Shown here piece after piece: positions 1 through 64,000 of a stretch of DNA of 64,000 nucleotides. Numbering within the stretch: position 1 is the first letter of the stretch; each line of letters begins with the position of its first letter. The notes under the pieces are model-generated. The model was given only the letters and a program-made list of their open reading frames with translations, was not told the DNA's origin and made no database searches. Location: positions 112,431 to 176,430 of the IMG/VR virus record IMGVR_UViG_3300042474_001151; one strand, 5' to 3'. Position numbers and translations under genes: made by a program. Source of the stretch: a virus (taxonomy: Duplodnaviria > Heunggongvirae > Uroviricota > Caudoviricetes).

Positions 1-211
1 TGCAAACATAATCAATAATGATTTGACATTAGGGGTTTCTCACATGTTTAGGTATAACGACTTCGATGGTGGATCACAAGAATGGTACCTTGGGCCACTT
101 TTACAATATCGTTTTAATAACAAAGGTTATTTGAATATTGAGCATATGCCAGGTTTAAATCAGGACGCTTATAAATCAAGAACCACAATCATATTCGCAT
201 GGAGATTTTAA
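1..211 (+). CDS. C-terminal fragment of a possible outer-membrane beta-barrel protein. The gene begins before the window.
   Basis: The ORF is open to the window start. Alternating aromatic and hydrophilic residues end in ...AWRF with a terminal Phe, as in OMP C-termini. Confidence 0.3.
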   Translation, partial: ANIINNDLTLGVSHMFRYNDFDGGSQEWYLGPLLQYRFNNKGYLNIEHMPGLNQDAYKSRTTIIFAWRF

Positions 212-1206
212 TCAAGGGGCAAGAGTTTCTTGTCTATTTAATATTCATTATGTTCGTAACTGGTATCCTCAAAGAAAGAGGATACCTTATGGACATCTTC
301 AGACTACTTGAACAAAAAGTTAAGTCTAAAAGAATGGTGGTATTTTTGGTGTCACTCTTTGGTGGTATCTTACCTATTCCTGGACGTGTTGCGTTATCAG
401 CATCTATGTTGAATAGTATTGCACCTATAGATAATAAGAAACGTAAGAAGTTTGGTATCATCGATTATCTTGCAACACATCACTACTATCTATGGTCACC
501 ATTAGAGAAGACTGTCATTATTCCAATGGCGGTATTGAGTTTATCTTATATGCAATTCATGTCATATATCTGGCCGTTACTTTTAATTTCAGTCTTGTAT
601 GTAACCTATTACATTTTATCATTAGAAGATGATGAGATTGATATCGAAGTTAAGGATGGACCAATTAATATGCAAAATATAACTATGGTGGTTATACCAT
701 TTTTAGTAACCATATTAATGTGTGTATTCCTTACCCAATACTATTTTGGTTTCTTTACTGGATTTACAGTATGGTTAGTATATTACTCTAAGAGTTGGAA
801 TAAAATATTAGGGTATATTGATTGGGAATTGATATGGATAGTTGCGTTGGTTATTATTCTTGGTAACTTGGTTGGTTCATATTATAATGTAATTGAAGGG
901 TACATTAAACAATATAGTAAACCTGAACACATTCTAGTTGTTGCGATGATATCATTTCTATCATCATTTATGTTGGGATCTTCCGCAAAATACGCTAGTA
1001 TTGTTAGCTTACTAACAAGCGTGTTTGGTATGCAGTACTTCGTTCTATTCTTTACATTGGAATATTCAGCATATTTGATTTCACCATCTCATAAGTGTTT
1101 ACCTATTGGTCAGAAGTATTTTCATACTGGATTTATGACCTACTTGAAGGCTTTAATTGTGTGGATATCTATTATGATTACTTATGCCTTATTGACAATA
1201 ATTTAA
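199..1206 (+). CDS. Polytopic integral membrane protein of unknown function
   Basis: 335 aa with eight or more hydrophobic segments. No diagnostic catalytic motif. Confidence 0.5.
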   Translation: MEILIKGQEFLVYLIFIMFVTGILKERGYLMDIFRLLEQKVKSKRMVVFLVSLFGGILPIPGRVALSASMLNSIAPIDNKKRKKFGIIDYLATHHYYLWSPLEKTVIIPMAVLSLSYMQFMSYIWPLLLISVLYVTYYILSLEDDEIDIEVKDGPINMQNITMVVIPFLVTILMCVFLTQYYFGFFTGFTVWLVYYSKSWNKILGYIDWELIWIVALVIILGNLVGSYYNVIEGYIKQYSKPEHILVVAMISFLSSFMLGSSAKYASIVSLLTSVFGMQYFVLFFTLEYSAYLISPSHKCLPIGQKYFHTGFMTYLKALIVWISIMITYALLTII

Positions 1207-1257
1207 TCTTTACATTTTTAAAATTAAGATATATATTATAAAATAGAATTAAAAAAT

Positions 1258-1728
1258 ATGGAAAAAATCACATTAAAATTAGGGGACGTTCTACAATTAG
1301 AAAGTGAAATAAACGGATACATTGAACCACAAACCGGAGAACAAGTGTTTGAGGGATTCAGTAAACAAAACCTATCAATCATTTTGAAATATGAATTGAG
1401 CGACTTCTCAACAGAACTTAAAGGTGAGAGAACTAAGGTTGAAGCGTTAAGAGATGAGTTAATCAAAAAATATGGTGAAGAAGATGGTAAGGGTGGAGTC
1501 TTAGTTAAAATGTATAATGAATTGAAAGATGAGGAGGGTAATGTAACTGGTAAAGTTATTAACCCACAATACATCGAATTTGATAATGAATATGGTGTAC
1601 TTTTAAATCAAGAAATTGAAATCGAATACCCTGAAATTACCAAAGAAGATTTAAAGGATGCGGGTAAAACGAAAGACAAATATCAGGTCTTATTTAAATT
1701 AATCAAAAAAGAAAAAGGGACTTTATAG
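1258..1728 (+). CDS. Acidic hypothetical protein
   Basis: Clean ORF ending inside the hairpin plus T-run terminator at 1717..1741. Confidence 0.5.
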   Translation: MEKITLKLGDVLQLESEINGYIEPQTGEQVFEGFSKQNLSIILKYELSDFSTELKGERTKVEALRDELIKKYGEEDGKGGVLVKMYNELKDEEGNVTGKVINPQYIEFDNEYGVLLNQEIEIEYPEITKEDLKDAGKTKDKYQVLFKLIKKEKGTL

Positions 1729-1741
1729 TCCCTTTTTTTTA
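1717..1741. terminator. Bidirectional intrinsic terminator between convergent genes
   Basis: GGGACT-TTAT-AGTCCC stem-loop with an A-run before and T8 after. The stop codons of both convergent ORFs lie inside the hairpin. Confidence 0.75.
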
Positions 1742-2571
1742 TACTCATCTATATAATCATATAGATTTACGATTGGTACCCAATCTAAAATTAATCTAGC
1801 TAATGTACTTTCACATAAAGTTTCTTGAGCTTCTCCTGGTTTATCTTCCATATAAACTCTATCTTTTTTAAACATATCAGCAACCTCATTCAGCGAGAAA
1901 TTTTGACCTCTACCCAATTCAAATGTGTGCCCCCACACTTGTTTATCACATATCTTAATTAACGCATTAACAATATCATTAACGTGTGTGAAGTCCCTCC
2001 TCTTAGAACCATCACCATATATGGTTAAAGGGTCACCATCATCATATTGTTTCTCCCATCTACCAATAACTGTACTATAACCACCATCTTTTAAATGGTA
2101 AGGACCATATACATTATAAAAACGAGTTATTGATGATTTTAAACCAAAATGTTCCTGATAAAGTTTAACTATTTCCTCACCAATATCTTTACTAAAAGTG
2201 TATGGATTTTTAAACTTACCACTATGATGTGAACTACTTCCACCATAAATTAGTGGTATATTATTCTTAACACAGTATTGTACGACGTTCAATGTACCAT
2301 TTGTATTTGTTTGAAAATATTCAACAGGGTGTTTGAATGATGGTTGTATTCTTGCGATGGCCGCTAAATGAAATACAATATCATATTTCACATCATCTAA
2401 TATCGATAAGTTTCTAACATCACCACATATATAATTTGCACCATCTTGGTGATTAGAACTAAAACCACTTAAGTAGTTATCTAACGATGTTACATCGTGA
2501 CCATCTTTTAAAAGTCTTTTAACTAAATTGGTACCTATGAATCCAGCTCCTCCGGTTACAAGTATATTCAT
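1723..2571 (-). CDS. NAD-dependent sugar epimerase/dehydratase (extended SDR)
   Basis: N-terminal MNILVTGGAGFIGTNLVKRL Rossmann GxxGxxG motif; HLAA downstream and a YxxxK region. Confidence 0.8.
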   Translation of the reverse strand: MNILVTGGAGFIGTNLVKRLLKDGHDVTSLDNYLSGFSSNHQDGANYICGDVRNLSILDDVKYDIVFHLAAIARIQPSFKHPVEYFQTNTNGTLNVVQYCVKNNIPLIYGGSSSHHSGKFKNPYTFSKDIGEEIVKLYQEHFGLKSSITRFYNVYGPYHLKDGGYSTVIGRWEKQYDDGDPLTIYGDGSKRRDFTHVNDIVNALIKICDKQVWGHTFELGRGQNFSLNEVADMFKKDRVYMEDKPGEAQETLCESTLARLILDWVPIVNLYDYIDEYKKKGL

Positions 2572-3680
2572 TAAATAGTTTTTTTAATAACTATCATCAT
2601 ATTTCCTATTTGGTATTCACCAGACTCATAGTAAGGTATCGATAACCTTATTTTATGTAAAGTTCTAATGTCGTCATCTGTGAATTGATTAACCTCCGTA
2701 ATCATCACATCAACCGTATCTGTAAGGGTAAATTTCGACCTTAAATCGTATCGTGTATTCTTTTGTTCATTTTCAATATAAGTCTCAGGAATCTCCCCTA
2801 AATCGATTTTATCGAAGAATGGTTCTACTTCCATTAATCTATTTCTATTACGAGTAGTTAAACCCATATTAAAAGTCTTATAAGTAAAATTATCTTCTTC
2901 CCAATACCTAAGTTCATTGAATGCTGAGATTGGTACTCCCCACTTTCTAACAAAGTTTCTGTTAGATGAAACCTCATATAACATTCTATCTTTTTTGTAA
3001 TCATCACTAAATCTTGATGTCTGCGAAACAAAATGATAGGTGATTGCAGAATCACACGTTTTTAAATTATAACCTTTTAGTTTCGCACGGATTAAGAAAT
3101 CATCATCCTCACAAAATGCGGGTACAAAACTGAAACCATCAAACCCACCAATATCATCAAACATCTTTTTAAATCCTGACATAAAGAACACCGCACCATT
3201 GTATAGGTTCTTACTATCTTTCCATTGGTCCACATAAGCATTAAAATTATATTGGTCAAAGTTATCAAACCCCGAACCCAAATCTAATAATACTTTACCT
3301 GCTCTTTGATGACCTCTAAAAATTGGGGGTTCAATTGTTGTATAGGATAATAATGTATTTGGATTCTCATCTAATAATCTATCTAAGTTCTCTAAAAACT
3401 GTTCACCAATTACCATATCGTTGTGAATCAACACAAGTTTTTCAGTATCAACAAGTTTGATTGCCGCATTATATGTTTCAGAAAATGTCAACCTATCATC
3501 ATCATGAATAAAAGAAAGGTTCTTATCTTCCAATGATTCCAACCATTCTTTGGTTCCATCATATGAACCACCACTACTAATCACCAAAGGTGCTGTTGGG
3601 TATATGTTACGTAAACGATTATAACATTCTGTTGTTAAATCTATTTTATTGTAAACTGCTAATACAAAGGTTATATTCAT
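2571..3680 (-). CDS. Family-2 glycosyltransferase (GT-A fold)
   Basis: N-terminal FVLAVYNK...SSGGSYDGT pattern, with acidic DxD-like residues later. Confidence 0.6.
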   Translation of the reverse strand: MNITFVLAVYNKIDLTTECYNRLRNIYPTAPLVISSGGSYDGTKEWLESLEDKNLSFIHDDDRLTFSETYNAAIKLVDTEKLVLIHNDMVIGEQFLENLDRLLDENPNTLLSYTTIEPPIFRGHQRAGKVLLDLGSGFDNFDQYNFNAYVDQWKDSKNLYNGAVFFMSGFKKMFDDIGGFDGFSFVPAFCEDDDFLIRAKLKGYNLKTCDSAITYHFVSQTSRFSDDYKKDRMLYEVSSNRNFVRKWGVPISAFNELRYWEEDNFTYKTFNMGLTTRNRNRLMEVEPFFDKIDLGEIPETYIENEQKNTRYDLRSKFTLTDTVDVMITEVNQFTDDDIRTLHKIRLSIPYYESGEYQIGNMMIVIKKTI

Positions 3681-4441
3681 CGGTAAATTTTTGAGAATGT
3701 TTCTATTGAGGGAATCAAATCAATAGATTTCATTACCTCATATGTTATAGTTTTATTGTATTCTGAATTCTTAATTGTTTTAGAAAAGTTTATATGAAAC
3801 TCATCTTCTTTAATCACCACTAACTTTGGTTCAGATACATGTATATGTTCAATATAATTAAAATACTCCACAAGTTCAACATTAGGGTCTATATTCTCCA
3901 ATATAGAGTTGTGGGTATCAATCATTGTCCTAACGTTTTTTAGGTTGTTAGAATCGATAAAATTAACAATATCACTAACCGTATGAAAGAACTCTCCTCC
4001 ATATGACGACGTATTAGGTTCGATTAATACTTTAATATCACTATCAACTAATATCTTATCTACATAGGTAAAGATTTCAATTAAGGAATTTTCCCATCCA
4101 TTAGTTTTCTTTCTTAATCCTGGCGAACCAAACACCAACACCTTAACACCCAATAATTTAGAATAATAAATTAACTTATCAAAATGTGATTTAATAATAT
4201 TAACATCGGTGATATCAGTACATTTAACACCATAGAATAGTGATTGAATGGAGTACGGAATAATACCGTTATCATCCAAATATTTTTTATAACTAATGAT
4301 GTCTTTGGTTTCTAATTCAGACCAGTCTTTAATTTTAGTTAAAACTGATTCGATATTATTAATACCATTCTCTTTTAAAGATTTAAATATAGTTTCGGAA
4401 TATTGGTTATCCCAAGCAAAATTACTTAACGCTAAATTCAT
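3677..4441 (-). CDS. Possible sugar-phosphate isomerase/epimerase-like (TIM-barrel) protein
   Basis: Weak resemblance to xylose-isomerase-like TIM-barrel proteins. Sits in the glycan cluster. Confidence 0.35.
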   Translation of the reverse strand: MNLALSNFAWDNQYSETIFKSLKENGINNIESVLTKIKDWSELETKDIISYKKYLDDNGIIPYSIQSLFYGVKCTDITDVNIIKSHFDKLIYYSKLLGVKVLVFGSPGLRKKTNGWENSLIEIFTYVDKILVDSDIKVLIEPNTSSYGGEFFHTVSDIVNFIDSNNLKNVRTMIDTHNSILENIDPNVELVEYFNYIEHIHVSEPKLVVIKEDEFHINFSKTIKNSEYNKTITYEVMKSIDLIPSIETFSKIYR

Positions 4442-5198
4442 TGATAAATTGTTTTATTTCTTTTAATACGTTATGTTTATTTGAAATGTACCCACCAAAT
4501 TTAGTGTGGTAATCGTATGTTACTTTATTTCCATTTTGAACTTTGTCAATATATTCAGAAAATAATTCAACAATATCTGATGTGTGTATCGGTTCCGTAA
4601 ATAAATTGAATACTACTTCCTCAGGGTACTCTTTTGAAAACTTATCTATATCAGATTTTAGATTATCTAAATTATACCATTGGAAAAATGAATTTTGATT
4701 AATTTGTTCCACGTTATTATTGTGTATTAAATCATATAAAACATTTTTCTTTATATTTTTATTAAACAATGCAGGTAACCTGAATATTTTTAAGTCATCA
4801 GTTCTAACATATTCCCTAACCAATAATTCAAAGATGTAACGGTTATTACCATAACTCAATTTACTGATGTTAGGTGAATATGTTTCATCCGAAAAAAGAG
4901 GAGAATCATTATAAACATCAATTGTTGAAATGAGAGTTACTTTAGAATATTTTAATACCGATATCGTCTCAATTATTTTATGAATATTATTCATATCATC
5001 CTTTAGATTCTTATTCACCATCCACTTCGTTGCAGGTAGACAAGTTAAGAACAACTCATCTCCGTTTTGTGCAAAGTCCGTAAATGTATCTAAATTTTTA
5101 CTGTTAAAAGTGTAGTCGTATGATTCACTTTCTAAAATAGTGGATCCCACAAGACCCGTGTTACCAATTAATAATTTCATTTTGTATGTGTTTTTCAA
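4422..5198 (-). CDS. NAD(P)-binding Rossmann protein, reductase-like (RmlD-like?)
   Basis: LIGNTGLVGS glycine-rich N-terminus; glycan-cluster context. Confidence 0.4.
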   Translation of the reverse strand: MKNTYKMKLLIGNTGLVGSTILESESYDYTFNSKNLDTFTDFAQNGDELFLTCLPATKWMVNKNLKDDMNNIHKIIETISVLKYSKVTLISTIDVYNDSPLFSDETYSPNISKLSYGNNRYIFELLVREYVRTDDLKIFRLPALFNKNIKKNVLYDLIHNNNVEQINQNSFFQWYNLDNLKSDIDKFSKEYPEEVVFNLFTEPIHTSDIVELFSEYIDKVQNGNKVTYDYHTKFGGYISNKHNVLKEIKQFINEFSVK

Positions 5199-6186
5199 TT
5201 ATATAAATTCCTTGTATTTTACCCGTGAAGCAGTTTATTATGTTACCGTCCTTGGAAATCACTGGATATCTTTCATCAGAGGTACTAACAATTTTAGATT
5301 TTGTTGATAAGAAATAACCATTGTACTTGTAATGTAGTAAAAAATCAGGTAGATAGTGTTTAACTTTTTTTTCCATTGAAATCAATTTTTTATTAACTAA
5401 ATCTTGATTGATGGTTTTTATATAATTTTTTAATTTTCTAACACTACTAAATTTTTTTATCGGGGTATGTTCCACATCAGTTAGTGTGTATATATCGTCT
5501 TTATATGGATATATTGAAAAAAACTCACCATCTACCATGGTCAATGCATCAAAATTAGTGTTTTTTATTTTCTTATATAATAAAGAAATTGTTAACTCAT
5601 AAAAAGAATTTTTACAAGTAGAATGTTTAATGTGATTATTTGTTGCGTTAATAACTAAATCATATTCTTTGGATATTCTATCCAACTCCTTTTTATCAAT
5701 ATTAATATTAGTTGTTATACTTTTTAATTCATTATTAAAAAACTTACTAGCTTTATCGAAATCAATATGTCTCTCGTCTGTATTCACACAACCCTCAACA
5801 TCTTCAAATTTTATATCGGTTAATTCTTTGTCAAATTCACGAAAAATTTCAAGGTAGGTAACATAATCAATAACTGATTTGGTGTTAGGTACACAATACA
5901 AATTATTTGAAACCTTCTTTGTTAAAAAACCATAATCGTTCATAAACTCACTAAACGTGTCTTTACACATTTGTCTTGTTTTATGGTTTCTAGCATAGTG
6001 AAATCCTAAATGTAATCTATTTTGATTATTATAAGAAGTTTCAGTAAATAATAAATTATTTTTTTCGAATAAAGTTATATTATGATTACCTTTTAACTTA
6101 TACGCTAAATGACACCCAACCCAACCACCACCGATTATAGCAATTTTCATTAAATTGTTCTTTTTAATATCGGTGATTGACCCCAA
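5161..6186 (-). CDS. FAD/NAD(P)-binding oxidoreductase
   Basis: KIAIIGGGWVGCHLAYKL dinucleotide-binding motif at the N-terminus. Confidence 0.5.
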   Translation of the reverse strand: MGSITDIKKNNLMKIAIIGGGWVGCHLAYKLKGNHNITLFEKNNLLFTETSYNNQNRLHLGFHYARNHKTRQMCKDTFSEFMNDYGFLTKKVSNNLYCVPNTKSVIDYVTYLEIFREFDKELTDIKFEDVEGCVNTDERHIDFDKASKFFNNELKSITTNINIDKKELDRISKEYDLVINATNNHIKHSTCKNSFYELTISLLYKKIKNTNFDALTMVDGEFFSIYPYKDDIYTLTDVEHTPIKKFSSVRKLKNYIKTINQDLVNKKLISMEKKVKHYLPDFLLHYKYNGYFLSTKSKIVSTSDERYPVISKDGNIINCFTGKIQGIYIIEKHIQNEIINW

Positions 6187-6806
6187 TTAGATTTATTTTT
6201 ATATAGGTCTAATGAAAAGTAATATTCAGTTCTTCTTTGTGTATTAGTACCAAACCAATTATCATTATCAGCAACCTCCCATCTAGCATCATCATTATAA
6301 ATTAGTGGTCTTGGTTCTGTCATCCACATAATATAATCTTCATTTGGTACACCCCAAATTTTCCAATGATTCATTGACTCTTCAGAATAATCGGTATTTC
6401 TAATGGACATTATTTTTTCTTTAACCGACAATAGGTAATCATACTTATATGTACCCATAGTCATTGCCGGTTTATTATTTAAAGAAAGTTTAATAGCACC
6501 TTCAGGAATGTTATATAATAATTTTTTAAAATTCGGTCCAAATTTACACGTGTCATGTACAAGGAACCAATATTCAGATTCCAATTGCTTATCAACAATT
6601 TCAATAAGTGGACTATACTCATATGAATTGTGATCTAATCTATGGTAATGAATCCCATCAATTACTTGGTAATCATAACTATCAAAACCAGCATTAAACA
6701 CATGTATATTGTCACGTTCAATACCCTGCTCAATTAAAGATGAGATTACAATTGGTAATGTTGATTTATAAAAATTTATATTTGTTGCTATGGCTACTTT
6801 AATCAT
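6150..6806 (-). CDS. Hypothetical protein in the glycan-synthesis cluster
   Basis: ORF co-oriented with, and overlapping, the neighbouring genes. Confidence 0.45.
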   Translation of the reverse strand: MIKVAIATNINFYKSTLPIVISSLIEQGIERDNIHVFNAGFDSYDYQVIDGIHYHRLDHNSYEYSPLIEIVDKQLESEYWFLVHDTCKFGPNFKKLLYNIPEGAIKLSLNNKPAMTMGTYKYDYLLSVKEKIMSIRNTDYSEESMNHWKIWGVPNEDYIMWMTEPRPLIYNDDARWEVADNDNWFGTNTQRRTEYYFSLDLYKNKSNWGQSPILKRTI

Positions 6807-6811
6807 TTTTT

Positions 6812-7393
6812 TTAATTATGTACGTATAATGGTTTTTTTATATATTTTAATTTACCTGTTGGGAACTTTTTCAAATATTCATCAACAAATAAAAAGTCAG
6901 CATGTACTATTTTGGTCTGTAAAGGTATTTGTTTTGCTAATTCAGTTCTAGATGCAAAATTACCGATATCAATTCTACCATATACTGGTTCGGCAGGGAT
7001 ATAAGCATATTCAGAATTAACCCAATTGTGAATCATATCACAATAAATAAAATGTGTGTCATTTGTTACCTCAGCCAAAAAATGATCAACAAAAACCGGT
7101 ACATAATAATTATCCTCACCAGTCATTACAACCCAATCTTCCGTTGCCATTTGGACCCCGATGTTTCTTGGTGTGTGACCCCAATCATTGTAACGTTTAT
7201 CAGTTATGGTAAATTTAATTCTATCATCACCCTCAAAGTATTTCATTACTTTATTTAATTGACCTTCTGGTGGACAATCTGCCACCACATGTATTTTCCA
7301 TTTGTCACTTCTTTGTGCGTAAATGGAATTTATAATACACATTAAGTGGTCTGTTCTTTCATATGTTGGAATAACAAATTCTATTTTACTCAT
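6812..7393 (-). CDS. Short GT2-like glycosyltransferase
   Basis: EFVIPTYERTDHL resembles the GT2 N-terminal nucleotide-binding motif. Confidence 0.5.
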   Translation of the reverse strand: MSKIEFVIPTYERTDHLMCIINSIYAQRSDKWKIHVVADCPPEGQLNKVMKYFEGDDRIKFTITDKRYNDWGHTPRNIGVQMATEDWVVMTGEDNYYVPVFVDHFLAEVTNDTHFIYCDMIHNWVNSEYAYIPAEPVYGRIDIGNFASRTELAKQIPLQTKIVHADFLFVDEYLKKFPTGKLKYIKKPLYVHN

Positions 7394-7451
7394 TTTTTTT
7401 TATTTAATATAGTTATTTTTTCTGACAATTTATAATGTTTAATAATAATTT

Positions 7452-8333
7452 TTATTTAGTATTATTTATAAAATTAATTATACTTTGCCAAGCCTTATCT
7501 TCGTATAATTTATATACATTATCATTTTTTTGATTTTTTGTTCCTATTCTTTTTCTAGGGTGTACTTGATTATGTCCTTTTAATCTGGTATTAATATGAT
7601 ATTGAGGTACTCCTTTTTTTGAAAAAAACATTTCTAAACAATAATCTTCTCGAGCAAAATGAAGATCTAAAGGTAAAAATGGATATGGGAGATTTTGAGA
7701 TAGTGCAGTCATATTCCCATCTATTTTTAATTTTTTTAATTTAATTACAGTTGGTTCAAATTGTTCATTAAATTTATTTAATTCATCTAATGTTATGTAA
7801 TCAGCACAATTAAAAGGTTTAGGTGCTTGTTCTGGTCGGATAGGAGGACCATTTCTTGGAAATTGATGTACCCAAGGATGTTCAACCTCATCCCAAGTAT
7901 TATCCCACATTTTTCTAGTTGCTAATGATAGAAAATGAGGTTCTTCTATGACAATATTTGATAATAAATAAAAATAATCTTCAGGTACTAAACAATCACT
8001 TTCTCCCCATACAATATATTTGTAATCATATTCCGACCCGTATATATCTCTTCTCCAATCACCTATATTATAAAATGGATCTGAATCTTTTTTAGTTATT
8101 ATTTTGGATTTACTAATTAATGGATGTTGAAGGAAATGTTTAAACATTTTTTCAGGTTCAATTCCTTCATCTGGTTTTTCTATATATGTTTGAGAATTTA
8201 AACATATTATAATATCTACATCTAATTCACTATGTATAATAGATTCTTGTAATGAATCTAATGTTTCTAAAATCATTTCAGATTCATACCACATTATATG
8301 TAATGTATATAAAATTTTACCCATATTATTCAT
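7452..8333 (-). CDS. Hypothetical protein in the glycan-synthesis cluster
   Basis: 293-aa ORF in operon-like arrangement. Confidence 0.45.
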   Translation of the reverse strand: MNNMGKILYTLHIMWYESEMILETLDSLQESIIHSELDVDIIICLNSQTYIEKPDEGIEPEKMFKHFLQHPLISKSKIITKKDSDPFYNIGDWRRDIYGSEYDYKYIVWGESDCLVPEDYFYLLSNIVIEEPHFLSLATRKMWDNTWDEVEHPWVHQFPRNGPPIRPEQAPKPFNCADYITLDELNKFNEQFEPTVIKLKKLKIDGNMTALSQNLPYPFLPLDLHFAREDYCLEMFFSKKGVPQYHINTRLKGHNQVHPRKRIGTKNQKNDNVYKLYEDKAWQSIINFINNTK

Positions 8334-9201
8334 ATTTTAAAATTTGTTCTATTCTTTCTTCAAGAGTATATTTTGGTTTATAAATTGAAAGCATTAACTC
8401 AGGATTACAAACTCTATAAGATACCCCTATGGGTTTATTTGTTAAATGTAATATACCATTTTTAGGTTTCCAATCAGATATATCAAACATTGTTTTAGCT
8501 AACTCATTAAATGAAGTTGATATACCACTTCCTAAGTTTAGTGCATCTACTTGAATATCATCATTTACTACGGTCATTACCGCTTCAACAATATCTTCCA
8601 TATGGATAAAATCTCTAACTTGATTCCCATCCCCCCAAATTTCAAAAGTATTAACTTTTCTTTTAATACGATTTATAAAGGAAGGAAATGGATAAGTTAA
8701 ATCTTGGTCCGCTCCATAACCTGAAAATGGTCTAAAAACGTAAACTTTTGTTCCTTGTTCCCTAACAAATTTAGCTAAATATTCTCCTGTTAATTTAGAC
8801 CAGCCATAGGTATAATCAGGAAGTCTAATATCATTTAGATTAATATCAGATTCTTTTAAGTGATATTTTAATTCTGGTGTCTGTAAATGAATAGGGTAGG
8901 CTGCCGATGAACTAAAATATACTATTTTCGGTTGTTTTGTTTTTACAACCCAATTAAAAAATTCTGAATCGATTGATAAATCTGTTGCTACCGATAATGG
9001 TTCATTTTCAATTGTTTCTCTACCACCTACAATAGCTGCTAAATGAATAATTAAATCAAATTTTTCTACTGAGTGCTTAAAAAAATTTCTACAATCATTC
9101 CCTTCTTTTAAATCAATCCCTGTTATATCATGTTGATTTTTAAAGTATTTTAAAAAGGATCTACCAACAAATCCTAAATGTCCCGTTATTAAAATTGTCA
9201 T
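8326..9201 (-). CDS. NAD-dependent epimerase/dehydratase
   Basis: MTILITGHLGFVGRSF...HLAAIVGG; SDR-type Rossmann fold. Confidence 0.7.
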   Translation of the reverse strand: MTILITGHLGFVGRSFLKYFKNQHDITGIDLKEGNDCRNFFKHSVEKFDLIIHLAAIVGGRETIENEPLSVATDLSIDSEFFNWVVKTKQPKIVYFSSSAAYPIHLQTPELKYHLKESDINLNDIRLPDYTYGWSKLTGEYLAKFVREQGTKVYVFRPFSGYGADQDLTYPFPSFINRIKRKVNTFEIWGDGNQVRDFIHMEDIVEAVMTVVNDDIQVDALNLGSGISTSFNELAKTMFDISDWKPKNGILHLTNKPIGVSYRVCNPELMLSIYKPKYTLEERIEQILKYE

Positions 9202-9204
9202 AAA

Positions 9205-9843
9205 TTAAATTGATTTGTAAAAATTATTTTGTTTTTCTTGACGTTCTATCGTCTTATGGTGTTCTATACAGTATTCTTCGTCTAAAGGTAATGATGAGAA
9301 TTTTTGACCACCATAAACTTTCTCATGTACCTTACCATACCAACTCATTCCTTTCTTATATATTCTTCCTTGAGCATCCGGAAAATTTATCCATCCATTT
9401 TCATTAACTCCCCAACCCCACTTTTGAATATGTTCTTCGGTTATACCCTCCACAGTGTTAATCCTCGGTACAAAAATTAAATCAACATCTTTATTCATTT
9501 CCAATATTTGATGTAAATTTTTAACCATATACTCACTAATCATCTCATCTGCATCTAGTTGATAGATATAGTCACCTTTACAATAACCATTTAATATATT
9601 TTTAAAATCAGAGAAATTATTATTCCAATCGAAACATCTCCATGTTTGGACATTTGGAAATTTATTATACGGTAATAAAAAATCTAATACTTCGGGATTA
9701 CCATTTGTTTCATCATATAGAACTACAATTTCGTCTTGAGCTCTCTTGTGTTTCAGTAAGAAAGGTACTAATCTCTTTATCTCCTCCAATTCCTTGCAAA
9801 CTGTTATTGCAAAACTTATCTTCATATTTCTTTTTATTTTCAT
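9205..9843 (-). CDS. Family-2 glycosyltransferase
   Basis: SFAITVCKE...QLDADE (DxD) motif. The true start may be the Met at 9825. Confidence 0.65.
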   Translation of the reverse strand: MKIKRNMKISFAITVCKELEEIKRLVPFLLKHKRAQDEIVVLYDETNGNPEVLDFLLPYNKFPNVQTWRCFDWNNNFSDFKNILNGYCKGDYIYQLDADEMISEYMVKNLHQILEMNKDVDLIFVPRINTVEGITEEHIQKWGWGVNENGWINFPDAQGRIYKKGMSWYGKVHEKVYGGQKFSSLPLDEEYCIEHHKTIERQEKQNNFYKSI

Positions 9844-9912
9844 TTATTGTTAATTCCTCACATTTCCAACACCACTCTCTATCATCCGTGTCCCAACTAT
9901 GTCTTTCACATT

Positions 9913-10161
9913 TCATGCTCTATTTTCCCCCATTCTTAACCAATGGTTTAAATAATCAAAACCATGATTACCACCGCCGTTTATACTTCTTGTTATTACA
10001 TTAATAATTTCTTCATCAATACCTCTGGCAATTTCTTCTGACATCATTCTAGTTAATTCAGCCTCAGCATGTATACCATAATGCTCATGTTCTTGTGCTG
10101 ACCACGTTGCGGTTAACGTACTTCTAATTACCCCGTGAAAAAATTTAAAATTCTTAACCAT
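9913..10161 (-). CDS. Small protein with N-terminal MVKNFKFFHG motif (FKFFxG family)
   Basis: Taking the internal Met as start gives MVKNFKFFHG. This matches the N-termini of the 44.4-47.5 kb family. Confidence 0.4.
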   Translation of the reverse strand: MVKNFKFFHGVIRSTLTATWSAQEHEHYGIHAEAELTRMMSEEIARGIDEEIINVITRSINGGGNHGFDYLNHWLRMGENRA

Positions 10162-10390
10162 TTTGTATCTCCCTTGCAAATAATTTAAACTCTTTATCAT
10201 TGTCGGTGAACAACATACTGGTATCTGAAGTTGGACTTAATCGAATTGAACATTCATTTGGTCCTGTTGCAAATACAATAGGTTCATTGTTTCCGAACTG
10301 AAAACAAAACTCAACATTCTCTGGTGTAAATGTATGTGGTTGAAAAAGAAGTGTTGGTGTTTCATCACCTTTGAAAAATTTGAAGTTCAT
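10154..10390 (-). CDS. Small protein with N-terminal MNFKFFKGD motif (FKFFxG family)
   Basis: N-terminal motif; its C-terminus ...EFKLFAR is paralogous to that of the next gene. Confidence 0.45.
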   Translation of the reverse strand: MNFKFFKGDETPTLLFQPHTFTPENVEFCFQFGNNEPIVFATGPNECSIRLSPTSDTSMLFTDNDKEFKLFAREIQNG

Positions 10391-10392
10391 TA

Positions 10393-10668
10393 CTATTTTT
10401 TTGGTCTAGCAAATAATTTAAATGTTTTACCTGATGTCGGGTCGGTAAACTTAATATAACCCTCGTTAGTATTTTGTATCCTAATAATAACCTCAGGTGA
10501 TTCTACGGTTTCATCAGCTGTTGTGAATAATTGAGGTTCATCATTATCAAATTGAATCATCCATTCACATGGCATATAAATTTCAATTTTTGGCCCATCA
10601 TCAATTGTTAATTTGTCAATAACCGATTGTAATAATTCCTCCTTTATTTTTTTTCTACCTCTTGCCAT
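10393..10668 (-). CDS. Small hypothetical protein, paralog of 10154..10390
   Basis: Shared C-terminal ...TFKLFARPKK. Confidence 0.45.
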   Translation of the reverse strand: MARGRKKIKEELLQSVIDKLTIDDGPKIEIYMPCEWMIQFDNDEPQLFTTADETVESPEVIIRIQNTNEGYIKFTDPTSGKTFKLFARPKK

Positions 10669-10669
10669 A

Positions 10670-11917
10670 TTATTTAATTTTTGTTAATTTAGGTAAAATT
10701 AGTTTTTGTTCTTTTGGTTGTATTGAGAATGGATTGATGATGTCTTTAAACTTCTCTTTCATTTTTTCCATTGAGAATTTTTCTTTATTCTCATCACCCA
10801 ACATCATAGACTTTTCTAAAAACTTATCATAGTCTTTGTAAACCAATTTAAAAACTTCAGTCACTTCGTTGTAATTTGCGGTAAACCATTTAGAATCTTT
10901 TAATATGAAAGTATCGACTGCACTTTCGTGAACCTCAGTTAATTTTCCACCAATCATAATTGCTTTATCCATCGGTAAGAAATCCTTATGTCCCGACCAG
11001 TTTGATGCAATCACAGGTTTACCCGTCATCGTAAATTCTAATAAAGGTCTACCAAACCCTTCACCTTTTGTAATCGTAACCATTGATTTAACTTTAGGAT
11101 GATTATATAAATTGTTCATCTCATCATTAGTTAAATCACCAAACAACAAATAGATTGATGGTGGATTTTCATAACCACTTACTAACCCTTCTATCTTCTT
11201 TCTAAAACTTTCTCTTTCTTTGATTGAGAATGATGCTGATGATGTTTTAAGGATAAGTGCAGGTCTATCCTCAACACCCTTAAACGATTCGGCGAAACAT
11301 CTAATCAACATACCAACATCTTTTCTATCTTGACCTGTGTCACCCTTTAACCAATGACCAACAAACAAGTAAGCAAAATCTTCTTTGATGTCAATGTCAA
11401 TGTTGTTATAAACGTTGTTGTATATTTTGGTATCAACACCTTCGAATAGTACTTCTATCTGTCTTTCGATTTTGTGTTGTTTGATTAACTTACCCGTGTT
11501 TTGTTCATTCTCATTATAAACTGTTTGTAACAAAACATCTTTTGAAAACGTGGACGTTGTAATGATTAAATCCATTCTATTACAACCATCAATCCAATCC
11601 TTAGGTGCGATAGTTGTTTCAATACCAGCAGTAATTCCGATATTAAATTTACCAACTCTTTGGAATTCATTTGGAACGGTTACTTGAACGTAAATGTCTG
11701 GTGTCTTTTCTAACTGACTAACAATATTAGACTCAATCCATTTATGAAATAAATTATCTTCCAATGCTGTCATCGGGGTTGAACCCCACATACAACTATC
11801 AATCTTAATTTCAAACAAATCCATTTCATAAAGTGCTTGTAACAAATCTCTTGAGTGTGCACCGTATCCACTTCTTGTTTTAACTGGTCCCCTAAATAAT
11901 AAAAATGGTTTGTTCAT
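10670..11917 (-). CDS. GT-B (GT1/GT4-like) glycosyltransferase
   Basis: C-terminal GEGFGRPLLEFTMTGKPVIAS resembles the EX7E motif of retaining GT4 enzymes. Confidence 0.6.
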   Translation of the reverse strand: MNKPFLLFRGPVKTRSGYGAHSRDLLQALYEMDLFEIKIDSCMWGSTPMTALEDNLFHKWIESNIVSQLEKTPDIYVQVTVPNEFQRVGKFNIGITAGIETTIAPKDWIDGCNRMDLIITTSTFSKDVLLQTVYNENEQNTGKLIKQHKIERQIEVLFEGVDTKIYNNVYNNIDIDIKEDFAYLFVGHWLKGDTGQDRKDVGMLIRCFAESFKGVEDRPALILKTSSASFSIKERESFRKKIEGLVSGYENPPSIYLLFGDLTNDEMNNLYNHPKVKSMVTITKGEGFGRPLLEFTMTGKPVIASNWSGHKDFLPMDKAIMIGGKLTEVHESAVDTFILKDSKWFTANYNEVTEVFKLVYKDYDKFLEKSMMLGDENKEKFSMEKMKEKFKDIINPFSIQPKEQKLILPKLTKIK

Positions 11918-11918
11918 A

Positions 11919-13319
11919 TTATATAATCTTGTATAAATTAAATTTACTTCTCGGCTTAAAATTCTCTAAGGTTTGTTCGATACCCTCAATCATTTTATCA
12001 CACATTATTTTATTTGATAGATTGTTAATTACAAATTCTCTACCCTTTAATCCTTTTTCCTTTCTTTTCTTTTTACTTAGTTTGTACATTTTCATGATGG
12101 CGTTTGCAACATCATTATCATTAACTCTATCATCAAAGATATATGGTGTAGGAACTGAACCATTTAAATTAATTGCTGATGACCAAACAGGTTCAACCCA
12201 ATCACCATGATTTATATTACCATGTACTTCTTTATTGTGAAGTGTACCTACTTCGATATAGTCATCTGCACTAAAATCAAACCCACATTGGTCTTGTAAT
12301 CCACCAGTAACATTAACAATGATTGGTACACCTGCCATTAAACTCTCTGCGGTTGTTAAACCAAATCCTTCATTGTTTGCAATGTTAATTGTACAATCAA
12401 CACCGTTATAGATCTCATTTAACTTATCTTGTTCTAATTTTAAATTTGTAAACTTAACATCGTAATCTTTACAAACAGCATCAATTACGGCAGGTAAATC
12501 AGTACCATTCTCATCAACAGGATTTGTGTGCATTAATAACAAACACTTATCTGCTTTTTCTTTTGGTAACATATCACAGAACAATCTAAATGAATAAATC
12601 ACATCACTTGGTTGCTTCCTTCTAATATTTCTATTGTTGAAGAATAAAACAAAATCATATTTTTTATCTCCATGAATTAAATTATTAACGTCATCCGATA
12701 TTCTATCCAATGGTTTAAATAAATCAGGATTAATGCCGTGAGGAACATAACTAATTTGCCAATCTTTCAATGGATTGAAAGTTACTTTATCGGTTCTCTT
12801 ACCAACACGATGTACAATACCATACGTTTGTTTAGATATACAACCTAACCAATCGCAAGATTCAAAAACATCTCTATTATATTGTGGGTCTGGTAAATCA
12901 TCCCATATATGATAAAATAATATTGGAGTGTGTTGTCTTATTTCGTGTTCCACATCGTACAACCACTGCCAATAATGTGGGTCAGTAAAGTGTAAAATGG
13001 CGTCAGGTTTTTCTTCATCTATTAATTTACGAAGAATACCAACGTCACCATAACCATTATATGGAATAATTTTCAAATTAGCATCTTTAACACCAGTCCT
13101 TGTTCTAATATCGTCGTTAACATCAACAACTTTACCAAACTCTGGATGTTTAATTGCCGCACCTAATTGTACCCAATCATATTTGTGAATGGTACCCATC
13201 ACAATTTCTTTCGACATTGTGGCAATACCACTTGTCATTCTTAAATCATCAGATAGTAATAATATTTTTTTCTTCATATTAAAATTTGGATCCCCTAATC
13301 CCAAGAGTTTTATGGTCAT
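11919..13319 (-). CDS. GT-B (GT1/GT4-like) glycosyltransferase
   Basis: NNEGFGLTTAESLMAGVPIIV EX7E motif. Confidence 0.7.
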   Translation of the reverse strand: MTIKLLGLGDPNFNMKKKILLLSDDLRMTSGIATMSKEIVMGTIHKYDWVQLGAAIKHPEFGKVVDVNDDIRTRTGVKDANLKIIPYNGYGDVGILRKLIDEEKPDAILHFTDPHYWQWLYDVEHEIRQHTPILFYHIWDDLPDPQYNRDVFESCDWLGCISKQTYGIVHRVGKRTDKVTFNPLKDWQISYVPHGINPDLFKPLDRISDDVNNLIHGDKKYDFVLFFNNRNIRRKQPSDVIYSFRLFCDMLPKEKADKCLLLMHTNPVDENGTDLPAVIDAVCKDYDVKFTNLKLEQDKLNEIYNGVDCTINIANNEGFGLTTAESLMAGVPIIVNVTGGLQDQCGFDFSADDYIEVGTLHNKEVHGNINHGDWVEPVWSSAINLNGSVPTPYIFDDRVNDNDVANAIMKMYKLSKKKRKEKGLKGREFVINNLSNKIMCDKMIEGIEQTLENFKPRSKFNLYKII

Positions 13320-13476
13320 CTATTATTCCTTTGAACTTTTCATCTTTAGTATATAAATCAATACATCTATTTACTAATTTTTGTAAGTTCATATCAGTTT
13401 CAATAGTTGTTTTTTTAAATCCAACATAAACATCTTTCAATATGTTAACACTGGTTAATTTTACATCATTTTTCAT
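13279..13476 (-). CDS. Small hypothetical protein
   Basis: 65-aa ORF between the GT gene and the GIY-YIG gene, overlapping both ends. Confidence 0.3.
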   Translation of the reverse strand: MKNDVKLTSVNILKDVYVGFKKTTIETDMNLQKLVNRCIDLYTKDEKFKGIIDDHKTLGIRGSKF

Positions 13477-13790
13477 TTATTAAACATTTTATTTATTTTT
13501 AGATATGGGTCGAAAATAATTTTATCTCCTATGTTATGTTCTTTTAAAATGTAATCATTTTTTCTAACATTTAAAAGTTTATGACCCTCACTTATGTGTT
13601 TATTTATCGATTCATCTTCCCTGTCTATGAATTTATCTATTATTTCCATAAAGAATTTTACATTTATAAATTTGCCTACACACCTATGACCATAAAATCT
13701 TTTCTGTGGATCATTAGTTTTACCAACATAGAAAATATCATTTGTTTCTTCCCTTATTAGTTTATATAGATATGTATAGTTTATATTCAT
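13473..13790 (-). CDS. GIY-YIG nuclease-domain protein (short, domain only)
   Basis: YLYKLIREETNDIFYVGKTNDPQKRFYGH matches the GIY...YIG...R...H pattern. Confidence 0.5.
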   Translation of the reverse strand: MNINYTYLYKLIREETNDIFYVGKTNDPQKRFYGHRCVGKFINVKFFMEIIDKFIDREDESINKHISEGHKLLNVRKNDYILKEHNIGDKIIFDPYLKINKMFNK

Positions 13791-14125
13791 ATATAATAAA
13801 TATATACAAAACGATTAAAAAAATATCGTCAATTAAGACGATACTTCATTTAATCGTTAGTATAAACGATATTATTGATTATTTAAACGGTCGATAATTG
13901 CATCAACCCCCGTTTGATTTGTTGTCGGTGCAGGTGCTGGTTGTGTGACAACAGGTGTTCCCGTTTCGGTTAATGTTATGTTCGTCGGTTGAACAGGTTG
14001 TGAGTTAGAATTGTTTTTTTTGCATCCGCAGCCCATGGTATTTCTTTTTTTTATAAATATTTTGGTTTATTGTTTTTTATTTCCTATATTTTACTAAAGT
14101 ATACAAAAAAAATATCAAAAAACAA

Positions 14126-14839
14126 ATGGAAAAAGACTTTAAACCTGTAAAAAGTGTTTACAACAGTAACTACGACGCAATTAAAAACATTATGTTTCTC
14201 TATAATATCGAAAGATTCGATTTAGATTGTACATATTCAAAAGGTAATTTTTGGAAAGATTTACCATCACCGATTAATAAATCCGACATTTATCCTGTTA
14301 ATGATACGGTTGTGGAATGTAGTTCAGAGAATTTGTCGTTTGCAGACGGAACGATGAAAAGTATTATGTTTGACCCACCTTTTGTTATTGCTGGTAAGTC
14401 TTATCGTGATAATAAAGAGGGTAGTTCGATTATAGCAAAGAGATTTGAGGGTTATGAGTCATATAACCACCTAAAAAACCACTATTTTAACACATTGAAG
14501 GAATTGTACCGAGTTTGTGAGAAAGGTGGTTACGTAGTCTTTAAATGTCAAGACACGGTATCCGGAGGCAAGAATCATTTTTCTCACGTTATGGTTATGA
14601 ATATGGCACAGGAATTAGGATTCTATCCGAGAGACTTATTCATCCTCACATCAAACGTCCGTATTAATAGCTTTGGTACCAAGTGGACTAAACAAGAACA
14701 CGCTCGAAAATATCACAGTTATTTTTGGGTGTTTGAAAAGGTTAAACCAAGAGTGAAATACGATAGTCCTATCGAACAGGATTCTGAGGAGAACCAAGAT
14801 ACATTGCAACACGATCACCCACTTTCCAACCATCAGTAG
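14126..14839 (+). CDS. DNA methyltransferase, N6-adenine/N4-cytosine class (DPPF motif)
   Basis: SIMFDPPFV catalytic motif IV; SAM-dependent MTase architecture. Confidence 0.7.
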   Translation: MEKDFKPVKSVYNSNYDAIKNIMFLYNIERFDLDCTYSKGNFWKDLPSPINKSDIYPVNDTVVECSSENLSFADGTMKSIMFDPPFVIAGKSYRDNKEGSSIIAKRFEGYESYNHLKNHYFNTLKELYRVCEKGGYVVFKCQDTVSGGKNHFSHVMVMNMAQELGFYPRDLFILTSNVRINSFGTKWTKQEHARKYHSYFWVFEKVKPRVKYDSPIEQDSEENQDTLQHDHPLSNHQ

Positions 14840-15134
14840 TTCCTGCAGGAAATTCTATTACGTGGTCACCAATACCGGTGTAACGAGGTAGAGTCATCCT
14901 ATGTGAATCTTCAACAGGACAATTGGAATGAATACGATTGATACGGTTGTTAAGTACAAAGACAATATCAAGTGGGATTAGACAATTCTTCATCCAAAAT
15001 GAATGATGACCTTTTCCCATCTTAAAAACCATACAACCGTCTAACGACTTTCTACCCATCATACCACGACTTATGTCCTCTGGTTGGGATAGATATTCGG
15101 CATTAAAGGTTTTGTTGTTGATGTGAACTGACAT
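14769..15134 (-). CDS. DUF192-family protein
   Basis: GMMGRKSLDGCMVF...FWMKNCLIPLDIVF matches the DUF192 signature. Confidence 0.6.
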   Translation of the reverse strand: MSVHINNKTFNAEYLSQPEDISRGMMGRKSLDGCMVFKMGKGHHSFWMKNCLIPLDIVFVLNNRINRIHSNCPVEDSHRMTLPRYTGIGDHVIEFPAGTTDGWKVGDRVAMYLGSPQNPVR

Positions 15135-15174
15135 AACTATAATTATTTGGTTTTTTTAAAATAATTTATTATAT

Positions 15175-15447
15175 TTGAGCATGGAAAGAATTTTTGGTGG
15201 TTTAATAGAATTCGAAGATACGGAAGAATTTGACCGATTCGTACTGAATATTGATGAGGAATCCGCATTAACGATAATTGAAAAGGCTTTGGAGTTCTGT
15301 AATCAAAATAGAATGTTTAACTTAATGGAAGCCAATACGTTATATAAATGTTTAACTAAATTAAAAGAAAATGAAAATCAGATTAAAAGAAATCATCTAC
15401 ATAATGATGATAGTGACGGGGATATTAGTTCAGAAATACGGTCTTAA
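15175..15447 (+). CDS. Hypothetical protein
   Basis: ORF only. Confidence 0.4.
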   Translation: MSMERIFGGLIEFEDTEEFDRFVLNIDEESALTIIEKALEFCNQNRMFNLMEANTLYKCLTKLKENENQIKRNHLHNDDSDGDISSEIRS

Positions 15448-15551
15448 AGGTACCGACCCTGAATTAGTAAAATATTTTGGATGGGGAGTGATATCACTTG
15501 GTTCATTTAACTTAGTGTTAGATTATTTTAGAAAACCTAAAAAGAAATAAT

Positions 15552-16130
15552 ATGCCAAAACGTACTAAAAAATGGGAGAAAGACTTTGAGAAAAGATACT
15601 CCAACGCAATTAAAGAATTGCAATCATTAGAGAAAGAATACAAACAAATGAGAGAAGAAAATACCGATGGTTATTGGTTAGGTCTTTATCCGGGTGAATC
15701 GTTTGTAGACTTTGGGGATTGTGACAATTATAGTGTTAGTTATGTAAAGGAAAATCAATATAAAGAAAGTGATTCCGAACACGTATCAATTACTCTTAAT
15801 TCAGATTTAGGAAGTTTTAGTTTTGATTTCAATTCCTTAAAACAACTTAAATCATTTAGAAACGATATCATTGAAGAATGTGATAAAATGAGTAGAGAGG
15901 ATGTATCGGTAAGTATTGATACTGAGGAGTGTGAGGAAGAAGAAGGTTGGGAAGATAATGAAGAACAAGAGTACACAATCCAATGTTCAAGAACTGCAGT
16001 TCAAACTTGGACCCATACCGTAATGGCAAGAAGTACCTGTGAAGCATATAGAAAAGCTCAAGATGGCGAAGGTCACGATGAAAATGATGACTTTGATCAA
16101 TATGGTGATATCGATTGGGAAGAAATTTAA
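15552..16130 (+). CDS. Acidic hypothetical protein
   Basis: 192 aa, rich in D/E. Confidence 0.5.
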   Translation: MPKRTKKWEKDFEKRYSNAIKELQSLEKEYKQMREENTDGYWLGLYPGESFVDFGDCDNYSVSYVKENQYKESDSEHVSITLNSDLGSFSFDFNSLKQLKSFRNDIIEECDKMSREDVSVSIDTEECEEEEGWEDNEEQEYTIQCSRTAVQTWTHTVMARSTCEAYRKAQDGEGHDENDDFDQYGDIDWEEI

Positions 16131-16141
16131 ACAAATACAAT

Positions 16142-16345
16142 ATGCCAAAATTTATTATTATTGCTGAACGTTATGTGGAAGAGGCTTGGACCCTTCACGT
16201 TGAGGCTGAAACTGCAGAAGAAGCATTACAAAAAGTTGAAGATTGTCCTTGGGACGAATGTGATGATGTAGACCACCAACAAGATGTTACATCATATAGA
16301 GATGAGGTCGAGTACCGTTTTGATGGAGAAATTGAAGAAGAATAA
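16142..16345 (+). CDS. Acidic hypothetical protein
   Basis: Start chosen at MPKFII to avoid overlap. Its ATATGCCAAAA start context recurs at 15552 and 32165. Confidence 0.4.
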   Translation: MPKFIIIAERYVEEAWTLHVEAETAEEALQKVEDCPWDECDDVDHQQDVTSYRDEVEYRFDGEIEEE

Positions 16346-16438
16346 TGTACATTAAACAAACAATATTATATGTTTTCATTATAATGATATGTTCAATATG
16401 GATAACATATGATATTATAAAAAATAAAAAGAAATAGT

Positions 16439-16729
16439 ATGGACTTAACCGCAGAAATGGAAAATTACAACAAAGTTAAAGACATTGTACTAAGCAAATT
16501 AGTAAGTGAGGGACTATTAGACGAATCTGATTCAGAAGAATTTTCTGAAAGATGTCAAGTTTTAGCTTACAAAGGTAAATGGTTTAGTAAATGGTTTGAC
16601 AAGAATGTGAAATCAGAAAATTCTAAATCAGATCCTAACGGTTATTACATTCGTATAATTGAAATGAAGGAGAGGGAAGATGATGTTGATAAATTATTAA
16701 GAAGAACGACCGGCAACTACGATGAGTAA
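16439..16729 (+). CDS. Hypothetical protein
   Basis: ORF only. Confidence 0.45.
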   Translation: MDLTAEMENYNKVKDIVLSKLVSEGLLDESDSEEFSERCQVLAYKGKWFSKWFDKNVKSENSKSDPNGYYIRIIEMKEREDDVDKLLRRTTGNYDE

Positions 16730-17024
16730 TTATTTATTGATTTTAGTATTTCAAATTATGTTTAATATCTTCAAAGTTATGGAGATAAAATTTACATATG
16801 AGAATAACATTAAAAGTTTATTGGTTAATAGTTTTTGGATAAGTCTTGTCTCATTGGGTGCAACATACTACTCATTAGATGGATTATTCAAAGGAGATTA
16901 CTTAGGGGTTGTATTTTATATTGCCGGAAGTATTATTGGGAAATGGTTCGCAATGGTTCATTACGAAAAAATAAAAGATAAATTTAAACCATTCTTTAAA
17001 AAAAATGAAAAAGAAATATTATAA
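16722..17024 (+). CDS. Small membrane protein
   Basis: Two to three hydrophobic helices. Confidence 0.45.
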   Translation: MSNYLLILVFQIMFNIFKVMEIKFTYENNIKSLLVNSFWISLVSLGATYYSLDGLFKGDYLGVVFYIAGSIIGKWFAMVHYEKIKDKFKPFFKKNEKEIL

Positions 17025-17194
17025 AGATTTTTTTATCTATAAAAAGAGACATCATTGGTTCTTAATACCAACAATTGTTTTTTTTTACAATAAAACCGAG
17101 TTCCTTGAAACTGGTGTCCACACACCATCTTGGGGATTAACTGTTAGATGGTTACAATATATGGTTGGGGTTCAGATACAAAAAATTTATTAAT

Positions 17195-17563
17195 ATGAAA
17201 AATAAAGATACAAGTCTATTAGCATTCGGGGCGATTGTTTCCCTATTTGGGGTATTTGTTTCATTAATGTATTTTAATGATAAACCCACACCAGTTGTGA
17301 CAACAACAATCTGTAAGGAAGATTCATTACAAAACGTAATTAATGAATTACAAATGGATTTGAAAATGCAATCAGATGGTTTTGATTTCAAAGAAAGAAG
17401 ATATTCTGAAATTTTATTTGAATATGAATATGGGGTTGACCATTTAAAAAATTATCAACCACAAGCATATAGAGAGTTTCATAGAATTTTATCCCATAAG
17501 GAAAATTTTAGCAGACAAGACGAACAAGATAATATTAAAAGATTAGAAACACCAAAATGGTAA
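17195..17563 (+). CDS. Signal-anchored hypothetical protein
   Basis: Start chosen at MKNKDTSLLAFGAIVSLFGVFV, an N-terminal TM segment. Confidence 0.45.
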   Translation: MKNKDTSLLAFGAIVSLFGVFVSLMYFNDKPTPVVTTTICKEDSLQNVINELQMDLKMQSDGFDFKERRYSEILFEYEYGVDHLKNYQPQAYREFHRILSHKENFSRQDEQDNIKRLETPKW

Positions 17564-18708
17564 ACATGAATAGATTAGATAAAAGATATCAAGATTTATT
17601 ACAAGATATTTTAGATAATGGAGTCGTAAAAACGGACAGAACTGGTACAGGTACAATATCGGTATTTGGTAGACAAATTAAACATAAGATGTCACAAGGG
17701 TTTCCATTACTTACCACAAAGAAAATTGCGTGGAAAACAATGGTAACCGAGTTGTTATGGTTTCTACGAGGGGATACCAATATCAAATACCTTGTCGATA
17801 ATGGTTGTAACATTTGGAATGGTGATGCATTTAAGAACTACACTAAAAAAATTAATGATGTTATTGATGGATATAAGTGTGGTGACATAATGGGGATGCA
17901 ACCACACATGGAAGTGTGGTTTAGTGATTCTGATAAATTAACACCATTAACTCAAGAAGAGTTTATTGACAAAATAAAAACGAATGATGAGTTTGCTGAA
18001 CGATGGGGTGAGTTAGGACCAATATATGGTAAACAATGGAGAAGTTGGTTAAAAGTGGGTGAAGAGGTTGATCAAATTCAAAACCTAATTGATGAACTTA
18101 AAACAAATCCAGATAGTAGAAGACTAATGGTGTCCGCATGGAATGTCGGTGAGTTAAACCATATGATTCTTCCCCCTTGTCATTACGGGTTTCAAGTTTA
18201 TACCAGAGAATTAACCGGTGAAGAAAGATGGGACTTACTGAAGAAGAAGGTAGGTGAAGAAAGATTTCAATTAATGGTAGAAGATATTGTTCCATTTGGT
18301 GGTGGATTAAGTGAGGAGTTACAAGTATATAATATCCCTAAACGAGCAATATCATTAATGTGGAATCAAAGATCTGTGGATACATTCTTAGGATTACCAT
18401 TCAACATCGCATCATATGGTTTGTTATTGGAAATTTTTGCTAGAGAAGTGAACATGATTCCAGAAGATTTGATTGGTAATTTGGGAGATGTACACTTATA
18501 TAAAAATCACATCGAACAAGCTAAGGAACAAATTAATAGAGAACCATATAGGAATCTACCTAAATTGGGATTCAGTCCAATACCATTGGCACACTTTGAA
18601 CATCATGTGGATAGTTTTAATGATTTTGTAAATCGTTTACAACCACACCAATTCATTATTGACGAGTACGAAAGTCATCCACCAATAAAAGCCCCATTAA
18701 GTAATTAA
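17557..18708 (+). CDS. thyA: Thymidylate synthase (ThyA family) with two large insertions
   Basis: RTGTGTISVFG, GELGPIYGKQWR, PPCHYGFQVY and DLIGNLGDVHLY motifs. 383 aa, with inserts of about 50 aa each. Confidence 0.9.
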   Translation: MVNMNRLDKRYQDLLQDILDNGVVKTDRTGTGTISVFGRQIKHKMSQGFPLLTTKKIAWKTMVTELLWFLRGDTNIKYLVDNGCNIWNGDAFKNYTKKINDVIDGYKCGDIMGMQPHMEVWFSDSDKLTPLTQEEFIDKIKTNDEFAERWGELGPIYGKQWRSWLKVGEEVDQIQNLIDELKTNPDSRRLMVSAWNVGELNHMILPPCHYGFQVYTRELTGEERWDLLKKKVGEERFQLMVEDIVPFGGGLSEELQVYNIPKRAISLMWNQRSVDTFLGLPFNIASYGLLLEIFAREVNMIPEDLIGNLGDVHLYKNHIEQAKEQINREPYRNLPKLGFSPIPLAHFEHHVDSFNDFVNRLQPHQFIIDEYESHPPIKAPLSN

Positions 18709-18709
18709 T

Positions 18710-18958
18710 ATGTTTATCCATATTACACCAGACGAATTAGAAGAGGAATTTAGAGAGTCCTGGAAATTAGGACATATTATACACCCATCGATTGATTATG
18801 CTGATAATGCAATTTATGCCGTTTTTGAAGGTAAATTGGTAATAATATTCAGATTTAAGAAGTATGGGTGGATTAATGATAACCGACAGAATACTTACAA
18901 TGTGAGCGCGGGGTCCGCGGGGATAACAATTAACATAATAAAAAATGAAACAAATTAA
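18710..18958 (+). CDS. Hypothetical protein
   Basis: ORF only. Confidence 0.4.
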   Translation: MFIHITPDELEEEFRESWKLGHIIHPSIDYADNAIYAVFEGKLVIIFRFKKYGWINDNRQNTYNVSAGSAGITINIIKNETN

Positions 18959-19424
18959 AATTTTAATAATATTAATGTTCACATTGAATATTAATTCTAT
19001 GGCACAAAATCAGTTTTCAGATTATGTGACTCATTTAAAGAACGACACCTTAAATTTAAAACGATTAGAATCATTTGTTATGGAGTGGTATGGAATCAAA
19101 TATCAATTAGGTGGAAACACAAAAAACGGTATTGACTGTTCCCAATTTGCCAAAAAACTTTATTGGGAGGTATATGGTAAGAAACTAAATAACACTTGTG
19201 CGGAACAATGGAAACAAACAAATAGAATTAAAAAAGATAGTTTAATGGTTGGGGACATAGTCTTCTTTAGAAGTACTCAAAGTCCAAGTGGATGGCATTG
19301 TGGGGTGTATTTGGGTAGGGATACCTTTGTACATGCGGCAAATAAGAAAGAAGGGGTCAAGATAAGCAGCTTATCCGAACCCCGTTATCTTAGTTCATAT
19401 AAGGGTGCAGGACGTTTGAATTAA
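18945..19424 (+). CDS. Secreted NlpC/P60 (C40) cell-wall peptidase
   Basis: Signal peptide; YGIKYQLGG...GIDCSQF Cys motif; HCGVYLG His. Confidence 0.75.
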   Translation: MKQIKILIILMFTLNINSMAQNQFSDYVTHLKNDTLNLKRLESFVMEWYGIKYQLGGNTKNGIDCSQFAKKLYWEVYGKKLNNTCAEQWKQTNRIKKDSLMVGDIVFFRSTQSPSGWHCGVYLGRDTFVHAANKKEGVKISSLSEPRYLSSYKGAGRLN

Positions 19425-19549
19425 CGTCCCTGACCTTTGTATTTCTTTGGTTTTTGATCTTTAGGACCGTAAGATTTACGAGCTTTACCTGTTGTCTTTT
19501 TACCAAATGATACTTTCATTGCCGAAGAACTCCCTTTTGCCTTTGCCAT
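19421..19549 (-). CDS. Possible 42-aa highly basic small protein
   Basis: MAKAKGSSSAMKVSFGKKTTGKARKSYGPKDQKPKKYKGQGR. Not in the ORF track because it is under 60 aa. Convergent with the NlpC gene across an imperfect GGACGTT..AACGTCC hairpin. Confidence 0.3.
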   Translation of the reverse strand: MAKAKGSSSAMKVSFGKKTTGKARKSYGPKDQKPKKYKGQGR

Positions 19550-19619
19550 AATATATATTTTATATTAATAAGTATTTCTTAAATATTTTTTGTATATTTG
19601 TCTCGTAAACTATTGAACA

Positions 19620-21521
19620 ATGGAAGATATCATAACTCAAAAATTCACCTATGCAACCATTACGGTTTTCAAGGATTATTGTAAAATAATTGATAAGAAA
19701 GAATCATTAAGTTCAATGGGGGTTGATTTGGACTCACTTGACGATGGGGATGATGATATATTTGAAAGTGCCAAGAGTCTTATAAAATTCACAATCGATG
19801 ATATGAGAAGACCGACCGTTGGCCGAACAACGGAATTTCCCGAAAAGGTAGGAAAAAGAAAAACAAAATTTTTCTATGGTGAACCTGGCATAAATGAACG
19901 TACCATAATAAATTACGCAATTAGAAATTTCGAGACCAGGGACGATAGACACATTAAGAAATATTATGGTAGCCCGTTTAGTGAAATAACCGTTACCACA
20001 ATTGAACGTTCTATTAGGAGACACGGAAATAAAATAACAATTAAACTATATCGACACCATAGACACAGAGCGTTTAACAACATTTACTTTAAGAAATCAA
20101 CTGGTGTTGAGTCAGTAACGTTTAATGTTAATAATGGTAATTTTACCACACTTAGTATGAATAAAAGTGGTAGGAAAACAACTAAGACATTTAGAACCAA
20201 CAACTTCAACTTTTTGGAGATGCAATTCAAAGATGGTGGAATTTTAAACATGAGAAAGTGTTTAGATGACAACTCTGTTCTGTTGAAAGAGTATAATGAG
20301 ACATTTAATAATACGGATTTTATTTTTGAAATAGATAAGGTATTCAATCTAAATCAGAATTTTAGTTTTAATGGTACATGGTTCTGTCAATTAATGTTAG
20401 AACGATTTGTTGAATTGAAAAAGATTAAAGTATCTAACGATTACGGTATATGGATTAAAAAGTATTATCCCACTGAAAAGTTTTTAAAGAAAAACGACAG
20501 AAAATTAATTGCTTCGATTTTGGATATGTTTCAAATCAAATCTAAAATTACAATTAAAATAATGCATGAAAATACTAAAATAGATATACATGCATTATCT
20601 CGTTTATGTTATTTTTTCGGTGATAATTTTTCAAAATATATTGGTAGTATCGATTTGGTACATTTTATGAATTCAACATACGAAGACACCGTTGATATTG
20701 GTTACCCTAAATTTAAATTTGCGGAAGAATTAAAAAAAGAAAAGTTCCTAATAACAAATATCGAAAAGGAAAATATCGTTAAAATCATTAATAATTTAAA
20801 CAACGAAATACGAGGATATCAAAGATTAACCAATAAGAAAGAGACATTGATTAACCATAGATTTATCGGTGATTTAAATGATCATTTTAAGATGATTGAT
20901 AAATTACGTAAATTCATACCTGATTTATATTTAAAATCTAAAAACATAGATGATTTTGATAAAGAACATTTGGAATTATCTAAAATGATGAAATTCATTA
21001 AAAAGGGATATGTTATTGAATATCAATTTGTTGATAAGATGGTTAACGATGTAGAATCACCAATTAAAGTTAAGATTAATTTAAGTGATGATGAGTCAAA
21101 TCCCGAATGGGTCACTCCCGAATTCTATCCTTATATCTTAAAACGAGAAGAGGATTATGATGAGGAAGGTAATTTCATGCACCATTGTGTGGCATCATAT
21201 TCGGATAAAGAAAAATCGATTATTGTTTCGGTAAGAACTGAAGATAAAAAAGATAGGGTTACTTGTGAATTTGATTGTCAAACAGGTACTCTAATTCAAG
21301 CGAGACACTTTTGTAATAAACAACCTCCTGCTGACATTGATTTAGCCGTCAATATCCTAAAAGAAAAAACTAAGCACTATGCTAGAATGGGTTTATTACA
21401 TTCTTTAGATAAAAAAAAGGTACCGGTTAAAATTAATGGAATAGAAATTATACCTGAAATTAAAGAACCAACACGAATATCTGATGTGTTATTTGATATG
21501 AGGCGTGAACCTGCATTTTAA
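19620..21521 (+). CDS. Large hypothetical protein with a C-terminal PcfJ-like motif (HHCVASY)
   Basis: FMHHCVASYSDKEKSIIVSVR resembles the PcfJ-domain signature. Paralogous to the next gene. Confidence 0.55.
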   Translation: MEDIITQKFTYATITVFKDYCKIIDKKESLSSMGVDLDSLDDGDDDIFESAKSLIKFTIDDMRRPTVGRTTEFPEKVGKRKTKFFYGEPGINERTIINYAIRNFETRDDRHIKKYYGSPFSEITVTTIERSIRRHGNKITIKLYRHHRHRAFNNIYFKKSTGVESVTFNVNNGNFTTLSMNKSGRKTTKTFRTNNFNFLEMQFKDGGILNMRKCLDDNSVLLKEYNETFNNTDFIFEIDKVFNLNQNFSFNGTWFCQLMLERFVELKKIKVSNDYGIWIKKYYPTEKFLKKNDRKLIASILDMFQIKSKITIKIMHENTKIDIHALSRLCYFFGDNFSKYIGSIDLVHFMNSTYEDTVDIGYPKFKFAEELKKEKFLITNIEKENIVKIINNLNNEIRGYQRLTNKKETLINHRFIGDLNDHFKMIDKLRKFIPDLYLKSKNIDDFDKEHLELSKMMKFIKKGYVIEYQFVDKMVNDVESPIKVKINLSDDESNPEWVTPEFYPYILKREEDYDEEGNFMHHCVASYSDKEKSIIVSVRTEDKKDRVTCEFDCQTGTLIQARHFCNKQPPADIDLAVNILKEKTKHYARMGLLHSLDKKKVPVKINGIEIIPEIKEPTRISDVLFDMRREPAF

Positions 21522-21551
21522 CTACACAATTCAAATAAATCCATATATATT

Positions 21552-22970
21552 TTGTATATGGATTTATTATTTATACACAACCAAGAGAAGAAAGACAAGA
21601 AAAGTAAATCATTATCAACGTGTGATTTAAAGTTATATAATGACGATGATGATATTGTTTACAAATCTACATTTGATTTTGATTACCAAAGATATGGTAA
21701 AAATAAAAAAGTTCTTTTTGAACATGAACTGGTTTTAAATAAAAAAACCGGAGACATCTTTATAACGTATAAAATTGTTAATGATGGTTTAACAGACATG
21801 AAAATGTTTAGAACCACCACCAAACAAAAAAAGAATAACTTTAGTTTATTATTAGATTTAACTGAGAATGGTTTTGAGAGGGGAGAAAAGAGAATTGGGT
21901 TTTGGGGAGTGAAGTATTCAAGAGCAACTAATAAAATAATAGAATTAATTTATAATTTAATCAAAGATAATTTCAAATCAGAATTTATCATTCAAAAAAT
22001 TAATAAGGGTGAGTGTGAAATAAACTTTCTTTATGATATGGTTGTTGATTTTCATTTAGAAATGAAGGGTATTAAAGGACACGACAGTGTTTATTATGAT
22101 ATACAACATGATTACCCCAAAAAGAAATGGTTAGAGAAAAACGATTATAAATTTCTACCGTCGGTGTTAGACCACTATGGAATCAAATCAAAATATCTTA
22201 TTGGTGAATTGAATAAACAGAATTCCCATAAGAGTATTAAGTTAGATTCTTTAAACTATATCTGTAAATTATTTGGTGACAATTACATAGATTATTTAAA
22301 GAAAATAAAATGGGAGAAACATTGTTTTGATTATACACCCAACAAAAAATTACACGTATTAAAAAATGATACGGAAAAAAACTGTATGGTTAGTGTTATT
22401 AATAAGTGGGAGAGTGATTCTTTAAAAACAGATTCATTAGTTTATTTGGTCAATAAGTTATTATCAATTAGAGAGTTACTTGAAGCTAGAGGAGTTGAAT
22501 TAAAATTTAAAGCTAAGAACGATAATGAATTTGATAATTTATTGGAGATGTGGTCAGGAATTAAATTTCATTTCGCTCGAGGTTATAAAGTTAGATATGA
22601 TTTACCAAAAGAATTTATGGATGAGATTGAGGAAGATATTATAGTTGGTGGGGAATCATTTAAACCCAAAGTTTTGGTGACAGAAGAGGATTTTAGAATT
22701 GAAGGGTTTAATATGAAAAACTGTATGTCTAAACAATTTCCACACGGATCAATATACATTTATGTTGGGTTACAATGTAAACGAAAAAGGATAAACCTAC
22801 AATATCGTAAGGGAGGTTTGGTACAATCATATGGTAAAGCTAACACACCAACATTGGAGATGTTCAACGATGCGATAACCATATTAACCCAAAGGTTTAA
22901 AAAATACACATATCTTGAATGGAAAAAGGAAAAATACGACTTCCTAACTAACTCATTATCAATACTTTAA
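21552..22970 (+). CDS. Large hypothetical protein, tandem paralog of 19620..21521
   Basis: Shared K[FW]L[KE]KND.K...LD..IKSK...L..C..FGDN block and a degenerate C-terminal motif. Confidence 0.55.
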   Translation: MYMDLLFIHNQEKKDKKSKSLSTCDLKLYNDDDDIVYKSTFDFDYQRYGKNKKVLFEHELVLNKKTGDIFITYKIVNDGLTDMKMFRTTTKQKKNNFSLLLDLTENGFERGEKRIGFWGVKYSRATNKIIELIYNLIKDNFKSEFIIQKINKGECEINFLYDMVVDFHLEMKGIKGHDSVYYDIQHDYPKKKWLEKNDYKFLPSVLDHYGIKSKYLIGELNKQNSHKSIKLDSLNYICKLFGDNYIDYLKKIKWEKHCFDYTPNKKLHVLKNDTEKNCMVSVINKWESDSLKTDSLVYLVNKLLSIRELLEARGVELKFKAKNDNEFDNLLEMWSGIKFHFARGYKVRYDLPKEFMDEIEEDIIVGGESFKPKVLVTEEDFRIEGFNMKNCMSKQFPHGSIYIYVGLQCKRKRINLQYRKGGLVQSYGKANTPTLEMFNDAITILTQRFKKYTYLEWKKEKYDFLTNSLSIL

Positions 22971-23053
22971 GAATAATTTAAAAAATATTCTAAAATTTTT
23001 TTTGTATTTCATAAAATATACATAACTTTGTTTCATCATTAAACAAAACAGGT

Positions 23054-24028
23054 ATGAAATATTTCTCAGTATGTAGTGGAATCGAGGCCGCAACAGTGGC
23101 TTGGTCCCCATTGAATTGGAAATGTGAAGGGTTATGTGACTTCGCATCTTTCCCACAAAAAGTATTATCACATCACTATCCAACAACCCCATTATTTTCA
23201 GACTTAACAAAATTAAACGAACATGAAAGTTACAGAAACATCAGCTTCGACCTATTGGTCGGAGGAACGCCTTGTCAATCTTTTTCCGATGCAGGACTCA
23301 ACAAAGGAATGGATGATGTCCGTGGTCAACTCTCCCTTGAGTATGGAAGAATTCTTAAAGAAAAACGACCAAGATGGTTCATTTGGGAAAATGTCGAAGG
23401 CGTTTTTAAAAGCAAACACAGAAAAGCGTTATGTGAAATCATCTCCTCTTTCACAGGTACTAACTTCAAAGCAGAAGACCTCGACAAACAAGGTGTTGTC
23501 CAAGGAGAAGAATACTCCATCGCTTATAGGGTTTTCGACAGCCAATACTTCGGAGTTCCCCAACGACGCAAAAGAATCTTCATTGTTGGATATCGTGGAA
23601 ACAATTGGAAAGTCCCATTCTCCGTATTATTTGAAGAAGGATGTTTTGAAAGCGTTAAAGAGAAGAATCGAATCAAGAGGGATGAGTACGCCAGAAATGT
23701 TCTTGGAGAAATTAAACTCGCAGGTACAGTAACAAAATCACACGCATCTACATTGGTTGATGGGTTTGGTAAAGTATCTACGTCTAACTATTGGATTGAT
23801 AACAATAGTATTAGAATCTTCACAGAAAGAGAATTAGAGAGACTCCAAGGGTTTCCCGATGGTTATCTTGATTTTGAAATTGGTGGTAAAAAACCAAGTT
23901 ATTCAAATGTTAAAGGTGCAATAGGTAACTCTATGACTGTCAATGTAATGTATTGGATTGGTCAACGAATTAATTTTATTGACAATTATATTCAATCTAA
24001 AAATATTTTGAAATCCGAGAAAATTTAA
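23054..24028 (+). CDS. dcm: DNA (cytosine-5)-methyltransferase
   Basis: Motif I FSVCSGIEA, motif IV GGTPCQSFSDAG, motif VI IWENVEG, QRRKR, and C-terminal GNSM. Confidence 0.9.
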   Translation: MKYFSVCSGIEAATVAWSPLNWKCEGLCDFASFPQKVLSHHYPTTPLFSDLTKLNEHESYRNISFDLLVGGTPCQSFSDAGLNKGMDDVRGQLSLEYGRILKEKRPRWFIWENVEGVFKSKHRKALCEIISSFTGTNFKAEDLDKQGVVQGEEYSIAYRVFDSQYFGVPQRRKRIFIVGYRGNNWKVPFSVLFEEGCFESVKEKNRIKRDEYARNVLGEIKLAGTVTKSHASTLVDGFGKVSTSNYWIDNNSIRIFTERELERLQGFPDGYLDFEIGGKKPSYSNVKGAIGNSMTVNVMYWIGQRINFIDNYIQSKNILKSEKI

Positions 24029-24040
24029 CTATATTAGAAT

Positions 24041-24205
24041 ATGCAAGAAAAAGAATCAAAAACAAACAGTCACTTCTGGATAAGTTTTATTAAATCCGTT
24101 ATCAGATTTGTGGCTTGTTATTTCTTATTTAATGGTGATTTTAGAAGTTCGGCTTTGTTATTTGCATTAGCTGAAGGTTTGGGTATTGCCGAAGAAATAT
24201 TTTAA
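24041..24205 (+). CDS. Possible 54-aa small membrane protein
   Basis: Hydrophobic ORF under 60 aa in the gap after the C5-MTase gene. Confidence 0.3.
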   Translation: MQEKESKTNSHFWISFIKSVIRFVACYFLFNGDFRSSALLFALAEGLGIAEEIF

Positions 24206-24250
24206 CTATGAATTTTTATTTAATACAATCATTCGTAAAAAAACTAAAAG

Positions 24251-24550
24251 ATGAACGAAACAAGAAGACCAACCAACAACTTAGACACGATAGTGTTCGA
24301 AGAATTGAACTTTCAACCACATCCGGCGGGAATGGGACAACAGTGCATAGTTCAATTCTCAAACGGATACGGGGCTAGTATAGTTCAAGGACCACACACC
24401 TACGGAGGTAAAGATGGTTTATATGAAATTGCCGTCTTTGGTAAAGATGGTGAAATATCCTACTCCACTCCAATTACGGACGATGTACTTGGTTATCTAT
24501 CGGAAGAAGAGGTAGAAAAAACATTAACTGATATTAAAAATTTAGATTAA
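24251..24550 (+). CDS. Hypothetical protein
   Basis: ORF only. Confidence 0.45.
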   Translation: MNETRRPTNNLDTIVFEELNFQPHPAGMGQQCIVQFSNGYGASIVQGPHTYGGKDGLYEIAVFGKDGEISYSTPITDDVLGYLSEEEVEKTLTDIKNLD

Positions 24551-24843
24551 TGACAACTGAAACTAAATTTAGAGCAGGAATTGCAACTTCTTTATTAGGG
24601 TTGGTGATGATGACATTTGCCTATCTTGAAAAAGATAGGAAGTACAATGAAACCTATGATAAATTAACCCATACACGGGATAGTTTATCTACTCAAAAAA
24701 CATTGTCAGATAGTTTACACGATGAATTATTCATTTCAAAGGTTGAAAATGGTAGACACGAGTTTACCAGAGAATACTTCTTTGGTAAACACCCAAAACT
24801 ACAATTAGAATACGAAAATTATTTACATCACGAAACGGAATAA
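24550..24843 (+). CDS. Hypothetical protein
   Basis: ORF with ATGA start/stop overlap. Confidence 0.45.
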   Translation: MTTETKFRAGIATSLLGLVMMTFAYLEKDRKYNETYDKLTHTRDSLSTQKTLSDSLHDELFISKVENGRHEFTREYFFGKHPKLQLEYENYLHHETE

Positions 24844-24846
24844 AAC

Positions 24847-25170
24847 ATGTCAGATGAAGAATTTAGAAAACATATTAGTGGTGACCTAAATTTAGGTGGA
24901 ACAAAATACTTAAACATAAAGGCCAGTACTATTATTAGTATGAACGAACAATTTACAGTTTATACAGAAGATGGACCAAAGTATTTAAATGTTAATATAA
25001 GTGCGGATTTTGATGAAATACCAAAAAAATATCATGAGGTATTTTTAAATGTATTGACTTCAAAATATTCAAACTCGGTTTCATTTGGGAATAATCCATT
25101 TTCGGAATGTAAACCAGTTCAAAAAAAGAAGTGGTGGCAGTTTTGGAAAACAGAATATTTCACAATTTAA
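24847..25170 (+). CDS. Hypothetical protein
   Basis: ORF only. Confidence 0.45.
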   Translation: MSDEEFRKHISGDLNLGGTKYLNIKASTIISMNEQFTVYTEDGPKYLNVNISADFDEIPKKYHEVFLNVLTSKYSNSVSFGNNPFSECKPVQKKKWWQFWKTEYFTI

Positions 25171-25180
25171 AAATATACAC

Positions 25181-25333
25181 ATGAAGTACGCAGCATTATT
25201 GATGTTTGTTACGGGTTTATGGATTGCTTATGAGATTTGGAGAGCACCATTACTTGAAGAAACTGAAAATGGTAATTATAAAACTAAGAGACCAACTAAA
25301 AAACTAAGTGACTTATGGCGAAAGCGAAACTAG
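25181..25333 (+). CDS. Small single-TM protein
   Basis: MKYAALLMFVTGLWIAYEIW; start chosen to avoid overlap. Confidence 0.35.
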   Translation: MKYAALLMFVTGLWIAYEIWRAPLLEETENGNYKTKRPTKKLSDLWRKRN

Positions 25334-25560
25334 TATACGATTTAAACGAACCAGATGATGTAATGGCACATAAAAGAGCCGTTAAATCATTGGATTTAGC
25401 ATTAGCACTATGGACCATAACTCATAACACTAAGAAAGGGTTGGAGTGGTCTATGGAGGGAAAAGAGATAGACAAATACGACGCTCTTGAGTTGGTGTTT
25501 GAAAAGATACATGAAATCATATCCGAACATAATATCGATTTAGACGATCTAATTTTATGA
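25315..25560 (+). CDS. Hypothetical protein
   Basis: ORF only. Confidence 0.4.
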   Translation: MAKAKLVYDLNEPDDVMAHKRAVKSLDLALALWTITHNTKKGLEWSMEGKEIDKYDALELVFEKIHEIISEHNIDLDDLIL

Positions 25561-25583
25561 TATTTATCATATAAACAAATACT

Positions 25584-25994
25584 ATGGCATACTCAGATAA
25601 GGTCTTAGACCACTACTCAAACCCTAAAAACGTGGGGACATTGGACAAATCTAAATCAAATGTCGGTACTGGATTAGTCGGTGCTCCTGAATGTGGTGAC
25701 GTAATGAGATTACAAATAGAGGTGGTTAACGATATCATTGTTGACGCTAAATTTAAAACTTTTGGATGTGGTTCAGCTATCGCATCTTCTTCAGTTGCAA
25801 CCGAATGGTTGAAAGGTAAGAGTTTAGATGAGGCGGTGACAATTGATAATATGGATTTGGTAGAGGAGTTAAATCTTCCTCCAGTTAAAATACATTGTTC
25901 AGTATTGGCGGAAGATGCTATCAAATCAGCAATAAACGATTATAGAAAAAAACAAGGATTAGAGGAAATAATCTTTGAGGAAACTCACATTTAA
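25584..25994 (+). CDS. iscU: Fe-S cluster assembly scaffold IscU/NifU-like
   Basis: GAPECGDVMRLQI, FKTFGCGSAIASSS and LPPVKIHCSVLAEDAIKSA, the three conserved Cys regions. Confidence 0.9.
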   Translation: MAYSDKVLDHYSNPKNVGTLDKSKSNVGTGLVGAPECGDVMRLQIEVVNDIIVDAKFKTFGCGSAIASSSVATEWLKGKSLDEAVTIDNMDLVEELNLPPVKIHCSVLAEDAIKSAINDYRKKQGLEEIIFEETHI

Positions 25995-26317
25995 TGGTAA
26001 CAGTATCAGAAAAAGCAGCAATTAAATTAAATTCACTTATTGAAGAAAGTGGGTTTCAAACTCCCTTTGTTAGAGTGGCTGTTAAAGGTGGTGGGTGCAG
26101 TGGATTATCATATGACCTTTCATTTGATACCGAGCAACAACCTGCCGATACTCTTGCAGAAAACAATGGAGTAAAAATTTTAATAGACAACAAATCATTA
26201 CTATATCTTTTTGGAACCGAATTAGATTTCTCTGATGGACTTAACGGTAAGGGATTTCAATTTATTAACCCAAATGCATCTCGTACTTGTGGATGTGGGG
26301 AAAGTTTCGCTCTTTAA
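25994..26317 (+). CDS. iscA: A-type Fe-S carrier (IscA/HesB/SufA)
   Basis: GGGCSG...CGCGESF motif; the start overlaps the iscU stop. Confidence 0.9.
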   Translation: MVTVSEKAAIKLNSLIEESGFQTPFVRVAVKGGGCSGLSYDLSFDTEQQPADTLAENNGVKILIDNKSLLYLFGTELDFSDGLNGKGFQFINPNASRTCGCGESFAL

Positions 26318-26366
26318 TTTTTTTATGTGAATAATTTTTTGTATATTTTATATATAAATTTTATTC

Positions 26367-26903
26367 ATGGTTACAGAAGAAGAAATTATCGAACATGTAA
26401 AAAGTTTATCTTATCAAGATAAAATAAAACTAATCAATAAAATTACCCCATTAAAAGATTTCAATAATCAAAAATATAGGGATAAGATTATGAGAGAGAT
26501 GTTTGATATTCCAGAAACAAAGGGGTATTATGGTCCTGATTCAGAAACCACATCCCTTAAATCCGTTTCAATAACCCCAACCAAAAATAAAACATATAAT
26601 ATTACTAAAGGAAAAACTTTAGGTATATTGGGTAGAATTGATAAGGTCAGTACACATGACAATTCAGACACCATATTTGGTTTATTTAGTGAGGAAGGGG
26701 AAATTAAATTTGTTGTATTAGTTCATAGTGATGAGAATCTAGATAATCTTTTTAAAATGGAAAGAGAAATTAAACAAAAGAAGATGGAAAACGCTAAGAA
26801 CAAATATGACGGGGTTACAATTAATTTCAAAGTCATTTTAAAATATAATTTATCATATAAAATTTTATATAAAAGTGACGATATTATATTAAAACACATT
26901 TAA
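26367..26903 (+). CDS. Hypothetical protein
   Basis: ORF only. Confidence 0.5.
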   Translation: MVTEEEIIEHVKSLSYQDKIKLINKITPLKDFNNQKYRDKIMREMFDIPETKGYYGPDSETTSLKSVSITPTKNKTYNITKGKTLGILGRIDKVSTHDNSDTIFGLFSEEGEIKFVVLVHSDENLDNLFKMEREIKQKKMENAKNKYDGVTINFKVILKYNLSYKILYKSDDIILKHI

Positions 26904-26913
26904 ATTTAAAACT

Positions 26914-27195
26914 ATGCCAGAATTTACATCAGAAGTAGACATCGACCCAAGTGAATTTATTGAGTCTTGTAGTAAGAAAGAAAAAGACAGATTAGTTGAA
27001 ATCCTTATTGAGGATGGATACATTCAATCAGACCAAGAAACTAAGAGTACTAACAATGGTGTCCGTAGACCGAACATTAATGACCAAACATTTTGGGAAA
27101 GTTTAGAACGTCTTGCAAAGTGTAGGCATTTATTATCCATCGAAGAAGAGAACTTCATCAATAACCTATCTAACAAGTTCAAATACATACGTTAA
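26914..27195 (+). CDS. Hypothetical protein
   Basis: ORF only. Confidence 0.45.
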   Translation: MPEFTSEVDIDPSEFIESCSKKEKDRLVEILIEDGYIQSDQETKSTNNGVRRPNINDQTFWESLERLAKCRHLLSIEEENFINNLSNKFKYIR

Positions 27196-27809
27196 TGAAA
27201 GTACTTGAGTTATTTGCGGGTAGTCGTTCAGTAGGAAAGATTGCAGAAGAATTAGGAATGGAAGTATTTTCATCTGATTTAATTGAATTTGAGGGTATTC
27301 ATTACCCAATTAGTATATTAGATTTTGATGTATCTAAAGTTCCGTTTCAACCCGATGTAATTTGGGCATCTCCACCATGTACTGGTTTCAGTGTTGCAGC
27401 AATCGGTCACCACTGGTCAGGAGGTAAAGGTGCTTATATACCTAAAACAGAAACCGCAAAGTTGGGTATTGAATTAGTTAGAAAGACATTAGAAATTATT
27501 AATCACTTCCAACCAACATATTGGTTTATGGAAAACCCACGAGGTGTTCTTCGTAAGTTAGATGTTGTTAAAGGATTGAAAAAGAATTCTGTAACTTATT
27601 GCCAATATGGTGACGAGAGAATGAAACCAACTGACATATGGACTAACAGTGATGTGTGGACTCCAAAACCAATGTGTAAGAATGGTGACCCATGTCACGT
27701 TGCCGCACCAAGAGGTAGTAGAACAGGAACACAAGGTCGAGCCAACGCTTACGAAAGAAGTAAGATACCGGCAGATTTATGTTTAGAAATATTAAAAAGT
27801 TGTTTATGA
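27195..27809 (+). CDS. Short C5-MTase-like methyltransferase (FxGxG, PC, ENP motifs)
   Basis: LELFAGSRS (motif I), SPPCTGFS (PC motif), MENPRG (ENV-like). Confidence 0.5.
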   Translation: MKVLELFAGSRSVGKIAEELGMEVFSSDLIEFEGIHYPISILDFDVSKVPFQPDVIWASPPCTGFSVAAIGHHWSGGKGAYIPKTETAKLGIELVRKTLEIINHFQPTYWFMENPRGVLRKLDVVKGLKKNSVTYCQYGDERMKPTDIWTNSDVWTPKPMCKNGDPCHVAAPRGSRTGTQGRANAYERSKIPADLCLEILKSCL

Positions 27810-28036
27810 TAGATTTAGTAGGGTGGGCGGCATCCTTTGTTGTTTTAGTGTCTATGACATTTAAAACAATGTGGAAATTAAGATTGGTGAACTTAGTTGC
27901 GTGTGTTATGTGGATAGTGTATGGATATCTTATATCAAATAACCCAACCATATTTGTAAATTTTGCAATATTGGTTACGCACATAATTTGGTTTATTAAA
28001 AACAAAGTACATGAAAATCAAACACCCGTTAGTTAA
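27779..28036 (+). CDS. Small membrane protein
   Basis: Two or three hydrophobic helices. Confidence 0.4.
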   Translation: MFRNIKKLFMIDLVGWAASFVVLVSMTFKTMWKLRLVNLVACVMWIVYGYLISNNPTIFVNFAILVTHIIWFIKNKVHENQTPVS

Positions 28037-28688
28037 AGGTGTGGTTAAAGAAGTGGCACCTCGAATATATTGTGTAACTATTGATGATGATTATGATAGA
28101 GCAATGTTATTCTGCCGATACCAAGAATTTTACGAGTCTCCATATAAAAAGTTCAGAGGTAAACCATTCACTTGGATGGAGTACATGAGACATTATAAAA
28201 CCGTTTGGAAGAAAGGAGTATTCACTTATCCCGAAGATTGGTCAGGTTATAATATTCCATGTAACATGATACAACAAGCACATCATATATTTTGTGGTGA
28301 AACTGAGTACGATAATATAATGAATGACATTTATTGGCATTGTGAAAAGGATTCAATGGAAAAAAATGACGGTAGACAAACTGATTGGTATTTGATTGGT
28401 GCAAGTAGTAAAGACTTAAAGACAATGGACCACGAGATTGCACATGGTTTATATTTCACCAATAATGAATACAAAAAATTAGTTAGTAAACTCATAAAAC
28501 AAATCAAACCAACTCATTATGAGAAGTTAAAAAAGAAACTAATCAAGATGGGATATGTGGACGATAAAAAGATTATTGATGATGAGATTCAAGCATTTAT
28601 GTCGACCGGATTATATAATGGTTTAGACACGAAGGAGTTAAAAAAGTACGAAAAAGATTTTGAAAAGAACTTTAAGAAATTCATATAA
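28011..28688 (+). CDS. Hypothetical protein with HExxH motif
   Basis: MDHEIAHGLYF; possibly a zinc-dependent hydrolase. Confidence 0.4.
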   Translation: MKIKHPLVKGVVKEVAPRIYCVTIDDDYDRAMLFCRYQEFYESPYKKFRGKPFTWMEYMRHYKTVWKKGVFTYPEDWSGYNIPCNMIQQAHHIFCGETEYDNIMNDIYWHCEKDSMEKNDGRQTDWYLIGASSKDLKTMDHEIAHGLYFTNNEYKKLVSKLIKQIKPTHYEKLKKKLIKMGYVDDKKIIDDEIQAFMSTGLYNGLDTKELKKYEKDFEKNFKKFI

Positions 28689-28730
28689 AATACCATTTTA
28701 AAGATATATATGTAATGTAAAAAAACATAT

Positions 28731-29156
28731 ATGATTGAAAAATTTGATCCATATCATCAACACCTTTTAATGAAAATTTGGATTAACCACCCACCAAAAG
28801 AGGTTGAGACTTTAAATAAATGGTTTGTTGATTTAGTTCACAAAGTAAAAATGGAAGTAGTCGGTGGTCCAACGAGTGTTTATGTGGACTATCCAGGTAA
28901 TGAGGGTTTAACGGGGACAGTTACTCTTGCGACCTCACACTCATCAATACACATATGGGACCAAGACCAACCGGCGATGGCTCAATTTGACATTTATAGT
29001 TGTAAATGTTTCTCATTGTCAGATGTGTTAGAACAATTTGAACCTTGGGGTATTGTTAATGCGGAGTGGGTAATGATTGATAGAAATAGTAAACCAACGG
29101 TAATATCCGAAGGTACTTGGTCTCCACAAATTGAATATATTAACGAAAACTCTTAA
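28731..29156 (+). CDS. S-adenosylmethionine decarboxylase-like (small pyruvoyl-dependent class) protein
   Basis: GLTGTVTLATSHSSIHIWDQ...DIYSCK parallels the prokaryotic AdoMetDC ESHISIHTWPE region. Confidence 0.45.
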   Translation: MIEKFDPYHQHLLMKIWINHPPKEVETLNKWFVDLVHKVKMEVVGGPTSVYVDYPGNEGLTGTVTLATSHSSIHIWDQDQPAMAQFDIYSCKCFSLSDVLEQFEPWGIVNAEWVMIDRNSKPTVISEGTWSPQIEYINENS

Positions 29157-29202
29157 TATAATTAAAAATATTTCATATATTTGTATAGGTTAATAACATT
29201 AT

Positions 29203-29793
29203 ATGAAAGTAATATTTTTAGATCACGACGGAGTGATTTGTCTATCAACGGAATGGGGTGGTAGACACAAAAAACAAAAAAAATTAGGACGTAAGTTAAG
29301 TCAATCGGTAGAATCTTTACCGGTTGACGCGCGCTTTGACAATTTTAATAAGAAAGCAATTGGAATACTAAATGAAATATTGGAAGAAACTGATGCTGAA
29401 ATCGTTGTCTCATCTGATTGGAAAAGATGGGCCACTGTTGAGGAGATGGGTGAATATTATGAGTTACAGGGAATCAAAAAGAAACCCATAGCATTCACAA
29501 AGAAACTAATTGATAGTGACGTACCTCAAAATTTTGTATGGTCACCAAGATGGGAATTAGAACAAGAACGTTCAATCGAGATTAACCAATACCTACAAGA
29601 CCACCCTGAGATTACTCATTGGGTTGCGGTAGACGACCTGAATATGGGTATACCTCAAACACATAATAGTTGGGGTGACATGGTAATGGAGTGGGGATTG
29701 ACTAACTTTGTTTTAACACCAAAGAGTATTGAGGGTATTAAACAAACAGGAATTAAAGAGAAAATTTTAAAATACTTAACTGATGATTTATAG
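29203..29793 (+). CDS. HAD-superfamily phosphatase-like protein
   Basis: IFLDHDGVI resembles HAD motif I (DxDG). Confidence 0.5.
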   Translation: MKVIFLDHDGVICLSTEWGGRHKKQKKLGRKLSQSVESLPVDARFDNFNKKAIGILNEILEETDAEIVVSSDWKRWATVEEMGEYYELQGIKKKPIAFTKKLIDSDVPQNFVWSPRWELEQERSIEINQYLQDHPEITHWVAVDDLNMGIPQTHNSWGDMVMEWGLTNFVLTPKSIEGIKQTGIKEKILKYLTDDL

Positions 29794-30145
29794 GACTAGA
29801 AAGTTGATTAAACCAGGTGACTTAAACCCAAGAGGAACTTTATTTGGTGGTCAATTATTAAAATGGATTGATGAGGAGGCGGCAATCTTTGCCATTTGTC
29901 AGTTAGGTAGTCCTAATATCGTAACTAAAGCAATGTCTGAGATTGATTTTGTAACTACCGCAAAGCTCGGAGATGTTATTGAATTTGGTATGGACTTAGT
30001 TAAATTTGGAACAACATCGGTTACGTTATGTTGTGATGTTAGAAACAAAAACACTAAACAATCAATCATTAAAATAGATAAAATCATTTTCGTTCTATTA
30101 GATGAAAATGGTAAACCTAAAGCACACAATAAAAAGAATAAATAA
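29783..30145 (+). CDS. Hotdog-fold acyl-CoA thioesterase
   Basis: NPRGTLFGGQLLKWIDEEAA, a YciA/4HBT-like signature. Confidence 0.6.
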   Translation: MIYRTRKLIKPGDLNPRGTLFGGQLLKWIDEEAAIFAICQLGSPNIVTKAMSEIDFVTTAKLGDVIEFGMDLVKFGTTSVTLCCDVRNKNTKQSIIKIDKIIFVLLDENGKPKAHNKKNK

Positions 30146-30146
30146 T

Positions 30147-30317
30147 ATGGAATACTTAATTTTATTTTTGGTCATATTCATTGTTATTGGATTTATTTCA
30201 TGGAGGTGGGTTGTTGGTATTGATTACATGCAAAAAAATCATCCCGATTACAAAGGTGATGATTTTCTTAATTGGGGTGATGAAGACAACCAAGATGATA
30301 AAAATCAAATCATGTAA
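30147..30317 (+). CDS. Small membrane protein
   Basis: MEYLILFLVIFIVIGFISW. Confidence 0.35.
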   Translation: MEYLILFLVIFIVIGFISWRWVVGIDYMQKNHPDYKGDDFLNWGDEDNQDDKNQIM

Positions 30318-30712
30318 TGGCAAAAAAGAAACCTGATTTAGTTGTATGGGACGAAGAAAAAGGATATTATCAAAGGGAATTAACTTATGGTAGTAATCAG
30401 GGTGCGCCTGCGATTAAATTGGAGGATGTTGGTGGTTGGAAACAAATGCAAGCGGGAATTGCCAACAAACAATTTAAATCAAGATACGATGAGTTAAAGG
30501 AAGAGTTTCAAAAGTTAATTGATGAAGTTAATTGGAATGAATTAGTTTATCAATCATCTTACTCATTCATACCGGTTATGGGTGAAACTTATCACTTATA
30601 TGTTAGGGAAGATGAGTCAACATTTCTATCCTTAATTCACCCCACACAATGGAATAAAAAATATGTCGGGTCCTTCAAACTAGACTCAACACAAAAATGG
30701 ATAAAAGTATAG
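30317..30712 (+). CDS. Hypothetical protein
   Basis: ORF only. Confidence 0.45.
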   Translation: MAKKKPDLVVWDEEKGYYQRELTYGSNQGAPAIKLEDVGGWKQMQAGIANKQFKSRYDELKEEFQKLIDEVNWNELVYQSSYSFIPVMGETYHLYVREDESTFLSLIHPTQWNKKYVGSFKLDSTQKWIKV

Positions 30713-30733
30713 GTTTGTTATATTTATATTGAT

Positions 30734-32089
30734 ATGAAGAAGAATTTAATCGAACAGCTGGAAAGAATCCACAGACTTAACTATGGTAAAGAAGCCATCA
30801 AAGAAGGGTTTTTAGATAATATCCTTAAGGCTGTCGGTGTTAAAAAGACTGACAATCCTAAGAAAGCTGATTTAGTCTCTGACGACGTTGAGTCATTTTA
30901 TAGTACGTTAGAAGATGCCGCTAATTCTGGTGGTTTGTCACAACAACAAAAGGGTTCGATGAATTTCCAAAAGAATGTTGAATCGATGCAAATTGGTTTA
31001 AAACTATTGGGTTATGAATTACCAAGATATGGTGTTGATGGTCTTTTTGGACCTGAAACTGCATCCGCGGTTGGTAAGTTTACAAGTGAAAAAGTAAGTG
31101 GTGATACTAAAACCGCAATTAATGAGGCGTTTGTTCGATTGGGTGATACGAGTTATTCTAACGTAAAATTTGACGGTGATGGGACTCAAAATGACCAAAT
31201 AAATCAACCACTATTGGATGATTTACAGACGGCAGCATCTAATGCGGGTGTGACTGTTACAATAACAACTGCAAAATCTGGACACGGAAATTTAACAATA
31301 AATGGAAGACCGAGTAGACACGCCACAAATACTGCTGTTGATATTGCAATATTAGATGGTATTGGTGCGGGTGGAGCATCAAACAAATCCAATGGTAACC
31401 CAAAATTTAGAGAATTAGGTAATAGAGTAAAGAACGAGTTAATTAATATAGGTTATTCATTAAACGCCGAGGGTGGTAATCAAAAAGCGGTATTATGGCA
31501 AACAGACATCGGAGGCAATCACTATAATCATTTACACGTATCTAATAAAGAAGGAGTTTCAGGTTCTGCACCATCAGAAACGATGGCTAAAGCAACACCC
31601 GAAATGCTTAAAAAATTAATTGAATTATTAAAAGAAAAAGGAGTTACTTCTGAAGATTTAAAAAAGAATATTGACACAATAAATGTTGATGATTTGGCAG
31701 ATAAGAACTTCTACGCTAAGTTACTAGAAAACTTAGGAGCACCGATTAGTGATGAAAATATGAAATTCATGTACGCTTGGAGACAAGCTGAAGGTAGAGG
31801 AGGTACATACAATCCATTCAACACAACGTGGAATCTACCAAATTCAACCACGATGAATAGTGCAGGTGTTAGAAATTACACATCGTTAGAAGATGGAATG
31901 GTTGCAACTGTTAAAACCCTAAAAAATGGTAGATACGATTGTATTGTTAACGGACTAAAGAATGATATCGGAGCATCCAACATTGCAAGATGTGAATCCC
32001 TTAAAACTTGGGGTACGGGTGATTTAGTTGCCAAAGTTGTTAATAGTTATAACAACGGAGCAAATCCCAAAATATCCGGTTTAGCGTAA
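30734..32089 (+). CDS. Peptidoglycan-binding domain plus peptidase M15 (LAS)-like lytic enzyme
   Basis: LGYELPRYGVDGLFGPETASAVGKF is a PG_binding_1 motif. SRHATNTAVD and HLHVS match the M15 H...D and HxH motifs. Confidence 0.6.
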   Translation: MKKNLIEQLERIHRLNYGKEAIKEGFLDNILKAVGVKKTDNPKKADLVSDDVESFYSTLEDAANSGGLSQQQKGSMNFQKNVESMQIGLKLLGYELPRYGVDGLFGPETASAVGKFTSEKVSGDTKTAINEAFVRLGDTSYSNVKFDGDGTQNDQINQPLLDDLQTAASNAGVTVTITTAKSGHGNLTINGRPSRHATNTAVDIAILDGIGAGGASNKSNGNPKFRELGNRVKNELINIGYSLNAEGGNQKAVLWQTDIGGNHYNHLHVSNKEGVSGSAPSETMAKATPEMLKKLIELLKEKGVTSEDLKKNIDTINVDDLADKNFYAKLLENLGAPISDENMKFMYAWRQAEGRGGTYNPFNTTWNLPNSTTMNSAGVRNYTSLEDGMVATVKTLKNGRYDCIVNGLKNDIGASNIARCESLKTWGTGDLVAKVVNSYNNGANPKISGLA

Positions 32090-32164
32090 ATTTATATAAT
32101 TTTATTAGTATTTTCTTGGATTTATCAAATATAATCGGTATTTTAGTATTCTAAAACCTATTAT

Positions 32165-32404
32165 ATGCCAAAAGAAACATGTATCTTGTGTGGTAAAGAA
32201 ACACACGAAGAAATAACAACACACGTGGATTTCAGAACTGGTTATGTCGATGGAGCGGGACAATTATGTATTGAATGTTATCGAAAAGGTAACTCATCAA
32301 GTAGAAATCACATAATGATACCAGAGGATTATATAAGCGATTACCCTAACGATATGGAGTTAGGTTCAAAAGTTAGAGAATTTTATCACAACTCATATAA
32401 GTAA
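32165..32404 (+). CDS. Small zinc-ribbon protein
   Basis: CILCG...CIECY. Confidence 0.45.
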   Translation: MPKETCILCGKETHEEITTHVDFRTGYVDGAGQLCIECYRKGNSSSRNHIMIPEDYISDYPNDMELGSKVREFYHNSYK

Positions 32405-32405
32405 C

Positions 32406-32873
32406 ATGAACATTTTCTTTTTAGATTGGAACCCAAAAAAATGTGCAGAATACCATAACGATAAACACGTCGTCAAAATGATATTAGAAACTGCCCAATT
32501 ACTTTGTGGTGCACATTGGGCAACCGGTGGAGAGGCTCCTTATAAGTTATCCCACAAGAATCATCCTTGTTCTGTGTGGGTTAGAGAGGATTTACAGAAT
32601 TATATTTGGTTAGTTGACTTAGGGTTCAACCTATGTCAAGAATATACATATCGATACGGAAAACGTCATAAAACACAGGATATTATTGAGTGGTGTGCTT
32701 ATCACAGACCAAAAATTAAGGATTTAGAATTCACGCCACCAGCACTTGCAATGCCCGATAATTATAAAGTGTACGATGACACCATCCAATCTTATAGAAA
32801 TTATTATCTTGGAGATAAAAAGGAATTTTGTAAATGGAAAGGTAGAGAAACTCCAGAATGGTTCCAATTGTAA
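32406..32873 (+). CDS. Hypothetical protein
   Basis: ORF only. Confidence 0.45.
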   Translation: MNIFFLDWNPKKCAEYHNDKHVVKMILETAQLLCGAHWATGGEAPYKLSHKNHPCSVWVREDLQNYIWLVDLGFNLCQEYTYRYGKRHKTQDIIEWCAYHRPKIKDLEFTPPALAMPDNYKVYDDTIQSYRNYYLGDKKEFCKWKGRETPEWFQL

Positions 32874-32914
32874 TAATCCGAGTATTTATATAGATATAAG
32901 AAATCTACAACCAA

Positions 32915-34249
32915 ATGAAAGAAATATTAAAAAAAGATTTACTAGCTAAATTGAACGAATCATCCCTTGAAATGGATGAAATGTCAAAATATAATCCAGG
33001 TAGAGAAGAAAAGAATCCATGGGATGAAACTCCTGAAGAAAGAGAAGAAAGACAAAGATTTGAGAAAAGATCTGTAACAAAGTCTTATCGTTTTCAGAAA
33101 CCTCCGATTGGTACAAGACCAGAAGATATGCCACCGGTTGATATTTGGATTTATAATCCAACAAAAGACCCACAAGGTGAGAAAACTGCAGTTATACCAA
33201 CAGGTTTAGAACCAATTACTGAAGAGCAATTAAAGGCGGCAAACCCTAAGTTTTTTGAATGGGCTCAAAAAGAAATGGGAGATAGAATTCATATCATTCG
33301 AATGAAAAAAGTTCATCATGACCCTCTTGAGCCAGGTAAAGCTAAACCCTCACCTAAAGCACTTGGTCTTAGACAAAAAACTAATTTAAGTTTTGAAACT
33401 AAAGATTCTGGCCCAACGAGTGAAAGAGAAAAAATATTAAGAAGTTTTAACCCAATTGTTAGTAGAGTATTAATTAATCAAGAAGTAAACGATAAGTTAA
33501 TCGAATCTGGATTCCCTCCGTTAAAAATGCCTGACCAAATGTTTAAAGGTCAAAAGGCGGCAATTGATAGACATAGTACAATTGGTAATAGTGAAATTAA
33601 TTTTGGCGGACACAACTATGATTTCTATTTAAACATTGCGGATTTTGCACAAGCGAATGAAGATAGATTATATGGAGATGCTCCAAGTGTTGATATTTTA
33701 ACCACTCACATGCCTCGTCAATACAATCCAGGTGCTAACTGGGATGCATTAAGACCTACCGAGAATATGGATTTAAATTATAAAAATGATCCATTAACTC
33801 CATTGTTAAAATTAGCGAAGAGAGGATATCGTCCTGAAGATAGAGATGTTGCCGTTTCAAGTAGTATCTCAATTAGAGGTATTGAAAGAATACAAAATGA
33901 TGGTAATTCAATATTTGAATGGACCGTTGATTTCAGTACATTAATTGGTAAGAAATTAAAAGACCAAATGAGAATTGCTGGTAATAATAGACAAAAAGAT
34001 AAAAACTTTACATGTACGGAATCATCTGTACCATTTTTATGTGCGGGTAATCCATTACAATATAGTGAATGTGTTGAGGCTTTAGTTAAATGTTTAAATA
34101 AAGTTAAGGGTGACATCTTATCAATGGATGTTACTGCGGAATTAGAATCAAGAAGTGTTGTTGATAGAAGTGATATCACACAAAGAATGAATGAAGATAC
34201 CATATCTAAGTTAGTATCGAACATTATGAAACAAATAAAAAGAAATTAA
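32915..34249 (+). CDS. Large hypothetical protein
   Basis: 444 aa, followed by the strong terminator at 34299..34327. Confidence 0.5.
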   Translation: MKEILKKDLLAKLNESSLEMDEMSKYNPGREEKNPWDETPEEREERQRFEKRSVTKSYRFQKPPIGTRPEDMPPVDIWIYNPTKDPQGEKTAVIPTGLEPITEEQLKAANPKFFEWAQKEMGDRIHIIRMKKVHHDPLEPGKAKPSPKALGLRQKTNLSFETKDSGPTSEREKILRSFNPIVSRVLINQEVNDKLIESGFPPLKMPDQMFKGQKAAIDRHSTIGNSEINFGGHNYDFYLNIADFAQANEDRLYGDAPSVDILTTHMPRQYNPGANWDALRPTENMDLNYKNDPLTPLLKLAKRGYRPEDRDVAVSSSISIRGIERIQNDGNSIFEWTVDFSTLIGKKLKDQMRIAGNNRQKDKNFTCTESSVPFLCAGNPLQYSECVEALVKCLNKVKGDILSMDVTAELESRSVVDRSDITQRMNEDTISKLVSNIMKQIKRN

Positions 34250-34298
34250 CCTCTCCTTGGTAATTTCCAAGGACTGACCTACGTAGGGTTTCAGTTAG

Positions 34299-34327
34299 TC
34301 CCCCAAAGAAATTTGGGGGATTTTTTT
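34299..34327 (+). terminator. Intrinsic terminator
   Basis: TCCCCCAAA-GAAA-TTTGGGGGA followed by T7. Confidence 0.75.
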
Positions 34328-34334
34328 GCAATAT

Positions 34335-34365
34335 TTTGGAATATCAATAATAATATTTATTTTTG
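34335..34365 (+). promoter_or_regulatory. Bacteroidetes-type promoter, class A (TTTGGAATAT...TATTTTTG)
   Basis: TTTG, 19 nt, then TATTTTTG, about 20 nt upstream of the ATG at 34385. Confidence 0.55.
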
Positions 34366-34384
34366 TGTTATAAACTAACTCACA

Positions 34385-34885
34385 ATGAGCACAAACTACT
34401 ACAGAATACCAACACACGAAGAGATGTTGAAAAGACAACAAACTCTAATTCAACAAGTTACAACAATGGACATGTCAATAGAAAACCTCGAAAGGGGAAT
34501 GAAGTATATCTCACCAACAAAAGATTGGGAATGGTTTTCACCTTGGGAAATGTTTATCGATGGAACAAACATTCATTTAGGTAAACGAAGTGTGGGTTGG
34601 AAATTCTGTTGGAATTTCCATAAGGACAAATACTACGACAGTAAAGAAAGTCTATTAGATTTTATTCGTTCGGGTAGAGTTGTTAATGAATATGGTGAAG
34701 AACAAGATATTGAGGAGTTCATCATAATGGCACTCGAATGGGGTGAACCTGACGGTTGGGTTGTAAATGCGGAGTATCGAAAAGAACAACGTCAGAAAGG
34801 TGTGGGTTCTTTCTTTGATAAATCAGAATATGATGATAAGATTGTAGACGGATTAAGAGTTTCATCAGCGACAGATTTTTGTTAA
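34385..34885 (+). CDS. Hypothetical protein
   Basis: ORF only. Confidence 0.5.
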   Translation: MSTNYYRIPTHEEMLKRQQTLIQQVTTMDMSIENLERGMKYISPTKDWEWFSPWEMFIDGTNIHLGKRSVGWKFCWNFHKDKYYDSKESLLDFIRSGRVVNEYGEEQDIEEFIIMALEWGEPDGWVVNAEYRKEQRQKGVGSFFDKSEYDDKIVDGLRVSSATDFC

Positions 34886-34886
34886 T

Positions 34887-35540
34887 ATGATTAAGATAGA
34901 AAATAATAGAAAGGTTTGGATAACATCCGATACACATTATAACCACACAAACATATGTCGTGGTGTAACTAAATGGAGAATGTTAGATGGTTCTGTACCT
35001 GAAGCACAAACTAGGGATTTCATGAATTTAGATAAAATGAATTCGGCAATTGTAAATAACATAAATGAGTTTGTTGGTCAAGACGATGTGCTGATTCATT
35101 TGGGTGATTGGTCGTTTGGTGGGTTTGAACAAATAGAAGAGTTTCGTAATAGAATTATCTGTAAAGAGATTCATTTAACTTTTGGTAATCATGACCACCA
35201 TATTGAAAGGAACCGTGAGGATTGCCAAAGACATTTTGCATCATCACAATGGTTCCTACAATTAAATTATTTGGGTGAGACGCTTGAGTTGATGCACTAT
35301 CCAATTGCTTCGTGGAATGGACTGAATAAGGGACGTATTCATCTTCATGGACATTGTCACCTACCTAACAATAAAAAGTTCGGTAATGGTCGTAGAATGG
35401 ACGTTGGTATGGATGGGAATCTTGACTTTGCACCATATAATTTAAGAGACATAGTTAACTCAATGAAGAATAGACCAGTTGGTTCTGAACTTGGGGTTGA
35501 TGATCATCACATTGATGAATTAAAAAATGTTGACCGATAA
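34887..35540 (+). CDS. Calcineurin-like metallophosphoesterase
   Basis: SDTHYNH, HLGDW and GNHDHH motifs. Confidence 0.8.
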   Translation: MIKIENNRKVWITSDTHYNHTNICRGVTKWRMLDGSVPEAQTRDFMNLDKMNSAIVNNINEFVGQDDVLIHLGDWSFGGFEQIEEFRNRIICKEIHLTFGNHDHHIERNREDCQRHFASSQWFLQLNYLGETLELMHYPIASWNGLNKGRIHLHGHCHLPNNKKFGNGRRMDVGMDGNLDFAPYNLRDIVNSMKNRPVGSELGVDDHHIDELKNVDR

Positions 35541-35590
35541 TTTTTTTATTCCGAAAATAATTCATATATTTTTATAAACACAAACCACAC

Positions 35591-35998
35591 ATGAAAGAAA
35601 CATTAAAAAAAGTATTTGACAAGCGCATTTTGGCTCTTGTTGGATTAATATTTGGTATCGGTCTAACTTTTCAATTTATCGTATTTCCAGGTTTAACCAC
35701 CGCGGATACCGTTTTAAACATCCTATCGATATTTGTGGGGATGTTCTCACTTTTATTTGCGTTCTATTTTATACAATCGAAAGATTTATTTAATTTTTCA
35801 TCAGATAAAGATGAAATTATCCTACCAGGAGAAACAGAATACGATTACATCCCAAAGGACAAGATTGTTAAAAAGAAAAGAAATCCAAAACAATTTACTG
35901 AAGTTAAAAGTGAAGAACCTTTCGTGAAAACCAGAAAGAAAAACAAACCTGAGTTCCCAATGAAACCTCACCACACAACAATTAATAAAACAAAATAA
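35591..35998 (+). CDS. Membrane protein with basic tail
   Basis: Two TM helices. Confidence 0.45.
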   Translation: MKETLKKVFDKRILALVGLIFGIGLTFQFIVFPGLTTADTVLNILSIFVGMFSLLFAFYFIQSKDLFNFSSDKDEIILPGETEYDYIPKDKIVKKKRNPKQFTEVKSEEPFVKTRKKNKPEFPMKPHHTTINKTK

Positions 35999-35999
35999 T

Positions 36000-36266
36000 A
36001 TGGCAAAATTTAGAAAAAAACCCGTAGTAATAACCGCGGTACAATACGATGGTAATTTTAGATGTTTAGACTGCTTCTCAATTAGTGAAGTGTCACATTT
36101 TATTGTTTCAAAAGATTCGGAGGGTAATCAATGTATTAAGATACCAACCTTAGAAGGTGAAATGATTGCATCAATTGGGGATTATATCATTAGAGGAGTA
36201 CAAGGTGAGTACTATCCGTGCAAACCTGATATTTTTGAAATGACTTATGAAATGGTAGAAAATTAA
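36000..36266 (+). CDS. Hypothetical protein
   Basis: Its start context AAATAATATGGCAAAATTTAG is identical to that of the next gene. Confidence 0.45.
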   Translation: MAKFRKKPVVITAVQYDGNFRCLDCFSISEVSHFIVSKDSEGNQCIKIPTLEGEMIASIGDYIIRGVQGEYYPCKPDIFEMTYEMVEN

Positions 36267-36278
36267 TAACAAAATAAT

Positions 36279-37235
36279 ATGGCAAAATTTAGTAGATACG
36301 ACTATCGTTATGATAATCATGGTAATCGTAGGTCAGAGGAAGAACTTGACCGTTTAGAAACACAATTTAATAATGAACAACAATTAAAACTAAAAAAAAT
36401 GATTAAGGCAATCGGAGCAAGCGTTATAGGATTTTTCCTATTAGTGGTATTATTCAATTCGTGTGAGAGAATTGATGCAGGTTATGTGGGTGTTAAAGTA
36501 AACCAATATGGTGATAACAAAGGTGTGGACGATGTAGTAGCAGTTACCGGTATGGTATTCTATAACCCACTTACTACAAAAGTATATGAGTTCCCTACGT
36601 TCATTCAACACAAAGAATATAAAAAAACAGAGGATGCTGATAATTCATTCATTGTAAATTCAAAGGATGGTTCGGAATTTTCCGTTTCACCAATCATGAA
36701 CTATTCAGTTCAAAGAGATAAAGTACCTGCAATTTTTAGTAAGTATCGTAGACCTTTGGAAGATATTGAGGAGGGATTCTTGAAGACATCAGTATACGAT
36801 GCGTTCAGATTAGCAACTAACAAATATACGGCTGATGAATTAATTAGTAATAGAGCAGTATTTGAGGTTGAAGTTCGTAGATTATTAGACGCTCAGTTAT
36901 TAAAAGAGGGATTCGTTATCAATCAATTCACATCAAATTTAATTTATCCTGAAACATTTAAGAAGTCTATTGAGGCTAAGAACAACGCAGTTCAGGCGGC
37001 ATTGAGAGCGGAGAATGAAGTTAAAACTGCAGAAGCTCAGGCGAAGATTAAAGTAGCAACTGCGGAAGGTAATGCTCAAGCGATGTTAACATCAGCTAAG
37101 GCGGAATCCGAGGCAAATAGAATGAAACAACAAACTCTTACACCGTTATTATTACAATTAGAGTATATCAACAAATGGGATGGTAAGTTACCAGTATATG
37201 GAACAGTTCCACAGATGTTCAAAAATATTCAATAA
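36279..37235 (+). CDS. SPFH/band-7 (stomatin/prohibitin-like) membrane protein
   Basis: N-terminal TM segment, SPFH-like core, then an A/E/K-rich coiled tail. Confidence 0.6.
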   Translation: MAKFSRYDYRYDNHGNRRSEEELDRLETQFNNEQQLKLKKMIKAIGASVIGFFLLVVLFNSCERIDAGYVGVKVNQYGDNKGVDDVVAVTGMVFYNPLTTKVYEFPTFIQHKEYKKTEDADNSFIVNSKDGSEFSVSPIMNYSVQRDKVPAIFSKYRRPLEDIEEGFLKTSVYDAFRLATNKYTADELISNRAVFEVEVRRLLDAQLLKEGFVINQFTSNLIYPETFKKSIEAKNNAVQAALRAENEVKTAEAQAKIKVATAEGNAQAMLTSAKAESEANRMKQQTLTPLLLQLEYINKWDGKLPVYGTVPQMFKNIQ

Positions 37236-37774
37236 TGAAATTTACCGAAACAGAAATAGAAGGTTGTTACATAATAACCTACGATACGTTTCATGACGAA
37301 CGTGGTTACTTCGCCGTACCATATAATAAAGATATATTCAATAATAATGTGGGGTATGAAGTGGAGTTCATTCAGGATAATATGTCATATTCTCATTTAG
37401 GGACCATTAGAGGACTTCATTTCCAAACAGGTGAGTACGAACAGGCCAAACTTGTTACGTGTATCACCGGACGAGTATTGGATGTTATCGTTGATATTAG
37501 AAAGGAATCCCCAAGTTATGGTAAGGTTGTTGAGGTTGAACTTGGTTGGAAAAAAAACAAACAAGTGTTCATACCAAGAGGATGTGCTCACGGATTCTCG
37601 GCGTTAAGTGATAATACAATATTTCAATATAAAGTTGATAACCCATACAACAAAGAAAGTGAAGGTGGGATTATATACAACGACCCAACTTTGAATATCA
37701 ATTGGAGAGTGAGTGGTTACTTAGAAAGAATATCTGAAAAGGATTTAGAACTACCAACTTTCTTATCTTTATAG
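37235..37774 (+). CDS. rmlC: dTDP-4-dehydrorhamnose 3,5-epimerase
   Basis: RGLHFQ...QAKLVTCITGRVLDVIVDIR...IPRGCAHGF and YNDP motifs. Confidence 0.85.
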   Translation: MKFTETEIEGCYIITYDTFHDERGYFAVPYNKDIFNNNVGYEVEFIQDNMSYSHLGTIRGLHFQTGEYEQAKLVTCITGRVLDVIVDIRKESPSYGKVVEVELGWKKNKQVFIPRGCAHGFSALSDNTIFQYKVDNPYNKESEGGIIYNDPTLNINWRVSGYLERISEKDLELPTFLSL

Positions 37775-37827
37775 TGTATTTATAAGAATAAAACCTAATA
37801 ACAAGTATTTATATATAAAATAGAATT

Positions 37828-38052
37828 ATGTCAAAAGTTATTAAATTAAAACAATCTGATATTGAAAGAATTGTTTCAAATATAGTTAACGAGCAAGAAA
37901 TGGGGGATGTAAATCCTGATAGTATTGCTCACGAAGAAGAAATAGATGAGGAAATGGGTGGTGGAGACATCGACGTTTATCCCGCTAAAGATGCAAAAGG
38001 TAACTTGTTTTTAGTCAACGCAAGGACTGGCCAAATTGTGGCTAAGGACTAA
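37828..38052 (+). CDS. Acidic hypothetical protein
   Basis: ORF followed by a terminator. Confidence 0.45.
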   Translation: MSKVIKLKQSDIERIVSNIVNEQEMGDVNPDSIAHEEEIDEEMGGGDIDVYPAKDAKGNLFLVNARTGQIVAKD

Positions 38053-38062
38053 TATATTCTAA

Positions 38063-38089
38063 CCCTCACAGAAAATGTGAGGGTTTTTT
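38063..38089 (+). terminator. Intrinsic terminator
   Basis: CCCTCACA-GAAAA-TGTGAGGG followed by T6. Confidence 0.75.
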
Positions 38090-38098
38090 ATGCTATTT

Positions 38099-38130
38099 TT
38101 TGGAATATTCAAAAATTTTATTTATCTTTG
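38099..38130 (+). promoter_or_regulatory. Bacteroidetes-type promoter, class A
   Basis: TTTGGAATATTC, 20 nt, then TATCTTTG, 5 nt before the ATG at 38135 (short or no leader). Confidence 0.55.
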
Positions 38131-38134
38131 TTAT

Positions 38135-38611
38135 ATGAAAAACACAGAGTACAAGATATATTGTGACATGGACGGAGTCTTGGTTGACTTTGATAAAGGT
38201 TACAAAGAATTAACCGGTGAGGATTTAACCCCTGGTGTGCATAGAAATGACACAGACTTTTGGGACCCGATTAATAAAGCCGGTTATGATTTCTGGATTA
38301 AATTGGGTTGGATGAAAGATGGTAAAAGATTATGGAATTATATTGAAAAATATAAACCAGAAATATTATCTGCACCATCTAGACAAAACGATTCAAGAGT
38401 TGCAAAACATGATTGGGTTGAAAGAGAACTACCCGACACACATTTAATTCTTAGAAGTGCAAAACATAAGAAAGATTTTGCAACACCAACATCAATTCTA
38501 ATTGACGACAGGTTGGATAATATTCAAGGATGGAGAGATGCCGGTGGTATTGGTATTCATCATGTTAATACTAAACATACCATTGACCAATTAAAAGTTT
38601 TAGGATTATAA
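38135..38611 (+). CDS. 5'(3')-deoxyribonucleotidase-like HAD protein (NT5C family)
   Basis: IYCDMDGVLVDF matches the NT5C motif I. The start was moved from 38090 to the Met at 38135. Confidence 0.6.
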   Translation: MKNTEYKIYCDMDGVLVDFDKGYKELTGEDLTPGVHRNDTDFWDPINKAGYDFWIKLGWMKDGKRLWNYIEKYKPEILSAPSRQNDSRVAKHDWVERELPDTHLILRSAKHKKDFATPTSILIDDRLDNIQGWRDAGGIGIHHVNTKHTIDQLKVLGL

Positions 38612-38621
38612 AATATAATTT

Positions 38622-38864
38622 ATGCTATTCAAATATACTATTAGTTTGGAAGTTGAGGTTGAATTCGAGGCACCATTGTTAGGTGCCGACAACACCAAAC
38701 ACAAAAGAAAGTATGCTGGGTCAATTGCAAAAAAAACACTTCAAGAGATGGTAAGTCTTAATAGTACTTCATTAATTGTTGATAGAAATATTGAAGAGGA
38801 CAACTTTAATGGAACAATTAAAGGTCGTGCACATTTAGGTAAATCACTAAAAAACAAATATTAA
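38622..38864 (+). CDS. Hypothetical protein
   Basis: ORF only. Confidence 0.4.
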   Translation: MLFKYTISLEVEVEFEAPLLGADNTKHKRKYAGSIAKKTLQEMVSLNSTSLIVDRNIEEDNFNGTIKGRAHLGKSLKNKY

Positions 38865-38865
38865 A

Positions 38866-39150
38866 ATGAAAAAGTTAATTATATTAATAATGTTGTTGGG
38901 AGTGACAACATTAGAGGCGAAGCCGAAATATCGTATTGAAACTTGGTTTCAAGACGAGTACCAATATTTTTTACCACAAAAAAAAGTATGGTATAAAACA
39001 AATTATTTTCCGTTGCCGTTTAAAGTATGGATATCTGGAGATTATCCATTTCAAAATAAAGACCAAGCGGAAGAAATAATTAAAAATTGGAATCAATCGG
39101 ATATTGATAGAAAAAAATATAAAAAATCAGAATTTATTTATATAAAATAA
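38866..39150 (+). CDS. Small secreted protein
   Basis: N-terminal signal peptide MKKLIILIMLLGVTTLEA. Confidence 0.45.
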   Translation: MKKLIILIMLLGVTTLEAKPKYRIETWFQDEYQYFLPQKKVWYKTNYFPLPFKVWISGDYPFQNKDQAEEIIKNWNQSDIDRKKYKKSEFIYIK

Positions 39151-39166
39151 AATAAAATACAAAATA

Positions 39167-40288
39167 ATGTCAAAAATTAAAGAATTAAAAACCAATCCTG
39201 ATAACAGTTTAAATTTGGTTACTGTACTTGAATTATTTAGTCCCGAGGGAAAATCTAAGTACACGGATTTGTTACTTAAATTAATGAAAGGCACGCCAAA
39301 TTTAAAAGAACATACTAAAGAAATTAAAGAGACACTAACTAATGAATTTACATTTATCAGTATAGAAAAGTTGAATGGATTTAGTGAGATTCAATTAATG
39401 TTGTTGTATAAATTTGTTGATAGTTTTTTTAACGTTCAAGATTTGGTAAATTTTAAAAAATTCTGTGATTACAATGAGAGATGTCTTATTGACCAAAACG
39501 ATTTAAGTAGATACAAAAAGTTTGAGGACATTGTTAATGCGGTTAGTATAGCCGACATGAAGGTAGAGACTAAGGATATGGAAAACCAAATCATTAAAGT
39601 TTACGAAGATGATGAGTGGTTATTACTTAGACCATTAACATACTTAGCATCCAAAAAATATGGTTCTAACACAAAATGGTGTACAACCCAATCAAACAAT
39701 TCCGAATATTTTATTAAGTATAGTTCTAAAGGTGTTTTAATTTATTGTATTAATAAAAAGACAGGGTATAAAGTTGCCAGTTTTTATTCATTAGATAAAA
39801 ATGACCAAGAGTTTTCATTTTGGAATCAAAAAGATACTCGTGTTGATTCATTACAAACTGAATTAAACGATGAGTTAAGAAAAATAATTAGTGAGACATC
39901 TATGGCTAAAAATGCCAAAACAAATAGATACCTATTAGATGATGACCAAAGAACTAAAGAAGATATTCTTTTAAAACATAATGGGTTATTTAAGAGTGGA
40001 GCACTTTATGAACCAACGGAACAACCCGAAAGACGATTGAGTGACAGGATTGGTGCCGCTATCAGAAGAGAAAACGAACCAACAGAAGAAATGTTAGAAG
40101 AAAGATCTGAAGAAGCGGAATATGAGGATAGTGAAAATGCTCAGGAACCACAAGAAGATTCGATATTGACTAGAATGATGTGGAATTCCACTGGAGAAAC
40201 TAACTCAATCCCCGAAACTATTGAACATAACAGAGAAAGTTATTATATTAGAAATGGAGGACCAAGTACAGAAACACCAAGAGGGTAA
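39167..40288 (+). CDS. Hypothetical protein with PcfJ-like motif and acidic tail
   Basis: SNTKWCTTQSNNSEYFIKYSSKGVLIYCI resembles the 19620 and 21552 C-termini. Confidence 0.45.
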   Translation: MSKIKELKTNPDNSLNLVTVLELFSPEGKSKYTDLLLKLMKGTPNLKEHTKEIKETLTNEFTFISIEKLNGFSEIQLMLLYKFVDSFFNVQDLVNFKKFCDYNERCLIDQNDLSRYKKFEDIVNAVSIADMKVETKDMENQIIKVYEDDEWLLLRPLTYLASKKYGSNTKWCTTQSNNSEYFIKYSSKGVLIYCINKKTGYKVASFYSLDKNDQEFSFWNQKDTRVDSLQTELNDELRKIISETSMAKNAKTNRYLLDDDQRTKEDILLKHNGLFKSGALYEPTEQPERRLSDRIGAAIRRENEPTEEMLEERSEEAEYEDSENAQEPQEDSILTRMMWNSTGETNSIPETIEHNRESYYIRNGGPSTETPRG

Positions 40289-40299
40289 TATTTATAAGT

Positions 40300-40536
40300 A
40301 TGAAAGTAATTGTAACAGAATCCCAATATCAAAGAGTTGTTTCAGAAGGGTTTTATGAATCTGAAAAACTATACCCAAGAGACTATATCGTTGGTAGATT
40401 AAACAGAGCTCCAAAATATATGAGAGAATATATTAAAAATTTACCTCATATCGAATGTACTGACAATCAAGGTATACAATCTATTTGTACCAAAATCCCC
40501 GAAGTGGTTTACCAATTTTTATTTGGGAATTTCTAA
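40300..40536 (+). CDS. Hypothetical protein
   Basis: ORF only. Confidence 0.4.
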   Translation: MKVIVTESQYQRVVSEGFYESEKLYPRDYIVGRLNRAPKYMREYIKNLPHIECTDNQGIQSICTKIPEVVYQFLFGNF

Positions 40537-40542
40537 AATATT

Positions 40543-40574
40543 TTTGGAATATTCTAAAAATTAGAATATATTTG
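40543..40574 (+). promoter_or_regulatory. Bacteroidetes-type promoter, class A
   Basis: TTTGGAATATTC, 20 nt, then TATATTTG, 19 nt upstream of the ATG at 40594. Confidence 0.6.
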
Positions 40575-40593
40575 TAATCTAAAACAATAAAAC

Positions 40594-40971
40594 ATGTTAG
40601 AGAACATCAGTCCCTACGTTTATCCCGGTATTAAAAATAACGAGGAGTATAAAAAATTAAGAAGGTTTAAAAGGGATAGAATTACAAAAGAGGAAATACT
40701 TGATATAGTTGCTAAGAATTGCTGCGTCACTGCCTCCCAAATACTATCAAGAGTTAGAGATAGAGAAGTAATCGACGCCAGATTTATTTTTGTTGCGGTT
40801 ATGAAAAGAGAGTTTGGTCACACCTTAAAACACATCGGTAAAATTTTAAACAGAGACCACACAACTATCATTCATTCATTGGAAACATTTGCCGATAGAT
40901 ACAAACAGTATGATGAATATAGAGAAGTTGCAGATGGGGTATTCGAAGAAATCAAATCAAAAATAGAGTAA
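40594..40971 (+). CDS. DnaA C-terminal (domain IV) HTH-like protein
   Basis: ARFIFVAVMKREFGHTLKHIGKILNRDHTTIIHS matches Bac_DnaA_C. Confidence 0.6.
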   Translation: MLENISPYVYPGIKNNEEYKKLRRFKRDRITKEEILDIVAKNCCVTASQILSRVRDREVIDARFIFVAVMKREFGHTLKHIGKILNRDHTTIIHSLETFADRYKQYDEYREVADGVFEEIKSKIE

Positions 40972-41528
40972 TGAAAACTTTAATAGTACATCCGGCCGAT
41001 GAGTCCACTACGTTTCTTGACATAGTTTATAGGGACATCCCAAATAAAACTGTTGTTAAAGGTGGTTGTAGTAAGATGGACGTTATGAATCTTATAAAAG
41101 AACATGACCGAGTTATGATGATGGGACACGGCAGTCCTGGAGGTTTATTTTCAATAGGTCAATTTGATAACTGTGGTGCAAAATACGGTGGTTATATTAT
41201 TGACCAATCAACGGTATCACTTTTAAAAGAAAAGGACAACAGTGTCTTTATTTGGTGTAATGCCGATAAGTTTGTTAATGTGTTCGGATTGAAGGGATTC
41301 TATTCTGGAATGTTCATCAGCGAAGTTGGTGAAGCGTTATATTGTGGATTACCCGGTACACAACAAGATGAAGTTGATGAATCAAACTATGGTTTTGTAA
41401 ACATCATTGGTAAGTACATTAATGAAGATAAGAACGTCATATATGAAAATGTGATGAAAGAATATGGAATTATTGCGGAGGAAAACCCTGTTGCATTATA
41501 CAATCACAATAGACTTTATAAATCATGA
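40971..41528 (+). CDS. Hypothetical protein
   Basis: ORF only. Confidence 0.45.
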   Translation: MKTLIVHPADESTTFLDIVYRDIPNKTVVKGGCSKMDVMNLIKEHDRVMMMGHGSPGGLFSIGQFDNCGAKYGGYIIDQSTVSLLKEKDNSVFIWCNADKFVNVFGLKGFYSGMFISEVGEALYCGLPGTQQDEVDESNYGFVNIIGKYINEDKNVIYENVMKEYGIIAEENPVALYNHNRLYKS

Positions 41529-42037
41529 TAACAAACAAACAATACAAAGTAGAACTCTTAGATGGTAGAATACCCGATAAGATATTCGAAACAAGACAAG
41601 AGGCGGTTAGAGAATACCGTGGTAACATTAGTAAATTAATCGAGTATCTCCCAAGAGAAATTAAAAAGACAGTCGACACATCTGGTGACCAACTTGCAAT
41701 ATTAATTAGTGCAAGAAGTAACGAAGATTTAGACATATCTTTAGATTGTAGTTATGCAGTAATGTATAATTGTCCTAAAAGAGATAAGATATATCCTGGT
41801 ATGAAATACTTGGAGGTGTCGGATGAATATGTTTTGGAGGCGGTAATCGATAAGTTAGAAAAATATGAGAAAGGTGCACATCCACATTGGAAAGGACCGG
41901 GTTATAAACCCACCAAAGAATGGAAATGGGCTATCTATCACAAGAATGGTAAGTTAATTAGAAGGGACAACGCAGAACAAAAATATAGCAACTCCTTGAA
42001 GGGAACTCAAGGAGGAATTAGTTACATCAAAATTTAA
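41525..42037 (+). CDS. Hypothetical protein
   Basis: ORF only. Confidence 0.45.
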   Translation: MITNKQYKVELLDGRIPDKIFETRQEAVREYRGNISKLIEYLPREIKKTVDTSGDQLAILISARSNEDLDISLDCSYAVMYNCPKRDKIYPGMKYLEVSDEYVLEAVIDKLEKYEKGAHPHWKGPGYKPTKEWKWAIYHKNGKLIRRDNAEQKYSNSLKGTQGGISYIKI

Positions 42038-42040
42038 ATC

Positions 42041-42526
42041 ATGTCTAAAAAACCAACACAATACCCATTGGTGATTAGAGAATTAAGAGACTATATGAAC
42101 GCCGAAGATTTGATTATTACATTATCATTTGGTAGAAAATGCTTAAGTGAAACACTTTATGTAAGTGGTGAATGGGAGGGTAAAGATTATTCACTTACCG
42201 CAGACATCAATTGGAGAAGTGGGGAACTTAAAACAACCGAAATGGACGTTTTTCAATTGGTTAAACTATTGAAAACCAAGAACATTTCGGAGATGAATCA
42301 TAAAGATTTTAATGGTTTGGAATTAATTGAAACAAGAGACGGAGATACAAGTTTTTATGATTTGGAATGGAGTGAACCTTTAACTGAAGAAGAGGAAGAA
42401 GTGGCACCAAGTGAATGGGATATGTACAATGACGGAGACATAAACGATGCTTGGTACGAATTCGATGGAGGTATCGATAAATTAGAAATAAGAGTTGGTG
42501 ATTACGCAACCGAAATAACAGAATAA
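42041..42526 (+). CDS. Acidic hypothetical protein
   Basis: ORF only. Confidence 0.45.
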   Translation: MSKKPTQYPLVIRELRDYMNAEDLIITLSFGRKCLSETLYVSGEWEGKDYSLTADINWRSGELKTTEMDVFQLVKLLKTKNISEMNHKDFNGLELIETRDGDTSFYDLEWSEPLTEEEEEVAPSEWDMYNDGDINDAWYEFDGGIDKLEIRVGDYATEITE

Positions 42527-42702
42527 TATGGATAGATTTCCCAAAGGATTTGCAAGATTTTTAAGTTTAATGTCAGCCCTTATTTTAGGATCTTACATTA
42601 CCCAACAGTTTAAATTTAATCAACCTGTTGAATTTTATAGATATTTTTTAACCTTTATGTTTGGTTTGATATTCTATATTCACGGAAATTCAAAAGATTA
42701 AT

Positions 42703-42924
42703 ATGAAAAGATATAATTGTTTTTTAATTATCGGTAGTGAATTAAGAGAAGTAACGGTTCTTGCTGATACGGTACACCCCGATTCCACATGTGCGACTAG
42801 ATTTCATAAGAAAGTAAATGTAATTGGGGAGTATGGATCACGAGAAACTCATTTTGAACTTGTGGCTCAGTACCCATCTGATAGATTGGTTATAGAATCG
42901 ATTGAAGATTTAACCATTGAGTAG
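42703..42924 (+). CDS. Hypothetical protein
   Basis: ORF only. Confidence 0.4.
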   Translation: MKRYNCFLIIGSELREVTVLADTVHPDSTCATRFHKKVNVIGEYGSRETHFELVAQYPSDRLVIESIEDLTIE

Positions 42925-42935
42925 TATTTATTAAT

Positions 42936-43454
42936 ATGAAAAAGGTTATTTTAACAGAAGCACAGTTTAGTAAATTGGTTGAACAAACCGTATTTTATGA
43001 TTTGAGTGAACTACCATCTCATATTGAGTCTATAACGAAAGATGTTATCGAGGGTAAGAAATCTATGAGTAAACTAATTGGTTTTTTAAAAACAATCAAT
43101 ATTGGTAATATTCTTGAAGAACCTGCAAAGTATTCTAAAATCGTTCAAGATTGTTCTAAACTACATGAAGTTTATAGAGCAAAAAATAACAAATATTGGG
43201 ATATTAGAGATTCGTTCGACGAACAGGAATATGAGAATGGTGGACGTTATAGTGACGAATTTTACAAATTTGACCACTTAGTAAATGATATAGATAATTT
43301 ACAAACAGATTTAGATAACTTACATGACATGTATAATGATATTATTGAACCATTTGTTGAATATGGTAAAGTGTCTGAAAGAATGTCATATTTTGAAAAA
43401 GAATATCCACCTGAAACAATTAATATTAAACCAATAGATAACAACCCTGAATAA
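42936..43454 (+). CDS. Hypothetical protein
   Basis: ORF followed by a terminator. Confidence 0.5.
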   Translation: MKKVILTEAQFSKLVEQTVFYDLSELPSHIESITKDVIEGKKSMSKLIGFLKTINIGNILEEPAKYSKIVQDCSKLHEVYRAKNNKYWDIRDSFDEQEYENGGRYSDEFYKFDHLVNDIDNLQTDLDNLHDMYNDIIEPFVEYGKVSERMSYFEKEYPPETINIKPIDNNPE

Positions 43455-43472
43455 ATTTCAGGGTTTTTTTTT
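43445..43472 (+). terminator. Intrinsic terminator
   Basis: CCCTGAA-TAAA-TTTCAGGG followed by T9. Confidence 0.8.
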
Positions 43473-43501
43473 GGAATATACAAAATATTATTGTATATTT
43501 G
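43470..43501 (+). promoter_or_regulatory. Bacteroidetes-type promoter, class A
   Basis: TTTGGAATATAC, 20 nt, then TATATTTG, upstream of 43523. It abuts the terminator T-run. Confidence 0.6.
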
Positions 43502-43522
43502 CATGTAAACAAAATATAAAAG

Positions 43523-43996
43523 ATGAACAAACATTTTGAATTTAGTGAAGAAGATTTTAATGACCCTAAAAAGTTTATGAAAAAATTTAGGGCTATGTTA
43601 AAAGATATGAGGGAGGGGTTAAGTGATGATAGAAGAAAAGAATTGGATGATTTTATGAAGAAAAGTAGAGTTAAAACTGATATGTTTGAAGTTCGTAATG
43701 TTAGAGGTGTGAGGTCGTTTGGTTTATTTGAAGAGGTTATGAATATTACTGAGTTCATGATAACAAACGGAATCGAGAGTTTCTTTTCTATTCCAAGAAG
43801 ACCAGGTAAAACTTATGACGAACACATTGACGCCGTTTATGAACATTACGTTAATGTTGAGCAGTTAGAATTTGACGAAACATTTATTAGTAACGTTAAT
43901 TACCTTCTTGAATATTATGTTGAGGATGAACAATACGAAAAATGTGTTTATCTCCAATGGTTGAAGGAACAATACACAGAGTACATTTCAAAGTAA
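43523..43996 (+). CDS. Hypothetical protein
   Basis: ORF only. Confidence 0.5.
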   Translation: MNKHFEFSEEDFNDPKKFMKKFRAMLKDMREGLSDDRRKELDDFMKKSRVKTDMFEVRNVRGVRSFGLFEEVMNITEFMITNGIESFFSIPRRPGKTYDEHIDAVYEHYVNVEQLEFDETFISNVNYLLEYYVEDEQYEKCVYLQWLKEQYTEYISK

Positions 43997-44002
43997 TTTA
44001 AA

Positions 44003-44227
44003 ATGGAACAATGTCAAAAAATAAAATTTGGAAAAAAGGAAGTTAAGACGGTCTTAAACTACATTCGTTTTAAACAAAGTAAACGATGGAGAAAAGAAGT
44101 ACGATACTACCATTGTTCAGATTGTAACCATTGGCATTTAACATCTTGGGACAATTATGATGAAGAACCAATAGACATCCAAATAGATTATTCTAAATGG
44201 GAAAAATTATTAAAACAAGAATTATAA
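44003..44227 (+). CDS. Small C2H2-like zinc-binding protein
   Basis: YHCSDCNHWH. Confidence 0.4.
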   Translation: MEQCQKIKFGKKEVKTVLNYIRFKQSKRWRKEVRYYHCSDCNHWHLTSWDNYDEEPIDIQIDYSKWEKLLKQEL

Positions 44228-44230
44228 AAC

Positions 44231-44413
44231 ATGGAAATTAAAATTAAAATTAAATATCATATCGAAGTTGGTGAAGAAATTATTGAGTGTGAAACTTTAG
44301 AACAAGCCGAAAAAAAGATGAAGAATTTAAGATCTTCTGAATCTGAATTTTATCTTTATCGCACAGAATTAAAAGGTAAATCAATTAAAGAAATCTATTT
44401 AATCGGTAATTAA
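44231..44413 (+). CDS. Small hypothetical protein
   Basis: ORF only. Confidence 0.35.
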   Translation: MEIKIKIKYHIEVGEEIIECETLEQAEKKMKNLRSSESEFYLYRTELKGKSIKEIYLIGN

Positions 44414-44418
44414 TTCAT

Positions 44419-44754
44419 ATGGTTAAATCGTTTAAATTTTTTGTTGGTAATGAAGAGGACGAAGATTATCCAATCGAAGATATGGATATCGAAACCTTAG
44501 ATGATGATAGTCCTTCTTGGTCATGGACATGTATGTTACCATTAGATGGTTACACATACGATATTGTCGAAACCCAAAGCAATGGGATACATGAATTCTT
44601 AAGTAGATTCCCAAACAGATTTTGTGTTCCTGTGTTATCGATAACCGGACCAAACGGAAGATTTCATGATACTAACACACAATATGATGATGGTTGGGGA
44701 TTTGATATCACATCCGATTTACTTACAATAAGATTTTTAAGATTTGAATCTTAG
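44419..44754 (+). CDS. FKFFxG-family small acidic protein
   Basis: N-terminal MVKSFKFFVGN. Confidence 0.5.
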   Translation: MVKSFKFFVGNEEDEDYPIEDMDIETLDDDSPSWSWTCMLPLDGYTYDIVETQSNGIHEFLSRFPNRFCVPVLSITGPNGRFHDTNTQYDDGWGFDITSDLLTIRFLRFES

Positions 44755-44778
44755 TTTCTTAAAAATAATAGTAATATT

Positions 44779-44810
44779 TTTGGATATTCAAAATATAATT
44801 CGTATATTTG
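44779..44810 (+). promoter_or_regulatory. Bacteroidetes-type promoter, class A
   Basis: TTTGGATATTC, 20 nt, then TATATTTG, 4 nt before the ATG at 44815 (leaderless). Confidence 0.55.
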
Positions 44811-44814
44811 TGGT

Positions 44815-45240
44815 ATGAATACATCAATATTGACCTTTTTATTATCAATGTCACCATTGGTTATAAAAACTGCAGAAGCTCCAAGTAGATTTAATTATCC
44901 GATAAAGATAACTAAATCAATTAGTTATGAGACAGTTACCCTTACAACCTATTCTGCAAGCGTAGGAGAAACTGACTCAACTCCTCACATAACAGCATCG
45001 GGATTTAAGATTGATACTGCTAATCCAAAAAAACACAGAATCATTGCGGTTTCAAGGGATTTAAAAAAGAAATGGCCGTTTGGTACTAAGGTTAGAATTA
45101 AAAGTGCGGGAAAATATAACGGAGTTTATACCGTTAAAGATGTAATGAACAAAAGGTATAAGAATAGAGTAGATATATTAATTGGTGAGGATGATAGACA
45201 AACCACCATGAACAACGTAAGAATTACTAAAATTAAATAA
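44815..45240 (+). CDS. Secreted 3D-domain (MltA/YuiC-like) cell-wall-binding/lytic protein
   Basis: Signal peptide, then TTYSASVGETDSTPHITASG...IIAVSRDL...GVYTVKDVM...RVDIL, the 3D-domain pattern. Confidence 0.55.
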   Translation: MNTSILTFLLSMSPLVIKTAEAPSRFNYPIKITKSISYETVTLTTYSASVGETDSTPHITASGFKIDTANPKKHRIIAVSRDLKKKWPFGTKVRIKSAGKYNGVYTVKDVMNKRYKNRVDILIGEDDRQTTMNNVRITKIK

Positions 45241-45241
45241 A

Positions 45242-45688
45242 ATGACTCCTGATTTCACAGTTAGACCATCCCAATTAATAAACATTCTTTGGGTATTTAT
45301 TGGTGGATTTGCAGTATCTGCCGCAGTATCAACAGAATTTTATTGGATTGCACTTGTTGCACTAATACCAATCTATAAGATTTTAGATTATGCATGTTGG
45401 ACCTACGATATCTATGACGACCGTATTGTAGAAAGTCGTGGTGTATTTTCTGTTACCACAAGAGAAGTGTATTTCCATAGAATTAAATCTGTAATGATGG
45501 AAAGACCTTTTTGGATGAGAATTCTTGGTGTTGGTAGTGTTATGGTTAGAAGTTCTGACCAATTCACCAGTTACTTTGTAATCTATGGTATCGATGACGT
45601 TGAGGAATTTGAAGAAGATTTTCAAGATGTTATTCAAGATAAAAGAAAGGAAAATGGAATGAAAGAACATGAAATATTTCAAATGTAA
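45242..45688 (+). CDS. Membrane protein with bacterial PH (bPH_2)-like domain
   Basis: Two TM helices, then a SRGVFSVTTREVYFHRIKSV block. Confidence 0.45.
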   Translation: MTPDFTVRPSQLINILWVFIGGFAVSAAVSTEFYWIALVALIPIYKILDYACWTYDIYDDRIVESRGVFSVTTREVYFHRIKSVMMERPFWMRILGVGSVMVRSSDQFTSYFVIYGIDDVEEFEEDFQDVIQDKRKENGMKEHEIFQM

Positions 45689-45950
45689 AATATAAAACAA
45701 TTAATATGACATCAAAATTTTTTGGTTCACCAAAACCAAACCAAGTGAAGAAAGGAGATAAAAAAACTCCAACCACACAACCTAAACCAGTGAAGACCAC
45801 TCAGATTAAAAAAAATAATAGAGGTAAATAATATGAACAAGTTAATAATTAAATTTAAAAAAATCCTACAAGAAATCTTGTTGGGGTTTAAAATTGCTGA
45901 AGAGAATAAACATAAATCCCAATGGGGTAAGTTTTAAATTAAAAAAATGT

Positions 45951-46313
45951 ATGAGAGAATTCAAATTTTTCAGAGGGTACGTTGATAACCAATCGATAGG
46001 AATTAATTGGGATGAAATCAATAGAATAAATGAAATAAATAGATTACCAACTTGGAGTGGTACTAACTACCAACCAACATGGATTACTAATCCGGGTTAT
46101 ATTGTTCCACAACCATATACTATAACAACAACACCGGGTACTGGCACATATACGATTCCATTCAGTGGAACAATTAGTGGTTCATCAACGGGTTTTAGTT
46201 TAACAACATCAAATCCAAACGGAATAACTTATACTACGGGTGGTATGGGTGGAACTTTTACAACGACAGGTACAGTATCTACAAATACATTTTATACTTC
46301 AAATATTAAGTAA
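45951..46313 (+). CDS. FKFFxG-family protein with Gly/Thr-rich low-complexity tail
   Basis: Start moved to the in-frame Met, giving MREFKFFRGYV. Confidence 0.45.
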   Translation: MREFKFFRGYVDNQSIGINWDEINRINEINRLPTWSGTNYQPTWITNPGYIVPQPYTITTTPGTGTYTIPFSGTISGSSTGFSLTTSNPNGITYTTGGMGGTFTTTGTVSTNTFYTSNIK

Positions 46314-46750
46314 TGACTAAGTTCGTTTTTTTCAGGGGTTATGTTGGAACATTAAATGTAATGGATGGAGAAACTTATGCCACCGCATCACTCAATGACG
46401 ATACTCCCGAAGGTCATATGAATAGAAGAATGTTATATCACACAAATCATAATCTTCTTGATAATGTTAGAAGGGAAATACCAAGAGGTCGGTTTGGCAC
46501 GCCCGAGAGACACCAAGATATCCTAAGAAGACTACAAATGACTAACGATTTAAGAGATCTAAATGATAACCCTATAAGATTATTCCAAACAACATCAGTA
46601 ACAACAGTTAACCCGAAGTGGTGGATGAAGATAAAGATGTTTTTTCAAGAGGCTAATTTTAATGGTGAAATCTTAGGTATTATTTTTATTGCTGGTTCAT
46701 TAACTATTGGTGTAATTCTCGGAATTGCTAAATTATTAAATGCATGGTAA
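46313..46750 (+). CDS. FKFFxG-family protein with C-terminal TM anchor
   Basis: MTKFVFFRGYVG; C-terminal ILGIIFIAGSLTIGVILGIA. Confidence 0.45.
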   Translation: MTKFVFFRGYVGTLNVMDGETYATASLNDDTPEGHMNRRMLYHTNHNLLDNVRREIPRGRFGTPERHQDILRRLQMTNDLRDLNDNPIRLFQTTSVTTVNPKWWMKIKMFFQEANFNGEILGIIFIAGSLTIGVILGIAKLLNAW

Positions 46751-46968
46751 GCGAGTTTAAGTTCTTTCAAAAGAACAAATATAAAGATAGATGTCGATTA
46801 CAGATTGGTTCCTCATTTATTTTACGTGGATATTATTGTACCGTAACAAGAATGTTTGCAAACCATTTTGAATATTGGGTACAAGAAACGGAATTTACCA
46901 TTGCTATGAGTTATAAAGATTATCTAGCCACACCATCGGCTGCAGGTAGACAATTAAATAGTATATGA
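46744..46968 (+). CDS. FKFFxG-family small protein
   Basis: MVSEFKFFQK. Confidence 0.4.
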   Translation: MVSEFKFFQKNKYKDRCRLQIGSSFILRGYYCTVTRMFANHFEYWVQETEFTIAMSYKDYLATPSAAGRQLNSI

Positions 46969-47459
46969 TAAAACCTTTTAAACTACTTAAAGGATACACA
47001 TACAGTGATGAGTATACATTACCAACACAACAAAATCCACCATTCAATTTATCACATCGTCATTGGAATTTGTTACCTCAAGATTTGAGAGGTGCGACAT
47101 TACAAGAAATGGAATGTTATATTCGTGGATGGGAAGATGCTCGTAGTAATGTTACGGTAAATCCATATATTGATAGAATAAGACGTAGTTTGTGGAATAG
47201 GGGGTTTCTAAGGTGGAGGGGTAGAGTAGGAATGAATTATCGTAATGTAAATCCTAACCTACCAATAGACGAAAGTTACCCTGAATATTATAACACAGAT
47301 GATTTTGTTTTCTCTGATGTGTCCTCAATTATGTTTGACCCAATTAGTTCTCAACCATACAAACATATGATGTTTAGACATATTGAGGATGGAGATACGG
47401 TAGAAGGTAATAGAATATTTCCCGACCACCCAATGTGGAACTTCCTTGATATAATATAA
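46965..47459 (+). CDS. FKFFxG-family (variant FKLLKGY) protein
   Basis: MIKPFKLLKGYTY. Confidence 0.45.
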   Translation: MIKPFKLLKGYTYSDEYTLPTQQNPPFNLSHRHWNLLPQDLRGATLQEMECYIRGWEDARSNVTVNPYIDRIRRSLWNRGFLRWRGRVGMNYRNVNPNLPIDESYPEYYNTDDFVFSDVSSIMFDPISSQPYKHMMFRHIEDGDTVEGNRIFPDHPMWNFLDII

Positions 47460-47460
47460 A

Positions 47461-47529
47461 TGACAAAGTCGGAAGTAAAAACGTGACAATCTCGGAAGTA
47501 AAAACGTGACAATCTCGGAAGTTAAGGAT
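47461..47529. repeat. Three tandem 23-bp direct repeats (TGACAA[AG/TC]TCGGAAGTAAAAACG)
   Basis: Copies at 47461-83, 47484-506 and 47507-29 (the third degenerate), directly upstream of 47541. Confidence 0.85.
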
Positions 47530-47540
47530 AATTATTATTT

Positions 47541-47729
47541 ATGAGAGAAAGAATTATAGGACCTTATTTGGTTCAACAACAAATTGTATTAGATCCAGAG
47601 GGAGAAGTCATTTTTTATAAAATTGACTCACCATTATTTAATGGGGTAAAATTAACGGTTATGTCTGAAAGTGATTTAACTGAGGAAGTAATTGAACAAC
47701 ACTTACGGGTTCTGAATATAATGGTTTGA
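47541..47729 (+). CDS. Hypothetical protein
   Basis: ORF only. Confidence 0.4.
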   Translation: MRERIIGPYLVQQQIVLDPEGEVIFYKIDSPLFNGVKLTVMSESDLTEEVIEQHLRVLNIMV

Positions 47730-47760
47730 TAATCAAAGTTATGGTTCTAAAGAACTATTT

Positions 47761-48450
47761 ATGAGGATGAAAATACAAGCATTATTTATCTCAGATGTTC
47801 ATCTGGGTTCAAAAGGTTCCAACGCAAATGAGGTCCTAAACATTCTCAAACAATACCAACCCGAATATCTATTCTTAGTTGGGGATATAATTGACGGATG
47901 GTTACTGAAAAGGAAGTTCCGTTGGCCCCAATCACATACCAATGTGTTAAGAAAGATATTATCACATTCAAAGAATGGGACAAAGGTAATATACATACCG
48001 GGGAATCATGATGAATTTCTAAGGGAATATGGTGAATTCTCTTTTGGAAACGTGGAGATTCATAATGAGTATGTATGGAAGAATACCTTTATTACTCATG
48101 GTGATTTATATGATGGTGTGGTTAAATTGAAATGGTTGGGTATTCTTGGGTCGGTTGGATATGACGCAGCAATATCCATTGATAGATTTTTAAAGAAGTT
48201 GGGGATGAAGAGATCACTATCCAAGTTTTTAAAGAATAAGGTTAAGGAGGCGGTAAAGTTTATCACACAATATGAGGTGGAGTTAACCAGACAAGCCAAG
48301 AAACATCGATGCACAACCGTGATATCTGGACACATTCACCATCCTGAGGATAGAATGATTGATGGTATAAGATACATGAACTGCGGGGATTGGATTGAAA
48401 ACAATAGTTATATAATATACAACAACGATGAATATACGGTCATTAAGTAA
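47761..48450 (+). CDS. Metallophosphoesterase, LpxH-like
   Basis: ALFISDVHLGS, FLVGDIIDGW and GNHDEF motifs. Confidence 0.65.
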   Translation: MRMKIQALFISDVHLGSKGSNANEVLNILKQYQPEYLFLVGDIIDGWLLKRKFRWPQSHTNVLRKILSHSKNGTKVIYIPGNHDEFLREYGEFSFGNVEIHNEYVWKNTFITHGDLYDGVVKLKWLGILGSVGYDAAISIDRFLKKLGMKRSLSKFLKNKVKEAVKFITQYEVELTRQAKKHRCTTVISGHIHHPEDRMIDGIRYMNCGDWIENNSYIIYNNDEYTVIK

Positions 48451-49144
48451 GAGGTTAACAATAGTCATTCCATCCAAGAATGAGGGGATAGTATTATATA
48501 ACTGCATTCAATACATATCAAGACAGAACCATATCGATGGGGTAAGAGTAATCATTGCAGATGTATCGGATGATAATGACTCCATAATATGGATTAAGAA
48601 AGCACAATTAGAGTTCAAACACTTATTAAAGATTACGGTAATCAAGGGAGGATATCCGGCAGAAGGAAGATTAAATGGAAGTATGTTGGTAACGACTCCG
48701 TATATGTTATTCTTGGATGCGGACATCTTATTAACCAATCCAAAGATTATTGAGGAGTGTTTATCTCATAAGAAGGATTTGGTAACGGTACTGTTCCATA
48801 CGGACAAACCCTACAGATGGGTATTCAGGGTATTTGATATGTTTCAATCTCTATCTACTTTAATCGGTTCACCATTCGCCGTGGGAGGATTCCAACTATG
48901 GAAGACGGAATCCTATTGGGAAGTTGGGGGATATAACCCACAAGAACTATTCGCCGAGGATTATTCAATATCACAGAAGGTAAAATCAAAAAACTTTAAG
49001 GTGGTAAACATAGAAGGAACATATACGTCATCCAGAAGATTTAAATCTAAAGGGGTATTATGGATGTTCAAGATAATGATTAAGAGTTACATAAACAGAA
49101 AGAACCCAGAGTTCTTCAGACATCATCACAACTACTGGAATTAA
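48428..49144 (+). CDS. Family-2 glycosyltransferase
   Basis: TIVIPSKNEG...LFLDADILL (DxD). Confidence 0.65.
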   Translation: MNIRSLSKRLTIVIPSKNEGIVLYNCIQYISRQNHIDGVRVIIADVSDDNDSIIWIKKAQLEFKHLLKITVIKGGYPAEGRLNGSMLVTTPYMLFLDADILLTNPKIIEECLSHKKDLVTVLFHTDKPYRWVFRVFDMFQSLSTLIGSPFAVGGFQLWKTESYWEVGGYNPQELFAEDYSISQKVKSKNFKVVNIEGTYTSSRRFKSKGVLWMFKIMIKSYINRKNPEFFRHHHNYWN

Positions 49145-49250
49145 TATGGGAACAATATTTCCTGTCATGATATCATTTACAATTGTAATAGGATTGACTA
49201 TTATTGTAATGATAATCGACCACATCACAAAAAAGAGATAAAAAAATTAT

Positions 49251-49937
49251 ATGAAAATTCTAATAATTGCAAAGGGGAGATGTGGTTCACATTCATTAAT
49301 AGATTGGTTAGGTGAGGAATTTAACTTAAAAACCATTTACGAAAATGAAAATAAGGACACTTCGGTGGTCGATGACTATATTATTAAAAGACACCCATCA
49401 TCTATTAAAGGAGATTTATCATCAGATTTTATCACCGATGGATACGATTACGTAATAAGGTTAATTAGGGAAAATACAATACTAACCGCTGAGAGTAATG
49501 TGTGGGCAGAAGAAAAACAAAAATATCACCCGAAGGGTAAGGAAAAATATATTATAGATGAAGCCTTTTTGAGAAAACACCATAGAGAAATTTGGAGTAA
49601 AAAAATAGGTTATGATGAATCCAACGACGTAATAAGGAATATAGGTGTTGGTATATTAGTTACATATGAAGAATTATTTTTATATGGGACAGGTCAGGAA
49701 AAGATAGAGAAGTATATGGGTTTTAAATCTACTTCAAAATTAAATACTGACCTCAAGAAAAGTAGATTTCACATAATGGATAAAACAGTATATACCACAT
49801 ATGATTTAGCATATAATAAAACCACTATCTTAGAAGAAATTATTAAACAAAAAGATTTAGTTATCGATAATTTAAACGAAAAGATTAAAAATTTAAACGA
49901 AACAATTGTAGATTTGGTATCATCAAAAAATAGATAA
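49251..49937 (+). CDS. Sulfotransferase-like protein, paralog of 50257
   Basis: MKILIIAKGRCGSHSL parallels MKICIISSIGRSGTTSL. Confidence 0.4.
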   Translation: MKILIIAKGRCGSHSLIDWLGEEFNLKTIYENENKDTSVVDDYIIKRHPSSIKGDLSSDFITDGYDYVIRLIRENTILTAESNVWAEEKQKYHPKGKEKYIIDEAFLRKHHREIWSKKIGYDESNDVIRNIGVGILVTYEELFLYGTGQEKIEKYMGFKSTSKLNTDLKKSRFHIMDKTVYTTYDLAYNKTTILEEIIKQKDLVIDNLNEKIKNLNETIVDLVSSKNR

Positions 49938-50260
49938 TGATTAAAAGAAAGAAACCCTTTGCAAAGATTGTAAAGGAATGGAATGAGGCATCCACCATGG
50001 AAGTATGGGAAGGAGTAAGGGATAACTTTATATTTGGATTCCTTGGTGCAACCATTGTGGTATTCATCGCAACTAGAGCCGACCTCATGGTATTATTTGG
50101 ATATCTGATATACTATTTCTTCATGGGGAGGATTGTCAATAGACCAAAATACGTCACGGACTTAGGTAAACTCATAGTGTTCCCCATCCCATCAGCACTT
50201 GGTGCATTCGCAGGATATAAGTTCTCGTACATTCTACAAGAGTTAACCCAACGTATATGA
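49937..50260 (+). CDS. Small membrane protein
   Basis: Two TM helices. Confidence 0.4.
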   Translation: MIKRKKPFAKIVKEWNEASTMEVWEGVRDNFIFGFLGATIVVFIATRADLMVLFGYLIYYFFMGRIVNRPKYVTDLGKLIVFPIPSALGAFAGYKFSYILQELTQRI

Positions 50261-50838
50261 AGATATGTATAATATCATCCATAGGTAGATCTGGAACAAC
50301 CTCACTATTTGATATGATGAGTTTATGTCTACCAAGATACTACACATGTTTAAATGAACCATTCGGTCGATTTCAAAGAGGGCATGAGATGAATCTTATT
50401 GAAAACGCCCCCAATGTTCTTGTAAAGGAGTTATTAAATAATACGGTTAACCATAAGGTTTTCCCATATGATTGGGTGTATCAGACCTTTGATAAGGTTA
50501 TTGTGATGGATAGAAGAAATAAGTGGGAACAGGCGGAGAGTCACGCAGCACATTCATATAAAGGGGATAACTTTAAAAGTTGGCACAATAGAAGGGAATA
50601 CGACTTAACAAACATACCCACGGAGTATATTAAGGCATTAGCAGACCAATCGGAGGATTTAATGCAATATCATAGGGGTAAGATTTACTATTACGAGGAT
50701 GTGTTTATGGAACATAACTTGGATTTGTTAATGGAGATTATGAATTCTGTGGGGATAACAGAAATACCCAATCAAATACTAAAGGATTATTTCTATAGTC
50801 CCAAGAAGAAGGTAAGAATAGTAAAGACCCTAATTTAA
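50257..50838 (+). CDS. Sulfotransferase-like protein
   Basis: IGRSGTTSL resembles the PAPS-binding [KR]SGTT motif. Confidence 0.5.
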   Translation: MKICIISSIGRSGTTSLFDMMSLCLPRYYTCLNEPFGRFQRGHEMNLIENAPNVLVKELLNNTVNHKVFPYDWVYQTFDKVIVMDRRNKWEQAESHAAHSYKGDNFKSWHNRREYDLTNIPTEYIKALADQSEDLMQYHRGKIYYYEDVFMEHNLDLLMEIMNSVGITEIPNQILKDYFYSPKKKVRIVKTLI

Positions 50839-50898
50839 GAGTGTCCAATTTAAAATATAACTGCGAACGGGGATTCCGGAGGTCTAATTTAAAATATA

Positions 50899-50930
50899 TT
50901 TGGAATATACTAGAATATAACATATATTTG
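50899..50930 (+). promoter_or_regulatory. Bacteroidetes-type promoter, class A
   Basis: TTTGGAATATAC, 20 nt, then TATATTTG, 4 nt before the ATG at 50935. Confidence 0.55.
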
Positions 50931-50934
50931 TGGT

Positions 50935-51195
50935 ATGAGAAGAAAGAAACCATTCATGGATGATATCCATAAGACCACACCTGTAACCATCACCTATAAG
51001 TTCTATAATGACACGGTGATTATGAAGAGAGACGTATATGATTTAACAATTAGGGACCTAATGGAGTTAAATCGGTCCATGGTGGTGAATGTCTTTGATG
51101 AACAACTCTATCAGGAGTATATTATTCAATTAGCAGGGGAGTTAACAAAGAAAAAGAATCCAATTAAGAACTTTATTGAAAGAATATTAAGATAA
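50935..51195 (+). CDS. Hypothetical protein
   Basis: ORF only. Confidence 0.45.
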   Translation: MRRKKPFMDDIHKTTPVTITYKFYNDTVIMKRDVYDLTIRDLMELNRSMVVNVFDEQLYQEYIIQLAGELTKKKNPIKNFIERILR

Positions 51196-51435
51196 GTTTG
51201 GAATTGTAATAAAGATATCTTATCTTTGTAAAAGAAATTAGTTCATTGACATTATTGGAAATATTATTTCATCTTCTTAATAGAAGATGGTGCCAGTTGT
51301 TTGGCACATAGTGAATTCTGAATAAACAGAATGTGGATTTATCCGTGGAGATTAATTTCTCACTCACTCAATACCTTTTATTTTTTAAAAATATTGTTCA
51401 CAACTCATTGTAACATAGAAGGTTGTATATGGATA

Positions 51436-51724
51436 GGTTGTGAATACCATTACTTTGAAAGGTTTATACAACAGAGTGACTGTCTAAATGACTACGACCC
51501 GGTTGTGAATACCCCTACTTTAAAAGGTATATACAACCGGTATAGCTCTCATGTCATTAATGATTTGGTTGTGAATACCATTACTTTGAAAGGTTTATAC
51601 AACAAACGATTGAAAGGTATATACAACCACCACATAAATGAAGATATATACAACATCCCATTCCATACTTTACATATTAAGGTATAAACAACGAATTGGT
51701 TATTAAAAGGTAATATACAACACG
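51436..51724 (+). repeat. Array of three 38-bp imperfect-palindromic direct repeats (GGTTGTGAATACCATTACTTTGAAAGGTTTATACAACA) with 27/28-bp spacers, then four decaying partial copies
   Basis: Copy 1 (51436-73) and copy 3 (51567-604) are identical. Copy 2 (51501-38) has five mismatches. The truncated copies keep AAAGGT[AT]TATACAAC at 51611, 51643, 51677 and 51705. The track ORF 51331..51687 is an artefact of reading through the repeats. Confidence 0.85.
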
Positions 51725-51775
51725 AAGTCTCACGACTTAAAGATTATTATTTCCAATAATATAAACAAAATAACC

Positions 51776-53143
51776 ATGTCCATTAAAACAAGGAAGATTA
51801 AATTGATTGCGGTTGGTGAAACTGCAAAGGATAGAACAAAGGTCTACAACTACATTAAGAAGGTTGCAGATGATTTGACCCAAGTGGGAAATGAGGTTAT
51901 AAGACTTCATGTGTGCAATCAATATGAAATTGACAGGTTAAAGGGTACAAATAATATTTCCAAGGGTGATGCAATTAAGATACTACAAGATTCACTTGGT
52001 ACATCCATAAGGAATTCGGGGTATCAACTACTAACAAAATTCCCATATATATCTTCTCAAGTAAGGACATGTTTCAATTCTGTTATATATAAGACCATAA
52101 GTGATAACTTCTATGATATCCTTAAAGGGAAAGTATCCATTCCATCATTTAGAAAATCTAATCTATCCATTCCATTTTCAGCCAATAATGATAAAGAAAC
52201 TGGTATAACGAACGCAATATACGCCGAGGGAGATAGATACTACATACAATTCCCATTATCGGGGGAAGAAAGAAAGATACATAAAAAAGTTGAATTATCC
52301 TTATTCTTCGGAAAAGATAGAAGTAATAATAGAATTATTGTAGATAGAATACTCAATAGTGAATATAAACTATGTGATAGTAACTTCAAAATAGAAGATA
52401 ATGATTTATATCTATTGATTACCTATAAACAACCAGATAGTATTAAACCCGAAATGGATGTTAATAAGGTAATGGGTATAGACTTAGGTATTAATAGACC
52501 CGTATCCATTTATATTTCCAATGAAAAACATCAACCACGACAGATTAATATAGGATTAAAGATACAACATGAAAGGATGAAATTCTATAAACATAGAAAA
52601 TCCCTACAGGAATCTTTAAAGTATTCTAAAGGTGGTCACGGTAGAAATAGAAAGTTGAAGTCTTTGGAAGATTTAAGAGATAAGGAAAAGAATTGGAGTC
52701 AATTAATAAATCATACTATCTCTCGAGAAGTTATCAGGATTGCTAACGAGTATAATGTTGGTGTTATCCATATGGAAGATTTAACAGGAATAACAACTAA
52801 CTCTAAGGATTACTTCATGAAGAGTTGGGCATACTACCAACTACAAACTTATATAGTATATAAAGCAAAAGAACTTGGGATAACCATATTATGGGTAGAC
52901 CCTAAGAATACTTCTAATACCTGTCCCACTTGTAAGGTTTCTGAACCATTGAATAGAAACGATAAAGATAAAACAAAATTCAGATGTATTAATTTGAATT
53001 GTAAGGACTTTGATATGGATAGAGATGCTGATATTGTAGGAGCATTTAATATAACACATACCTTAGGATTAGATGTAAAGTCTAATAGTAAAGAAGGTAG
53101 AATGAAAAAAGGTAAGGAGAAAAAATTTATGGAACAAGTATAA
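51776..53143 (+). CDS. tnpB: TnpB-like RNA-guided RuvC nuclease (IS200/IS605 OrfB/Cas12-like). No tnpA is nearby.
   Basis: RuvC-I MGIDLGINRP, RuvC-II VIHMEDLTGI, RuvC-III DMDRDADIVGAFNI, and zinc finger CPTC...FRCINLNC. Confidence 0.85.
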   Translation: MSIKTRKIKLIAVGETAKDRTKVYNYIKKVADDLTQVGNEVIRLHVCNQYEIDRLKGTNNISKGDAIKILQDSLGTSIRNSGYQLLTKFPYISSQVRTCFNSVIYKTISDNFYDILKGKVSIPSFRKSNLSIPFSANNDKETGITNAIYAEGDRYYIQFPLSGEERKIHKKVELSLFFGKDRSNNRIIVDRILNSEYKLCDSNFKIEDNDLYLLITYKQPDSIKPEMDVNKVMGIDLGINRPVSIYISNEKHQPRQINIGLKIQHERMKFYKHRKSLQESLKYSKGGHGRNRKLKSLEDLRDKEKNWSQLINHTISREVIRIANEYNVGVIHMEDLTGITTNSKDYFMKSWAYYQLQTYIVYKAKELGITILWVDPKNTSNTCPTCKVSEPLNRNDKDKTKFRCINLNCKDFDMDRDADIVGAFNITHTLGLDVKSNSKEGRMKKGKEKKFMEQV

Positions 53144-54018
53144 TATGTTCACTAATCTCTACCGTTCACGGAACGTGAACATAGGTATTTTGTGAACACT
53201 TTTACCCTGAAGGGAGGAGACGAGAGTCTCCGACCGTACAATTACCCCCTATAAAATTACCCCTCAGAACCCCTCCATAGGGGTTTTATTTTACCCCGAA
53301 TTTTTTCCTGTTTATACCACTAAAAACCCCACTTTTTCCTGTCTGTTTTATCGTGATCAATTAATATATCTAAAACTATCTTTTTCTATCCCATATTTGG
53401 GTTCTAGTATAATTTATCCACAATTCCCCACTTTCTCCCACTTACTAGGAATATACCCTGGGATTGACCCGTGAGCGAATCACAGACCATTTTATTTTTT
53501 CTACCAGAATATACCCCTAATATCATTATATTATTACGGTCGGACTCTTCGAGTCCTCCCTTCAGGATGTCATACAAGTGTCTTAGTATAACCCTTTATA
53601 TATTATATTAATCTGTCATACATTAGGTTCCACGTGGAACCCTGAAGGGGGACCGAAGGTCCCCCGTATAATGAAACATTCGTAATACGGGATGAAGGGG
53701 ACCGAAGGTCCCCGAGTATACTTATAATACTTTTATACGGTCCTGATGTGATACGTCTATAATCCCTGAACCGTAATACAAACATTACTGGGGTGAAGTA
53801 GAAAATGGTTTGCCAAACAACATTAACATTACTGGGGAGACCAATATTGTTTGGCAGATTATACGGGGACCTTCGGTCCCCTTCAGGAGAATCTTAGAAT
53901 AATCCTATGGAAATTAAAAAAACCCTTAGGGATTTTCCGAAGGGTTCTTAGTATAGTACAATATATGTCTTACAAGGAAAGGATGAAGGGGGACCGAAGG
54001 TCCCCCGTAAGTAATACT
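53144..54018. repeat. GC-rich structured non-coding region with nested palindromic repeats. A TnpB-associated ncRNA/right end or a MITE-like insertion is possible.
   Basis: Four hairpin units (GGGGGACC-GAAG-GGTCCCCC) at 53647-65, 53697-713, 53865-81 (inverted) and 53988-54006. Perfect palindrome GGTTCCACGTGGAACC at 53639. Imperfect 34-bp inverted repeats at 53205..53238 and 53535..53566. A 26-nt partial copy of the upstream array repeat at 53185-53210. AACATTACTGGGG motifs at 53784 and 53824. Confidence 0.8.
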
Positions 54019-54903
54019 CTATGTCCATTTAAAAATAAAGTTGAACTTATCTAAGTTACTTGAAAAACGAACAGGAACTAAATCATTTGATTTAAGTATG
54101 TATTTTATTCTTTCTGTTAATAGTGTTTCTAATAGTTCTTTTTTAGGTACTGCATAATCTTCAGAAAGTTTTGGGTACTCTATATAGATTGGCATAAAAT
54201 CGAAGTCTACTTCCCCAGTAATCTTGTTGTGGCTTCTTGCATCACATTTGAAATTAAGTTTAACATTTTTGGGGAATTTATAATATACCTTGATTTGTTT
54301 TAATTCACCATCATCTCCCATACTCGTATTGATTTCATCTGGTATTGTAAAGGTTCCCTCCTCGACGAAGTCAAGATGAACCTGAAGGTTATGTGGAGTA
54401 TTCTTTTGGGATTGGAGTTGTCTCAGACCTCTATTAATTCTTTCCAAGGTGGTGTCGTCGAGTTCCATTACAGATCTAAATCCCACGGGGTCCTTAAGAA
54501 ACGTCATCAGAGTCTTTACTTTACGAACTTCTTTTGTCCATTGAAGTATCTCCACGGGTAATACAGTGTCCATTGCACTGTTTAAGTTAAATCCAATGAA
54601 TTCATTCATTCCCCCAGTAAATAATAGGTCACTGATCCTCACCGTGGTTTCACCCATCTCATTACTATTCCCATCCATGTACTCGTCATACATGGGCTTG
54701 AACTTCTCCGCGATTTCGGTCATCAACTTGAATATTATATCTGGTTGGACCTGAGTCTCACGTATTACGATGTTCAAGTAAGCACCAAATGTACTGAAAG
54801 TTTCAGGTAATGTATAATAAATCTCACCGTTTATTGTGTTCAACGGACCCCTCAGAGACTTTACGAATCTCTCGAAATCTGATTTGTCTAATATTTTTCC
54901 CAT
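54019..54903 (-). CDS. Hypothetical protein
   Basis: 294-aa ORF. A hairpin plus T-run on the minus strand at about 53915-53950 lies downstream. Confidence 0.5.
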   Translation of the reverse strand: MGKILDKSDFERFVKSLRGPLNTINGEIYYTLPETFSTFGAYLNIVIRETQVQPDIIFKLMTEIAEKFKPMYDEYMDGNSNEMGETTVRISDLLFTGGMNEFIGFNLNSAMDTVLPVEILQWTKEVRKVKTLMTFLKDPVGFRSVMELDDTTLERINRGLRQLQSQKNTPHNLQVHLDFVEEGTFTIPDEINTSMGDDGELKQIKVYYKFPKNVKLNFKCDARSHNKITGEVDFDFMPIYIEYPKLSEDYAVPKKELLETLLTERIKYILKSNDLVPVRFSSNLDKFNFIFKWT

Positions 54904-54915
54904 AGATATAAATAT

Positions 54916-54944
54916 AAAAAAAAAGGTTCCATGGTGGTGGAACC
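54916..54944 (-). terminator. Intrinsic terminator (minus strand)
   Basis: GGTTCCA-CCACCA-TGGAACC hairpin followed by T9 on the minus strand. Confidence 0.55.
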
Positions 54945-54969
54945 TCTTAGTAATACATGTGTAATAAGA

Positions 54970-55149
54970 CTATCGTCCCATTAACTCGTTACGGAACTGT
55001 ACGGCCTTTCTCTTACTAGAGAAATTCTTAGAGTACTTAGTACCATTAACACTTACACGTACACGGTAAGATGAACCATCATGATAGATGTTGTCGGCGA
55101 CAGGAACATACGTAGTTACTGTGGTGCGACGGGATGTTGTTTTTTTCAT
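54970..55149 (-). CDS. Possible 59-aa AP2-like DNA-binding domain protein
   Basis: SSYRVRVSVNGTKYSKNFSSKRKAVQFRNE resembles the AP2/integrase-arm DNA-binding fold. Below the track size cutoff. Confidence 0.35.
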   Translation of the reverse strand: MKKTTSRRTTVTTYVPVADNIYHDGSSYRVRVSVNGTKYSKNFSSKRKAVQFRNELMGR

Positions 55150-55419
55150 TTGCGACTATTTTAAGTTTATATATAAAATATAACAAATAATATCCAAATA
55201 AAAAAATCCTGTCAAAAAAATATTTTATCCCAGTAATGTTCCGAGTCCCTGATCAGGTCCCACTGTTGAGATATCTATCTCCCCACTTCTTGGTCATATA
55301 GGCATCATACCTATGTACCTTGTTCGGGTTGAACAGGAATATCACGAAGTAGTAATCCCACTTCCACTCTAAATCTTTTAAAAACTTCTTCATATGATGT
55401 TGTTTATTCCCCAGTAATG

Positions 55420-55686
55420 TTATCCCATCTTCTCCTTCCTGAGGATGTCGGTCAGAAGATTTTTGTGATTTTGGAGGATTACACCGTGCTGTTTCTTAAG
55501 AGCTTCGTCCAAAGACATTCTTTTGTGTGTAATCCTCCAATTGATTCTGTCGGTCGACTCCCATCGTTCCCAATGTTTACCACTAGGTGATAATTGAATT
55601 CTACTGTGAATCTTTTTCATTTGCTTTTTATTTGATAATTCCGCAAAGGTACGGTGTTTAAGGGTTAATAACAAACCCTTAAACAA
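55420..55686 (-). CDS. Hypothetical basic protein
   Basis: ORF only. Its stop overlaps a CCCCAGTAATGTT motif. Confidence 0.4.
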   Translation of the reverse strand: MFKGLLLTLKHRTFAELSNKKQMKKIHSRIQLSPSGKHWERWESTDRINWRITHKRMSLDEALKKQHGVILQNHKNLLTDILRKEKMG

Positions 55687-56245
55687 ATTCTTCAGTTTTA
55701 ATCATATTGAAGTCAATTGACTTCAGTTTGAATATTAAGTAATCGATAGCTATTCCCACTATCTTTCCATTGTGCTTAGCCACAAGAAGTCGGTAGGAAC
55801 CATCTCCATAACCTGAAGACGATACTACCCCAGTATTATATGAACCCCACTGTTGGCTTGACAAGGTTAATCTGCACATCTTCTCATACCACTTATCTCC
55901 CTCACCCTCACACGGTAACATAAAGTCCATCTTAGGTGCTGTTATCTCATCAGCAATGGAATCATTCCTATAGGACTCCATATCAAATATCCCACACTGA
56001 CCTGAGTCAACACCGATATCTGCTGCGGTAACTGTTCTCCAAGACAAATCGTCCTCCACATAATCCTTGTGGACAGCAACAAGTGCTGCACATCTTGTAC
56101 CCCAACCACCGGTCTCATCCGATTTGAATGCTGTGGAGGAATACTCACCAGGTAATACATCTGTCAACTTATGCTGACACCAGGTAGGGACAGTGTAACA
56201 AGGGTCCGATACCATAACTTCCGAGCCTAAATAAATTTTTTCCAT
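55679..56245 (-). CDS. Hypothetical protein
   Basis: 188-aa ORF, GC-richer than its surroundings. Confidence 0.5.
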   Translation of the reverse strand: MEKIYLGSEVMVSDPCYTVPTWCQHKLTDVLPGEYSSTAFKSDETGGWGTRCAALVAVHKDYVEDDLSWRTVTAADIGVDSGQCGIFDMESYRNDSIADEITAPKMDFMLPCEGEGDKWYEKMCRLTLSSQQWGSYNTGVVSSSGYGDGSYRLLVAKHNGKIVGIAIDYLIFKLKSIDFNMIKTEEFV

Positions 56246-56246
56246 T

Positions 56247-56570
56247 TTAAATTACATTTATTGTGAATGATTCTGTTTCGATTTGTCTGTGTAAATAAAC
56301 TAAGTGTTCCATTGTAAGGTCGTTATAACCTAAGTCGTGGTAACCATCTCCTGTAATACCTTTGGTGATTAACTCACCTGTGGTTCCACATATTCCAATA
56401 ACAACTACTTTAACTTGGTAGTCGTCGTCGAAGTTTTGGGTAAACCACACTGAGAATGGGCTGGTTAATTCTAATTCAAAATCATCCCCTCCGTTAAGTT
56501 TAACGGTTCTGTGGACGATATCTCGGTGAATACTATCACGGAGTTTTAATAATTCTTGACCATAGTTCAT
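56247..56570 (-). CDS. Hypothetical protein
   Basis: ORF preceded by a class-A-like promoter. Confidence 0.45.
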   Translation of the reverse strand: MNYGQELLKLRDSIHRDIVHRTVKLNGGDDFELELTSPFSVWFTQNFDDDYQVKVVVIGICGTTGELITKGITGDGYHDLGYNDLTMEHLVYLHRQIETESFTINVI

Positions 56571-56594
56571 ATGATTAATAGTTTTAGTGTAATA

Positions 56595-56626
56595 CGAAAT
56601 TAGATATTATTTTCGAATATTCCAAA
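56595..56626 (-). promoter_or_regulatory. Probable class A promoter (minus strand)
   Basis: Minus strand reads TTTGGAATATTCG, 20 nt, then TAATTTCG (imperfect -7 box), upstream of the ATG at 56570. Confidence 0.4.
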
Positions 56627-57109
56627 TTATCCTAGAATATTTTTTAGAACTTTAACATTCTCGTTAATCTCAAGGTCCATCACTTTAAGTAACTTCTCCT
56701 TAGCTAACTCCATAAACTCTACACTGTTACCCAGTAAATCAATGTCCGTCCCGTGCACATCCGTCTTCCCGACGATGACCCTGATGTCCTTAGTGCCTTT
56801 ACCCTCTCTATAGAATAGAGCTCGAGCGTAGATGTACTCACGAACCAAAGACAGTTTGATTTCATCAGCAACCGATTCCTTAGAACGGAGTTGCATAATG
56901 ATTTCTTCTAACTTGGCTAACATCTCGAAGTTGGTCTTCATCATACGGATGCTGTTCTTATACTGATTACAGTACTTCACCAGCTCATCAGTGTGAGGAA
57001 TACTTAAATCGATGTCCACATTAAGGAACCGATCGTACGAACTAATTCTATCTCGGGTACCCACTATCTCGGTGAATACTCCTCCCGTTAAACGATTTTC
57101 TCTACCCAT
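56627..57109 (-). CDS. Hypothetical protein
   Basis: ORF only. Confidence 0.45.
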   Translation of the reverse strand: MGRENRLTGGVFTEIVGTRDRISSYDRFLNVDIDLSIPHTDELVKYCNQYKNSIRMMKTNFEMLAKLEEIIMQLRSKESVADEIKLSLVREYIYARALFYREGKGTKDIRVIVGKTDVHGTDIDLLGNSVEFMELAKEKLLKVMDLEINENVKVLKNILG

Positions 57110-57333
57110 TTTATTTTTGTTTTTAATTTGTTTAAAATCCCAGTAAACTTGTCCCCATCCTGGCTCACCTCAGGTGCGAACTCATATCTCGTGTTCATTG
57201 TACTTCCCAAATAACCAGTAAAGTATTTGGTTGGTTCAACATATTGGCTTGATACTCTATATCTTTCCACCCACTCATTAAATGATAATGGGGTTTGGAA
57301 TGTGCTCATCTTACATTTCAGTTTCTTTTCCAT
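57088..57333 (-). CDS. Hypothetical protein
   Basis: ORF only. Confidence 0.4.
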   Translation of the reverse strand: MEKKLKCKMSTFQTPLSFNEWVERYRVSSQYVEPTKYFTGYLGSTMNTRYEFAPEVSQDGDKFTGILNKLKTKIKWVEKIV

Positions 57334-57970
57334 ATATCTCTTTTACTTCGTTAAAAATTTCTTCTAATGTTTTAAGGTCTTCCTCCCCAGTAATAAAATG
57401 GAACATTTCCTTCACCGACTCGAAGGTTACATCTTCATCACTCTCGAACAAATAGTCAATGTCGCCGTCGATAGATTCAAAGAAGTTCTCCTTGTCGAAA
57501 AGATATCTACCCTCATTGTATGAATAATCTTCTTCGGTTAATCCATTCTCATTGTCAAAATAAGATTTACCACAGAAGTCACAACCTGGTTCTTCATAAT
57601 ATAACTCACACTTCACATTGAATAACCTACCCAAGTGTTGAATGAAGTTTATTGGTGGTGACCAAGCTGAATCGAACGACATTGTTATTGATTCGTCATC
57701 ATAAGTGATATTAGCTTCGTTGTATGACACATCCCACTTACAACCCCAGTAATTAATGTTGGCATCGTACCATCCTCCGTGTTCGTATTCATTTAACTCA
57801 ATAGATTTGTCACGACCAACAAGAGCCATAAAAATGCCAGGGGATGTGTTATCCTTACTCTCGATATCTTCGAGATAAAATTTAATTCTGTCCAAGTTTT
57901 CGTTATCACCTGTAATAGTAAGGTGATTGTTGCACCAATTTGGCATAGTTGTATGATTTATGTTTAACAA
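57311..57970 (-). CDS. Acidic hypothetical protein
   Basis: ORF only. Confidence 0.5.
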   Translation of the reverse strand: MLNINHTTMPNWCNNHLTITGDNENLDRIKFYLEDIESKDNTSPGIFMALVGRDKSIELNEYEHGGWYDANINYWGCKWDVSYNEANITYDDESITMSFDSAWSPPINFIQHLGRLFNVKCELYYEEPGCDFCGKSYFDNENGLTEEDYSYNEGRYLFDKENFFESIDGDIDYLFESDEDVTFESVKEMFHFITGEEDLKTLEEIFNEVKEIYGKETEM

Positions 57971-58020
57971 AGATATAACAGGGATATCATTATTCCAAAT
58001 AATATCCCCGTTATTTTATT

Positions 58021-58503
58021 TTACCAAGAAGCTCTGTATTCAAAGTCACCAGAGTACAATCCGTGTTCTTTGGATTGTTCGTGTTCTTCTAATAACTCCT
58101 CAATGATTTTGATAGTTGAGTTTACATCTTCTTTGTAATACTCATCAATTTCATCACCACCGAAAAAGAAACCCTGTACTGGTGGAAGAAGTTCTTTAGC
58201 CTTATCAAAGTTGGAACTAACTTCTTTTAGTGTTTCAAATAACTCTTTCAGCTTGTCCTCATCAACATTGATGTTTTGACATTCATCAATACCACCACCA
58301 CAATTCTCAACGAACCATCCGTGAAGTGCATTGAACTTTCTCCAATACGCCACCTGTTCGGTGATGTAACAAATACGATTTGGTTTAATGTCGTTACGAA
58401 CTACACCATTCTTTTTAACTTCGATTTGGTGTTGTTGTTCAGGTGGGTTGTGTTCCCAATTTTGTACATAAGTTCTTTTGTACAGATACATGTCTAGTCC
58501 CAT
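58021..58503 (-). CDS. Hypothetical protein
   Basis: ORF only. Confidence 0.5.
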   Translation of the reverse strand: MGLDMYLYKRTYVQNWEHNPPEQQHQIEVKKNGVVRNDIKPNRICYITEQVAYWRKFNALHGWFVENCGGGIDECQNINVDEDKLKELFETLKEVSSNFDKAKELLPPVQGFFFGGDEIDEYYKEDVNSTIKIIEELLEEHEQSKEHGLYSGDFEYRASW

Positions 58504-58566
58504 GATTTTTTAGTTTAAGTGTTAATTAATAATGTAAAGGTATTACAATAATTTTATTATACCAAA

Positions 58567-58890
58567 TTATTTTATGAAAAGTTTACTATCGATTGTAAAT
58601 AATTCTTTGTACTCACTTCCGTCAGCATTCTGTCCGTTTAAATTCCAGAATGGCAATACTCTTGGATTGTATTTTAAATGTGCGGTAGTTTCAGGAACAA
58701 AATCTTCTGTAAGGATTTCTATTTCTTTACAAAGAACATATGCACAAACGACTTTGGTGGTTTCCCCAGTAAATATTTTCTGCGCTGCTGTCCTGTTGTT
58801 TTTCAGAACGCAATCAGTTAGTATTAACTGAACTTCAGCTGGGTGATAATATTTCACCCAGCCGTTGTTATATTCAATTTTCCATTTCAT
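58567..58890 (-). CDS. Hypothetical protein (start trimmed to MKWKIEYNNGW)
   Basis: The track ORF 58567..59130 overlaps the upstream gene by 205 nt. The internal Met removes that overlap. Confidence 0.4.
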   Translation of the reverse strand: MKWKIEYNNGWVKYYHPAEVQLILTDCVLKNNRTAAQKIFTGETTKVVCAYVLCKEIEILTEDFVPETTAHLKYNPRVLPFWNLNGQNADGSEYKELFTIDSKLFIK

Positions 58891-58924
58891 ATAGTTCTCT
58901 CCCTTTCCGAGATTAAACCTAACT

Positions 58925-59377
58925 TTATGCTTTTTCAACTTCTTCCTTTTTATATTTTTTAACAAATTGGGATGGAGTACCACGAAACAATTCAGTTTTA
59001 TTTCCGTCGTTCTCATAACAAACAAACTCAATGGAGTAATCTTCTTTAACGATAACATCATAAAGATAATCTTCCCAAGAATTTCCACGACTTGACAAAG
59101 ATTGTACATAGGTGTTTCCTGTTTCGCCACCTTTTAATTTCCAAATGAGTTGAGCGGCTAAACAACCAGCTCCGTTGAATACTAATTTCTTTTCGTTGGC
59201 ACCATACCCATTAACGACTTTTCCTGTTGATAACCATTCAGCGGTTTCAAGTGGATGACCTGTTGGGTATCCATCATACTGACGATAGATTAAACAGATT
59301 TCATTCTGTTTTACTTTTTTTACTTTTTTACCTGTTGAGTATTCCTCAATGATGCGGTAAGTTGAACGAGTTCCCAT
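58925..59377 (-). CDS. Hypothetical protein (start trimmed to MGTRSTYRII)
   Basis: The conserved class B promoter lies at 59411..59441. The longer track ORF would begin inside the promoter/repeat region. Confidence 0.45.
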   Translation of the reverse strand: MGTRSTYRIIEEYSTGKKVKKVKQNEICLIYRQYDGYPTGHPLETAEWLSTGKVVNGYGANEKKLVFNGAGCLAAQLIWKLKGGETGNTYVQSLSSRGNSWEDYLYDVIVKEDYSIEFVCYENDGNKTELFRGTPSQFVKKYKKEEVEKA

Positions 59378-59410
59378 AATAGATTTTTTTTTGTGATTAA
59401 TATTATAGTA

Positions 59411-59441
59411 CAAAGATAATACTTTTTTATTACCTGCCAAA
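59411..59441 (-). promoter_or_regulatory. Bacteroidetes-type promoter, class B (AAAATAAATTTGG-N19-TATCTTTG)
   Basis: Minus strand reads AAAATAAATTTGGCAGG..., 19 nt, then TATCTTTG, 33 nt upstream of the ATG at 59377. Confidence 0.6.
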
Positions 59442-59482
59442 TTTATTTTCAACTTTTTTAAAAAAATATTTGCCGGCGTCAT

Positions 59483-59612
59483 GCATAATCCTAAACATTA
59501 CTGGGGTGTAATACGGATCTGATCGGCGCACGATCTGCAAAACTGGCTAAACATTACTGGGATTTACCCCAGTAAACTTTCGCCTCAGGCCTGTGCAGGT
59601 ACAGTGCACAGC
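59483..59612. repeat. GC-rich intergenic repeat element R1 (AACATTACTGGGGTGTAATAC; hairpin TTACTGGG-ATTTAC-CCCAGTAA; CAGTGCACAG)
   Basis: Motif at 59494-59516. Perfect 8-bp-stem hairpin at 59554-59575. GATCGGCGCACGATC palindrome. Homologous to R2-R5. Confidence 0.8.
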
Positions 59613-59639
59613 AAAAAAAATCCCCACCTTTCGGTGAGG
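59613..59639 (-). terminator. Intrinsic terminator (minus strand) for 59648..60448
   Basis: Minus strand reads CCTCACC-GAAA-GGTGGGG followed by T8. Confidence 0.75.
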
Positions 59640-59647
59640 ACATTAAA

Positions 59648-60448
59648 TTAAAGTTGTATGACAAACTTATTCTTTGTTAACTTATTTCGAACTCGTTTAT
59701 ATTTTAGTCCGACAATTACATTCTTTTTATCTTTATACCTCATATCGTATAAATCCCCATCGATTACTTTCCTATCCCAAAATGTTTTAGGTACTTTATT
59801 AAAAACAACCGCCACCCTTACATTCTTATTTAACATTGAGTGACACTCATTTAAATTGTGACCGCTATAAGAGAAAGTTAAATCGTAGTTCTTATATTTT
59901 TTAAGTAGTTCGATTCTTTTAGGAACCTTTGTATAATCGTAGAATTGGATGTGTTGAAAGTATTGTAAAATATTAACGGGTTTATCATTTACATGAATAT
60001 AAAATGATTCGGGCGTTATATCTGATGTGTTATTCAAACGAACCGAAAATTTATAACCTAACTTCTTAGCTTTTAATTCTGTGGACTTAATTTCATCAAA
60101 CATCCAATTAACAAAAAATTCCCTGTGTTCAAAAAACAATTTAGTTTTTGCAATTCGTGAACGATTAATTTTATCGTCCTCCATGTTCATCGTGTTCATC
60201 CCTGATTCATTCAAACATAACTTTGTACATTCTTTTGTTCTCATAGGGCAAACCTCGTAACCGCTCATTTTTGCAGGAGCTAAGTACAAACTATATGTTA
60301 ATTCATCGTACTTGAATGCCTTCTGATGTTTCGTCGTCATATTAACGGAACCTAAATAAGATATCCCTGTTAATCTTTTTGCTTGAGCCTTAGTAGTGTA
60401 AATCATTTGTTTATTTTTTAGTGTAGTGAGTAATTGTTGTTTCTTCAT
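59648..60448 (-). CDS. Hypothetical protein with Cys cluster (CPMRTKECTKLC)
   Basis: 266-aa ORF. Confidence 0.5.
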   Translation of the reverse strand: MKKQQLLTTLKNKQMIYTTKAQAKRLTGISYLGSVNMTTKHQKAFKYDELTYSLYLAPAKMSGYEVCPMRTKECTKLCLNESGMNTMNMEDDKINRSRIAKTKLFFEHREFFVNWMFDEIKSTELKAKKLGYKFSVRLNNTSDITPESFYIHVNDKPVNILQYFQHIQFYDYTKVPKRIELLKKYKNYDLTFSYSGHNLNECHSMLNKNVRVAVVFNKVPKTFWDRKVIDGDLYDMRYKDKKNVIVGLKYKRVRNKLTKNKFVIQL

Positions 60449-60596
60449 CCACCGACTCTGTCACCAAATCAAAATTGTTTTTTTTACACAATTTTTCCAA
60501 TGCAGGTAGGCACGCATCGTAGGTTTCTTCATCGTCGAAGATTGCTACCAGTTCAGCATATTTGCCATTATCCAATTCGAAATAAACTTTTACCAT
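60411..60596 (-). CDS. Small acidic hypothetical protein
   Basis: ORF overlapping the start of the downstream gene. Class B promoter upstream. Confidence 0.4.
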   Translation of the reverse strand: MVKVYFELDNGKYAELVAIFDDEETYDACLPALEKLCKKNNFDLVTESVDEETTITHYTKK

Positions 60597-60618
60597 AGTG
60601 TTGTTTTTTTAGTGTACA

Positions 60619-60650
60619 CAAATATACAACTAATACTTTTATAATCCAAA
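60619..60650 (-). promoter_or_regulatory. Bacteroidetes-type promoter, class B
   Basis: Minus strand reads AAAATAAATTTGGATTATAAAAG..., 20 nt, then TATATTTG, 23 nt upstream of the ATG at 60596. Confidence 0.6.
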
Positions 60651-60820
60651 TTTATTTTTAAATATTTTTTTGAGTTAGCGCATGCGCGCAGCACTGGTCT
60701 AACTTTACTGGGGTAATACAACAGCAGATTACGCTGCAGATCATAGCTCCAATAATTACTGGGATTCCCCAGTAAACTTCAGCGCTGGTCCGGGCTGTGT
60801 TTGCGCTGAAAGTAATACGC
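60651..60820. repeat. GC-rich intergenic repeat element R2
   Basis: GCGCATGCGCGC palindrome. AACTTTACTGGGGTAATACAAC at 60701-22. Hairpin TTACTGGG-ATTC-CCCAGTAA at 60756-75. TTCAGCGCTG. The track ORF 60658..60852 is an artefact of this element. Confidence 0.8.
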
Positions 60821-60850
60821 AAAAAAAAGGGTGAACATTTCTGTCCACCC
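60821..60850 (-). terminator. Intrinsic terminator (minus strand) for 60872..61186
   Basis: Minus strand reads GGGUGGACA-GAAA-UGUUCACCC (with one G-U pair) followed by U8. Confidence 0.7.
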
Positions 60851-60871
60851 AATCGTTCACACTAATAAACA

Positions 60872-61186
60872 CTAATCACTAATTCGTTTTTCTGTTCTAA
60901 TACACTCAGCTTCCCACTGCTCACATAGAAGTAATACATCTTCCAACACATTCTCATTCAACTCCCAATAACTTTCTTCGTAGGTGTCGATAGCGTCAGA
61001 ACTACTTGAACGAGGTTCGTACACATTTACTTCGATATAATCTTCTGTGAAATATTCACCAAGCCCAACATAGTTACCTAATGTTCCGATAAGAATACTA
61101 TTCTCACCTTCTAATTCTCCAATACTAAAACATCCGTTGACTTTTAGTATGTCTGTAATACGATTAATGATTTCTGAATTTTCCAT
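60872..61186 (-). CDS. Acidic hypothetical protein
   Basis: ORF only. Confidence 0.45.
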   Translation of the reverse strand: MENSEIINRITDILKVNGCFSIGELEGENSILIGTLGNYVGLGEYFTEDYIEVNVYEPRSSSSDAIDTYEESYWELNENVLEDVLLLCEQWEAECIRTEKRISD

Positions 61187-61188
61187 TT

Positions 61189-61500
61189 TTAAATTGATTT
61201 AGTATTATCCCAAATTATATTACCTTCCTCGTCATACAACTCCTCCGTAGGTTCTCCACCATTTTCTTCGGGTATTAAACCTTCAAGAGTTTCGTCAATA
61301 TGTTCCCACGGCAATTCCGTGTTATCTCCTCTTTCACGGAACTCGATTGCCAATTTCTTAGCCTCCTCCAATGAGTTAGCCTCTATTTCAAATTCTGTAC
61401 GATACCAAGTCGTAACCTTTGTGTCTAAATGAAAATTAAATGTTGTTAGGGTCTGTTCCATTTTCCATTGATTTTTTAATTGATATAATAAGTAATACAA
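61189..61500 (-). CDS. Acidic hypothetical protein
   Basis: ORF only. Confidence 0.45.
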   Translation of the reverse strand: MYYLLYQLKNQWKMEQTLTTFNFHLDTKVTTWYRTEFEIEANSLEEAKKLAIEFRERGDNTELPWEHIDETLEGLIPEENGGEPTEELYDEEGNIIWDNTKSI

Positions 61501-61572
61501 CCATTACCGAAAACAATACAATAACTCCGAATCCTAAAAGTAGGCAATATAAGACATTCATAGTTTTAATTT

Positions 61573-61770
61573 TTAAAGTTCACGAATATACATATAATCT
61601 TCTAATTCTTCCAAAGGAATTCTTCCGTTGTTTGAGGAATAATATCCTTGTCTTCGATATCGTTCTTTCCACTTGTCAAATGCCTCAAATGCTTTTTCCT
61701 TTGAGGTGTAGTAAGGTCTATCGAATTCAATCGTAAACCCGTCGGGTGATAATACTTCGTACCTTGTCAT
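61573..61770 (-). CDS. Small hypothetical protein
   Basis: ORF only. Confidence 0.4.
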   Translation of the reverse strand: MTRYEVLSPDGFTIEFDRPYYTSKEKAFEAFDKWKERYRRQGYYSSNNGRIPLEELEDYMYIREL

Positions 61771-61771
61771 A

Positions 61772-61969
61772 TTAATCTTGTTTAATTAAAGTTTGAGAAT
61801 ACTCTTGTGTAATAAGTGTGTCCATGTGTTGTGAACCACTATAACGATTTACTTCTCGTTGGGTTACAACTTGATGAGAACCGACGGGAATAAACCCTTC
61901 GTTAATGTACTTGTTTACTTTTTCGGTTAATCCTTCGGGGGATGAACTTGTTAATACTTTGTACTCCAT
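61772..61969 (-). CDS. DUF1737-like small protein (start trimmed to MEYKVLTS)
   Basis: MEYKVLTSSSPEGLTEKVNKYINEGFIPVG resembles the DUF1737 signature. The promoter at 61992..62023 fits this start. Confidence 0.45.
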   Translation of the reverse strand: MEYKVLTSSSPEGLTEKVNKYINEGFIPVGSHQVVTQREVNRYSGSQHMDTLITQEYSQTLIKQD

Positions 61970-61991
61970 ATCTTTTTGTTTTAGTGTAAGA

Positions 61992-62023
61992 CAAAGATAA
62001 AACAATAATATTATTTTACCAAA
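61992..62023 (-). promoter_or_regulatory. Bacteroidetes-type promoter, class B
   Basis: Minus strand reads AAAATAAATTTGGTAAAATAAT..., 20 nt, then TATCTTTG, 23 nt upstream of the ATG at 61969. Confidence 0.6.
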
Positions 62024-62294
62024 TTTATTTTGAAGAATTTTCTCCAGCCCGATCATCCCTAAACATTACTGGGTTGAATTGTTAGCCAGCGCAAATTTCC
62101 TGATCAGCGCGCGCAAATCTGGCTAATGTTTACTGGGGTAATACAAATAACTCATGGACCAGGCATTGTGCGCAGGTGAAAATTACTGGGATGTCCCCAG
62201 TAAAATTCAGCGCTGTTTCTATGCAGCTACAGTGCACAGGTAATACACCCAGTAAACTTGTGACCCATCGCACAGTGTGACGGGGTTCCCCAAA
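62024..62294. repeat. GC-rich intergenic repeat element R3 (the longest copy)
   Basis: AAACATTACTGGGTTG at 62061. TGTTTACTGGGGTAATACAAAT at 62127-48. Hairpin TTACTGGG-ATGT-CCCCAGTAA at 62183-203. TTCAGCGCTG, CTACAGTGCACAGG and GGGGTTCCCC. Confidence 0.8.
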
Positions 62295-62323
62295 CAAAAA
62301 ACCCCCGAACTAAAAGTCCGAGG
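62295..62323 (-). terminator. Intrinsic terminator (minus strand) for 62354..63214
   Basis: Minus strand reads CCCUCGGAC-UUUUA-GUUCGGGGG (two G-U pairs) followed by U6. Confidence 0.65.
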
Positions 62324-62353
62324 GTTTCACCAATATAATCTTTAACCTATGTC

Positions 62354-63214
62354 TTACACTAAATGTACAAGTTCCTTAAAGATTTGTCTTTCACGATTTC
62401 CGTAAGTTCCAAACATCTTATTTTCAGAATTGTCACCTTTACCCATACTATGAGTTGTGTATTTTGTTACACCACTAAATAAACCCCAAATGTTATCACC
62501 CTTTTCGTTAATCTCACCATTAAGGTCAACATAGAATCTACTTAATTTATTTTGTGTCACGGTAGATAATGAATCAACATCCTTAATATCAACATTCTTT
62601 TCGATATTGAATAACGATTTGATTACTCTATCCTTGATAATATCATCGAAACGAGTTTCACTCATTTTAACGATAGAACCGAACACATTCTTTTCTTCTT
62701 GTACTACACCCTCAATTTGTCGACAGATATCTTCTATCTTTAATTCCATATTCTTTGTATGACGTACCTTTGAATCTAAATCCTTGTACACACCAAAGAA
62801 CGTGTTTTGACAACTGATAGTTTTAGAACTAGGTCCGAACGATAATGAAGTCGAACCATCAAAAGAATTAATCCCAGTAACATAACCCTCGATTCTATCC
62901 GTCCCCAAAGTTAAGTCGTTTGATTTTAATTGAACGAATACTTTTCGTCCACCACCGAACAAACCACCTCTATGAACATCAAGTCCAGTTTGTTGGGATA
63001 CTTTGAATAATAGTTCCATCATTTGGTCATTCTGATATGGCACATAACCATTCGAGTGAATACCCAAGATTGTACTATCATCCTCACGAACGATACCAAT
63101 TTTATCAGGGATAATAATTCCTGACGAAGTTTGAAGTCCTTCGGTACGGACTTTCCAATTTAAACCAGTTCTATCCAAGAACTGATTAACCCGATTGTTT
63201 TCTACGATTTCCAT
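62354..63214 (-). CDS. DUF932-family phage/plasmid-associated protein
   Basis: YVTGINSFDGSTSLSFGPSSKTISCQNT resembles the DUF932 signature (NS.DGS...C.NT). Confidence 0.55.
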   Translation of the reverse strand: MEIVENNRVNQFLDRTGLNWKVRTEGLQTSSGIIIPDKIGIVREDDSTILGIHSNGYVPYQNDQMMELLFKVSQQTGLDVHRGGLFGGGRKVFVQLKSNDLTLGTDRIEGYVTGINSFDGSTSLSFGPSSKTISCQNTFFGVYKDLDSKVRHTKNMELKIEDICRQIEGVVQEEKNVFGSIVKMSETRFDDIIKDRVIKSLFNIEKNVDIKDVDSLSTVTQNKLSRFYVDLNGEINEKGDNIWGLFSGVTKYTTHSMGKGDNSENKMFGTYGNRERQIFKELVHLV

Positions 63215-63251
63215 CTGTTTAATTTTTATGGTTTAATAAATGATTGTATGA

Positions 63252-63283
63252 CAAAGATAAATTAATCTGGGATATAATCCAAA
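63252..63283 (-). promoter_or_regulatory. Bacteroidetes-type promoter, class B
   Basis: Minus strand reads AAAATAAATTTGGATTATATCCC..., 20 nt, then TATCTTTG, 38 nt upstream of the ATG at 63214. Confidence 0.6.
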
Positions 63284-63419
63284 TTTATTTTTAAGAAATA
63301 TTAATTATTTTTTTCCTCCTAATCCACCTGTGATCAGAGCTCCCAATATTACTGGGTAATACTTGACGATACCCCAGTAATTTTACGGGACGATCAGGTC
63401 GAGAAAAATTCTTGGACAT
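63284..63419. repeat. GC-rich intergenic repeat element R4
   Basis: TGATCAGAGCTCCC. AATATTACTGGGTAATACTTGACG at 63345-68 pairs with CCCCAGTAAT at 63372-81. Confidence 0.75.
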
Positions 63420-63445
63420 AAAAAAACCCCCGACAGAATCGGAGG
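63420..63445 (-). terminator. Intrinsic terminator (minus strand) for 63469..63789
   Basis: Minus strand reads CCUCCGA-UUCUG-UCGGGGG followed by U7. Confidence 0.7.
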
Positions 63446-63468
63446 TCTTATTAAAGTAGGTGGTTTTA

Positions 63469-63789
63469 TTACACCAACAAATCTTGTACTGAATGTTCGG
63501 AAGTTTTTTCATCCCACACATCATCATTCCAATCTTCACCGACTTGGGTACAAGTCTTGTAGAAAATTTCAACAACACCATTCTCGATGGTGACAACTCC
63601 TTCGGTTCTCTCGTTGATAGGAATCAAATCCTTTTCAACAAGAAACAAAAGTACGAGTTCGTACTCCAAAAATTGGTCGGTGTTCTCCGACTCAATGTAT
63701 TCAACTTGTCCTTGGAAATCCAAGGAGAACTCAAACTCCACATTAGAGTTTAGAGTTTTTTCGATTTGGGAAGTGAACAAAGTGTCCAT
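63469..63789 (-). CDS. Acidic hypothetical protein
   Basis: ORF only. The TATATTTG box lies about 35 nt upstream. Confidence 0.45.
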   Translation of the reverse strand: MDTLFTSQIEKTLNSNVEFEFSLDFQGQVEYIESENTDQFLEYELVLLFLVEKDLIPINERTEGVVTIENGVVEIFYKTCTQVGEDWNDDVWDEKTSEHSVQDLLV

Positions 63790-63894
63790 AGTGTGTAGGT
63801 CTATTGGTTAGTAGACAATACAAATATAAAAAAGAAATTCCGTTTTACAATACATTTATGAAAAATTATTTTACTTTTTTTCTGACCCTGGTAA

Positions 63895-64000
63895 TCCAAA
63901 TATATTACTGGGTAATACAAGAATTCCAGTTCGGGGACCTACTGGAAATTATTACTGGGATGTCAAGTTTTCAAATCAATAAACTTGACACATGTTGTAA
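63895..64000. repeat. GC-rich intergenic repeat element R5 (partial; runs off the window)
   Basis: ATATATTACTGGGTAATACAAGAATTCC at 63901-28. ATTATTACTGGGATG at 63948. GTCAAGTTT...AAACTTGAC hairpin. Confidence 0.7.

Follow-up and report, generated by a model that had tools for sequence, protein, structure and literature searches.

A probable type V-F (Cas12f) CRISPR array with an eroding trailer end on a large phage of Bacteroidota

The window, the 64-kb stretch of viral DNA analysed here, is AT-rich (32.5% GC) and dense in small ORFs, with members of the phage-type families GP88, PcfJ-like, DUF932 and methylases; no tRNA was found in it. Within the window, a compact locus on one strand consists of a putative promoter, a tracrRNA-like scaffold, a leader, a repeat array, a trailer and a cas12f-like gene, hereafter labelled as in Table 1. 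The scaffold and the promoter sit just upstream of the 51436–51724 stretch that was first flagged. A 118-aa ORF that is annotated as a gene in JGI records is almost certainly not one, because it runs across the structured RNA and the repeats described below.

Table 1 Features of the locus in coordinates of the window
Feature	Coordinates	Strand	Description
Promoter, scaffold, leader, array, trailer and cas12f, in that order	51197–53143	+	All on the same strand
Putative Bacteroidota-type promoter	51197–51228	+	−33 TTTG (51197–51200), 20 nt, −7 TATCTTTG (51221–51228)
tracrRNA-like scaffold	51234–51386 (core 51283–51380)	+	Covariance model and covariation; 5′ end predicted from promoter position
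118-aa ORF	51331–51687	+	Overlaps scaffold end, structured RNA and repeats; annotated as gene in JGI records
Leader	51387–51436	+	Degenerate fused handle TTGTTCACAAC (51394–51404); conserved 32-nt segment including inverted GTTGTATA (51422–51429)
Intact part of the array	51437–51603	+	R1 51437–51472, S1 51473–51501, R2 51502–51537, S2 51538–51567, R3 51568–51603
Trailer end, apparently decayed	51604–51721	+	Four handle-only, 5′-truncated repeats with spacer remnants
t1	to 51627	+	AAACGA + TTGAAAGGTATATACAAC
t2	to 51654	+	CACCACATAAATG + AAGATATATACAAC
t3	to 51692	+	ATCCCATTCCATACTTTACATATT + AAGGTATAAACAAC
t4	to 51721	+	GAATTGGTTATT + AAAAGGTAATATACAAC
Trailer and cas12f 5′ untranslated region	51722–51775	+	Conserved in L001, L185 and L187; no host-type promoter motif
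cas12f-like gene	51776–53143	+	455 aa; intact RuvC residues, zinc-ribbon TNB domain

Starting from the leader, three intact copies of the 36-nt repeat GTTGTGAATACCATTACTTTGAAAGGTTTATACAAC enclose two spacers, S1 of 29 nt and S2 of 30 nt. Repeats of constant length alternating with unique spacers of similar length, as in a CRISPR array, are found in this intact part and not in the four truncated copies that follow it. The neighbour that a CRISPR array would have, a cas effector gene, is the cas12f-like gene, whose ATG (51776) lies 54 nt downstream of the last truncated copy. The outer copies are identical, as originally noted: the stretches 51436–51473 and 51567–51604, each consisting of the 36-nt repeat extended by a single base in both directions, agree at 38 of 38 positions, and the variant middle copy (51501–51538) differs from them at five (14, 15, 22, 29 and 38). 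The inverted GTTGTATA that had been reported upstream of the first repeat is also present. There are indeed four shortened copies, but the pattern AAAGGT[AT]TATACAAC that had been assigned to all of them is exact in the first copy only, the other three (AAGATATATACAAC, AAGGTATAAACAAC and AAAAGGTAATATACAAC) being off by 1–2 nt. What is left in each is the 3′ 14–18 nt of the repeat. Clustering of this element is not expected by chance: the 14-nt repeat end AAGGTATATACAAC occurs six times in the 64-kb window with up to two mismatches, all inside 51459–51692, against an expectation of 1.24, and none of 100 shuffles gave six.

The preliminary description had further seen a common TGTC..AATGA core in the two spacers, and had taken it as a hint of the duplication of a unit of about 66 bp. 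This likeness is at chance level, with 266 of 5,000 shuffles and 11% of the unrelated pairs of spacers taken from relatives reaching at least the observed score, so the duplication is not supported; spacers in relatives are independent. The full repeat can fold on itself, with the 5′ GUUGUG pairing the 3′ UACAAC (−5.9 and −8.7 kcal/mol).

The gene downstream of the array had been labelled tnpB, a name that cas12f replaces with a better fit. In a phmmer search of the PDB, the 455-aa protein matches Al3Cas12f from Alistipes (9NZO/9NZR; 1.1e-44), AsCas12f (6e-38) and Un1Cas12f (4e-16), and ISDra2 TnpB is not listed among the matches with E up to 1. An AlphaFold2 model built from 28 homologues has a mean pLDDT of 83, and the top 22 chains retrieved with it by Foldseek are all Cas12f or dCas12f (Al3, As, Sp, Cn, Os and Un1; 6.9e-27 to 1.4e-14), with the TnpB proteins of ISFba1 (3.5e-14) and ISDra2 (2.2e-12) and, weakly, LaTranC (1.7e-8) at lower ranks. 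By sequence and by fold, the nearest characterised relatives are therefore Cas12f proteins over TnpB or other Cas12, at an identity of approximately 25–35% to the solved Cas12f enzymes. Among family models, Pfam finds the Cas12f1-like TNB zinc ribbon (PF07282, 2.1e-14) and, weakly, OrfB_IS605, and NCBIfam gives only a generic guided TnpB, with its Cas12f2 model far below the cut-off. The residues D236, E334 and D417/D419 and the cysteines C383/C386/C404/C409 are invariant in the 28 homologues. With 455 aa, the catalytic residues of RuvC and a TNB domain of the zinc-ribbon kind, the protein has the make-up of the 400–700-aa effectors of type V-F, and the nuclease looks active.

A large collection holds 509 homologues of this protein, mostly of 440–480 aa. 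GenBank phages include no close DNA relative of the window, and their related proteins are at most 35% identical. A single-protein scan of IMG/VR gave no match; with an alignment-based scan, relatives surfaced on IMG/VR contigs of 52, 73, 246 and 311 kb, and there are others on metagenome contigs of up to 340 kb. The contigs of these relatives have further genes in common with the window, at different positions.

The family also has a conserved RNA scaffold. When 27 scaffold regions are aligned, from 18 loci encoding proteins 38–96% identical to that of the window, the alignment folds in RNAalifold into four conserved helices with compensatory changes in 15 of 19 pairs. After trimming, 97.4% of the cells in the alignment are paired, as opposed to 76% in column shuffles and 33–45% when the partners are slid, and both sides change in 14 of 20 pairs. 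The covariance model, designated R1, has a single match in the window, which is the scaffold core (plus strand; 88.4 bits, E = 2e-16) and precedes the first repeat by 56 nt. The scaffold comprises a first hairpin, GUGCCA-GUUGUU-UGGCAC, a second hairpin, UCUG-AAUAAA-CAGA, and a closing helix, AGUGA/UCACU, followed by the 3′ anti-repeat AAUACCUUUU and a run of U. Rfam has no family for any part of the whole window at gathering thresholds, and a search of 51100–54100 with E up to 1 returned one chance miRNA match only.

The scaffold is complementary to the repeat in two places, both within the predicted crRNA handle, which would consist of the 3′-terminal ~15 nt of every repeat, (A)AAGGUAUAUACAAC. 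The loop of the first hairpin, GUUGUN, is complementary to the repeat end NACAAC, and the partners covary across the family, with GTTGTA/TACAAC (A–U) in most members, GTTGTG/CACAAC (G–C) in L020 and L108, and GTTGTT/AACAAC (U–A) in L107. The 3′ segment AAUACCUUU of the scaffold is complementary to AAAGGUAU of the handle, and here too the partners covary, from ATACC/GGTAT to ATACT/AGTAT (L005 and L105), CAACC/GGTTG (L020) and ATCCC/GGGAT (L103). In the window itself, the loop GUUGUU makes 5 of 6 pairs with the UACAAC of the full repeat, which we count against the reading of the locus that we favour below. The 5′ half of the repeat is a second occurrence of both scaffold elements.

This arrangement can be compared with guide RNAs of demonstrated function. 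In the validated sgRNAs of Cas12f-MG119 the crRNA part is the last 16–19 nt of the repeat, and in MG119-3 a tracr of the form ...GGGUGUGUUGGAACGCCU...ACUCAAAAAAUUCAUUUA is used with the crRNA UAAAUGAAUAUCCAAC (PMC13186708, supplementary file 3). By this measure, what survives in the truncated copies of the window is exactly the handle that would bind the tracrRNA, with both scaffold-pairing segments kept. Covariation, complementarity and the MG119-like layout together point to a tracrRNA whose anti-repeat would pair with the repeat, as in type V-F.

At all 18 family loci with DNA kept beside the gene (38–96% protein identity), the scaffold and handle-bearing repeats are found there, upstream of the gene, downstream of it or on both sides, and the conserved motif CACTCACYAAATACC lies beside the repeats at all family loci examined. 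The geometry varies. Many relatives have, at the leader position, a scaffold that is joined directly to a handle and the first spacer. In L019, L022, L099 and L100, a second scaffold begins within the 3′ end of the ORF and is fused directly to a handle and guide. In L105, three scaffold-plus-guide units follow one another in tandem.

Upstream of the scaffold, the window has the sequence TTTG-N20-TATCTTTG, which we take to be a Bacteroidota-type promoter motif. The motif TTTG-N18–22-TANNTTTG has 17 occurrences in the window where 3.7 would be expected, a number reached by none of 100 shuffles, and most copies are oriented like the nearby genes. At 10 of the 27 family scaffolds, the promoter motif stands 119–137 nt before the CACTCAC motif. 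The motif at 51197–51228 is the only one of its type upstream of the scaffold, the array and cas12f, and suggests a promoter there; a scan of 51229–51776 for TTTG..TANNTTTG gave no match. Since no promoter motif separates the scaffold from cas12f, the scaffold, the array and the gene probably form one transcription unit, in which the U-run after the anti-repeat may act as a leaky stop. A sigma-70 promoter scan is uninformative for a Bacteroidota-type host, and a terminator scan likewise gave nothing decisive. The enrichment of the host-type promoter motif and the presence of relatives on gene-sharing IMG/VR contigs indicate that the vehicle of the system is a large phage of Bacteroidota.

Near-identical genomes make it possible to follow the array over short evolutionary distances. 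Array variants were drawn from contigs with the exact protein of the window and from its 90%-identity cluster. Several contigs of different sample origin, among them one of 166 kb and another of 176 kb, encode the exact protein, and the window-type array is unchanged in contigs from at least six samples; several short contigs break within the array. There are four array types, with cas12f genes that are 94–97% identical in DNA. In the L001 type, the protein is 96% and the scaffold 97.7% identical to those of the window and the leader is identical, and both leader-end spacers are unrelated to those of the window. In the L185/186 and L187 types, the leader-end spacers are again unrelated to those of the window, and L185 corresponds to L187 with one extra spacer at the leader end, such that the first spacer of L187 is the second of L185. 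The 32-nt leader segment, identical in L001, differs in L185 and L187 mainly in its first four bases and is still recognisable in L018, the protein of which is 66% identical.

The opposite end of the array behaves differently from the leader end. Units t2 (CACCACATAAATG), t3 (ATCCCATTCC...) and t4 (GAATTGGTTATT) occur in the same order in the arrays of the window, L185/186 and L187. Some distal-unit handles of L185 and L187 have point changes (ACAAC to GCAAC or ACAAT), and the 6–9-nt remnant AAACGATTG in t1 of the window is a shortened version of the L185 spacer AAACGATTATATAGATACATT. Close genomes of this group therefore show what is expected of CRISPR arrays, gain at the leader end and a common old end. 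A survey of related genomes for variable spacers had been proposed as a check on the repeats, with identical spacers favouring a static element; the leader-proximal spacers differ. The suggestion of a decaying CRISPR-like array has held up as well: spacers turn over next to the leader, and the window, L185/186 and L187 have drifting trailer units in common. Read from the sequences, the pattern is one of leader-end gain, an old common end and loss by deletion and repeat–repeat recombination, the classic CRISPR signature.

No cas1, cas2 or cas4 that could account for the polarised spacer gain was found. The Pfam and PHROG searches behind this result covered every window ORF of 250 aa or more, those adjacent to the locus and, of the small ORFs in which a cas2 could lie, a minority. 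The ORFs scanned hold no adaptation module of cas1 and cas2 in the locus, and in three relatives no cas1, cas2 or cas4 lies within ±10 kb of the gene.

The truncated copies drift. Their block is 97%, 92% and 73% identical to the relatives, for which the third codon positions of cas12f give 92%, 89% and 85%, in a comparison of just 94 nt with which weak constraint remains compatible. The scaffold is 97.7–99.4% identical among the array variants, against 85–92% at third codon positions, and these segment identities point to a scaffold under constraint, with no such sign for the truncated block. In L001, the truncated or distal block is rearranged and its identity falls below the third-codon-position yardstick. 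With identities near this neutral yardstick, the truncated copies look like fossils that drift at about the synonymous rate.

No target was found for the spacers in the collections searched. The intact, short and leader ‘spacers’ have no match elsewhere in the window, so the idea of autoregulation has no target here. Exact 20-mers of S1, S2 and t3 have zero matches in IMG/VR, S1 and S2 have one chance-level match only (E = 0.2) in GenBank phages, and 53 concatenated family spacers have none in GenBank phages; with no protospacers, no PAM can be read. Going by precedent, possible targets include competing phages, other mobile elements and host defence genes.

In our reading, a large Bacteroidota phage carries a compact type V-F (Cas12f) system, the repeats are its CRISPR array, and the trailer end of this array is old and eroding. 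We give this explanation a probability of roughly 0.85; the transcript structure, its processing and the cleavage activity are parts of it that we infer. The host-type promoter would drive a transcript of the ~150-nt tracrRNA-like scaffold, then the array, then cas12f. In the handle, AAAGGUAU would pair with the AAUACCUUU at the 3′ end of the scaffold, and the (U)ACAAC end would pair with the loop GUUGUN of the first scaffold hairpin, forming a pseudoknot. The handle and the spacer downstream of it would then guide a Cas12f, presumably dimeric, to cut matching DNA beside a PAM. New spacers would join at the scaffold and leader end, and the end towards cas12f would be the old one. Erosion by deletions and repeat–repeat recombination would strip the 5′ halves of repeats together with most of the adjoining spacer, which would produce the four handle-only copies.

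Other readings of the repeats have been considered. As sites acting in DNA, they could be IS200/IS605-type (PATE-like) subterminal hairpins of a TnpB element, or operators or iterons, both put forward in the preliminary description; the internal palindrome of the repeat (5′ GUUGUG/3′ UACAAC) and the place of the gene within the TnpB superfamily would suit such a role. A TnpB element of this kind would have a TnpA (Y1 transposase), LE/RE ends or both, and an omega-RNA that overlaps the 3′ end of tnpB. The hairpin reading fails because the adjacent ORFs scanned contain no TnpA or other Pfam family, because the gene has no scaffold of the omega-RNA type on its 3′ side, the sole scaffold of the window being 5′ of it, and because the repeats pair with that upstream scaffold RNA and covary with it as RNA partners. 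The operator or iteron reading fails because among near-identical genomes the repeats are conserved and the intervening sequence is the variable part, the opposite of what operator and iteron arrays do. We consider sites in DNA hardly credible. It is also very improbable that the repeats are Racr-like RNA decoys that poison a Cas12f-type system of the host and do not serve the phage’s own nuclease. Handle-only units without usable spacers do look like Racr decoys, but a Racr is an orphan repeat that mimics a host CRISPR repeat and has no cognate effector, whereas here one unit combines a cognate nuclease, its catalytic residues intact, with a scaffold that is also cognate, and spacer turnover is that of a working array; no host system with the repeat of the window was identified.

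A further reading leaves the array as it is and concerns the handle-only copies, which might be kept because they are functional, as short-guide crRNAs (6–24 nt). These could direct Cas12f to bind without cutting, or titrate the tracrRNA and Cas12f, and in this way tune the cas12f message, which holds the copies in its 5′ leader, or repress a target. Such copies would have just the properties seen at the level of the repeat: the scaffold-pairing segments are kept exactly, and the length left is that of the repeat in working Cas12f sgRNAs. Repeats truncated at the 5′ side recur in L001, L018, L019, L022, L099, L101 and L109, loss of the 3′ half is seen only once (in the last repeat of the L022 array), and a handle-only repeat in L019 has full-length spacers on both sides. 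Units t2–t4, moreover, persist across three array types and lie between the sole recognisable promoter and the cas12f ATG. The guides and the rates of change speak the other way. The short guides have no above-chance match in the 64-kb window, nor does the 24-nt t3 guide have an exact match in IMG/VR; the critical ACAAC end is altered in some L185 and L187 handles, and spacers shrink further between lineages. Identity of the block to the relatives tracks the third codon positions, not the 98–99% of the scaffold, and in L001 the block is rearranged. We therefore regard retention for function as quite unlikely, and prefer the eroding trailer end of a CRISPR array.

Among known systems, the closest kin would be type V-F CRISPR–Cas12f, specifically the Bacteroidota MG119/Al3Cas12f group together with AsCas12f, as judged from sequence comparison and the fold model, in which the testable features of membership were found. 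The window system has in common with Cas12f-MG119 (Bacteroidota; Al3Cas12f 9NZO/9NZR) and AsCas12f (8J12, 7WJU and 8DZJ) a miniature effector in which RuvC is split and the TNB domain is a zinc ribbon, repeats of 36 nt that end in ...CAAC and a tracrRNA of ~130–160 nt, and, as in MG119, a hairpin loop would pair the last 6 nt of the repeat and the tracr 3′ end the preceding ~8 nt. As opposed to MG119 and AsCas12f, it is phage-borne, and its array precedes the gene, the two probably sharing one transcript; the search for adaptation genes found none, and the trailer half of the array is handle-only.

Lone effectors with compact arrays are already known from large phages (PMC11748809; bioRxiv 10.64898/2026.03.27.714800; review PMC11656645). 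Like CasPhi/Cas12j, Cas-lambda, the Cas12f-like proteins of huge phages and CauTranC9, the window system is a lone effector with a short array and no cas1, cas2 or cas4 nearby. Unlike CasPhi and Cas-lambda, it has a conserved scaffold RNA, and its effector is of the Cas12f type and smaller (455 aa compared with ~700–800 aa). To our knowledge, CasPhi and Cas-lambda need no tracrRNA.

The likeness to TnpB and omega-RNA of IS200/IS605 elements lies in the protein superfamily and in relatives (L019, L022, L099 and L100) that have a scaffold at the 3′ end of the ORF, in the style of an omega-RNA. The window, in contrast, has neither a 3′ scaffold nor a transposase, and its guides stand in an array with spacer turnover; its predicted fold is also much closer to Cas12f than to the TnpB of ISDra2 or ISFba1 or to LaTranC. 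There is an echo of the transposon–CRISPR intermediates termed TranC (Jin et al., Cell 2025, as cited in PMC13565253), in which an effector of TnpB lineage uses CRISPR RNAs as well as a single guide of the omega/reRNA type, in that some relatives have both a 3′ fused scaffold–guide and arrays, whereas the window has the split form only. Similar to viral CRISPR mini-arrays and Racr, the array is very short, with two intact spacers, and orphan repeat fragments are found on a phage, but mini-arrays and Racr use or poison host Cas without an effector of their own, whereas the window encodes an effector and a scaffold alongside.

The near-identical genomes with different arrays constitute a natural series of gain at the leader end and erosion at the trailer end. 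With no adaptation genes in sight, the series raises the question of where the spacer integrase comes from. It also suggests that the 3′ ~15 nt of the repeat alone may suffice for guide function. A wider and unlikely possibility is that the lineage holds Cas12f systems between TnpB and CRISPR modes, in which the handle-only units of the window would be working minimal repeats and spacers would be gained without a dedicated phage cas1–cas2. Under the same doubtful assumption of a state between the two modes, the handle-only units would be short-guide regulators or compacted crRNA units for which a handle of ~15 nt is enough. Nothing here overturns current understanding; the unit of ~1.95 kb, comprising a promoter, a scaffold RNA, an array and a 455-aa nuclease, is a compact addition to the known phage-borne type V systems, and its guide-RNA architecture can be read from the comparative data, which would take the guesswork out of testing it as a genome editor.

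Four relatives carry, at the nuclease gene cas12f, a second copy of the scaffold, the tracrRNA-like guide RNA, with its CACTCAC motif 6–7 nt past the cas12f stop codon. This copy is joined directly to a handle, the last ~15 nt of the CRISPR repeat that pairs with the scaffold, and to the first spacer, after which a normal repeat follows. The arrangement is similar to that of omega-RNA and lies beside a CRISPR array. Downstream of the gene in another relative (L105), three ~200-nt scaffold-handle-guide units stand in tandem, and on a 248-kb Flavobacteriaceae MAG contig (L005) scaffolds precede repeat/spacer units that are very short and spaced 38–57 nt apart.

In a relative that is 41% identical (L107), the first guide is likewise joined directly to the scaffold. 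It is identical over 22/22 or 19/19 nt to GEADLVYKKGKFYLF, a conserved coding site of another TnpB family found on many viral and metagenome contigs. Whether this guide would truly target the site is uncertain, because GAAGC, the sequence flanking it on the 5′ side, is not rich in T and positions 1 and 2 of the guide do not match.

At the array of the window itself, public annotations of the contig call a 118-aa ORF that spans the 3′ end of the scaffold and the CRISPR array, and which is very likely an annotation artefact. Several assemblies of the same phage (L181–L184) are broken within the array, their contigs beginning at a repeat, as would be expected if the array were heterogeneous or repetitive in those populations.

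Coordinates of features in the window and in related loci (L-numbers)
Feature	Position	Detail
Second scaffold	L019:5363–5471; L022:5359–5467; L099:4030–4138; L100:4356–4464	starts inside 3′ end of cas12f ORF
Tandem units	L105:1700–2300	
Scaffolds with short units	L005:3790–3975 and 5350–5550	
First guide	L107:4513–4542	
Coding site GEADLVYKKGKFYLF	L136:2978–2999	and 15 other loci
118-aa ORF	51331–51687 (+)	
Palindrome GGGGACCGAAGGTCCCC	53648, 53697, 53865 (− strand), 53989	4 exact copies, GC-rich
Related hairpins	near 53208 and 53538	3′ of cas12f
Promoter-like sites	38099–38130, 40543–40574, 43470–43501, 50899–50930	examples among 17
Direct repeat AATTTAAAATATAWNTG	50843–50930	three copies, 17 nt, AT-rich

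Between cas12f and the next gene lie ~870 nt (53144–54018) without a sizeable ORF. Within the AT-rich window, the palindromes and their related hairpins are confined to this stretch, against a chance expectation of 0, and a comparison of the stretch with Rfam gave no match.

The AT-rich direct repeats lie upstream of an 86-aa ORF at 50935 and overlap a promoter-like site. Such sites share the extended promoter-like consensus TTTGGAATAT...TATATTTG, of the −33/−7 Bacteroidota type; they are ~4.5-fold enriched in the window relative to shuffles, and in most cases are oriented as the nearby genes are. This motif points to a Bacteroidota host for the phage.

Follow-up and report, generated by a model that had tools for sequence, protein, structure and literature searches.

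Positions 53144–54018 of the 64,000-nucleotide stretch of DNA analysed here (the window) contain a conserved, lineage-specific module that we read, with slightly less than even confidence, as a cis element acting at the level of DNA, probably a replication origin with ssi-like mini-hairpins. The case for this reading draws on conservation, synteny, hairpin covariation, enrichment of DnaA boxes and other motifs, restriction to phages and independence from a neighbouring Cas12f-like gene. The module is built as a mosaic: short GC-rich palindromes, some direct and some inverted, are joined by conserved linkers. Its four GGGGACC..GGTCCCC units and two inverted repeats that had been taken for TIRs are six copies of one hairpin unit, with the pattern YTGAA, a GGG-led stem, a G-N-A or GNRA loop closed by C-G, and CCC-GTA. 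The parts of the module are listed below, with strand where one applies.

53146–53200: GTTCAC block; four copies of TGTTCAC/CGTTCAC/GTGAACA, some inverted, with a 7-bp stem and GAA triloop at 53164–53180.
53206–53238, + strand: hairpin unit U1, CCTGAA-GGGAGGAGAC-GAGA-GTCTCCGACC-GTA; tandem G.A mismatch on the + strand, GNRA loop; the left 'TIR'.
53241–53330, + strand: C-rich boxes; (A/T)TTACCCC at 53241, 53256 and 53290, and AAACCCC at 53326.
53268–53292, + strand: intrinsic-terminator-like hairpin and T-run, inside the C-rich boxes.
53346–53389: AT-rich segment TTTTATCGTGATCAATTAATATATCTAAAACTATCTTTTTCTAT, containing a GATC site; nearly invariant.
53414–53422, + strand: perfect DnaA box TTATCCACA, in the part 53414–53441.
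53418, 53428 and 53438, + strand: CCAC repeats at 10-bp spacing, after the DnaA box.
53460–53500, + strand: conserved block GGGATTGACCCGTGAGCGAATCACAGACC and T-run, in the part 53447–53516, flanked by the direct repeat AGGAATATACCC / CAGAATATACCC.
53535–53566, − strand: hairpin unit U2; tandem G.A mismatch and GAA loop on the − strand; the right 'TIR'.
53569 and 53615, + strand: two GTCATAC motifs, in the part 53569–53621.
53641–53672, + strand: hairpin unit U3, CCTGAA-GGGGGACC-GAA-GGTCCCCC-GTATAAT.
53691–53721, + strand: hairpin unit U4, GATGAA-GGGGACC-GAA-GGTCCCC-GAGTATAC; invariant in close relatives.
53773–53856: motif block with GTAATAC and two AACATTACTGGGG (53781 and 53825).
53811–53824 and 53843–53856: two inverted copies of GCCAAACAAYAT, which can form a 14-bp hairpin.
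53858–53887, − strand: hairpin unit U5, an inverted copy.
53916–53946, − strand: terminator-like hairpin and T-run, AACCCTT..AAGGGTT followed by T7 on the − strand, recognised by eye and serving the − strand gene block.
53982–54017, + strand: hairpin unit U6, GATGAA-GGGGGACC-GAA-GGTCCCCC-GTAAGTAATAC; abuts the stop codon of the − strand gene for a 294-aa protein.

A first-pass annotation of the region had described a 30-nt unit in three direct copies and one inverted copy. This holds for a 17-nt core, GGGGACCGAAGGTCCCC, which occurs exactly four times (53648+, 53697+, 53865− and 53989+; chance expectation of 0 copies in 100 shuffles); the whole 30-nt pattern is exact in U3 only, as the stems of U4 and U5 are 7 bp long and U4 and U6 differ in the 3′ flank. 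The inverted repeats, which had been placed from 53205, exist at 53206–53238 and 53535–53566 (18-nt arms at 89% as computed; outer 13 and 10 nt complementary by eye), but they are two further hairpin units and not TIRs. The core between them is C-rich, as described, with a + strand GC skew of −0.415 at 53250–53549. Its supposed seven or so TTACCCC/GGGGTAAT repeats are four TACCCC and six ACCCC, all on the + strand and none inverted; the hairpin with a T-run inside it is present at 53268–53292, although a terminator scan reported the overlapping 53280–53297 instead. Neither of two reported perfect palindromes survives as described: GTTCACGGAACGTGAAC, given as 53163–53181, occupies 53164–53180 and is a 7-bp stem with a GAA loop, and GGTTCCACGTGGAACC, given as 53639–53654, lies at 53626–53641 and is not conserved (58% paired in relatives, 0 covariation). 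All 7 GC-rich perfect hairpins of the 64-kb window (stem of at least 6 bp, loop of 3–4 nt) fall within 53216–54006. The GC content of the region is 39.9%, compared with 32.5% for the window, but the region is not the GC-richest part: the module reaches at most 0.413, below 55800–56249 (0.443), 56700–56999 (0.437) and 62100–62399 (0.433).

Comparison with related loci (numbered with the prefix L) indicates that the local hairpins, rather than any long-range structure, are maintained. In the hairpin stems, 19 pairs and 66 cells are changed on both sides, which none of 500 shuffles equalled, and slid controls score 3–4 times lower. The hairpin structure is under selection: stems vary yet stay perfectly complementary. 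The stem of U1 is swapped for other complementary stems in L001, L092 and L011, with both sides changed in 5 of 10 pairs; that of U2 varies among the window, L001, L002 and L121 with complementarity kept; the U3 alleles GGGGACAC and GGGGGTTC found in relatives are fully compensated, the latter also being the U5 allele of L001 and L099; and U6 changes on both sides in 5 of 8 pairs, with a GAA, GTA or GGA loop. In L118, the loop of U5 is flipped to GAA and the flanks are still inverted. The same few stem alleles recur, reshuffled, at different positions and in different genomes: U1 of L011 is identical to that of L001 despite the distance between the two phages. By contrast, the long-range pairing of the two 'TIRs' yields 3 pairs, a score equalled or exceeded in 263 of 500 shuffles, with no covariation among relatives, and in L001 the two 'TIR' stems differ from each other while each local hairpin is kept.

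The module, of around 850–875 nt, was found in at least 25 uncultivated phage contigs from at least 3 divergent lineages; the GGGATTGACCCGTGAGCGAATCACAGACC block, used as a search anchor, retrieved 6 viral and 17 metagenomic relatives. It occupies the same syntenic position in all relatives, none of which has an empty site, and of the loci for which flanking genes were examined all but one place it at a convergent gene junction, the exception being L223, with same-strand genes on both sides. Over aligned parts, the backbone is 88–99% identical to that of relatives, compared with 77–97% for the neighbouring 294-aa gene, and approximately 600 nt of non-hairpin backbone is conserved as strongly as coding sequence. 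Between lineages, block order is strongly rearranged and no common long-range fold is left. The order U1 (+), core, U2 (−) is retained in the window type, L011, L008, L221 and L224; the orientation of units around the core differs in the L005 lineage. A 60-aa open reading frame on the − strand (53603–53785) was rejected as a gene after a 25-nt insertion was found to break the frame in L142; it stays open in several relatives because the underlying DNA is conserved.

Individual parts differ in their persistence. The columns of the AT-rich 44-mer (53346–53389) are invariant across 11 relatives, and counterparts (TTTT(A/G)TCGT...) occur in L005, L008, L011, L221 and L224; we regard this segment as a candidate unwinding element. 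The terminator stem at 53268–53292 is retained in 9 of 11 close relatives, and inspection by eye shows ACCCC(T)AAAA-like boxes in the L005, L008, L011, L015 and L221 modules. The − strand hairpin at 53916–53946, which a simple terminator scan did not call, is nearly invariant in relatives and has a counterpart in L005 and L008. GTCATAC is present in 6–8 copies on the + strand of the L005 and L008 modules, and GCCARACAAYAT as separate copies in L221, L217 and L224. The GTTCAC block (DNA fold of −6.2 kcal/mol, z of −3.2) is present in the window, L091 and L104 and absent from L001, L092 and L094, and appears to be a variable accessory piece.

Searches for the hairpin unit in 185,579 bacterial and archaeal genomes returned 64 pattern matches, none of which is a true hairpin or palindrome. 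In IMG/VR, 14 of 18 matches are true palindromes, confined to one stretch per contig even in contigs of 213–335 kb (locus lengths are unreliable as a distance to contig ends). By these searches, the units are phage-restricted and clustered, with one cluster per phage contig. Among the cultured phages of INPHARED, blastn and tblastn found relatives of neither the region nor the 294-aa neighbour; the only matches were distant TnpB ones. The phages that carry the module are uncultivated and AT-rich, belong to one clade and have promoters of the Bacteroidota type; many are jumbo phages.

The gene beside the module, previously labelled tnpB, is a Cas12f-like effector with its own scaffold RNA (at about 51240–51392, ahead of the repeat array; compensatory in 11 of 20 pairs) and CRISPR mini-array upstream of the gene. 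As these elements sit upstream, the module is not the guide RNA or a transposon end of the Cas12f-like gene. Upstream of U1, the slot is occupied in different phages by the Cas12f-like locus, by an HNH_3 gene or by unrelated genes of 354 or 462 aa; in L005 a YunG-like open reading frame intervenes between the TnpB-family gene and the module, and in L011 the Cas12f-like gene is 1.8 kb away. Across the loci compared, the association with tnpB is incidental. The GTTCAC block resembles the 5′ half of the CRISPR repeat (duplex of −26.6 kcal/mol, roughly the top 0.03% of background), and a tracrRNA anti-repeat was considered at 53171–53230, where this best duplex lies; the sequence is repeat-like and missing in the closest relative, L001, and we did not take it as a tracrRNA because the real scaffold RNA lies upstream. 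No protospacer matching the spacers was found in the window or in the loci compared.

These observations bear on the first-pass annotation's own interpretation, namely a MITE bounded by the inverted repeats at 53206 and 53566 or a mobile REP-like cluster derived from IS200/IS605 (tnpB) activity. The inverted repeats do bracket a 296-bp core, the palindromic units have conserved flanks similar to those of REPs or IS200/IS605 ends, and a TnpB-family gene adjoins. We nevertheless consider this origin very improbable, given that the long-range pairing does not covary, that each phage contig has a single cluster and bacterial genomes lack a true unit, that the block is present without a TnpB-family gene and that this gene is a CRISPR-associated effector with its scaffold RNA upstream. 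A MITE was rejected: the flanks of the 'TIRs' (..TTTTAC|CCTGAAGG and CCTTCAGG|ATGTCA) share no target-site duplication, the 64 kb hold no second copy of the 360-bp element and the relatives carry the block at one syntenic position. An IS200/IS605 end or TnpB omegaRNA was also rejected, the module being uncoupled from the gene and the scaffold encoded upstream. As to the RAYT (Y1 transposase) gene of REP/BIME elements, no Y1 transposase was detected with Pfam or PHROGs among the about 40 of ~70 open reading frames of the window that were scanned. What stands of the earlier description is the REP-like palindrome cluster: six units of 30–35 nt form a mosaic of GC-rich imperfect extragenic palindromes, as in REP/BIME clusters, although a strict REP family was rejected (one cluster per genome, 5′ TGAA instead of GTAG, and 0 of 64 bacterial and archaeal matches true hairpins). 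The two outcomes that had been named as fatal to any structured element did not materialize: the block is present in close relatives, with covarying hairpins, and scans for known RNAs were empty (0 matches to Rfam 15 at gathering thresholds over the whole window, chance-level matches only at E values of up to 10, and no tRNA or tmRNA).

Whether the selected structure is DNA or RNA is indicated by the loops. Among 31 distinct units, a set chosen beforehand on flank and loop features, 30 have G-N-A loops (GAA, GTA or GGA), all 31 have a C-G closing pair and a TGAA 5′ flank, and the 3′ flank is G(T)A. Pair counts across the 31 unit variants contain no G.T wobble in the stems of U3–U6; a few GU cells are present in U1, U2 and U6, at positions where unequal stem lengths cause misalignment. 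C-G-closed G-N-A loops are the 'mini-hairpin DNA' motif, and the loops point to DNA and not to RNA. This motif is reported in ssiA of RSF1010 (CCGAAGG), the phage G4 origin and the N4 vRNAP promoters, with GGA or GAA loops (PMC13037366); under the definition given there, a C-GNA-G (or GNNA) loop with conserved flanks, the units qualify. A cUUCGg tetraloop was rejected, as correctly counted stems leave triloops (GAA/TTC). Folding energies are less informative. RNA folds of the whole region beat shuffles on both strands (z of −9.3 on + and −7.5 on −), which score alike because of the inverted repeats, and so the folds do not discriminate. DNA folds of single units (−9.3 kcal/mol for U3) differ by only 0.4–0.9 kcal/mol between sense and antisense and are likewise uninformative on strand, given this small difference and a model that may not credit GNA loops.

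The folding scores and the covariation would also fit transcription of the module, under a phage-specific polymerase or sigma factor, into at least one structured noncoding RNA, with the hairpins as RNA helices and the − strand CCCCAGUAAUG loops pairing with UUACUGGGG sites in right-arm mRNAs. In favour of RNA, U1 has GNRA loops on the + strand (GAGA, GACA and GAAA), the mismatches of the 53811–53856 hairpin are A.C on the + strand and would be G.U on the − strand, and copies of TTACTGGG outside the 59–64 kb intergenic elements are all on the sense (−) strand (9 of 9, 7 within open reading frames). We assign this alternative a low probability. Most loops are G-N-A triloops and the U3–U6 stems of the unit variants show no G.U pair, which is unusual for RNA and typical of DNA mini-hairpins; no Rfam family matches; the units point both ways; other lineages carry the two arms of the long hairpin as motif copies apart from each other; block rearrangements leave no shared long-range fold; and the host-type promoter TTTG-N19-TAnnTTTG, which precedes several right-arm genes and the CRISPR locus, is missing inside the module.

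An origin is suggested by the sequence motifs of the core. The DnaA box TTATCCACA at 53414–53422, of consensus type as in iteron-type origins, is the only perfect copy in 64 kb and is invariant in 11 relatives. TTATNCACA lies inside the module in 10 of 11 lineages, and its density is 12-fold higher inside (13 in 9.2 kb, 1.42 per kb) than outside (18 in 151.8 kb, 0.12 per kb); its varying position and orientation suggest turnover under selection. GCCARACAAYAT, GTCATAC and GTAATAC are enriched 9-fold, 18-fold and 7-fold inside modules, although the modules compared are homologous and the counts are therefore not fully independent. Other features sit less easily with an origin. The spacing of the repeated motifs is irregular, the AT-rich segment is unexceptional in a genome of 67.5% AT, a lone DnaA box in each module might have a role in transcriptional control instead and the L005 lineage has a different unit orientation around the core. 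No initiator gene adjoins: the module is bordered by a 59-aa gene, without a significant Pfam match, and the 294-aa protein, whose predicted structure (pLDDT of 87) has no fold match and thus gives no functional clue; no replication, packaging or recombination genes were recognized among the neighbours with Pfam and PHROGs, and in the scanned part of the 64 kb no gene for a primase or a virion RNA polymerase was recognized. In addition, the module lies at the maximum, and not the minimum, of cumulative GC skew, at convergent gene blocks. By the usual rule a skew maximum marks the terminus and not the origin, although skew in phages largely follows gene orientation.

From these features we infer origin function, DnaA binding, melting and priming at hairpins, as follows. 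Host DnaA would bind the conserved box and a phage DNA-binding protein the repeated motifs (GCCARACAAYAT, GTCATAC and the C4 boxes), and together they would open the adjoining AT-rich core. After strand separation, the GC-rich units would fold as very stable C-GNA-G mini-hairpins, each with its conserved 5′ TGAA and 3′ GTA(W)(W)A flanks, and, as with RSF1010 ssiA/ssiB or the N4 hairpin promoters, each could signal single-strand initiation to a polymerase, a primase or a helicase loader. U1 (+) and U2 (−) lie on either side of the core, their 3′ flanks turned towards it, so that synthesis from there would run outward in both directions. The intrinsic terminators at 53268–53292 (+) and 53916–53946 (−) may shield the module from two convergent transcription units.

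The arm to the right of the module differs from the left in its motifs. GTAATAC has 0 copies in 1–53600, where about 12 are expected from base composition (a rough estimate), compared with 19 on the + strand and 2 on the − strand to the right; TACTGGG/CCCAGTA has 0 copies to the left and 28 to the right. The first-pass annotation had connected the two AACATTACTGGGG motifs at 53781 and 53825 with the intergenic elements at 59–64 kb, which combine terminator, repeat and promoter, and this link is real: all other close copies are at or beyond 54213, those elements included, and the motifs of 53773–53856 tie the module to the right-arm repeat system. The abrupt start of GTAATAC and TTACTGGG at the module, and their strand bias in the right arm, might instead mark another type of DNA site at an arm junction (pac, a genome end, or a fork-arrest or dimer-resolution site) relative to which polar motifs are read. 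The position at the skew maximum would suit such a site, and several large contigs (98–324 kb) end inside the module. These contigs break at differing nucleotides, more as expected of assembly breaks than of fixed termini, which were rejected. With no terminase or recombinase gene adjoining the module, no dif-like sequence visible by eye and DnaA boxes that would be unexpected there, we regard a site of this kind as improbable.

A further alternative is that the hairpins and the two terminators stop and stabilize convergent transcripts, while the block serves as a homology anchor that delimits a hypervariable accessory slot, much as do PeSL cassettes of T4-type phages or bacterial BIMEs. The convergent junction, the terminator-like sites on both strands, a hairpin unit directly after each stop codon and the variable slot upstream of U1 all suit this explanation, as do the shuffled stem alleles, the U1 shared by the distant L011 and L001 and the breaks of long contigs within the module; PeSL stem-loops are also GGGG...CCCC and function as terminators and recombination sites (PMC2839356). 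However, a GC-rich hairpin with a T-run occurs only at 53268–53292 (+) and, by eye, at 53916–53946 (−); none of the six units has the T-run that genuine terminators in this genome possess. Terminators do not need approximately 600 nt of conserved non-hairpin backbone, this explanation does not account for the DnaA box or the enriched motifs, any transcript able to reach the units would run in a direction at odds with their strand-specific features (G.A mismatches and GNA loops), U6 being antisense to the − strand transcript, and PeSLs contain a promoter whereas the module has none. We hold a boundary insulator and recombination anchor to be rather unlikely.

The module is a concrete candidate origin, conserved and easy to recognize, that combines DnaA boxes with hairpin signals; to our knowledge, nothing is known about how replication starts in these abundant freshwater phages, some with genomes above 300 kb. 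With one cluster per genome, it could also be used as a sequence tag for candidate origins. The hairpin family may be a natural case of mini-hairpin DNA under clear selection, in which structure is kept and stems are swapped. It is possible, though on balance doubtful, that the units constitute a previously undescribed class of single-stranded DNA initiation signal (C-GNA-G loop, exchangeable stem, TGAA/GTA flanks) that marks a DnaA-box origin in a wide clade of Bacteroidota-type, often jumbo, phages, and that the module also organizes the GTAATAC/TTACTGGG polarity on one arm and anchors a hot spot for accessory genes (Cas12f-like CRISPR locus, HNH). If it were only a terminator and recombination boundary, it would be an ordinary feature of unusual appearance. 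The finding also shows that a core phage element can look like a transposon scar beside tnpB, and the annotation of the locus changes, as the neighbour is a CRISPR effector and not a transposon gene.

Several known systems resemble the module in part. As with a TnpB omegaRNA or IS200/IS605 right end, a structured noncoding stretch that begins with an imperfect hairpin lies directly 3′ of a TnpB-family gene; unlike these, the module persists when the gene is absent, replaced or separated, and the scaffold RNA of the effector is upstream of the CRISPR array. REPs are dispersed in tens to hundreds of copies, begin with 5′ GTAG and depend on a RAYT; we know of no RAYT in these phages. The module shares with REP/BIME elements imperfect palindromes of 25–35 nt in alternating orientation, conserved linkers and an extragenic position between convergent genes, and differs in its single cluster per genome, its 5′ TGAA and the absence of the unit from bacterial genomes. 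PeSLs (PMC2839356 and PMC4122927) are similarly conserved GGGG...CCCC stem-loops beside hyperplastic slots for accessory open reading frames, with shuffled copies. They are promoter and stem-loop composites dispersed through hyperplastic regions, whereas the units described here are promoter-less and form a single cluster in a long conserved backbone with DnaA boxes, so that stem-loop and variable slot are present and the host-type promoter is missing; the 59–64 kb intergenic elements (terminator, repeat and early promoter) are the closer analogue.

We know of no vRNAP gene for these phages. The N4 vRNAP promoters resemble the units as GC-rich DNA hairpins with a 3-nt purine-rich loop (GAA/GGA) closed by C-G, and are recognized as a folded single strand with conserved neighbouring sequence (PMC13037366 and PMC4496689). 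Their stems are 5–7 bp, compared with 6–10 bp in the module, and they all face the same way, at the genome end ahead of the early genes, whereas the module has units in both orientations in a gene-free convergent region. A broader likeness is to the origins of plasmids and phage-plasmids: RSF1010 oriV, with ssiA/ssiB, and P1 oriR are iteron/DnaA-box origins with single-strand initiation signals. Unlike those origins, the module has no RepC, RepA or RepB′ type gene recognized near it, has at least 6 hairpins instead of two, has stems that are hypervariable between close relatives, and is located at a convergent junction and GC-skew maximum. Like them, it joins short repeated motifs, a consensus DnaA box and an AT-rich core, with hairpins on opposite strands beside the core and conserved flanks, and the CCGAAGG mini-hairpin contained in ssiA (PMC13037366) occurs literally in U3–U6 (ACCGAAGGT).

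A noncoding stretch at 53144–54018, here termed the module, is bounded by the stop of a + strand gene of 455 amino acids (aa) (51776–53143) and by the stop of a − strand 294-aa gene (54019–54903). Its GC content is 39.9% compared with 32.5% for the window, and the GC profile of the window contains richer stretches, contrary to the first-pass annotation. A 17-nt core, GGGGACCGAAGGTCCCC, is present in four copies, three direct and one inverted, when none is expected by chance; for this core, the copy number and orientations given earlier are borne out. These four copies with their flanks, together with inverted repeats at 53206–53238 and 53535–53566, make up six copies of one hairpin unit (U1–U6, with orientations + − + + − + in window order). 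The unit opens with (C/G)(C/A)TGAA; next come the GGG-led arm of a 6–10-bp stem, a short loop and the complementary arm with CCC at its end, and G(T)A(W)(W)A closes the unit. The imperfect inverted repeats described earlier exist, as two further unit copies (U1 and U2) rather than as the ends of one element. All perfect GC-rich hairpins of the 64-kb window (stem ≥6 bp, loop 3–4) lie within 53216–54006. Some details required correction: the reported palindromes are at 53164–53180 and 53626–53641, the former being a 7-bp stem with a GAA loop and not a perfect palindrome, and the approximately seven C-rich repeats are four copies of TACCCC and six of ACCCC, on one strand only.

Parts of the module, from left to right
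53146–53200: GTTCAC block, optional, leftmost part
Right of the GTTCAC block: U1
53268–53292: terminator-like hairpin and T-run, with C4 boxes around them
53346–53389: invariant AT-rich 44-mer with a GATC site
53414–53422: perfect DnaA box TTATCCACA, followed by CCAC repeats at 10-bp spacing
53460–53500: conserved block ending in a T-run, with a 12-nt direct repeat on its flanks
Right of the 53460–53500 block: U2
Between U2 and U3: two copies of GTCATAC
Right of the GTCATAC pair: U3 and U4
Between U4 and U5: GTAATAC, two copies of AACATTACTGGGG and a GCCAAACAAYAT pair
Left of the 53916–53946 site: U5
53916–53946, − strand: terminator-like site
Rightmost part: U6

The module was identified in at least 25 contigs of uncultivated phages, several of them 100–335 kb in length, via the effector protein encoded by the 455-aa gene, a conserved 24-nt block string, a looser metagenome pattern and the hairpin pattern (loci on relative contigs are designated by L numbers). 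In close relatives the order is fixed: 86-aa gene, variable slot, module, 294-aa gene (−) and 59-aa gene (−). The module stands at the junction of converging + and − blocks in all examined lineages except L223, which has − strand genes on both sides. Outside the hairpins, the aligned parts of the backbone are 88–99% identical to those of close relatives, compared with 77–97% for the 294-aa gene, and long runs are invariant in 11 sequences. The slot, between the 86-aa gene and U1 (51195–53205), is hypervariable in its accessory genes; L091, L092, L094, L099, L104 and L121 have a slot at the same place.

Contents of the variable slot
Window and L001: Cas12f-like locus
L091 and L104: 462-aa gene
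L092: 354-aa gene
L094: small genes, including an HNH_3 endonuclease
L099: HNH-like gene, recognized by eye

In L005 a YunG-like open reading frame (ORF) separates the effector gene from the module, as do two other genes in L011. On these comparisons, conservation of the module does not depend on the Cas12f-like gene. The 59-aa gene (54970–55149, −; ..SSYRVRVSVNGTKYSKNFSSKRKA..) is a conserved neighbour of the module in every lineage, and its immediate neighbour in L005 and L008; to the eye, its product resembles small AP2/Int-type DNA-binding domains, and Pfam returned only a weak dsrm match (E = 0.037). Many contigs (L095, L096/L220, L116, L128, L140, L142 and L143), three of them 98, 101 and 324 kb long, have an end within the module, and the end point differs from contig to contig, which fits assembly breaks caused by hairpins, repeats and strain-level variation.

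A search of 185,579 bacterial and archaeal genomes with the pattern TGAAGGGG-N3–5-GAA-N3–5-CCCCGTA gave 64 matches, of which not one is a true hairpin. In IMG/VR the same pattern occurred in 18 stretches, one per contig; the 14 with true units are all in phage contigs of 33–37% GC, clustered within about 1 kb. From these results, the unit is confined to this clade of phages and does not behave as a mobile repeat in dispersed copies. The transposon reading of the first-pass annotation was wrong, and we regard a MITE or mobile REP as highly improbable.

The 455-aa gene, previously called tnpB, encodes an effector with a TnpB/Cas12f TNB domain, in which RuvC-type acidic residues are conserved, and among solved structures it is closest to Cas12f effectors (E = 1e-44). 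These matches, with a scaffold RNA and an array upstream of the gene, do not describe a plain tnpB; the gene is part of a compact type V CRISPR locus carried by the phage (51193–53143).

Features upstream of the effector gene
51193/51221: Bacteroidota-type early promoter, TTTG-N19-TAnnTTTG
~51240–51392: conserved, structured tracr/omega-like scaffold RNA, ending near the anti-repeat TTGTTCACAAC
51436–51603: three 37-nt repeats and their 28–29-nt spacers, forming a CRISPR-like mini-array; four 3′-half repeats follow it

When ten copies of the scaffold RNA were compared, drawn from six phage loci of which the window is one, compensatory changes affected 11 of the 20 predicted pairs. In relatives, an array can reach a dozen regular repeats (L012), or arrays can flank the gene on both sides (L013). 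We rejected the module as the guide RNA of the effector: scaffold RNA and array are upstream of the gene, so the downstream module is not needed for this purpose.

At 51604–51721 and in the arrays of L001, L005 and L008, the full repeats are followed by at least four 3′-half repeats (AAGGTATATACAAC) that alternate with short ‘spacers’ of roughly 7–25 nt. Distant phages have some of these short spacers in common (for example, CAAGTTTATG(T/G)ACGATATT in L005 and L008), and L005 contains an inverted copy of the window’s last spacer; instead of being acquired, these sequences may be fixed guides. Some relatives (L012, 4835–4965; L015, 4832–4960) have one more copy of the scaffold RNA, located 3′ of the effector gene and fused directly to a half repeat and spacer, a natural single-guide-like arrangement, and L013 has scaffold and array on either side of the gene. 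The GTTCAC block of the module is similar to the anti-repeat and to the CRISPR repeat in its 5′ half (TTGTGAACAC..TTTTAC..CCTGAAGG versus TTGTGAATACCATTACTTTGAAAGG); it also occurs in relatives that have no Cas12f-like gene (L091 and L104), and the related GGTTCACAAG adjoins a DnaA box in L214, L217 and L221.

In an alignment of 11 relatives, the local hairpins have two-sided changes in 19 pairs (66 cells), a count matched by none of 500 shuffles and 3–4 times that of slid controls. Covariation in the long-range stems (U1 with U2, and U4 with U5) was not above chance in this alignment. Selection thus acts on each hairpin as a local structure and not on pairing between the supposed terminal repeats. 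Stems vary between phages with nearly identical flanks while perfect complementarity is kept, and a small set of stem ‘alleles’ (GGGGGACC, GGGGACAC, GGGGGTTC, GGGGTTCC and GGGACCAC) recurs at various positions and in various genomes. U3 is often identical to U6 within a single genome, U1 is identical in L001 and the distant L011, and in L118 one loop is flipped within unflipped flanks of the same unit. This recurrence points to exchange or conversion between unit copies, in addition to selection for the fold.

Several features bear on whether the hairpins act as DNA or RNA. Among 31 distinct units, a set pre-selected by flank and loop score, 30 have G-N-A triloops (GAA, GTA or GGA) on the unit-sense strand and all 31 have a C-G loop closure and a GGG stem start. 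U1-type units have a GNRA loop and tandem G·A mismatch, on one strand only. C-GNA-G and C-GNNA-G are ‘mini-hairpin DNA’ motifs according to a review, which places them in the phage G4 origin, in RSF1010 ssiA (CCGAAGG), to which the RepB′ primase binds, and in the N4 virion RNA polymerase hairpin promoters, where the loops are GGA or GAA (PMC13037366). No G·T wobble was seen in the pair counts of the U3–U6 stems; a small number of GU cells occur in U1, U2 and U6, at places where stems of unequal length misalign. Host-type promoters precede several right-arm genes (the right arm being 53601–64000) and the CRISPR locus, but the module itself contains none. An Rfam search gave no match, and fold quality is equal on both strands. 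An apparent 14-bp hairpin at 53811–53856 is two inverted copies of GCCAAACAAYAT, which stands as separate copies in other lineages and for this reason is more likely to be a protein-binding site than an RNA stem. Collectively, these observations favour a role at the DNA level, and one or more structured RNAs seem improbable.

The first-pass annotation had linked the module to repeats at 59–64 kb, a link that proved real and stronger than first stated. No k-mers set 53601–64000 apart from 1–53600 more sharply than TACTGGG/CCCAGTA and GTAATAC. GTAATAC is absent from both strands of 1–53600 (about 12 copies estimated from base composition), has 21 copies across the right 10.4 kb (19 on + and 2 on −), and is 7-fold enriched inside modules of other lineages. 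All 27 copies of TTACTGGG in the window lie at or beyond 53785 (53785–63960). Outside the 59–64 kb intergenic elements, 9 of 9 copies are on the sense (−) strand and 7 are inside − strand ORFs, mostly in one frame, (I/F/V)-T-G; within these elements they form inverted pairs (for example, TTACTGGGATTTACCCCAGTAA) that come after a terminator and before the early promoter that follows it. This right-arm motif system takes in the right third of the module, and its motifs may be operator sites, polar DNA signals or RNA-pairing sequences. The intergenic elements (59483–59647, 60660–60855, 62040–62340, 63290–63440 and 63860–63980) share one layout along the − strand: intrinsic terminator, GC-rich repeat with ATTACTGGG and GTAATAC, and early promoter TAAATTTGG-N19-TAnnTTTG.

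We interpret the module as a DNA-level cis element, most likely, if tentatively, a replication origin. TTATCCACA at 53414–53422 is the sole perfect DnaA box in 64 kb and is invariant in 11 relatives. In a count over 11 module lineages, 9.2 kb of module contained 13 copies of TTATNCACA and 151.8 kb of flanks contained 18, a 12-fold difference in density, although the modules compared are homologous and the counts not independent. At least one DnaA box is inside the module in 10 of 11 lineages, at variable positions and orientations, and GCCARACAAYAT, GTAATAC and GTCATAC are enriched 7–18-fold inside modules. The window type, L011, L008, L221 and L224 all have the core between U1(+) and U2(−), in this order; L005 does not. 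The origin would comprise the DnaA box, repeated binding motifs and AT-rich core; stable mini-hairpins would flank the core on opposite strands, their conserved 3′ flanks facing it, and terminators on either side would shield it. If the hairpins are ssi-like, so that initiation takes place on the folded strand, 3′ to the hairpin, we infer that U1 would fire leftward and U2 rightward, outward from the core. However, the convergent junction is at the cumulative GC-skew maximum, and no initiator, primase or helicase gene is recognizable nearby. A different DNA site (pac, genome end or fork arrest) is a doubtful alternative. With terminators on both sides and a variable slot adjoining, the module could also be a terminator or insulator and recombination anchor for that slot, similar to PeSL or BIME elements (PMC2839356), which we consider possible but rather unlikely.

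The opposite boundary, at which − and + gene blocks diverge, is at 13320–14125, the cumulative GC-skew minimum; these approximately 800 AT-rich nucleotides contain only short ORFs and a small tandem repeat (13758–13795), and are another candidate control or origin region. We know of no study of replication in these phages. The module is well defined, widely conserved and clearly selected, and the origin reading brings a testable mechanism.

Neither Rfam nor annotated phages nor the literature searched yielded a description of the unit or module. CCGAAGG of RSF1010 ssiA is found literally in the module, and the terminator, repeat and promoter layout of the right-arm intergenic elements resembles the PeSL cassettes of T4-type phages. 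The module, with its function putative, would be akin to known kinds of element: origin-like regions with single-stranded-DNA hairpin signals, or palindromic boundary elements.

Follow-up and report, generated by a model that had tools for sequence, protein, structure and literature searches.

Two short, strand-oriented DNA boxes in the GC-rich hairpin elements of a gene cassette array from an uncultured Bacteroidetes phage

Spacer elements and their two boxes

The distal part of the analyzed DNA (a stretch of 64,000 nucleotides, hereafter the window) belongs to an array of small accessory gene cassettes of approximately 19 kb in an uncultured Bacteroidetes phage, marked by two short sequence boxes; in relatives, the box family ran about 9 kb past the position of the window end. 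Five GC-rich elements (36-49% GC vs. 32.5% for the whole window) were found at the places given in the original prediction (Table 1). As predicted, R1 to R4 were each flanked by a minus-strand intrinsic terminator and a promoter, the latter identified by a pattern search for the Bacteroidetes type (TTTG-N19-20-TAnnTTTG), while for R5 the terminator side lay beyond the window and the promoter was recognized only by visual inspection. Since these promoters match the Bacteroidetes host consensus, transcription by the host RNA polymerase would be expected. Canonical DnaA boxes were present in some spacers, and a compact terminator-promoter junction was observed at one promoter elsewhere in the genome (43470).

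Table 1. Positions in the window of the elements, boxes and gene referred to in the text
Feature	Position	Strand	Description
R1	59483-59612	minus	GC-rich spacer module; terminator 59641-59620, promoter 59441-59411
R1 boxes	59554-59575; 59498-59514		tight F-6nt-R hairpin; g+R composite
R2	60672-60828	minus	terminator 60850-60829, promoter 60650-60619
R2 boxes	60812-60818; 60756-60775; 60705-60719		g just past terminator T-run; tight F-4nt-R hairpin; g+R
R3	62047-62297	minus	longest element; terminator 62328-62298, promoter 62023-61992
R3 boxes	62240-62255; 62183-62203; 62130-62144; 62066-62073		F+g; tight hairpin; g+R; lone R
R4	63310-63422	minus	terminator 63449-63423, promoter 63283-63252
R4 boxes	63349-63380; 63356-63362		single F-loop-R hairpin; g at 3' side of loop
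R5	63880-64000	minus	cut by window end, before any upstream terminator; promoter read by eye only
R5 boxes	63905-63918; 63952-63959		g+R; additional R
Single in-gene F boxes (8)	54214-54221, 54613-54620, 56730-56737, 57139-57146, 57386-57393, 57745-57752, 58765-58772, 62873-62880	minus
Single in-gene g boxes (7)	54558, 56152, 56353, 58135, 60931, 61155, 61492	minus	start coordinates
Extra g box	56589-56595	minus	overlaps promoter start region
Distal array end	53682-54017	minus	convergent non-coding junction; two R, three g
Distal R copies	53785-53792, 53829-53836		as read on plus
Distal g boxes	53682, 53773, 54011
F box	55229-55236	minus	12 nt upstream of TTTG read as -33 of 59-aa gene promoter
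Further F box	55410-55417	minus
59-aa ORF	54970-55149	minus	penultimate gene of array; candidate g-box binder

Two strand-oriented boxes, F and g, account for the hairpin elements. F corresponds to TTACTGGG, R is its complement (an inverted copy of F), and g is GTATTAC on the gene-sense strand. Matches to TTACTGGG in the window numbered 27, against 1.77 expected, all of them at position 53785 or later; this total includes eight in-gene copies overlooked in the original prediction, whose two reverse-complement copies were recovered at corrected coordinates (55229 and 55410). The composite TTACTGGG[G]TAATAC, described before as common to all five elements, was exact in R2 and R3, whereas R4 and R5 carried TTACTGGGTAATAC and R1 contained a TG insertion. 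Moreover, GTAATAC (g as read on plus) was found to be an independent box with a strand bias (21 copies, 19 on plus), which the original prediction had missed. The 8-bp hairpins with loops of 4-6 nt were present in R1, R2 and R3, and R4 showed the same arms around a loop of 16 nt containing GTATTAC.

All F, R and g boxes were confined to a single module (53.7-64.0 kb). The remaining 53 kb of the window avoided GTATTAC (0 found vs. 9 expected) and ACTGGG (1 found vs. 6-13 expected) on both strands, including the antisense strand, and in the relative L063 the 10.6 kb past the start of the array contained no boxes. The eight in-gene F boxes were all located on the sense strand and spread over the three codon phases. 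Seven of them were intact in the relative L020 (the site at 54214 aligned with a gap), as were all seven in-gene g boxes, so that 14 of 15 in-gene boxes were conserved even though their flanks were only 57-95% identical. Across 10 loci, in-gene g boxes were found 90 times in sense and 20 times in antisense orientation, with codon phases evenly used.

Box spacing relative to promoters and terminators

In a set of 20 dissimilar spacers, the last R was separated from the -33 box by distances that clustered at 35-36, 45, 54-57 and 65 nt, with significant phasing at a period of 10.5-11 bp (Rayleigh test, p ~3e-4), a result driven in part by the 54-57 nt class and obtained from spacers that may share ancestry. 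In L066, a lone F was located exactly 12-13 nt from the -33 box at five promoters, and a spacing of 12 nt was observed in the window between the F box at 55229 and the putative -33 box of the 59-aa gene, whose promoter did not fit the search pattern. F was spaced 15 or 26 nt from -33 in L025 and 20-21 or 31 nt from it in L027; in L031, the box found at 31 nt was a different one. Counted from the end of the -7 box, the g copies within promoter cores fell at the discrete positions -26, -12 and -1. Most g boxes, however, either lay within genes or preceded the -7 box by about 100 nt (and the -33 box by 70-75 nt), and this position away from promoters counts against the reading preferred below.

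The phased R, the fixed spacing of lone F and the occurrence of unpaired F speak for proteins that bind double-stranded DNA rather than for MITEs, small RNAs or promoters of a phage polymerase. Taken with the conserved, oriented in-gene boxes and the avoidance elsewhere, they point to F, R and g as putative binding sites, most likely for phage regulators, and to the elements as cis-regulatory modules of a co-oriented array of promoter-gene-terminator cassettes of ~19 kb, an interpretation to which a probability of roughly 0.4 is assigned. The original prediction, which had listed a regulator binding-site array among several candidates without a choice, is thus partly supported in its interpretation and confirmed in its observation.

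The g box also occurred in the loops of intrinsic terminators, and would therefore be present in RNA. Signals acting at the RNA level could consist of GUAUUAC, UUACUGGG and read-through hairpins, recognized or cleaved by a phage endoribonuclease or RNA-binding protein that, much like T4 RegB, times the decay or processing of array mRNAs. The sense orientation of in-gene boxes in all codon phases, the preference for G:U-compatible mismatches and a faint dsRBD match of the 59-aa protein (E = 0.037) would agree with such signals. Nevertheless, most elements sit after a strong terminator and before the next promoter and should be poorly transcribed, the antisense strand of the remaining genome avoids the boxes as well, and helical phasing and a fixed distance of F from -33 are DNA-level features, making this alternative quite unlikely. 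Small-RNA genes, another of the candidates proposed earlier, were not favored either, as no promoter was found ahead of the elements and an Rfam search of them returned no family match, which also weighs against the RNA-level alternative.

A further possibility is that a phage-encoded or virion RNA polymerase uses the boxes as promoters or initiation sites, given the similarity of GTATTAC to the early promoter of the phiKZ type (TATATTAC) and of the hairpins to the virion-polymerase promoters of phage N4. The TATTAC shared with g occurs in the early promoter consensus of phiKZ and 201phi2-1 (PMC7058600, Table 2). The boxes are also gene-oriented, avoided elsewhere and conserved in lineages that include contigs of 210-320 kb. 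This explanation was judged highly improbable, considering that most cassettes already have a near-consensus host-type promoter, that no polymerase gene was found in the ~85 kb examined, that g is found at varying distances from the gene start, that g lies within terminator loops and in mid-gene, and that the surroundings are GC-rich rather than AT-rich. In addition, N4 hairpins have stems of 5-7 bp and loops of 3 nt, unlike the stems of 8-10 bp and loops of 4-40 nt described here. A T7-class promoter is likewise unlikely, in line with the earlier view that this match is probably coincidental.

Variation of the elements among relatives

Distant relatives with the same architecture carried TTACCGGG, TTGGTTGGC, TTGATTGGC, TTGTGTGGC, TTGTCTAGTTT, TTACTGGA or TTGTCTGGCA in place of F and retained g; F is lineage-specific, and g is common to relatives with different F. 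The hairpin is not obligatory, as some lineages carry F without an inverted partner (16 F vs. 0 R in L066). The variable loops of the inverted F/R pairs (4-6 nt and 8-40 nt) are more easily reconciled with a hairpin or cruciform than with a rigid dimer operator. Arm mismatches on the sense strand were more often G:T than A:C pairings (31 vs. 11), hinting at pairing on one strand; systematic mismatches were T:C or T:T at arm position 4, together with CCCAGGAA variants. Cassette gains and losses among relatives broke inside the elements, with indel junctions within GTATTACCCCAGTAA, and in L020/L021, R3 corresponded to two distinct elements with an additional gene cassette between them. Genomes that were ~90% identical differed in element copy number and arrangement, and the arm type was swapped between backbones.

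Part of this pattern would be expected if single-stranded or cruciform hairpins were recognized by a strand-specific enzyme (HUH nickase, folded-DNA recombinase or primase), with GTATT/AC in the loop as nick or crossover site and an integron-like exchange of promoter-gene-terminator cassettes. The stems are always complementary despite some seven lineage-specific arm types, the loop length varies with g at its 3' side, beside the 3' arm, much like the NANTATTAC loop of CRESS-virus Rep origins, and the G:T excess, the avoidance on both strands, the position of the junctions and the hyperplastic nature of the array are also compatible with a cleavage site. On the other hand, such an enzyme would not predict fixed, helically phased spacing to -33, lineages with only unpaired F or systematic arm mismatches, and ordinary homologous recombination between repeats of 15-35 bp is an equally good explanation of the junctions. 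Neither an HUH enzyme nor a recombinase or transposase was identified among the window ORFs at 14-48 kb and most of the larger array ORFs, in the arrays of seven lineages or in the 10 kb upstream. Overall, this alternative is considered unlikely.

The mosaic, BIME-like composition of the spacers, their changing copy number and arrangement, the exchange of arm types across backbones and a TnpB-family gene adjoining the array could instead reflect selfish MITE-, REP- or PATE-like repeats in tolerant spacers, or passive recombination substrates like the T4 PeSLs that play no part in regulation. Such repeats would not account for single in-gene boxes that are conserved and oriented, avoidance in the remaining genome, or phased or fixed promoter spacing. 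The element is not a host repeat, since a genome scan for it gave matches only in two small contigs of one Bacteroidetes MAG, and this origin is regarded as improbable. The MITE-like proliferation proposed earlier was not supported: no transposase was found among the ORFs scanned, nor any target-site duplication or precise empty site, and conserved in-gene boxes with phased spacing are unexpected of selfish insertions.

A candidate binding protein, proposed regulation and known systems

The AP2-like ORF suggested as a binder in the original prediction encodes a highly conserved protein of 59 aa with relatives in 233 protein clusters (67-97% identity). Its AlphaFold2 model (pLDDT 81; four strands and one helix) predicts a DNA-binding fold of the AP2 or integrase-arm type. 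The gene was the last or penultimate one, at the distal end, in every array examined. In 13 of 13 arrays with this gene, the sense strand carried more copies of GTAT(T/G)AC than the antisense strand, while L035 and L037, two mutually related arrays ending without it, showed no such enrichment. The protein with a DGTSY variant, in a covariation based on two lineages, was accompanied by a preference for GTATGAC (14 vs. 4-5). Predicted fold, synteny and co-occurrence suggest that the AP2-fold protein probably binds the g box. The DnaA-HTH-like ORF, also put forward as a binder of the elements, keeps in its translation what we take to be the DnaA-box contact residues of E. coli DnaA, and would more likely bind canonical DnaA boxes.

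Under the preferred reading, the array would comprise early or accessory genes, with families resembling plasmid leading-region and anti-defense genes; gene content and promoter type are the grounds for taking them as early. Both boxes would be bound by proteins on double-stranded DNA, g probably by the conserved 59-aa protein from the distal array end and F by another factor traveling with the array. With increasing amounts of these proteins, sites upstream of promoters, in some promoter cores, past terminators and within genes would become occupied, switching the whole array, most likely by a polar shut-off analogous to that of mycobacteriophage stoperators; alternatively, F at 12 nt from -33 may activate delayed promoters. 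As a by-product, the repeated modules would serve as crossover points for cassette gain, loss and swap in relatives.

Promoter-early stem-loops (PeSLs) of T4-type phages (PMC2839356, PMC4122927) share with the array the repeated terminator/promoter cassettes flanking small, non-essential genes in a hyperplastic region, host-type promoters, and indels or replacements between close relatives that end in the repeats. The array differs in its GC-rich module of 100-250 bp with two specific, oriented boxes between terminator and promoter, in the presence of these boxes within genes and their avoidance elsewhere, and in its phage group (Bacteroidetes) and promoter type. Rep stem-loop origins of CRESS-DNA viruses and geminiviruses, with their NANTATTAC loop, likewise combine a lineage-specific stem with a conserved ...TATTAC placed 3' in the loop; unlike them, the array has tens of copies in a dsDNA phage, with many g outside hairpins, and no Rep or HUH gene was found in the regions scanned. 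Compared with AP2/ERF and integrase arm-type domains, the 59-aa protein stands alone and has no Pfam AP2 match. The stoperators of cluster A mycobacteriophages (L5 gp71) resemble the array in their many short, asymmetric sites oriented with transcription, in a lineage-specific site sequence suggesting co-evolution with a regulator, and in the polar transcription block proposed as their action. In L5, a temperate phage, the sites measure 13-14 bp, occur genome-wide and are recognized by the immunity repressor, whereas the array has two boxes of 7-9 bp, often as inverted pairs and restricted to one array, and its candidate binder is an AP2-fold protein of 59 aa.

Two oriented boxes in the elements of the window

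The five GC-rich intergenic elements of the original prediction (R1 to R5) were all found where it had placed them, and the GC richness it had claimed was borne out (36-49% in the elements vs. 32.5% in the window). As it had proposed, R1 to R4 each separate an intrinsic terminator from a promoter on the side of the minus-strand genes; R5 is present as an element as well, but it is cut by the window end, its upstream terminator lies outside the view and its promoter was recognized by eye only. The cassettes of R1-R4 are bordered by these terminators and by promoters that fit the wider pattern TTTG-N17-21-TAnnTTTG. Elsewhere in the genome, at least one terminator directly abuts a host-type promoter with no module in between.

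Positions of the features in window coordinates. Terminators of R1-R4 are intrinsic and on the minus strand; -33 (TTTG) and -7 denote elements of Bacteroidetes-type promoters, which in R1-R4 have the form TTTG-N19-20-TAnnTTTG.
Feature	Position	Strand	Terminator	Start of -33 element	Remark
R1	59483-59612		59641-59620	59441	
R2	60672-60828		60850-60829	60650	
R3	62047-62297		62328-62298	62023	
R4	63310-63422		63449-63423	63283	
R5	63880-64000				cut by window end
59-aa ORF	54970-55149	minus			penultimate array gene
F ahead of 59-aa gene	55236				
Terminator abutting host-type promoter	43470				no module
125-aa DnaA-HTH ORF	40594-40968				
CRISPR-like mini-array with adjoining ORF	51429-53225				
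TnpB/Cas12f-like ORF	51776-53143				455 aa
Fourth repeat-like copy	53181-53225				just downstream of the TnpB/Cas12f-like ORF
Convergent junction	53144-54020				870 bp, non-coding
Inverted pair in junction	53206-53223 / 53549-53566				
DnaA box in junction	near 53414				TTATCCACA
Hairpin in junction	53811-53856				TTGTTTGGC type
Glycosyltransferase-like block	1723-13319 and 48428-50838				
Thymidylate-synthase-like ORF	17557-18708				383 aa
PcfJ-like paralogues	19620-22970				two

Two boxes recur in these spacers: F, which is lineage-specific (TTACTGGG in the window, with R as its complement), and g, which in the sense orientation of the minus-strand genes reads GTATTAC or GTAT(T/G)AC. The TAATAC string of the original prediction is indeed repeated in one orientation, but it belongs to a separate 7-mer, GTAATAC, independent of TTACTGGG. 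Counted as F or R, TTACTGGG occurs 27 times vs. 1.77 expected, always at or beyond position 53785, and the 21 copies of GTAATAC (19 on the plus and 2 on the minus strand) all lie at or beyond 53682. In the remaining 53 kb of the window, GTATTAC is absent from both strands (a third-order Markov model predicts ~9) and ACTGGG occurs once vs. 6-13 expected. Read on the sense strand, a typical spacer starts with the T-run of the terminator, often followed at once by a g box, and continues with GC-rich palindromic blocks, a tight F/R hairpin (loop of 4-6 nt), a second unit made either of g abutting R (GTATTAC-CCCAGTAA) or of F-loop-g-R as in R4, a GC-rich stretch of variable length, an A-rich tract and the promoter.

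Single boxes were also found inside genes (8 F and 7 g in the window), all of them on the sense strand. The eight F boxes are spread over the three codon phases and, over ten loci, in-gene g amounts to 90 sense vs. 20 antisense copies, with 33, 29 and 28 per codon phase; this occurrence in all phases rules out a codon artefact. Moreover, 14 of the 15 in-gene boxes are intact in the relative L020, where flank identity is only 57-95%, vs. a chance survival of ~5 that we estimated from the flank identities. Being sense-oriented, independent of phase and conserved, the in-gene boxes are therefore nucleic-acid signals and not by-products of coding. A MotA-like middle promoter was ruled out because in-gene F boxes are not followed by a -7 box, and a sigma-A promoter formed by g because TAnnTTT is absent upstream of g. 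That the boxes act at the RNA level is unlikely; Rfam 15 returned no family over 51000-64000, the sole match being a chance SECIS_4 (E = 0.29).

The array and its variants in related genomes

Searches of cultured phages by megablast and tblastn gave no relative. The same region was recovered at ~87-93% nucleotide identity on metagenomic viral contigs, such as IMGVR_UViG_3300044846_003114 (131 kb) and IMGVR_UViG_3300042301_002383, in which the array, a run of small co-oriented promoter-gene-terminator cassettes, extends over ~19 kb from a divergent gene to the convergent junction (window 53.2-54.0 kb) and carries the element family ~20 times. F, R and g are absent from 10.6 kb beyond the array start, and the 10 kb walked there contain accessory genes only. 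Small genes, most of them without known function, make up the array; the recognisable families (DUF932, GP88, DUF1281_C, SprT-like, DUF3846, DUF4241, SAM lyase and L5 gp82) give a content that seems to resemble the genes of plasmid leading regions and of anti-restriction systems, and informative domains were not found in the lineage-specific array proteins of 211 and 222 aa. Such arrays are abundant in metagenomes, several of them from lakes, on contigs of a few kb to >300 kb.

In distant relatives, anchored on the DUF932 gene (44-66% protein identity), the terminator-module-promoter-gene architecture is unchanged and the arms differ: TTACCGGG/CCCGGTAA in L030, TTGGTTGGC/GCCAACCAA in L024 and L026, TTGATTGGC/GCCAATCAA in L027, TTGTGTGGC/GCCACACAA in L032, and TTGTCTAGTTT with its complement in L033, F being TTACTGGA in L066 and TTGTCTGGCA in L068. 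These relatives keep GTATTAC or GTATGAC in sense orientation, in many cases within the loop beside the 3' arm. A flanking gene of L065 is 94% identical to that of L020, yet its arms are TTGTTTGGC/GCCAATCAA; judged from these contigs, arm type follows the array rather than the backbone. In plus-strand reading (at 59498-59514 and elsewhere), the two boxes also match conserved 16S rRNA strings, GGTAATAC in the 530 loop and ATTACTGGGCG; given that other lineages have another F, we regard this as a coincidence. A host repeat, a Chi site and a CRISPR-repeat decoy were rejected on a scan of GTDB (one genome per species), in which the hairpin matched only two small contigs of one Lake Erken Bacteroidetes MAG and five singletons; a Chi site is also disfavoured because the boxes are avoided elsewhere in the phage. 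A literature search with the motifs returned primers only, and no described intergenic repeats in Flavobacterium phages were found.

Other repeats were observed in these lineages. Spacers of L011 (5500-5585) and L026 (3040-3095) contain 9-nt periodic repeats, (A/G)(A/T)GT(A/T)CCNN, e.g. AAGTACCCG ATGTACCGC ATGTGCCGA, a run conserved across lineages with differing arms. L031 has, at 13491-13800, an iteron-like series in which GCCAAAGAATATTCAGA is directly repeated six or seven times with a 46-nt period; these repeats correspond to the box found 31 nt upstream of the promoters of that lineage. The related lineage L037 (1-10000) has no modules and shows ~25-30 near-identical promoters (AAATAAATTTGGTTGTAAACTTTTTTA...TACATTTG) in 10 kb, directly abutted by terminators.

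Within the lineage, entire cassettes are present in some genomes and missing from others; those at 9327-9765 and 11045-11794 of L020 are absent from the window. In R3, the elements on either side of one L020 cassette are fused, with the junction inside GTATTACCCCAGTAA, and the R4 junction falls within the repeated CTGATC-to-F segment. Homologous recombination between repeats could account for cassette gain and loss.

Next to the array, a CRISPR-like mini-array (three 36-37-nt repeats, GGTTGTGAATACCATTACTTTGAAAGGTTTATACAAC, with a period of 65-66 nt, then degenerate copies) lies directly upstream of the TnpB/Cas12f-like ORF (Pfam OrfB_IS605, Cas12f1-like_TNB). Its repeat starts with GTTG and ends with CAAC, as type VI-B repeats do, and neither the repeat nor two spacers had an exact match in IMG/VR. 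The convergent junction contains four GGGGACC-GAAG-GGTCCCC hairpins flanked by CTGAAGG/CCTTCAG, which form long inverted repeats; it possibly represents an omega-RNA/tracr region, bidirectional terminators or an origin. Farther away, the window carries a large block of sugar-nucleotide/glycosyltransferase-like genes, assigned by eye with four scanned against PHROGs, together with the thymidylate-synthase-like ORF, three DNA methyltransferase ORFs, NifU/IscA homologues and the PcfJ-like paralogues, a content that points to a large phage genome with functions in DNA or surface modification.

Candidate binding proteins and promoter geometry

The AP2-like ORF of the original prediction corresponds to the 59-aa ORF, which in every case stands last or penultimate among the array genes. 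Its family comprises 233 protein clusters that are 67-97% identical, far above the 30-65% identity of neighbouring array proteins between lineages. AlphaFold2 predicted four beta-strands and a C-terminal helix (pLDDT 81), in line with the three- to four-stranded antiparallel sheet on a C-terminal helix of the AP2/integrase-arm fold; Pfam AP2 (PF00847) and Arm-DNA-bind gave no match at E up to 1, and no earlier description of the protein was found in the literature and libraries searched. GTAT(T/G)AC was more frequent in sense than in antisense in all 13 arrays with the 59-aa gene (27 vs. 2 in L073, 22 vs. 7 in L066, 18 vs. 6 in the window and, as the smallest margin, 12 vs. 6 in L074), and in L035 and L037, mutually related arrays that end without this gene, it is not enriched and the spacer modules are absent. 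GTATGAC is preferred (14 vs. 4-5) in two lineages whose protein reads DGTSY...(I/V)(T/K)NGTK(N/I)S. Because of this co-occurrence and the tentative covariation, the 59-aa protein is the best candidate for a g binder and would bind g. With respect to promoters, g lies at least 80 nt upstream of the -7 box or inside the core, at -26, -12 and -1 from the -7 box end.

The 125-aa ORF matches Pfam Bac_DnaA_C (DnaA C-terminal HTH domain, 3.6e-15) and, as we read it against E. coli DnaA, keeps the DnaA-box contact residues (DHTT..H). In relatives, canonical DnaA boxes (TGTGGATAA) closely precede several array promoters (spacers of L032 and L027; L011 1531-1560). Since these residues are intact on that reading and the spacers contain true DnaA boxes, this ORF is unlikely to be the F binder.

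In 20 sequence-dissimilar spacers of the window lineage, the -33 TTTG follows the last R at distances of 9, 31, 35, 36, 36, 42, 45, 45, 54, 55, 55, 56 (four times), 57, 57, 65, 89 and 119 nt, stepping by ~10 nt (Rayleigh p ~3e-4 at 10.5-11 bp). Five promoters of L066 have a lone F 12-13 nt upstream of -33, and the F ahead of the 59-aa gene is 12 nt from a TTTG that we read as its -33. The spacing from box to -33 is 15 or 26 nt in L025, 20-21 or 31 nt in L027 and, with a different box, 31 nt in L031. An unlikely alternative is that the boxes are folded-DNA nick or recombination sites. Complementarity of the arms in all of the ~7 arm types, variable loop lengths (4-6 nt to 8-40 nt), the order F then R without exception and sense-strand G:T vs. 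A:C pairings of 31 vs. 11 (a noisy tally) are consistent with folding, but the arms carry systematic non-complementary positions, R is phased to -33 and lone F stands at a fixed spacing; moreover, pairing is dispensable, because L066 carries 16 F and no R. On this sequence evidence, we conclude that the boxes are primarily candidate protein-binding sites tied to promoter geometry, F being duplicated in inverted orientation in some lineages, including that of the window, where the pairs may in addition extrude as cruciforms.

Proposed control of the array and comparison with known systems

Our main reading, to which we assign a probability of about 0.4, is that modules of binding sites switch the array. 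Because most cassette promoters match the host consensus, host RNA polymerase would transcribe the cassettes, and the AP2-fold protein, expressed from a distal F-dependent promoter, would in turn bind the oriented g boxes all along the array. The F/R boxes would be occupied by a putative array-encoded F-binding factor, and the two proteins would jointly switch the array, most plausibly by polar shut-off. With both boxes avoided elsewhere, the remaining genome would escape this control. What the analysis shows is the box statistics and orientation, their conservation and phasing, the synteny and co-occurrence of the 59-aa gene and its predicted fold; binding, the sign of regulation and its timing are inferred. 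If true, the box grammar and its avoidance signature would allow such arrays to be delimited computationally in uncultured Bacteroidetes phages, a regulator-site pair would be open to direct testing, the ready shuffling of cassettes in these regions would be accounted for, and stand-alone AP2-type domains would gain a role in bacterial viruses.

Among the known systems considered, promoters of a phage polymerase are a highly improbable explanation. N4 virion-RNAP promoters have a 5-7 bp stem and a 3-nt loop, in contrast to stems of 8-10 bp and loops of 4-40 nt here, and the largest ORF in the window has at most 633 aa, vs. the giant virion RNA polymerase expected for that type. The AT-rich phiKZ-type early promoter (TATATTAC), which directly precedes early genes and goes with split multisubunit polymerase genes, has only TATTAC in common with g; the context here is GC-rich and includes host-type promoters, and no polymerase domains were found in the ORFs scanned. 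A crAss-like virion polymerase was rejected, as phi14:2 early promoters have no known motif.

MITE, PATE and REP elements combine terminal or subterminal inverted repeats with target-site duplication and precise empty sites. Inverted arms are present here; neither a duplication nor a precise empty site was seen in the 4-6 genomes compared. Neither the scanned window ORFs (14-48 kb and the larger array ORFs) nor the arrays of seven lineages nor 10 kb upstream contained a Y1 TnpA/RAYT transposase, only a TnpB-like ORF being present among those ORFs, and selfish or passive repeats are a very improbable reading. Integron attC sites consist of an R' core (GTTRRRY) and an inverse R'' and are served by the IntI integrase; on inspection, GTATTAC and the arms do not match that core, and no tyrosine recombinase was found in the ORFs scanned. 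It is very doubtful that F/R arms and a GTATT/AC loop form integron-like folded-DNA recombination or nicking sites, at which a hypothetical enzyme, possibly guided by the AP2/integrase-arm-like protein, would make promoter-gene-terminator units exchangeable and shuffle anti-defence genes.

PeSLs mediate cassette shuffling in T4-type phages (PMC2839356, PMC4122927). The present elements (R1-R4) resemble them in that terminator and host-type promoter cassettes are repeated in a hyperplastic region and that indel or replacement junctions between close relatives fall in the repeats; unlike PeSLs (a terminator/promoter unit of ~50-60 bp, T4-like myoviruses, mini-circles), they hold a GC-rich module of 100-250 bp in between. 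With stoperators they share an asymmetric multi-copy site in one orientation with respect to transcription (g 19 vs. 2; in-gene F 8/8; in-gene g 90 vs. 20); there, a phage repressor binds and blocks elongation, a part for which a candidate here would be the 59-aa protein with its predicted AP2 fold, on the strength of its co-occurrence with g. The kinds of feature are thus already known, as operator/stoperator arrays and promoter-terminator shuffling cassettes. No description of the element family was found in the literature and libraries searched, and the combination of a two-box grammar (one box pan-lineage, the other lineage-specific), confinement to one hyperplastic accessory-gene array and an AP2-fold candidate regulator appears to be new.
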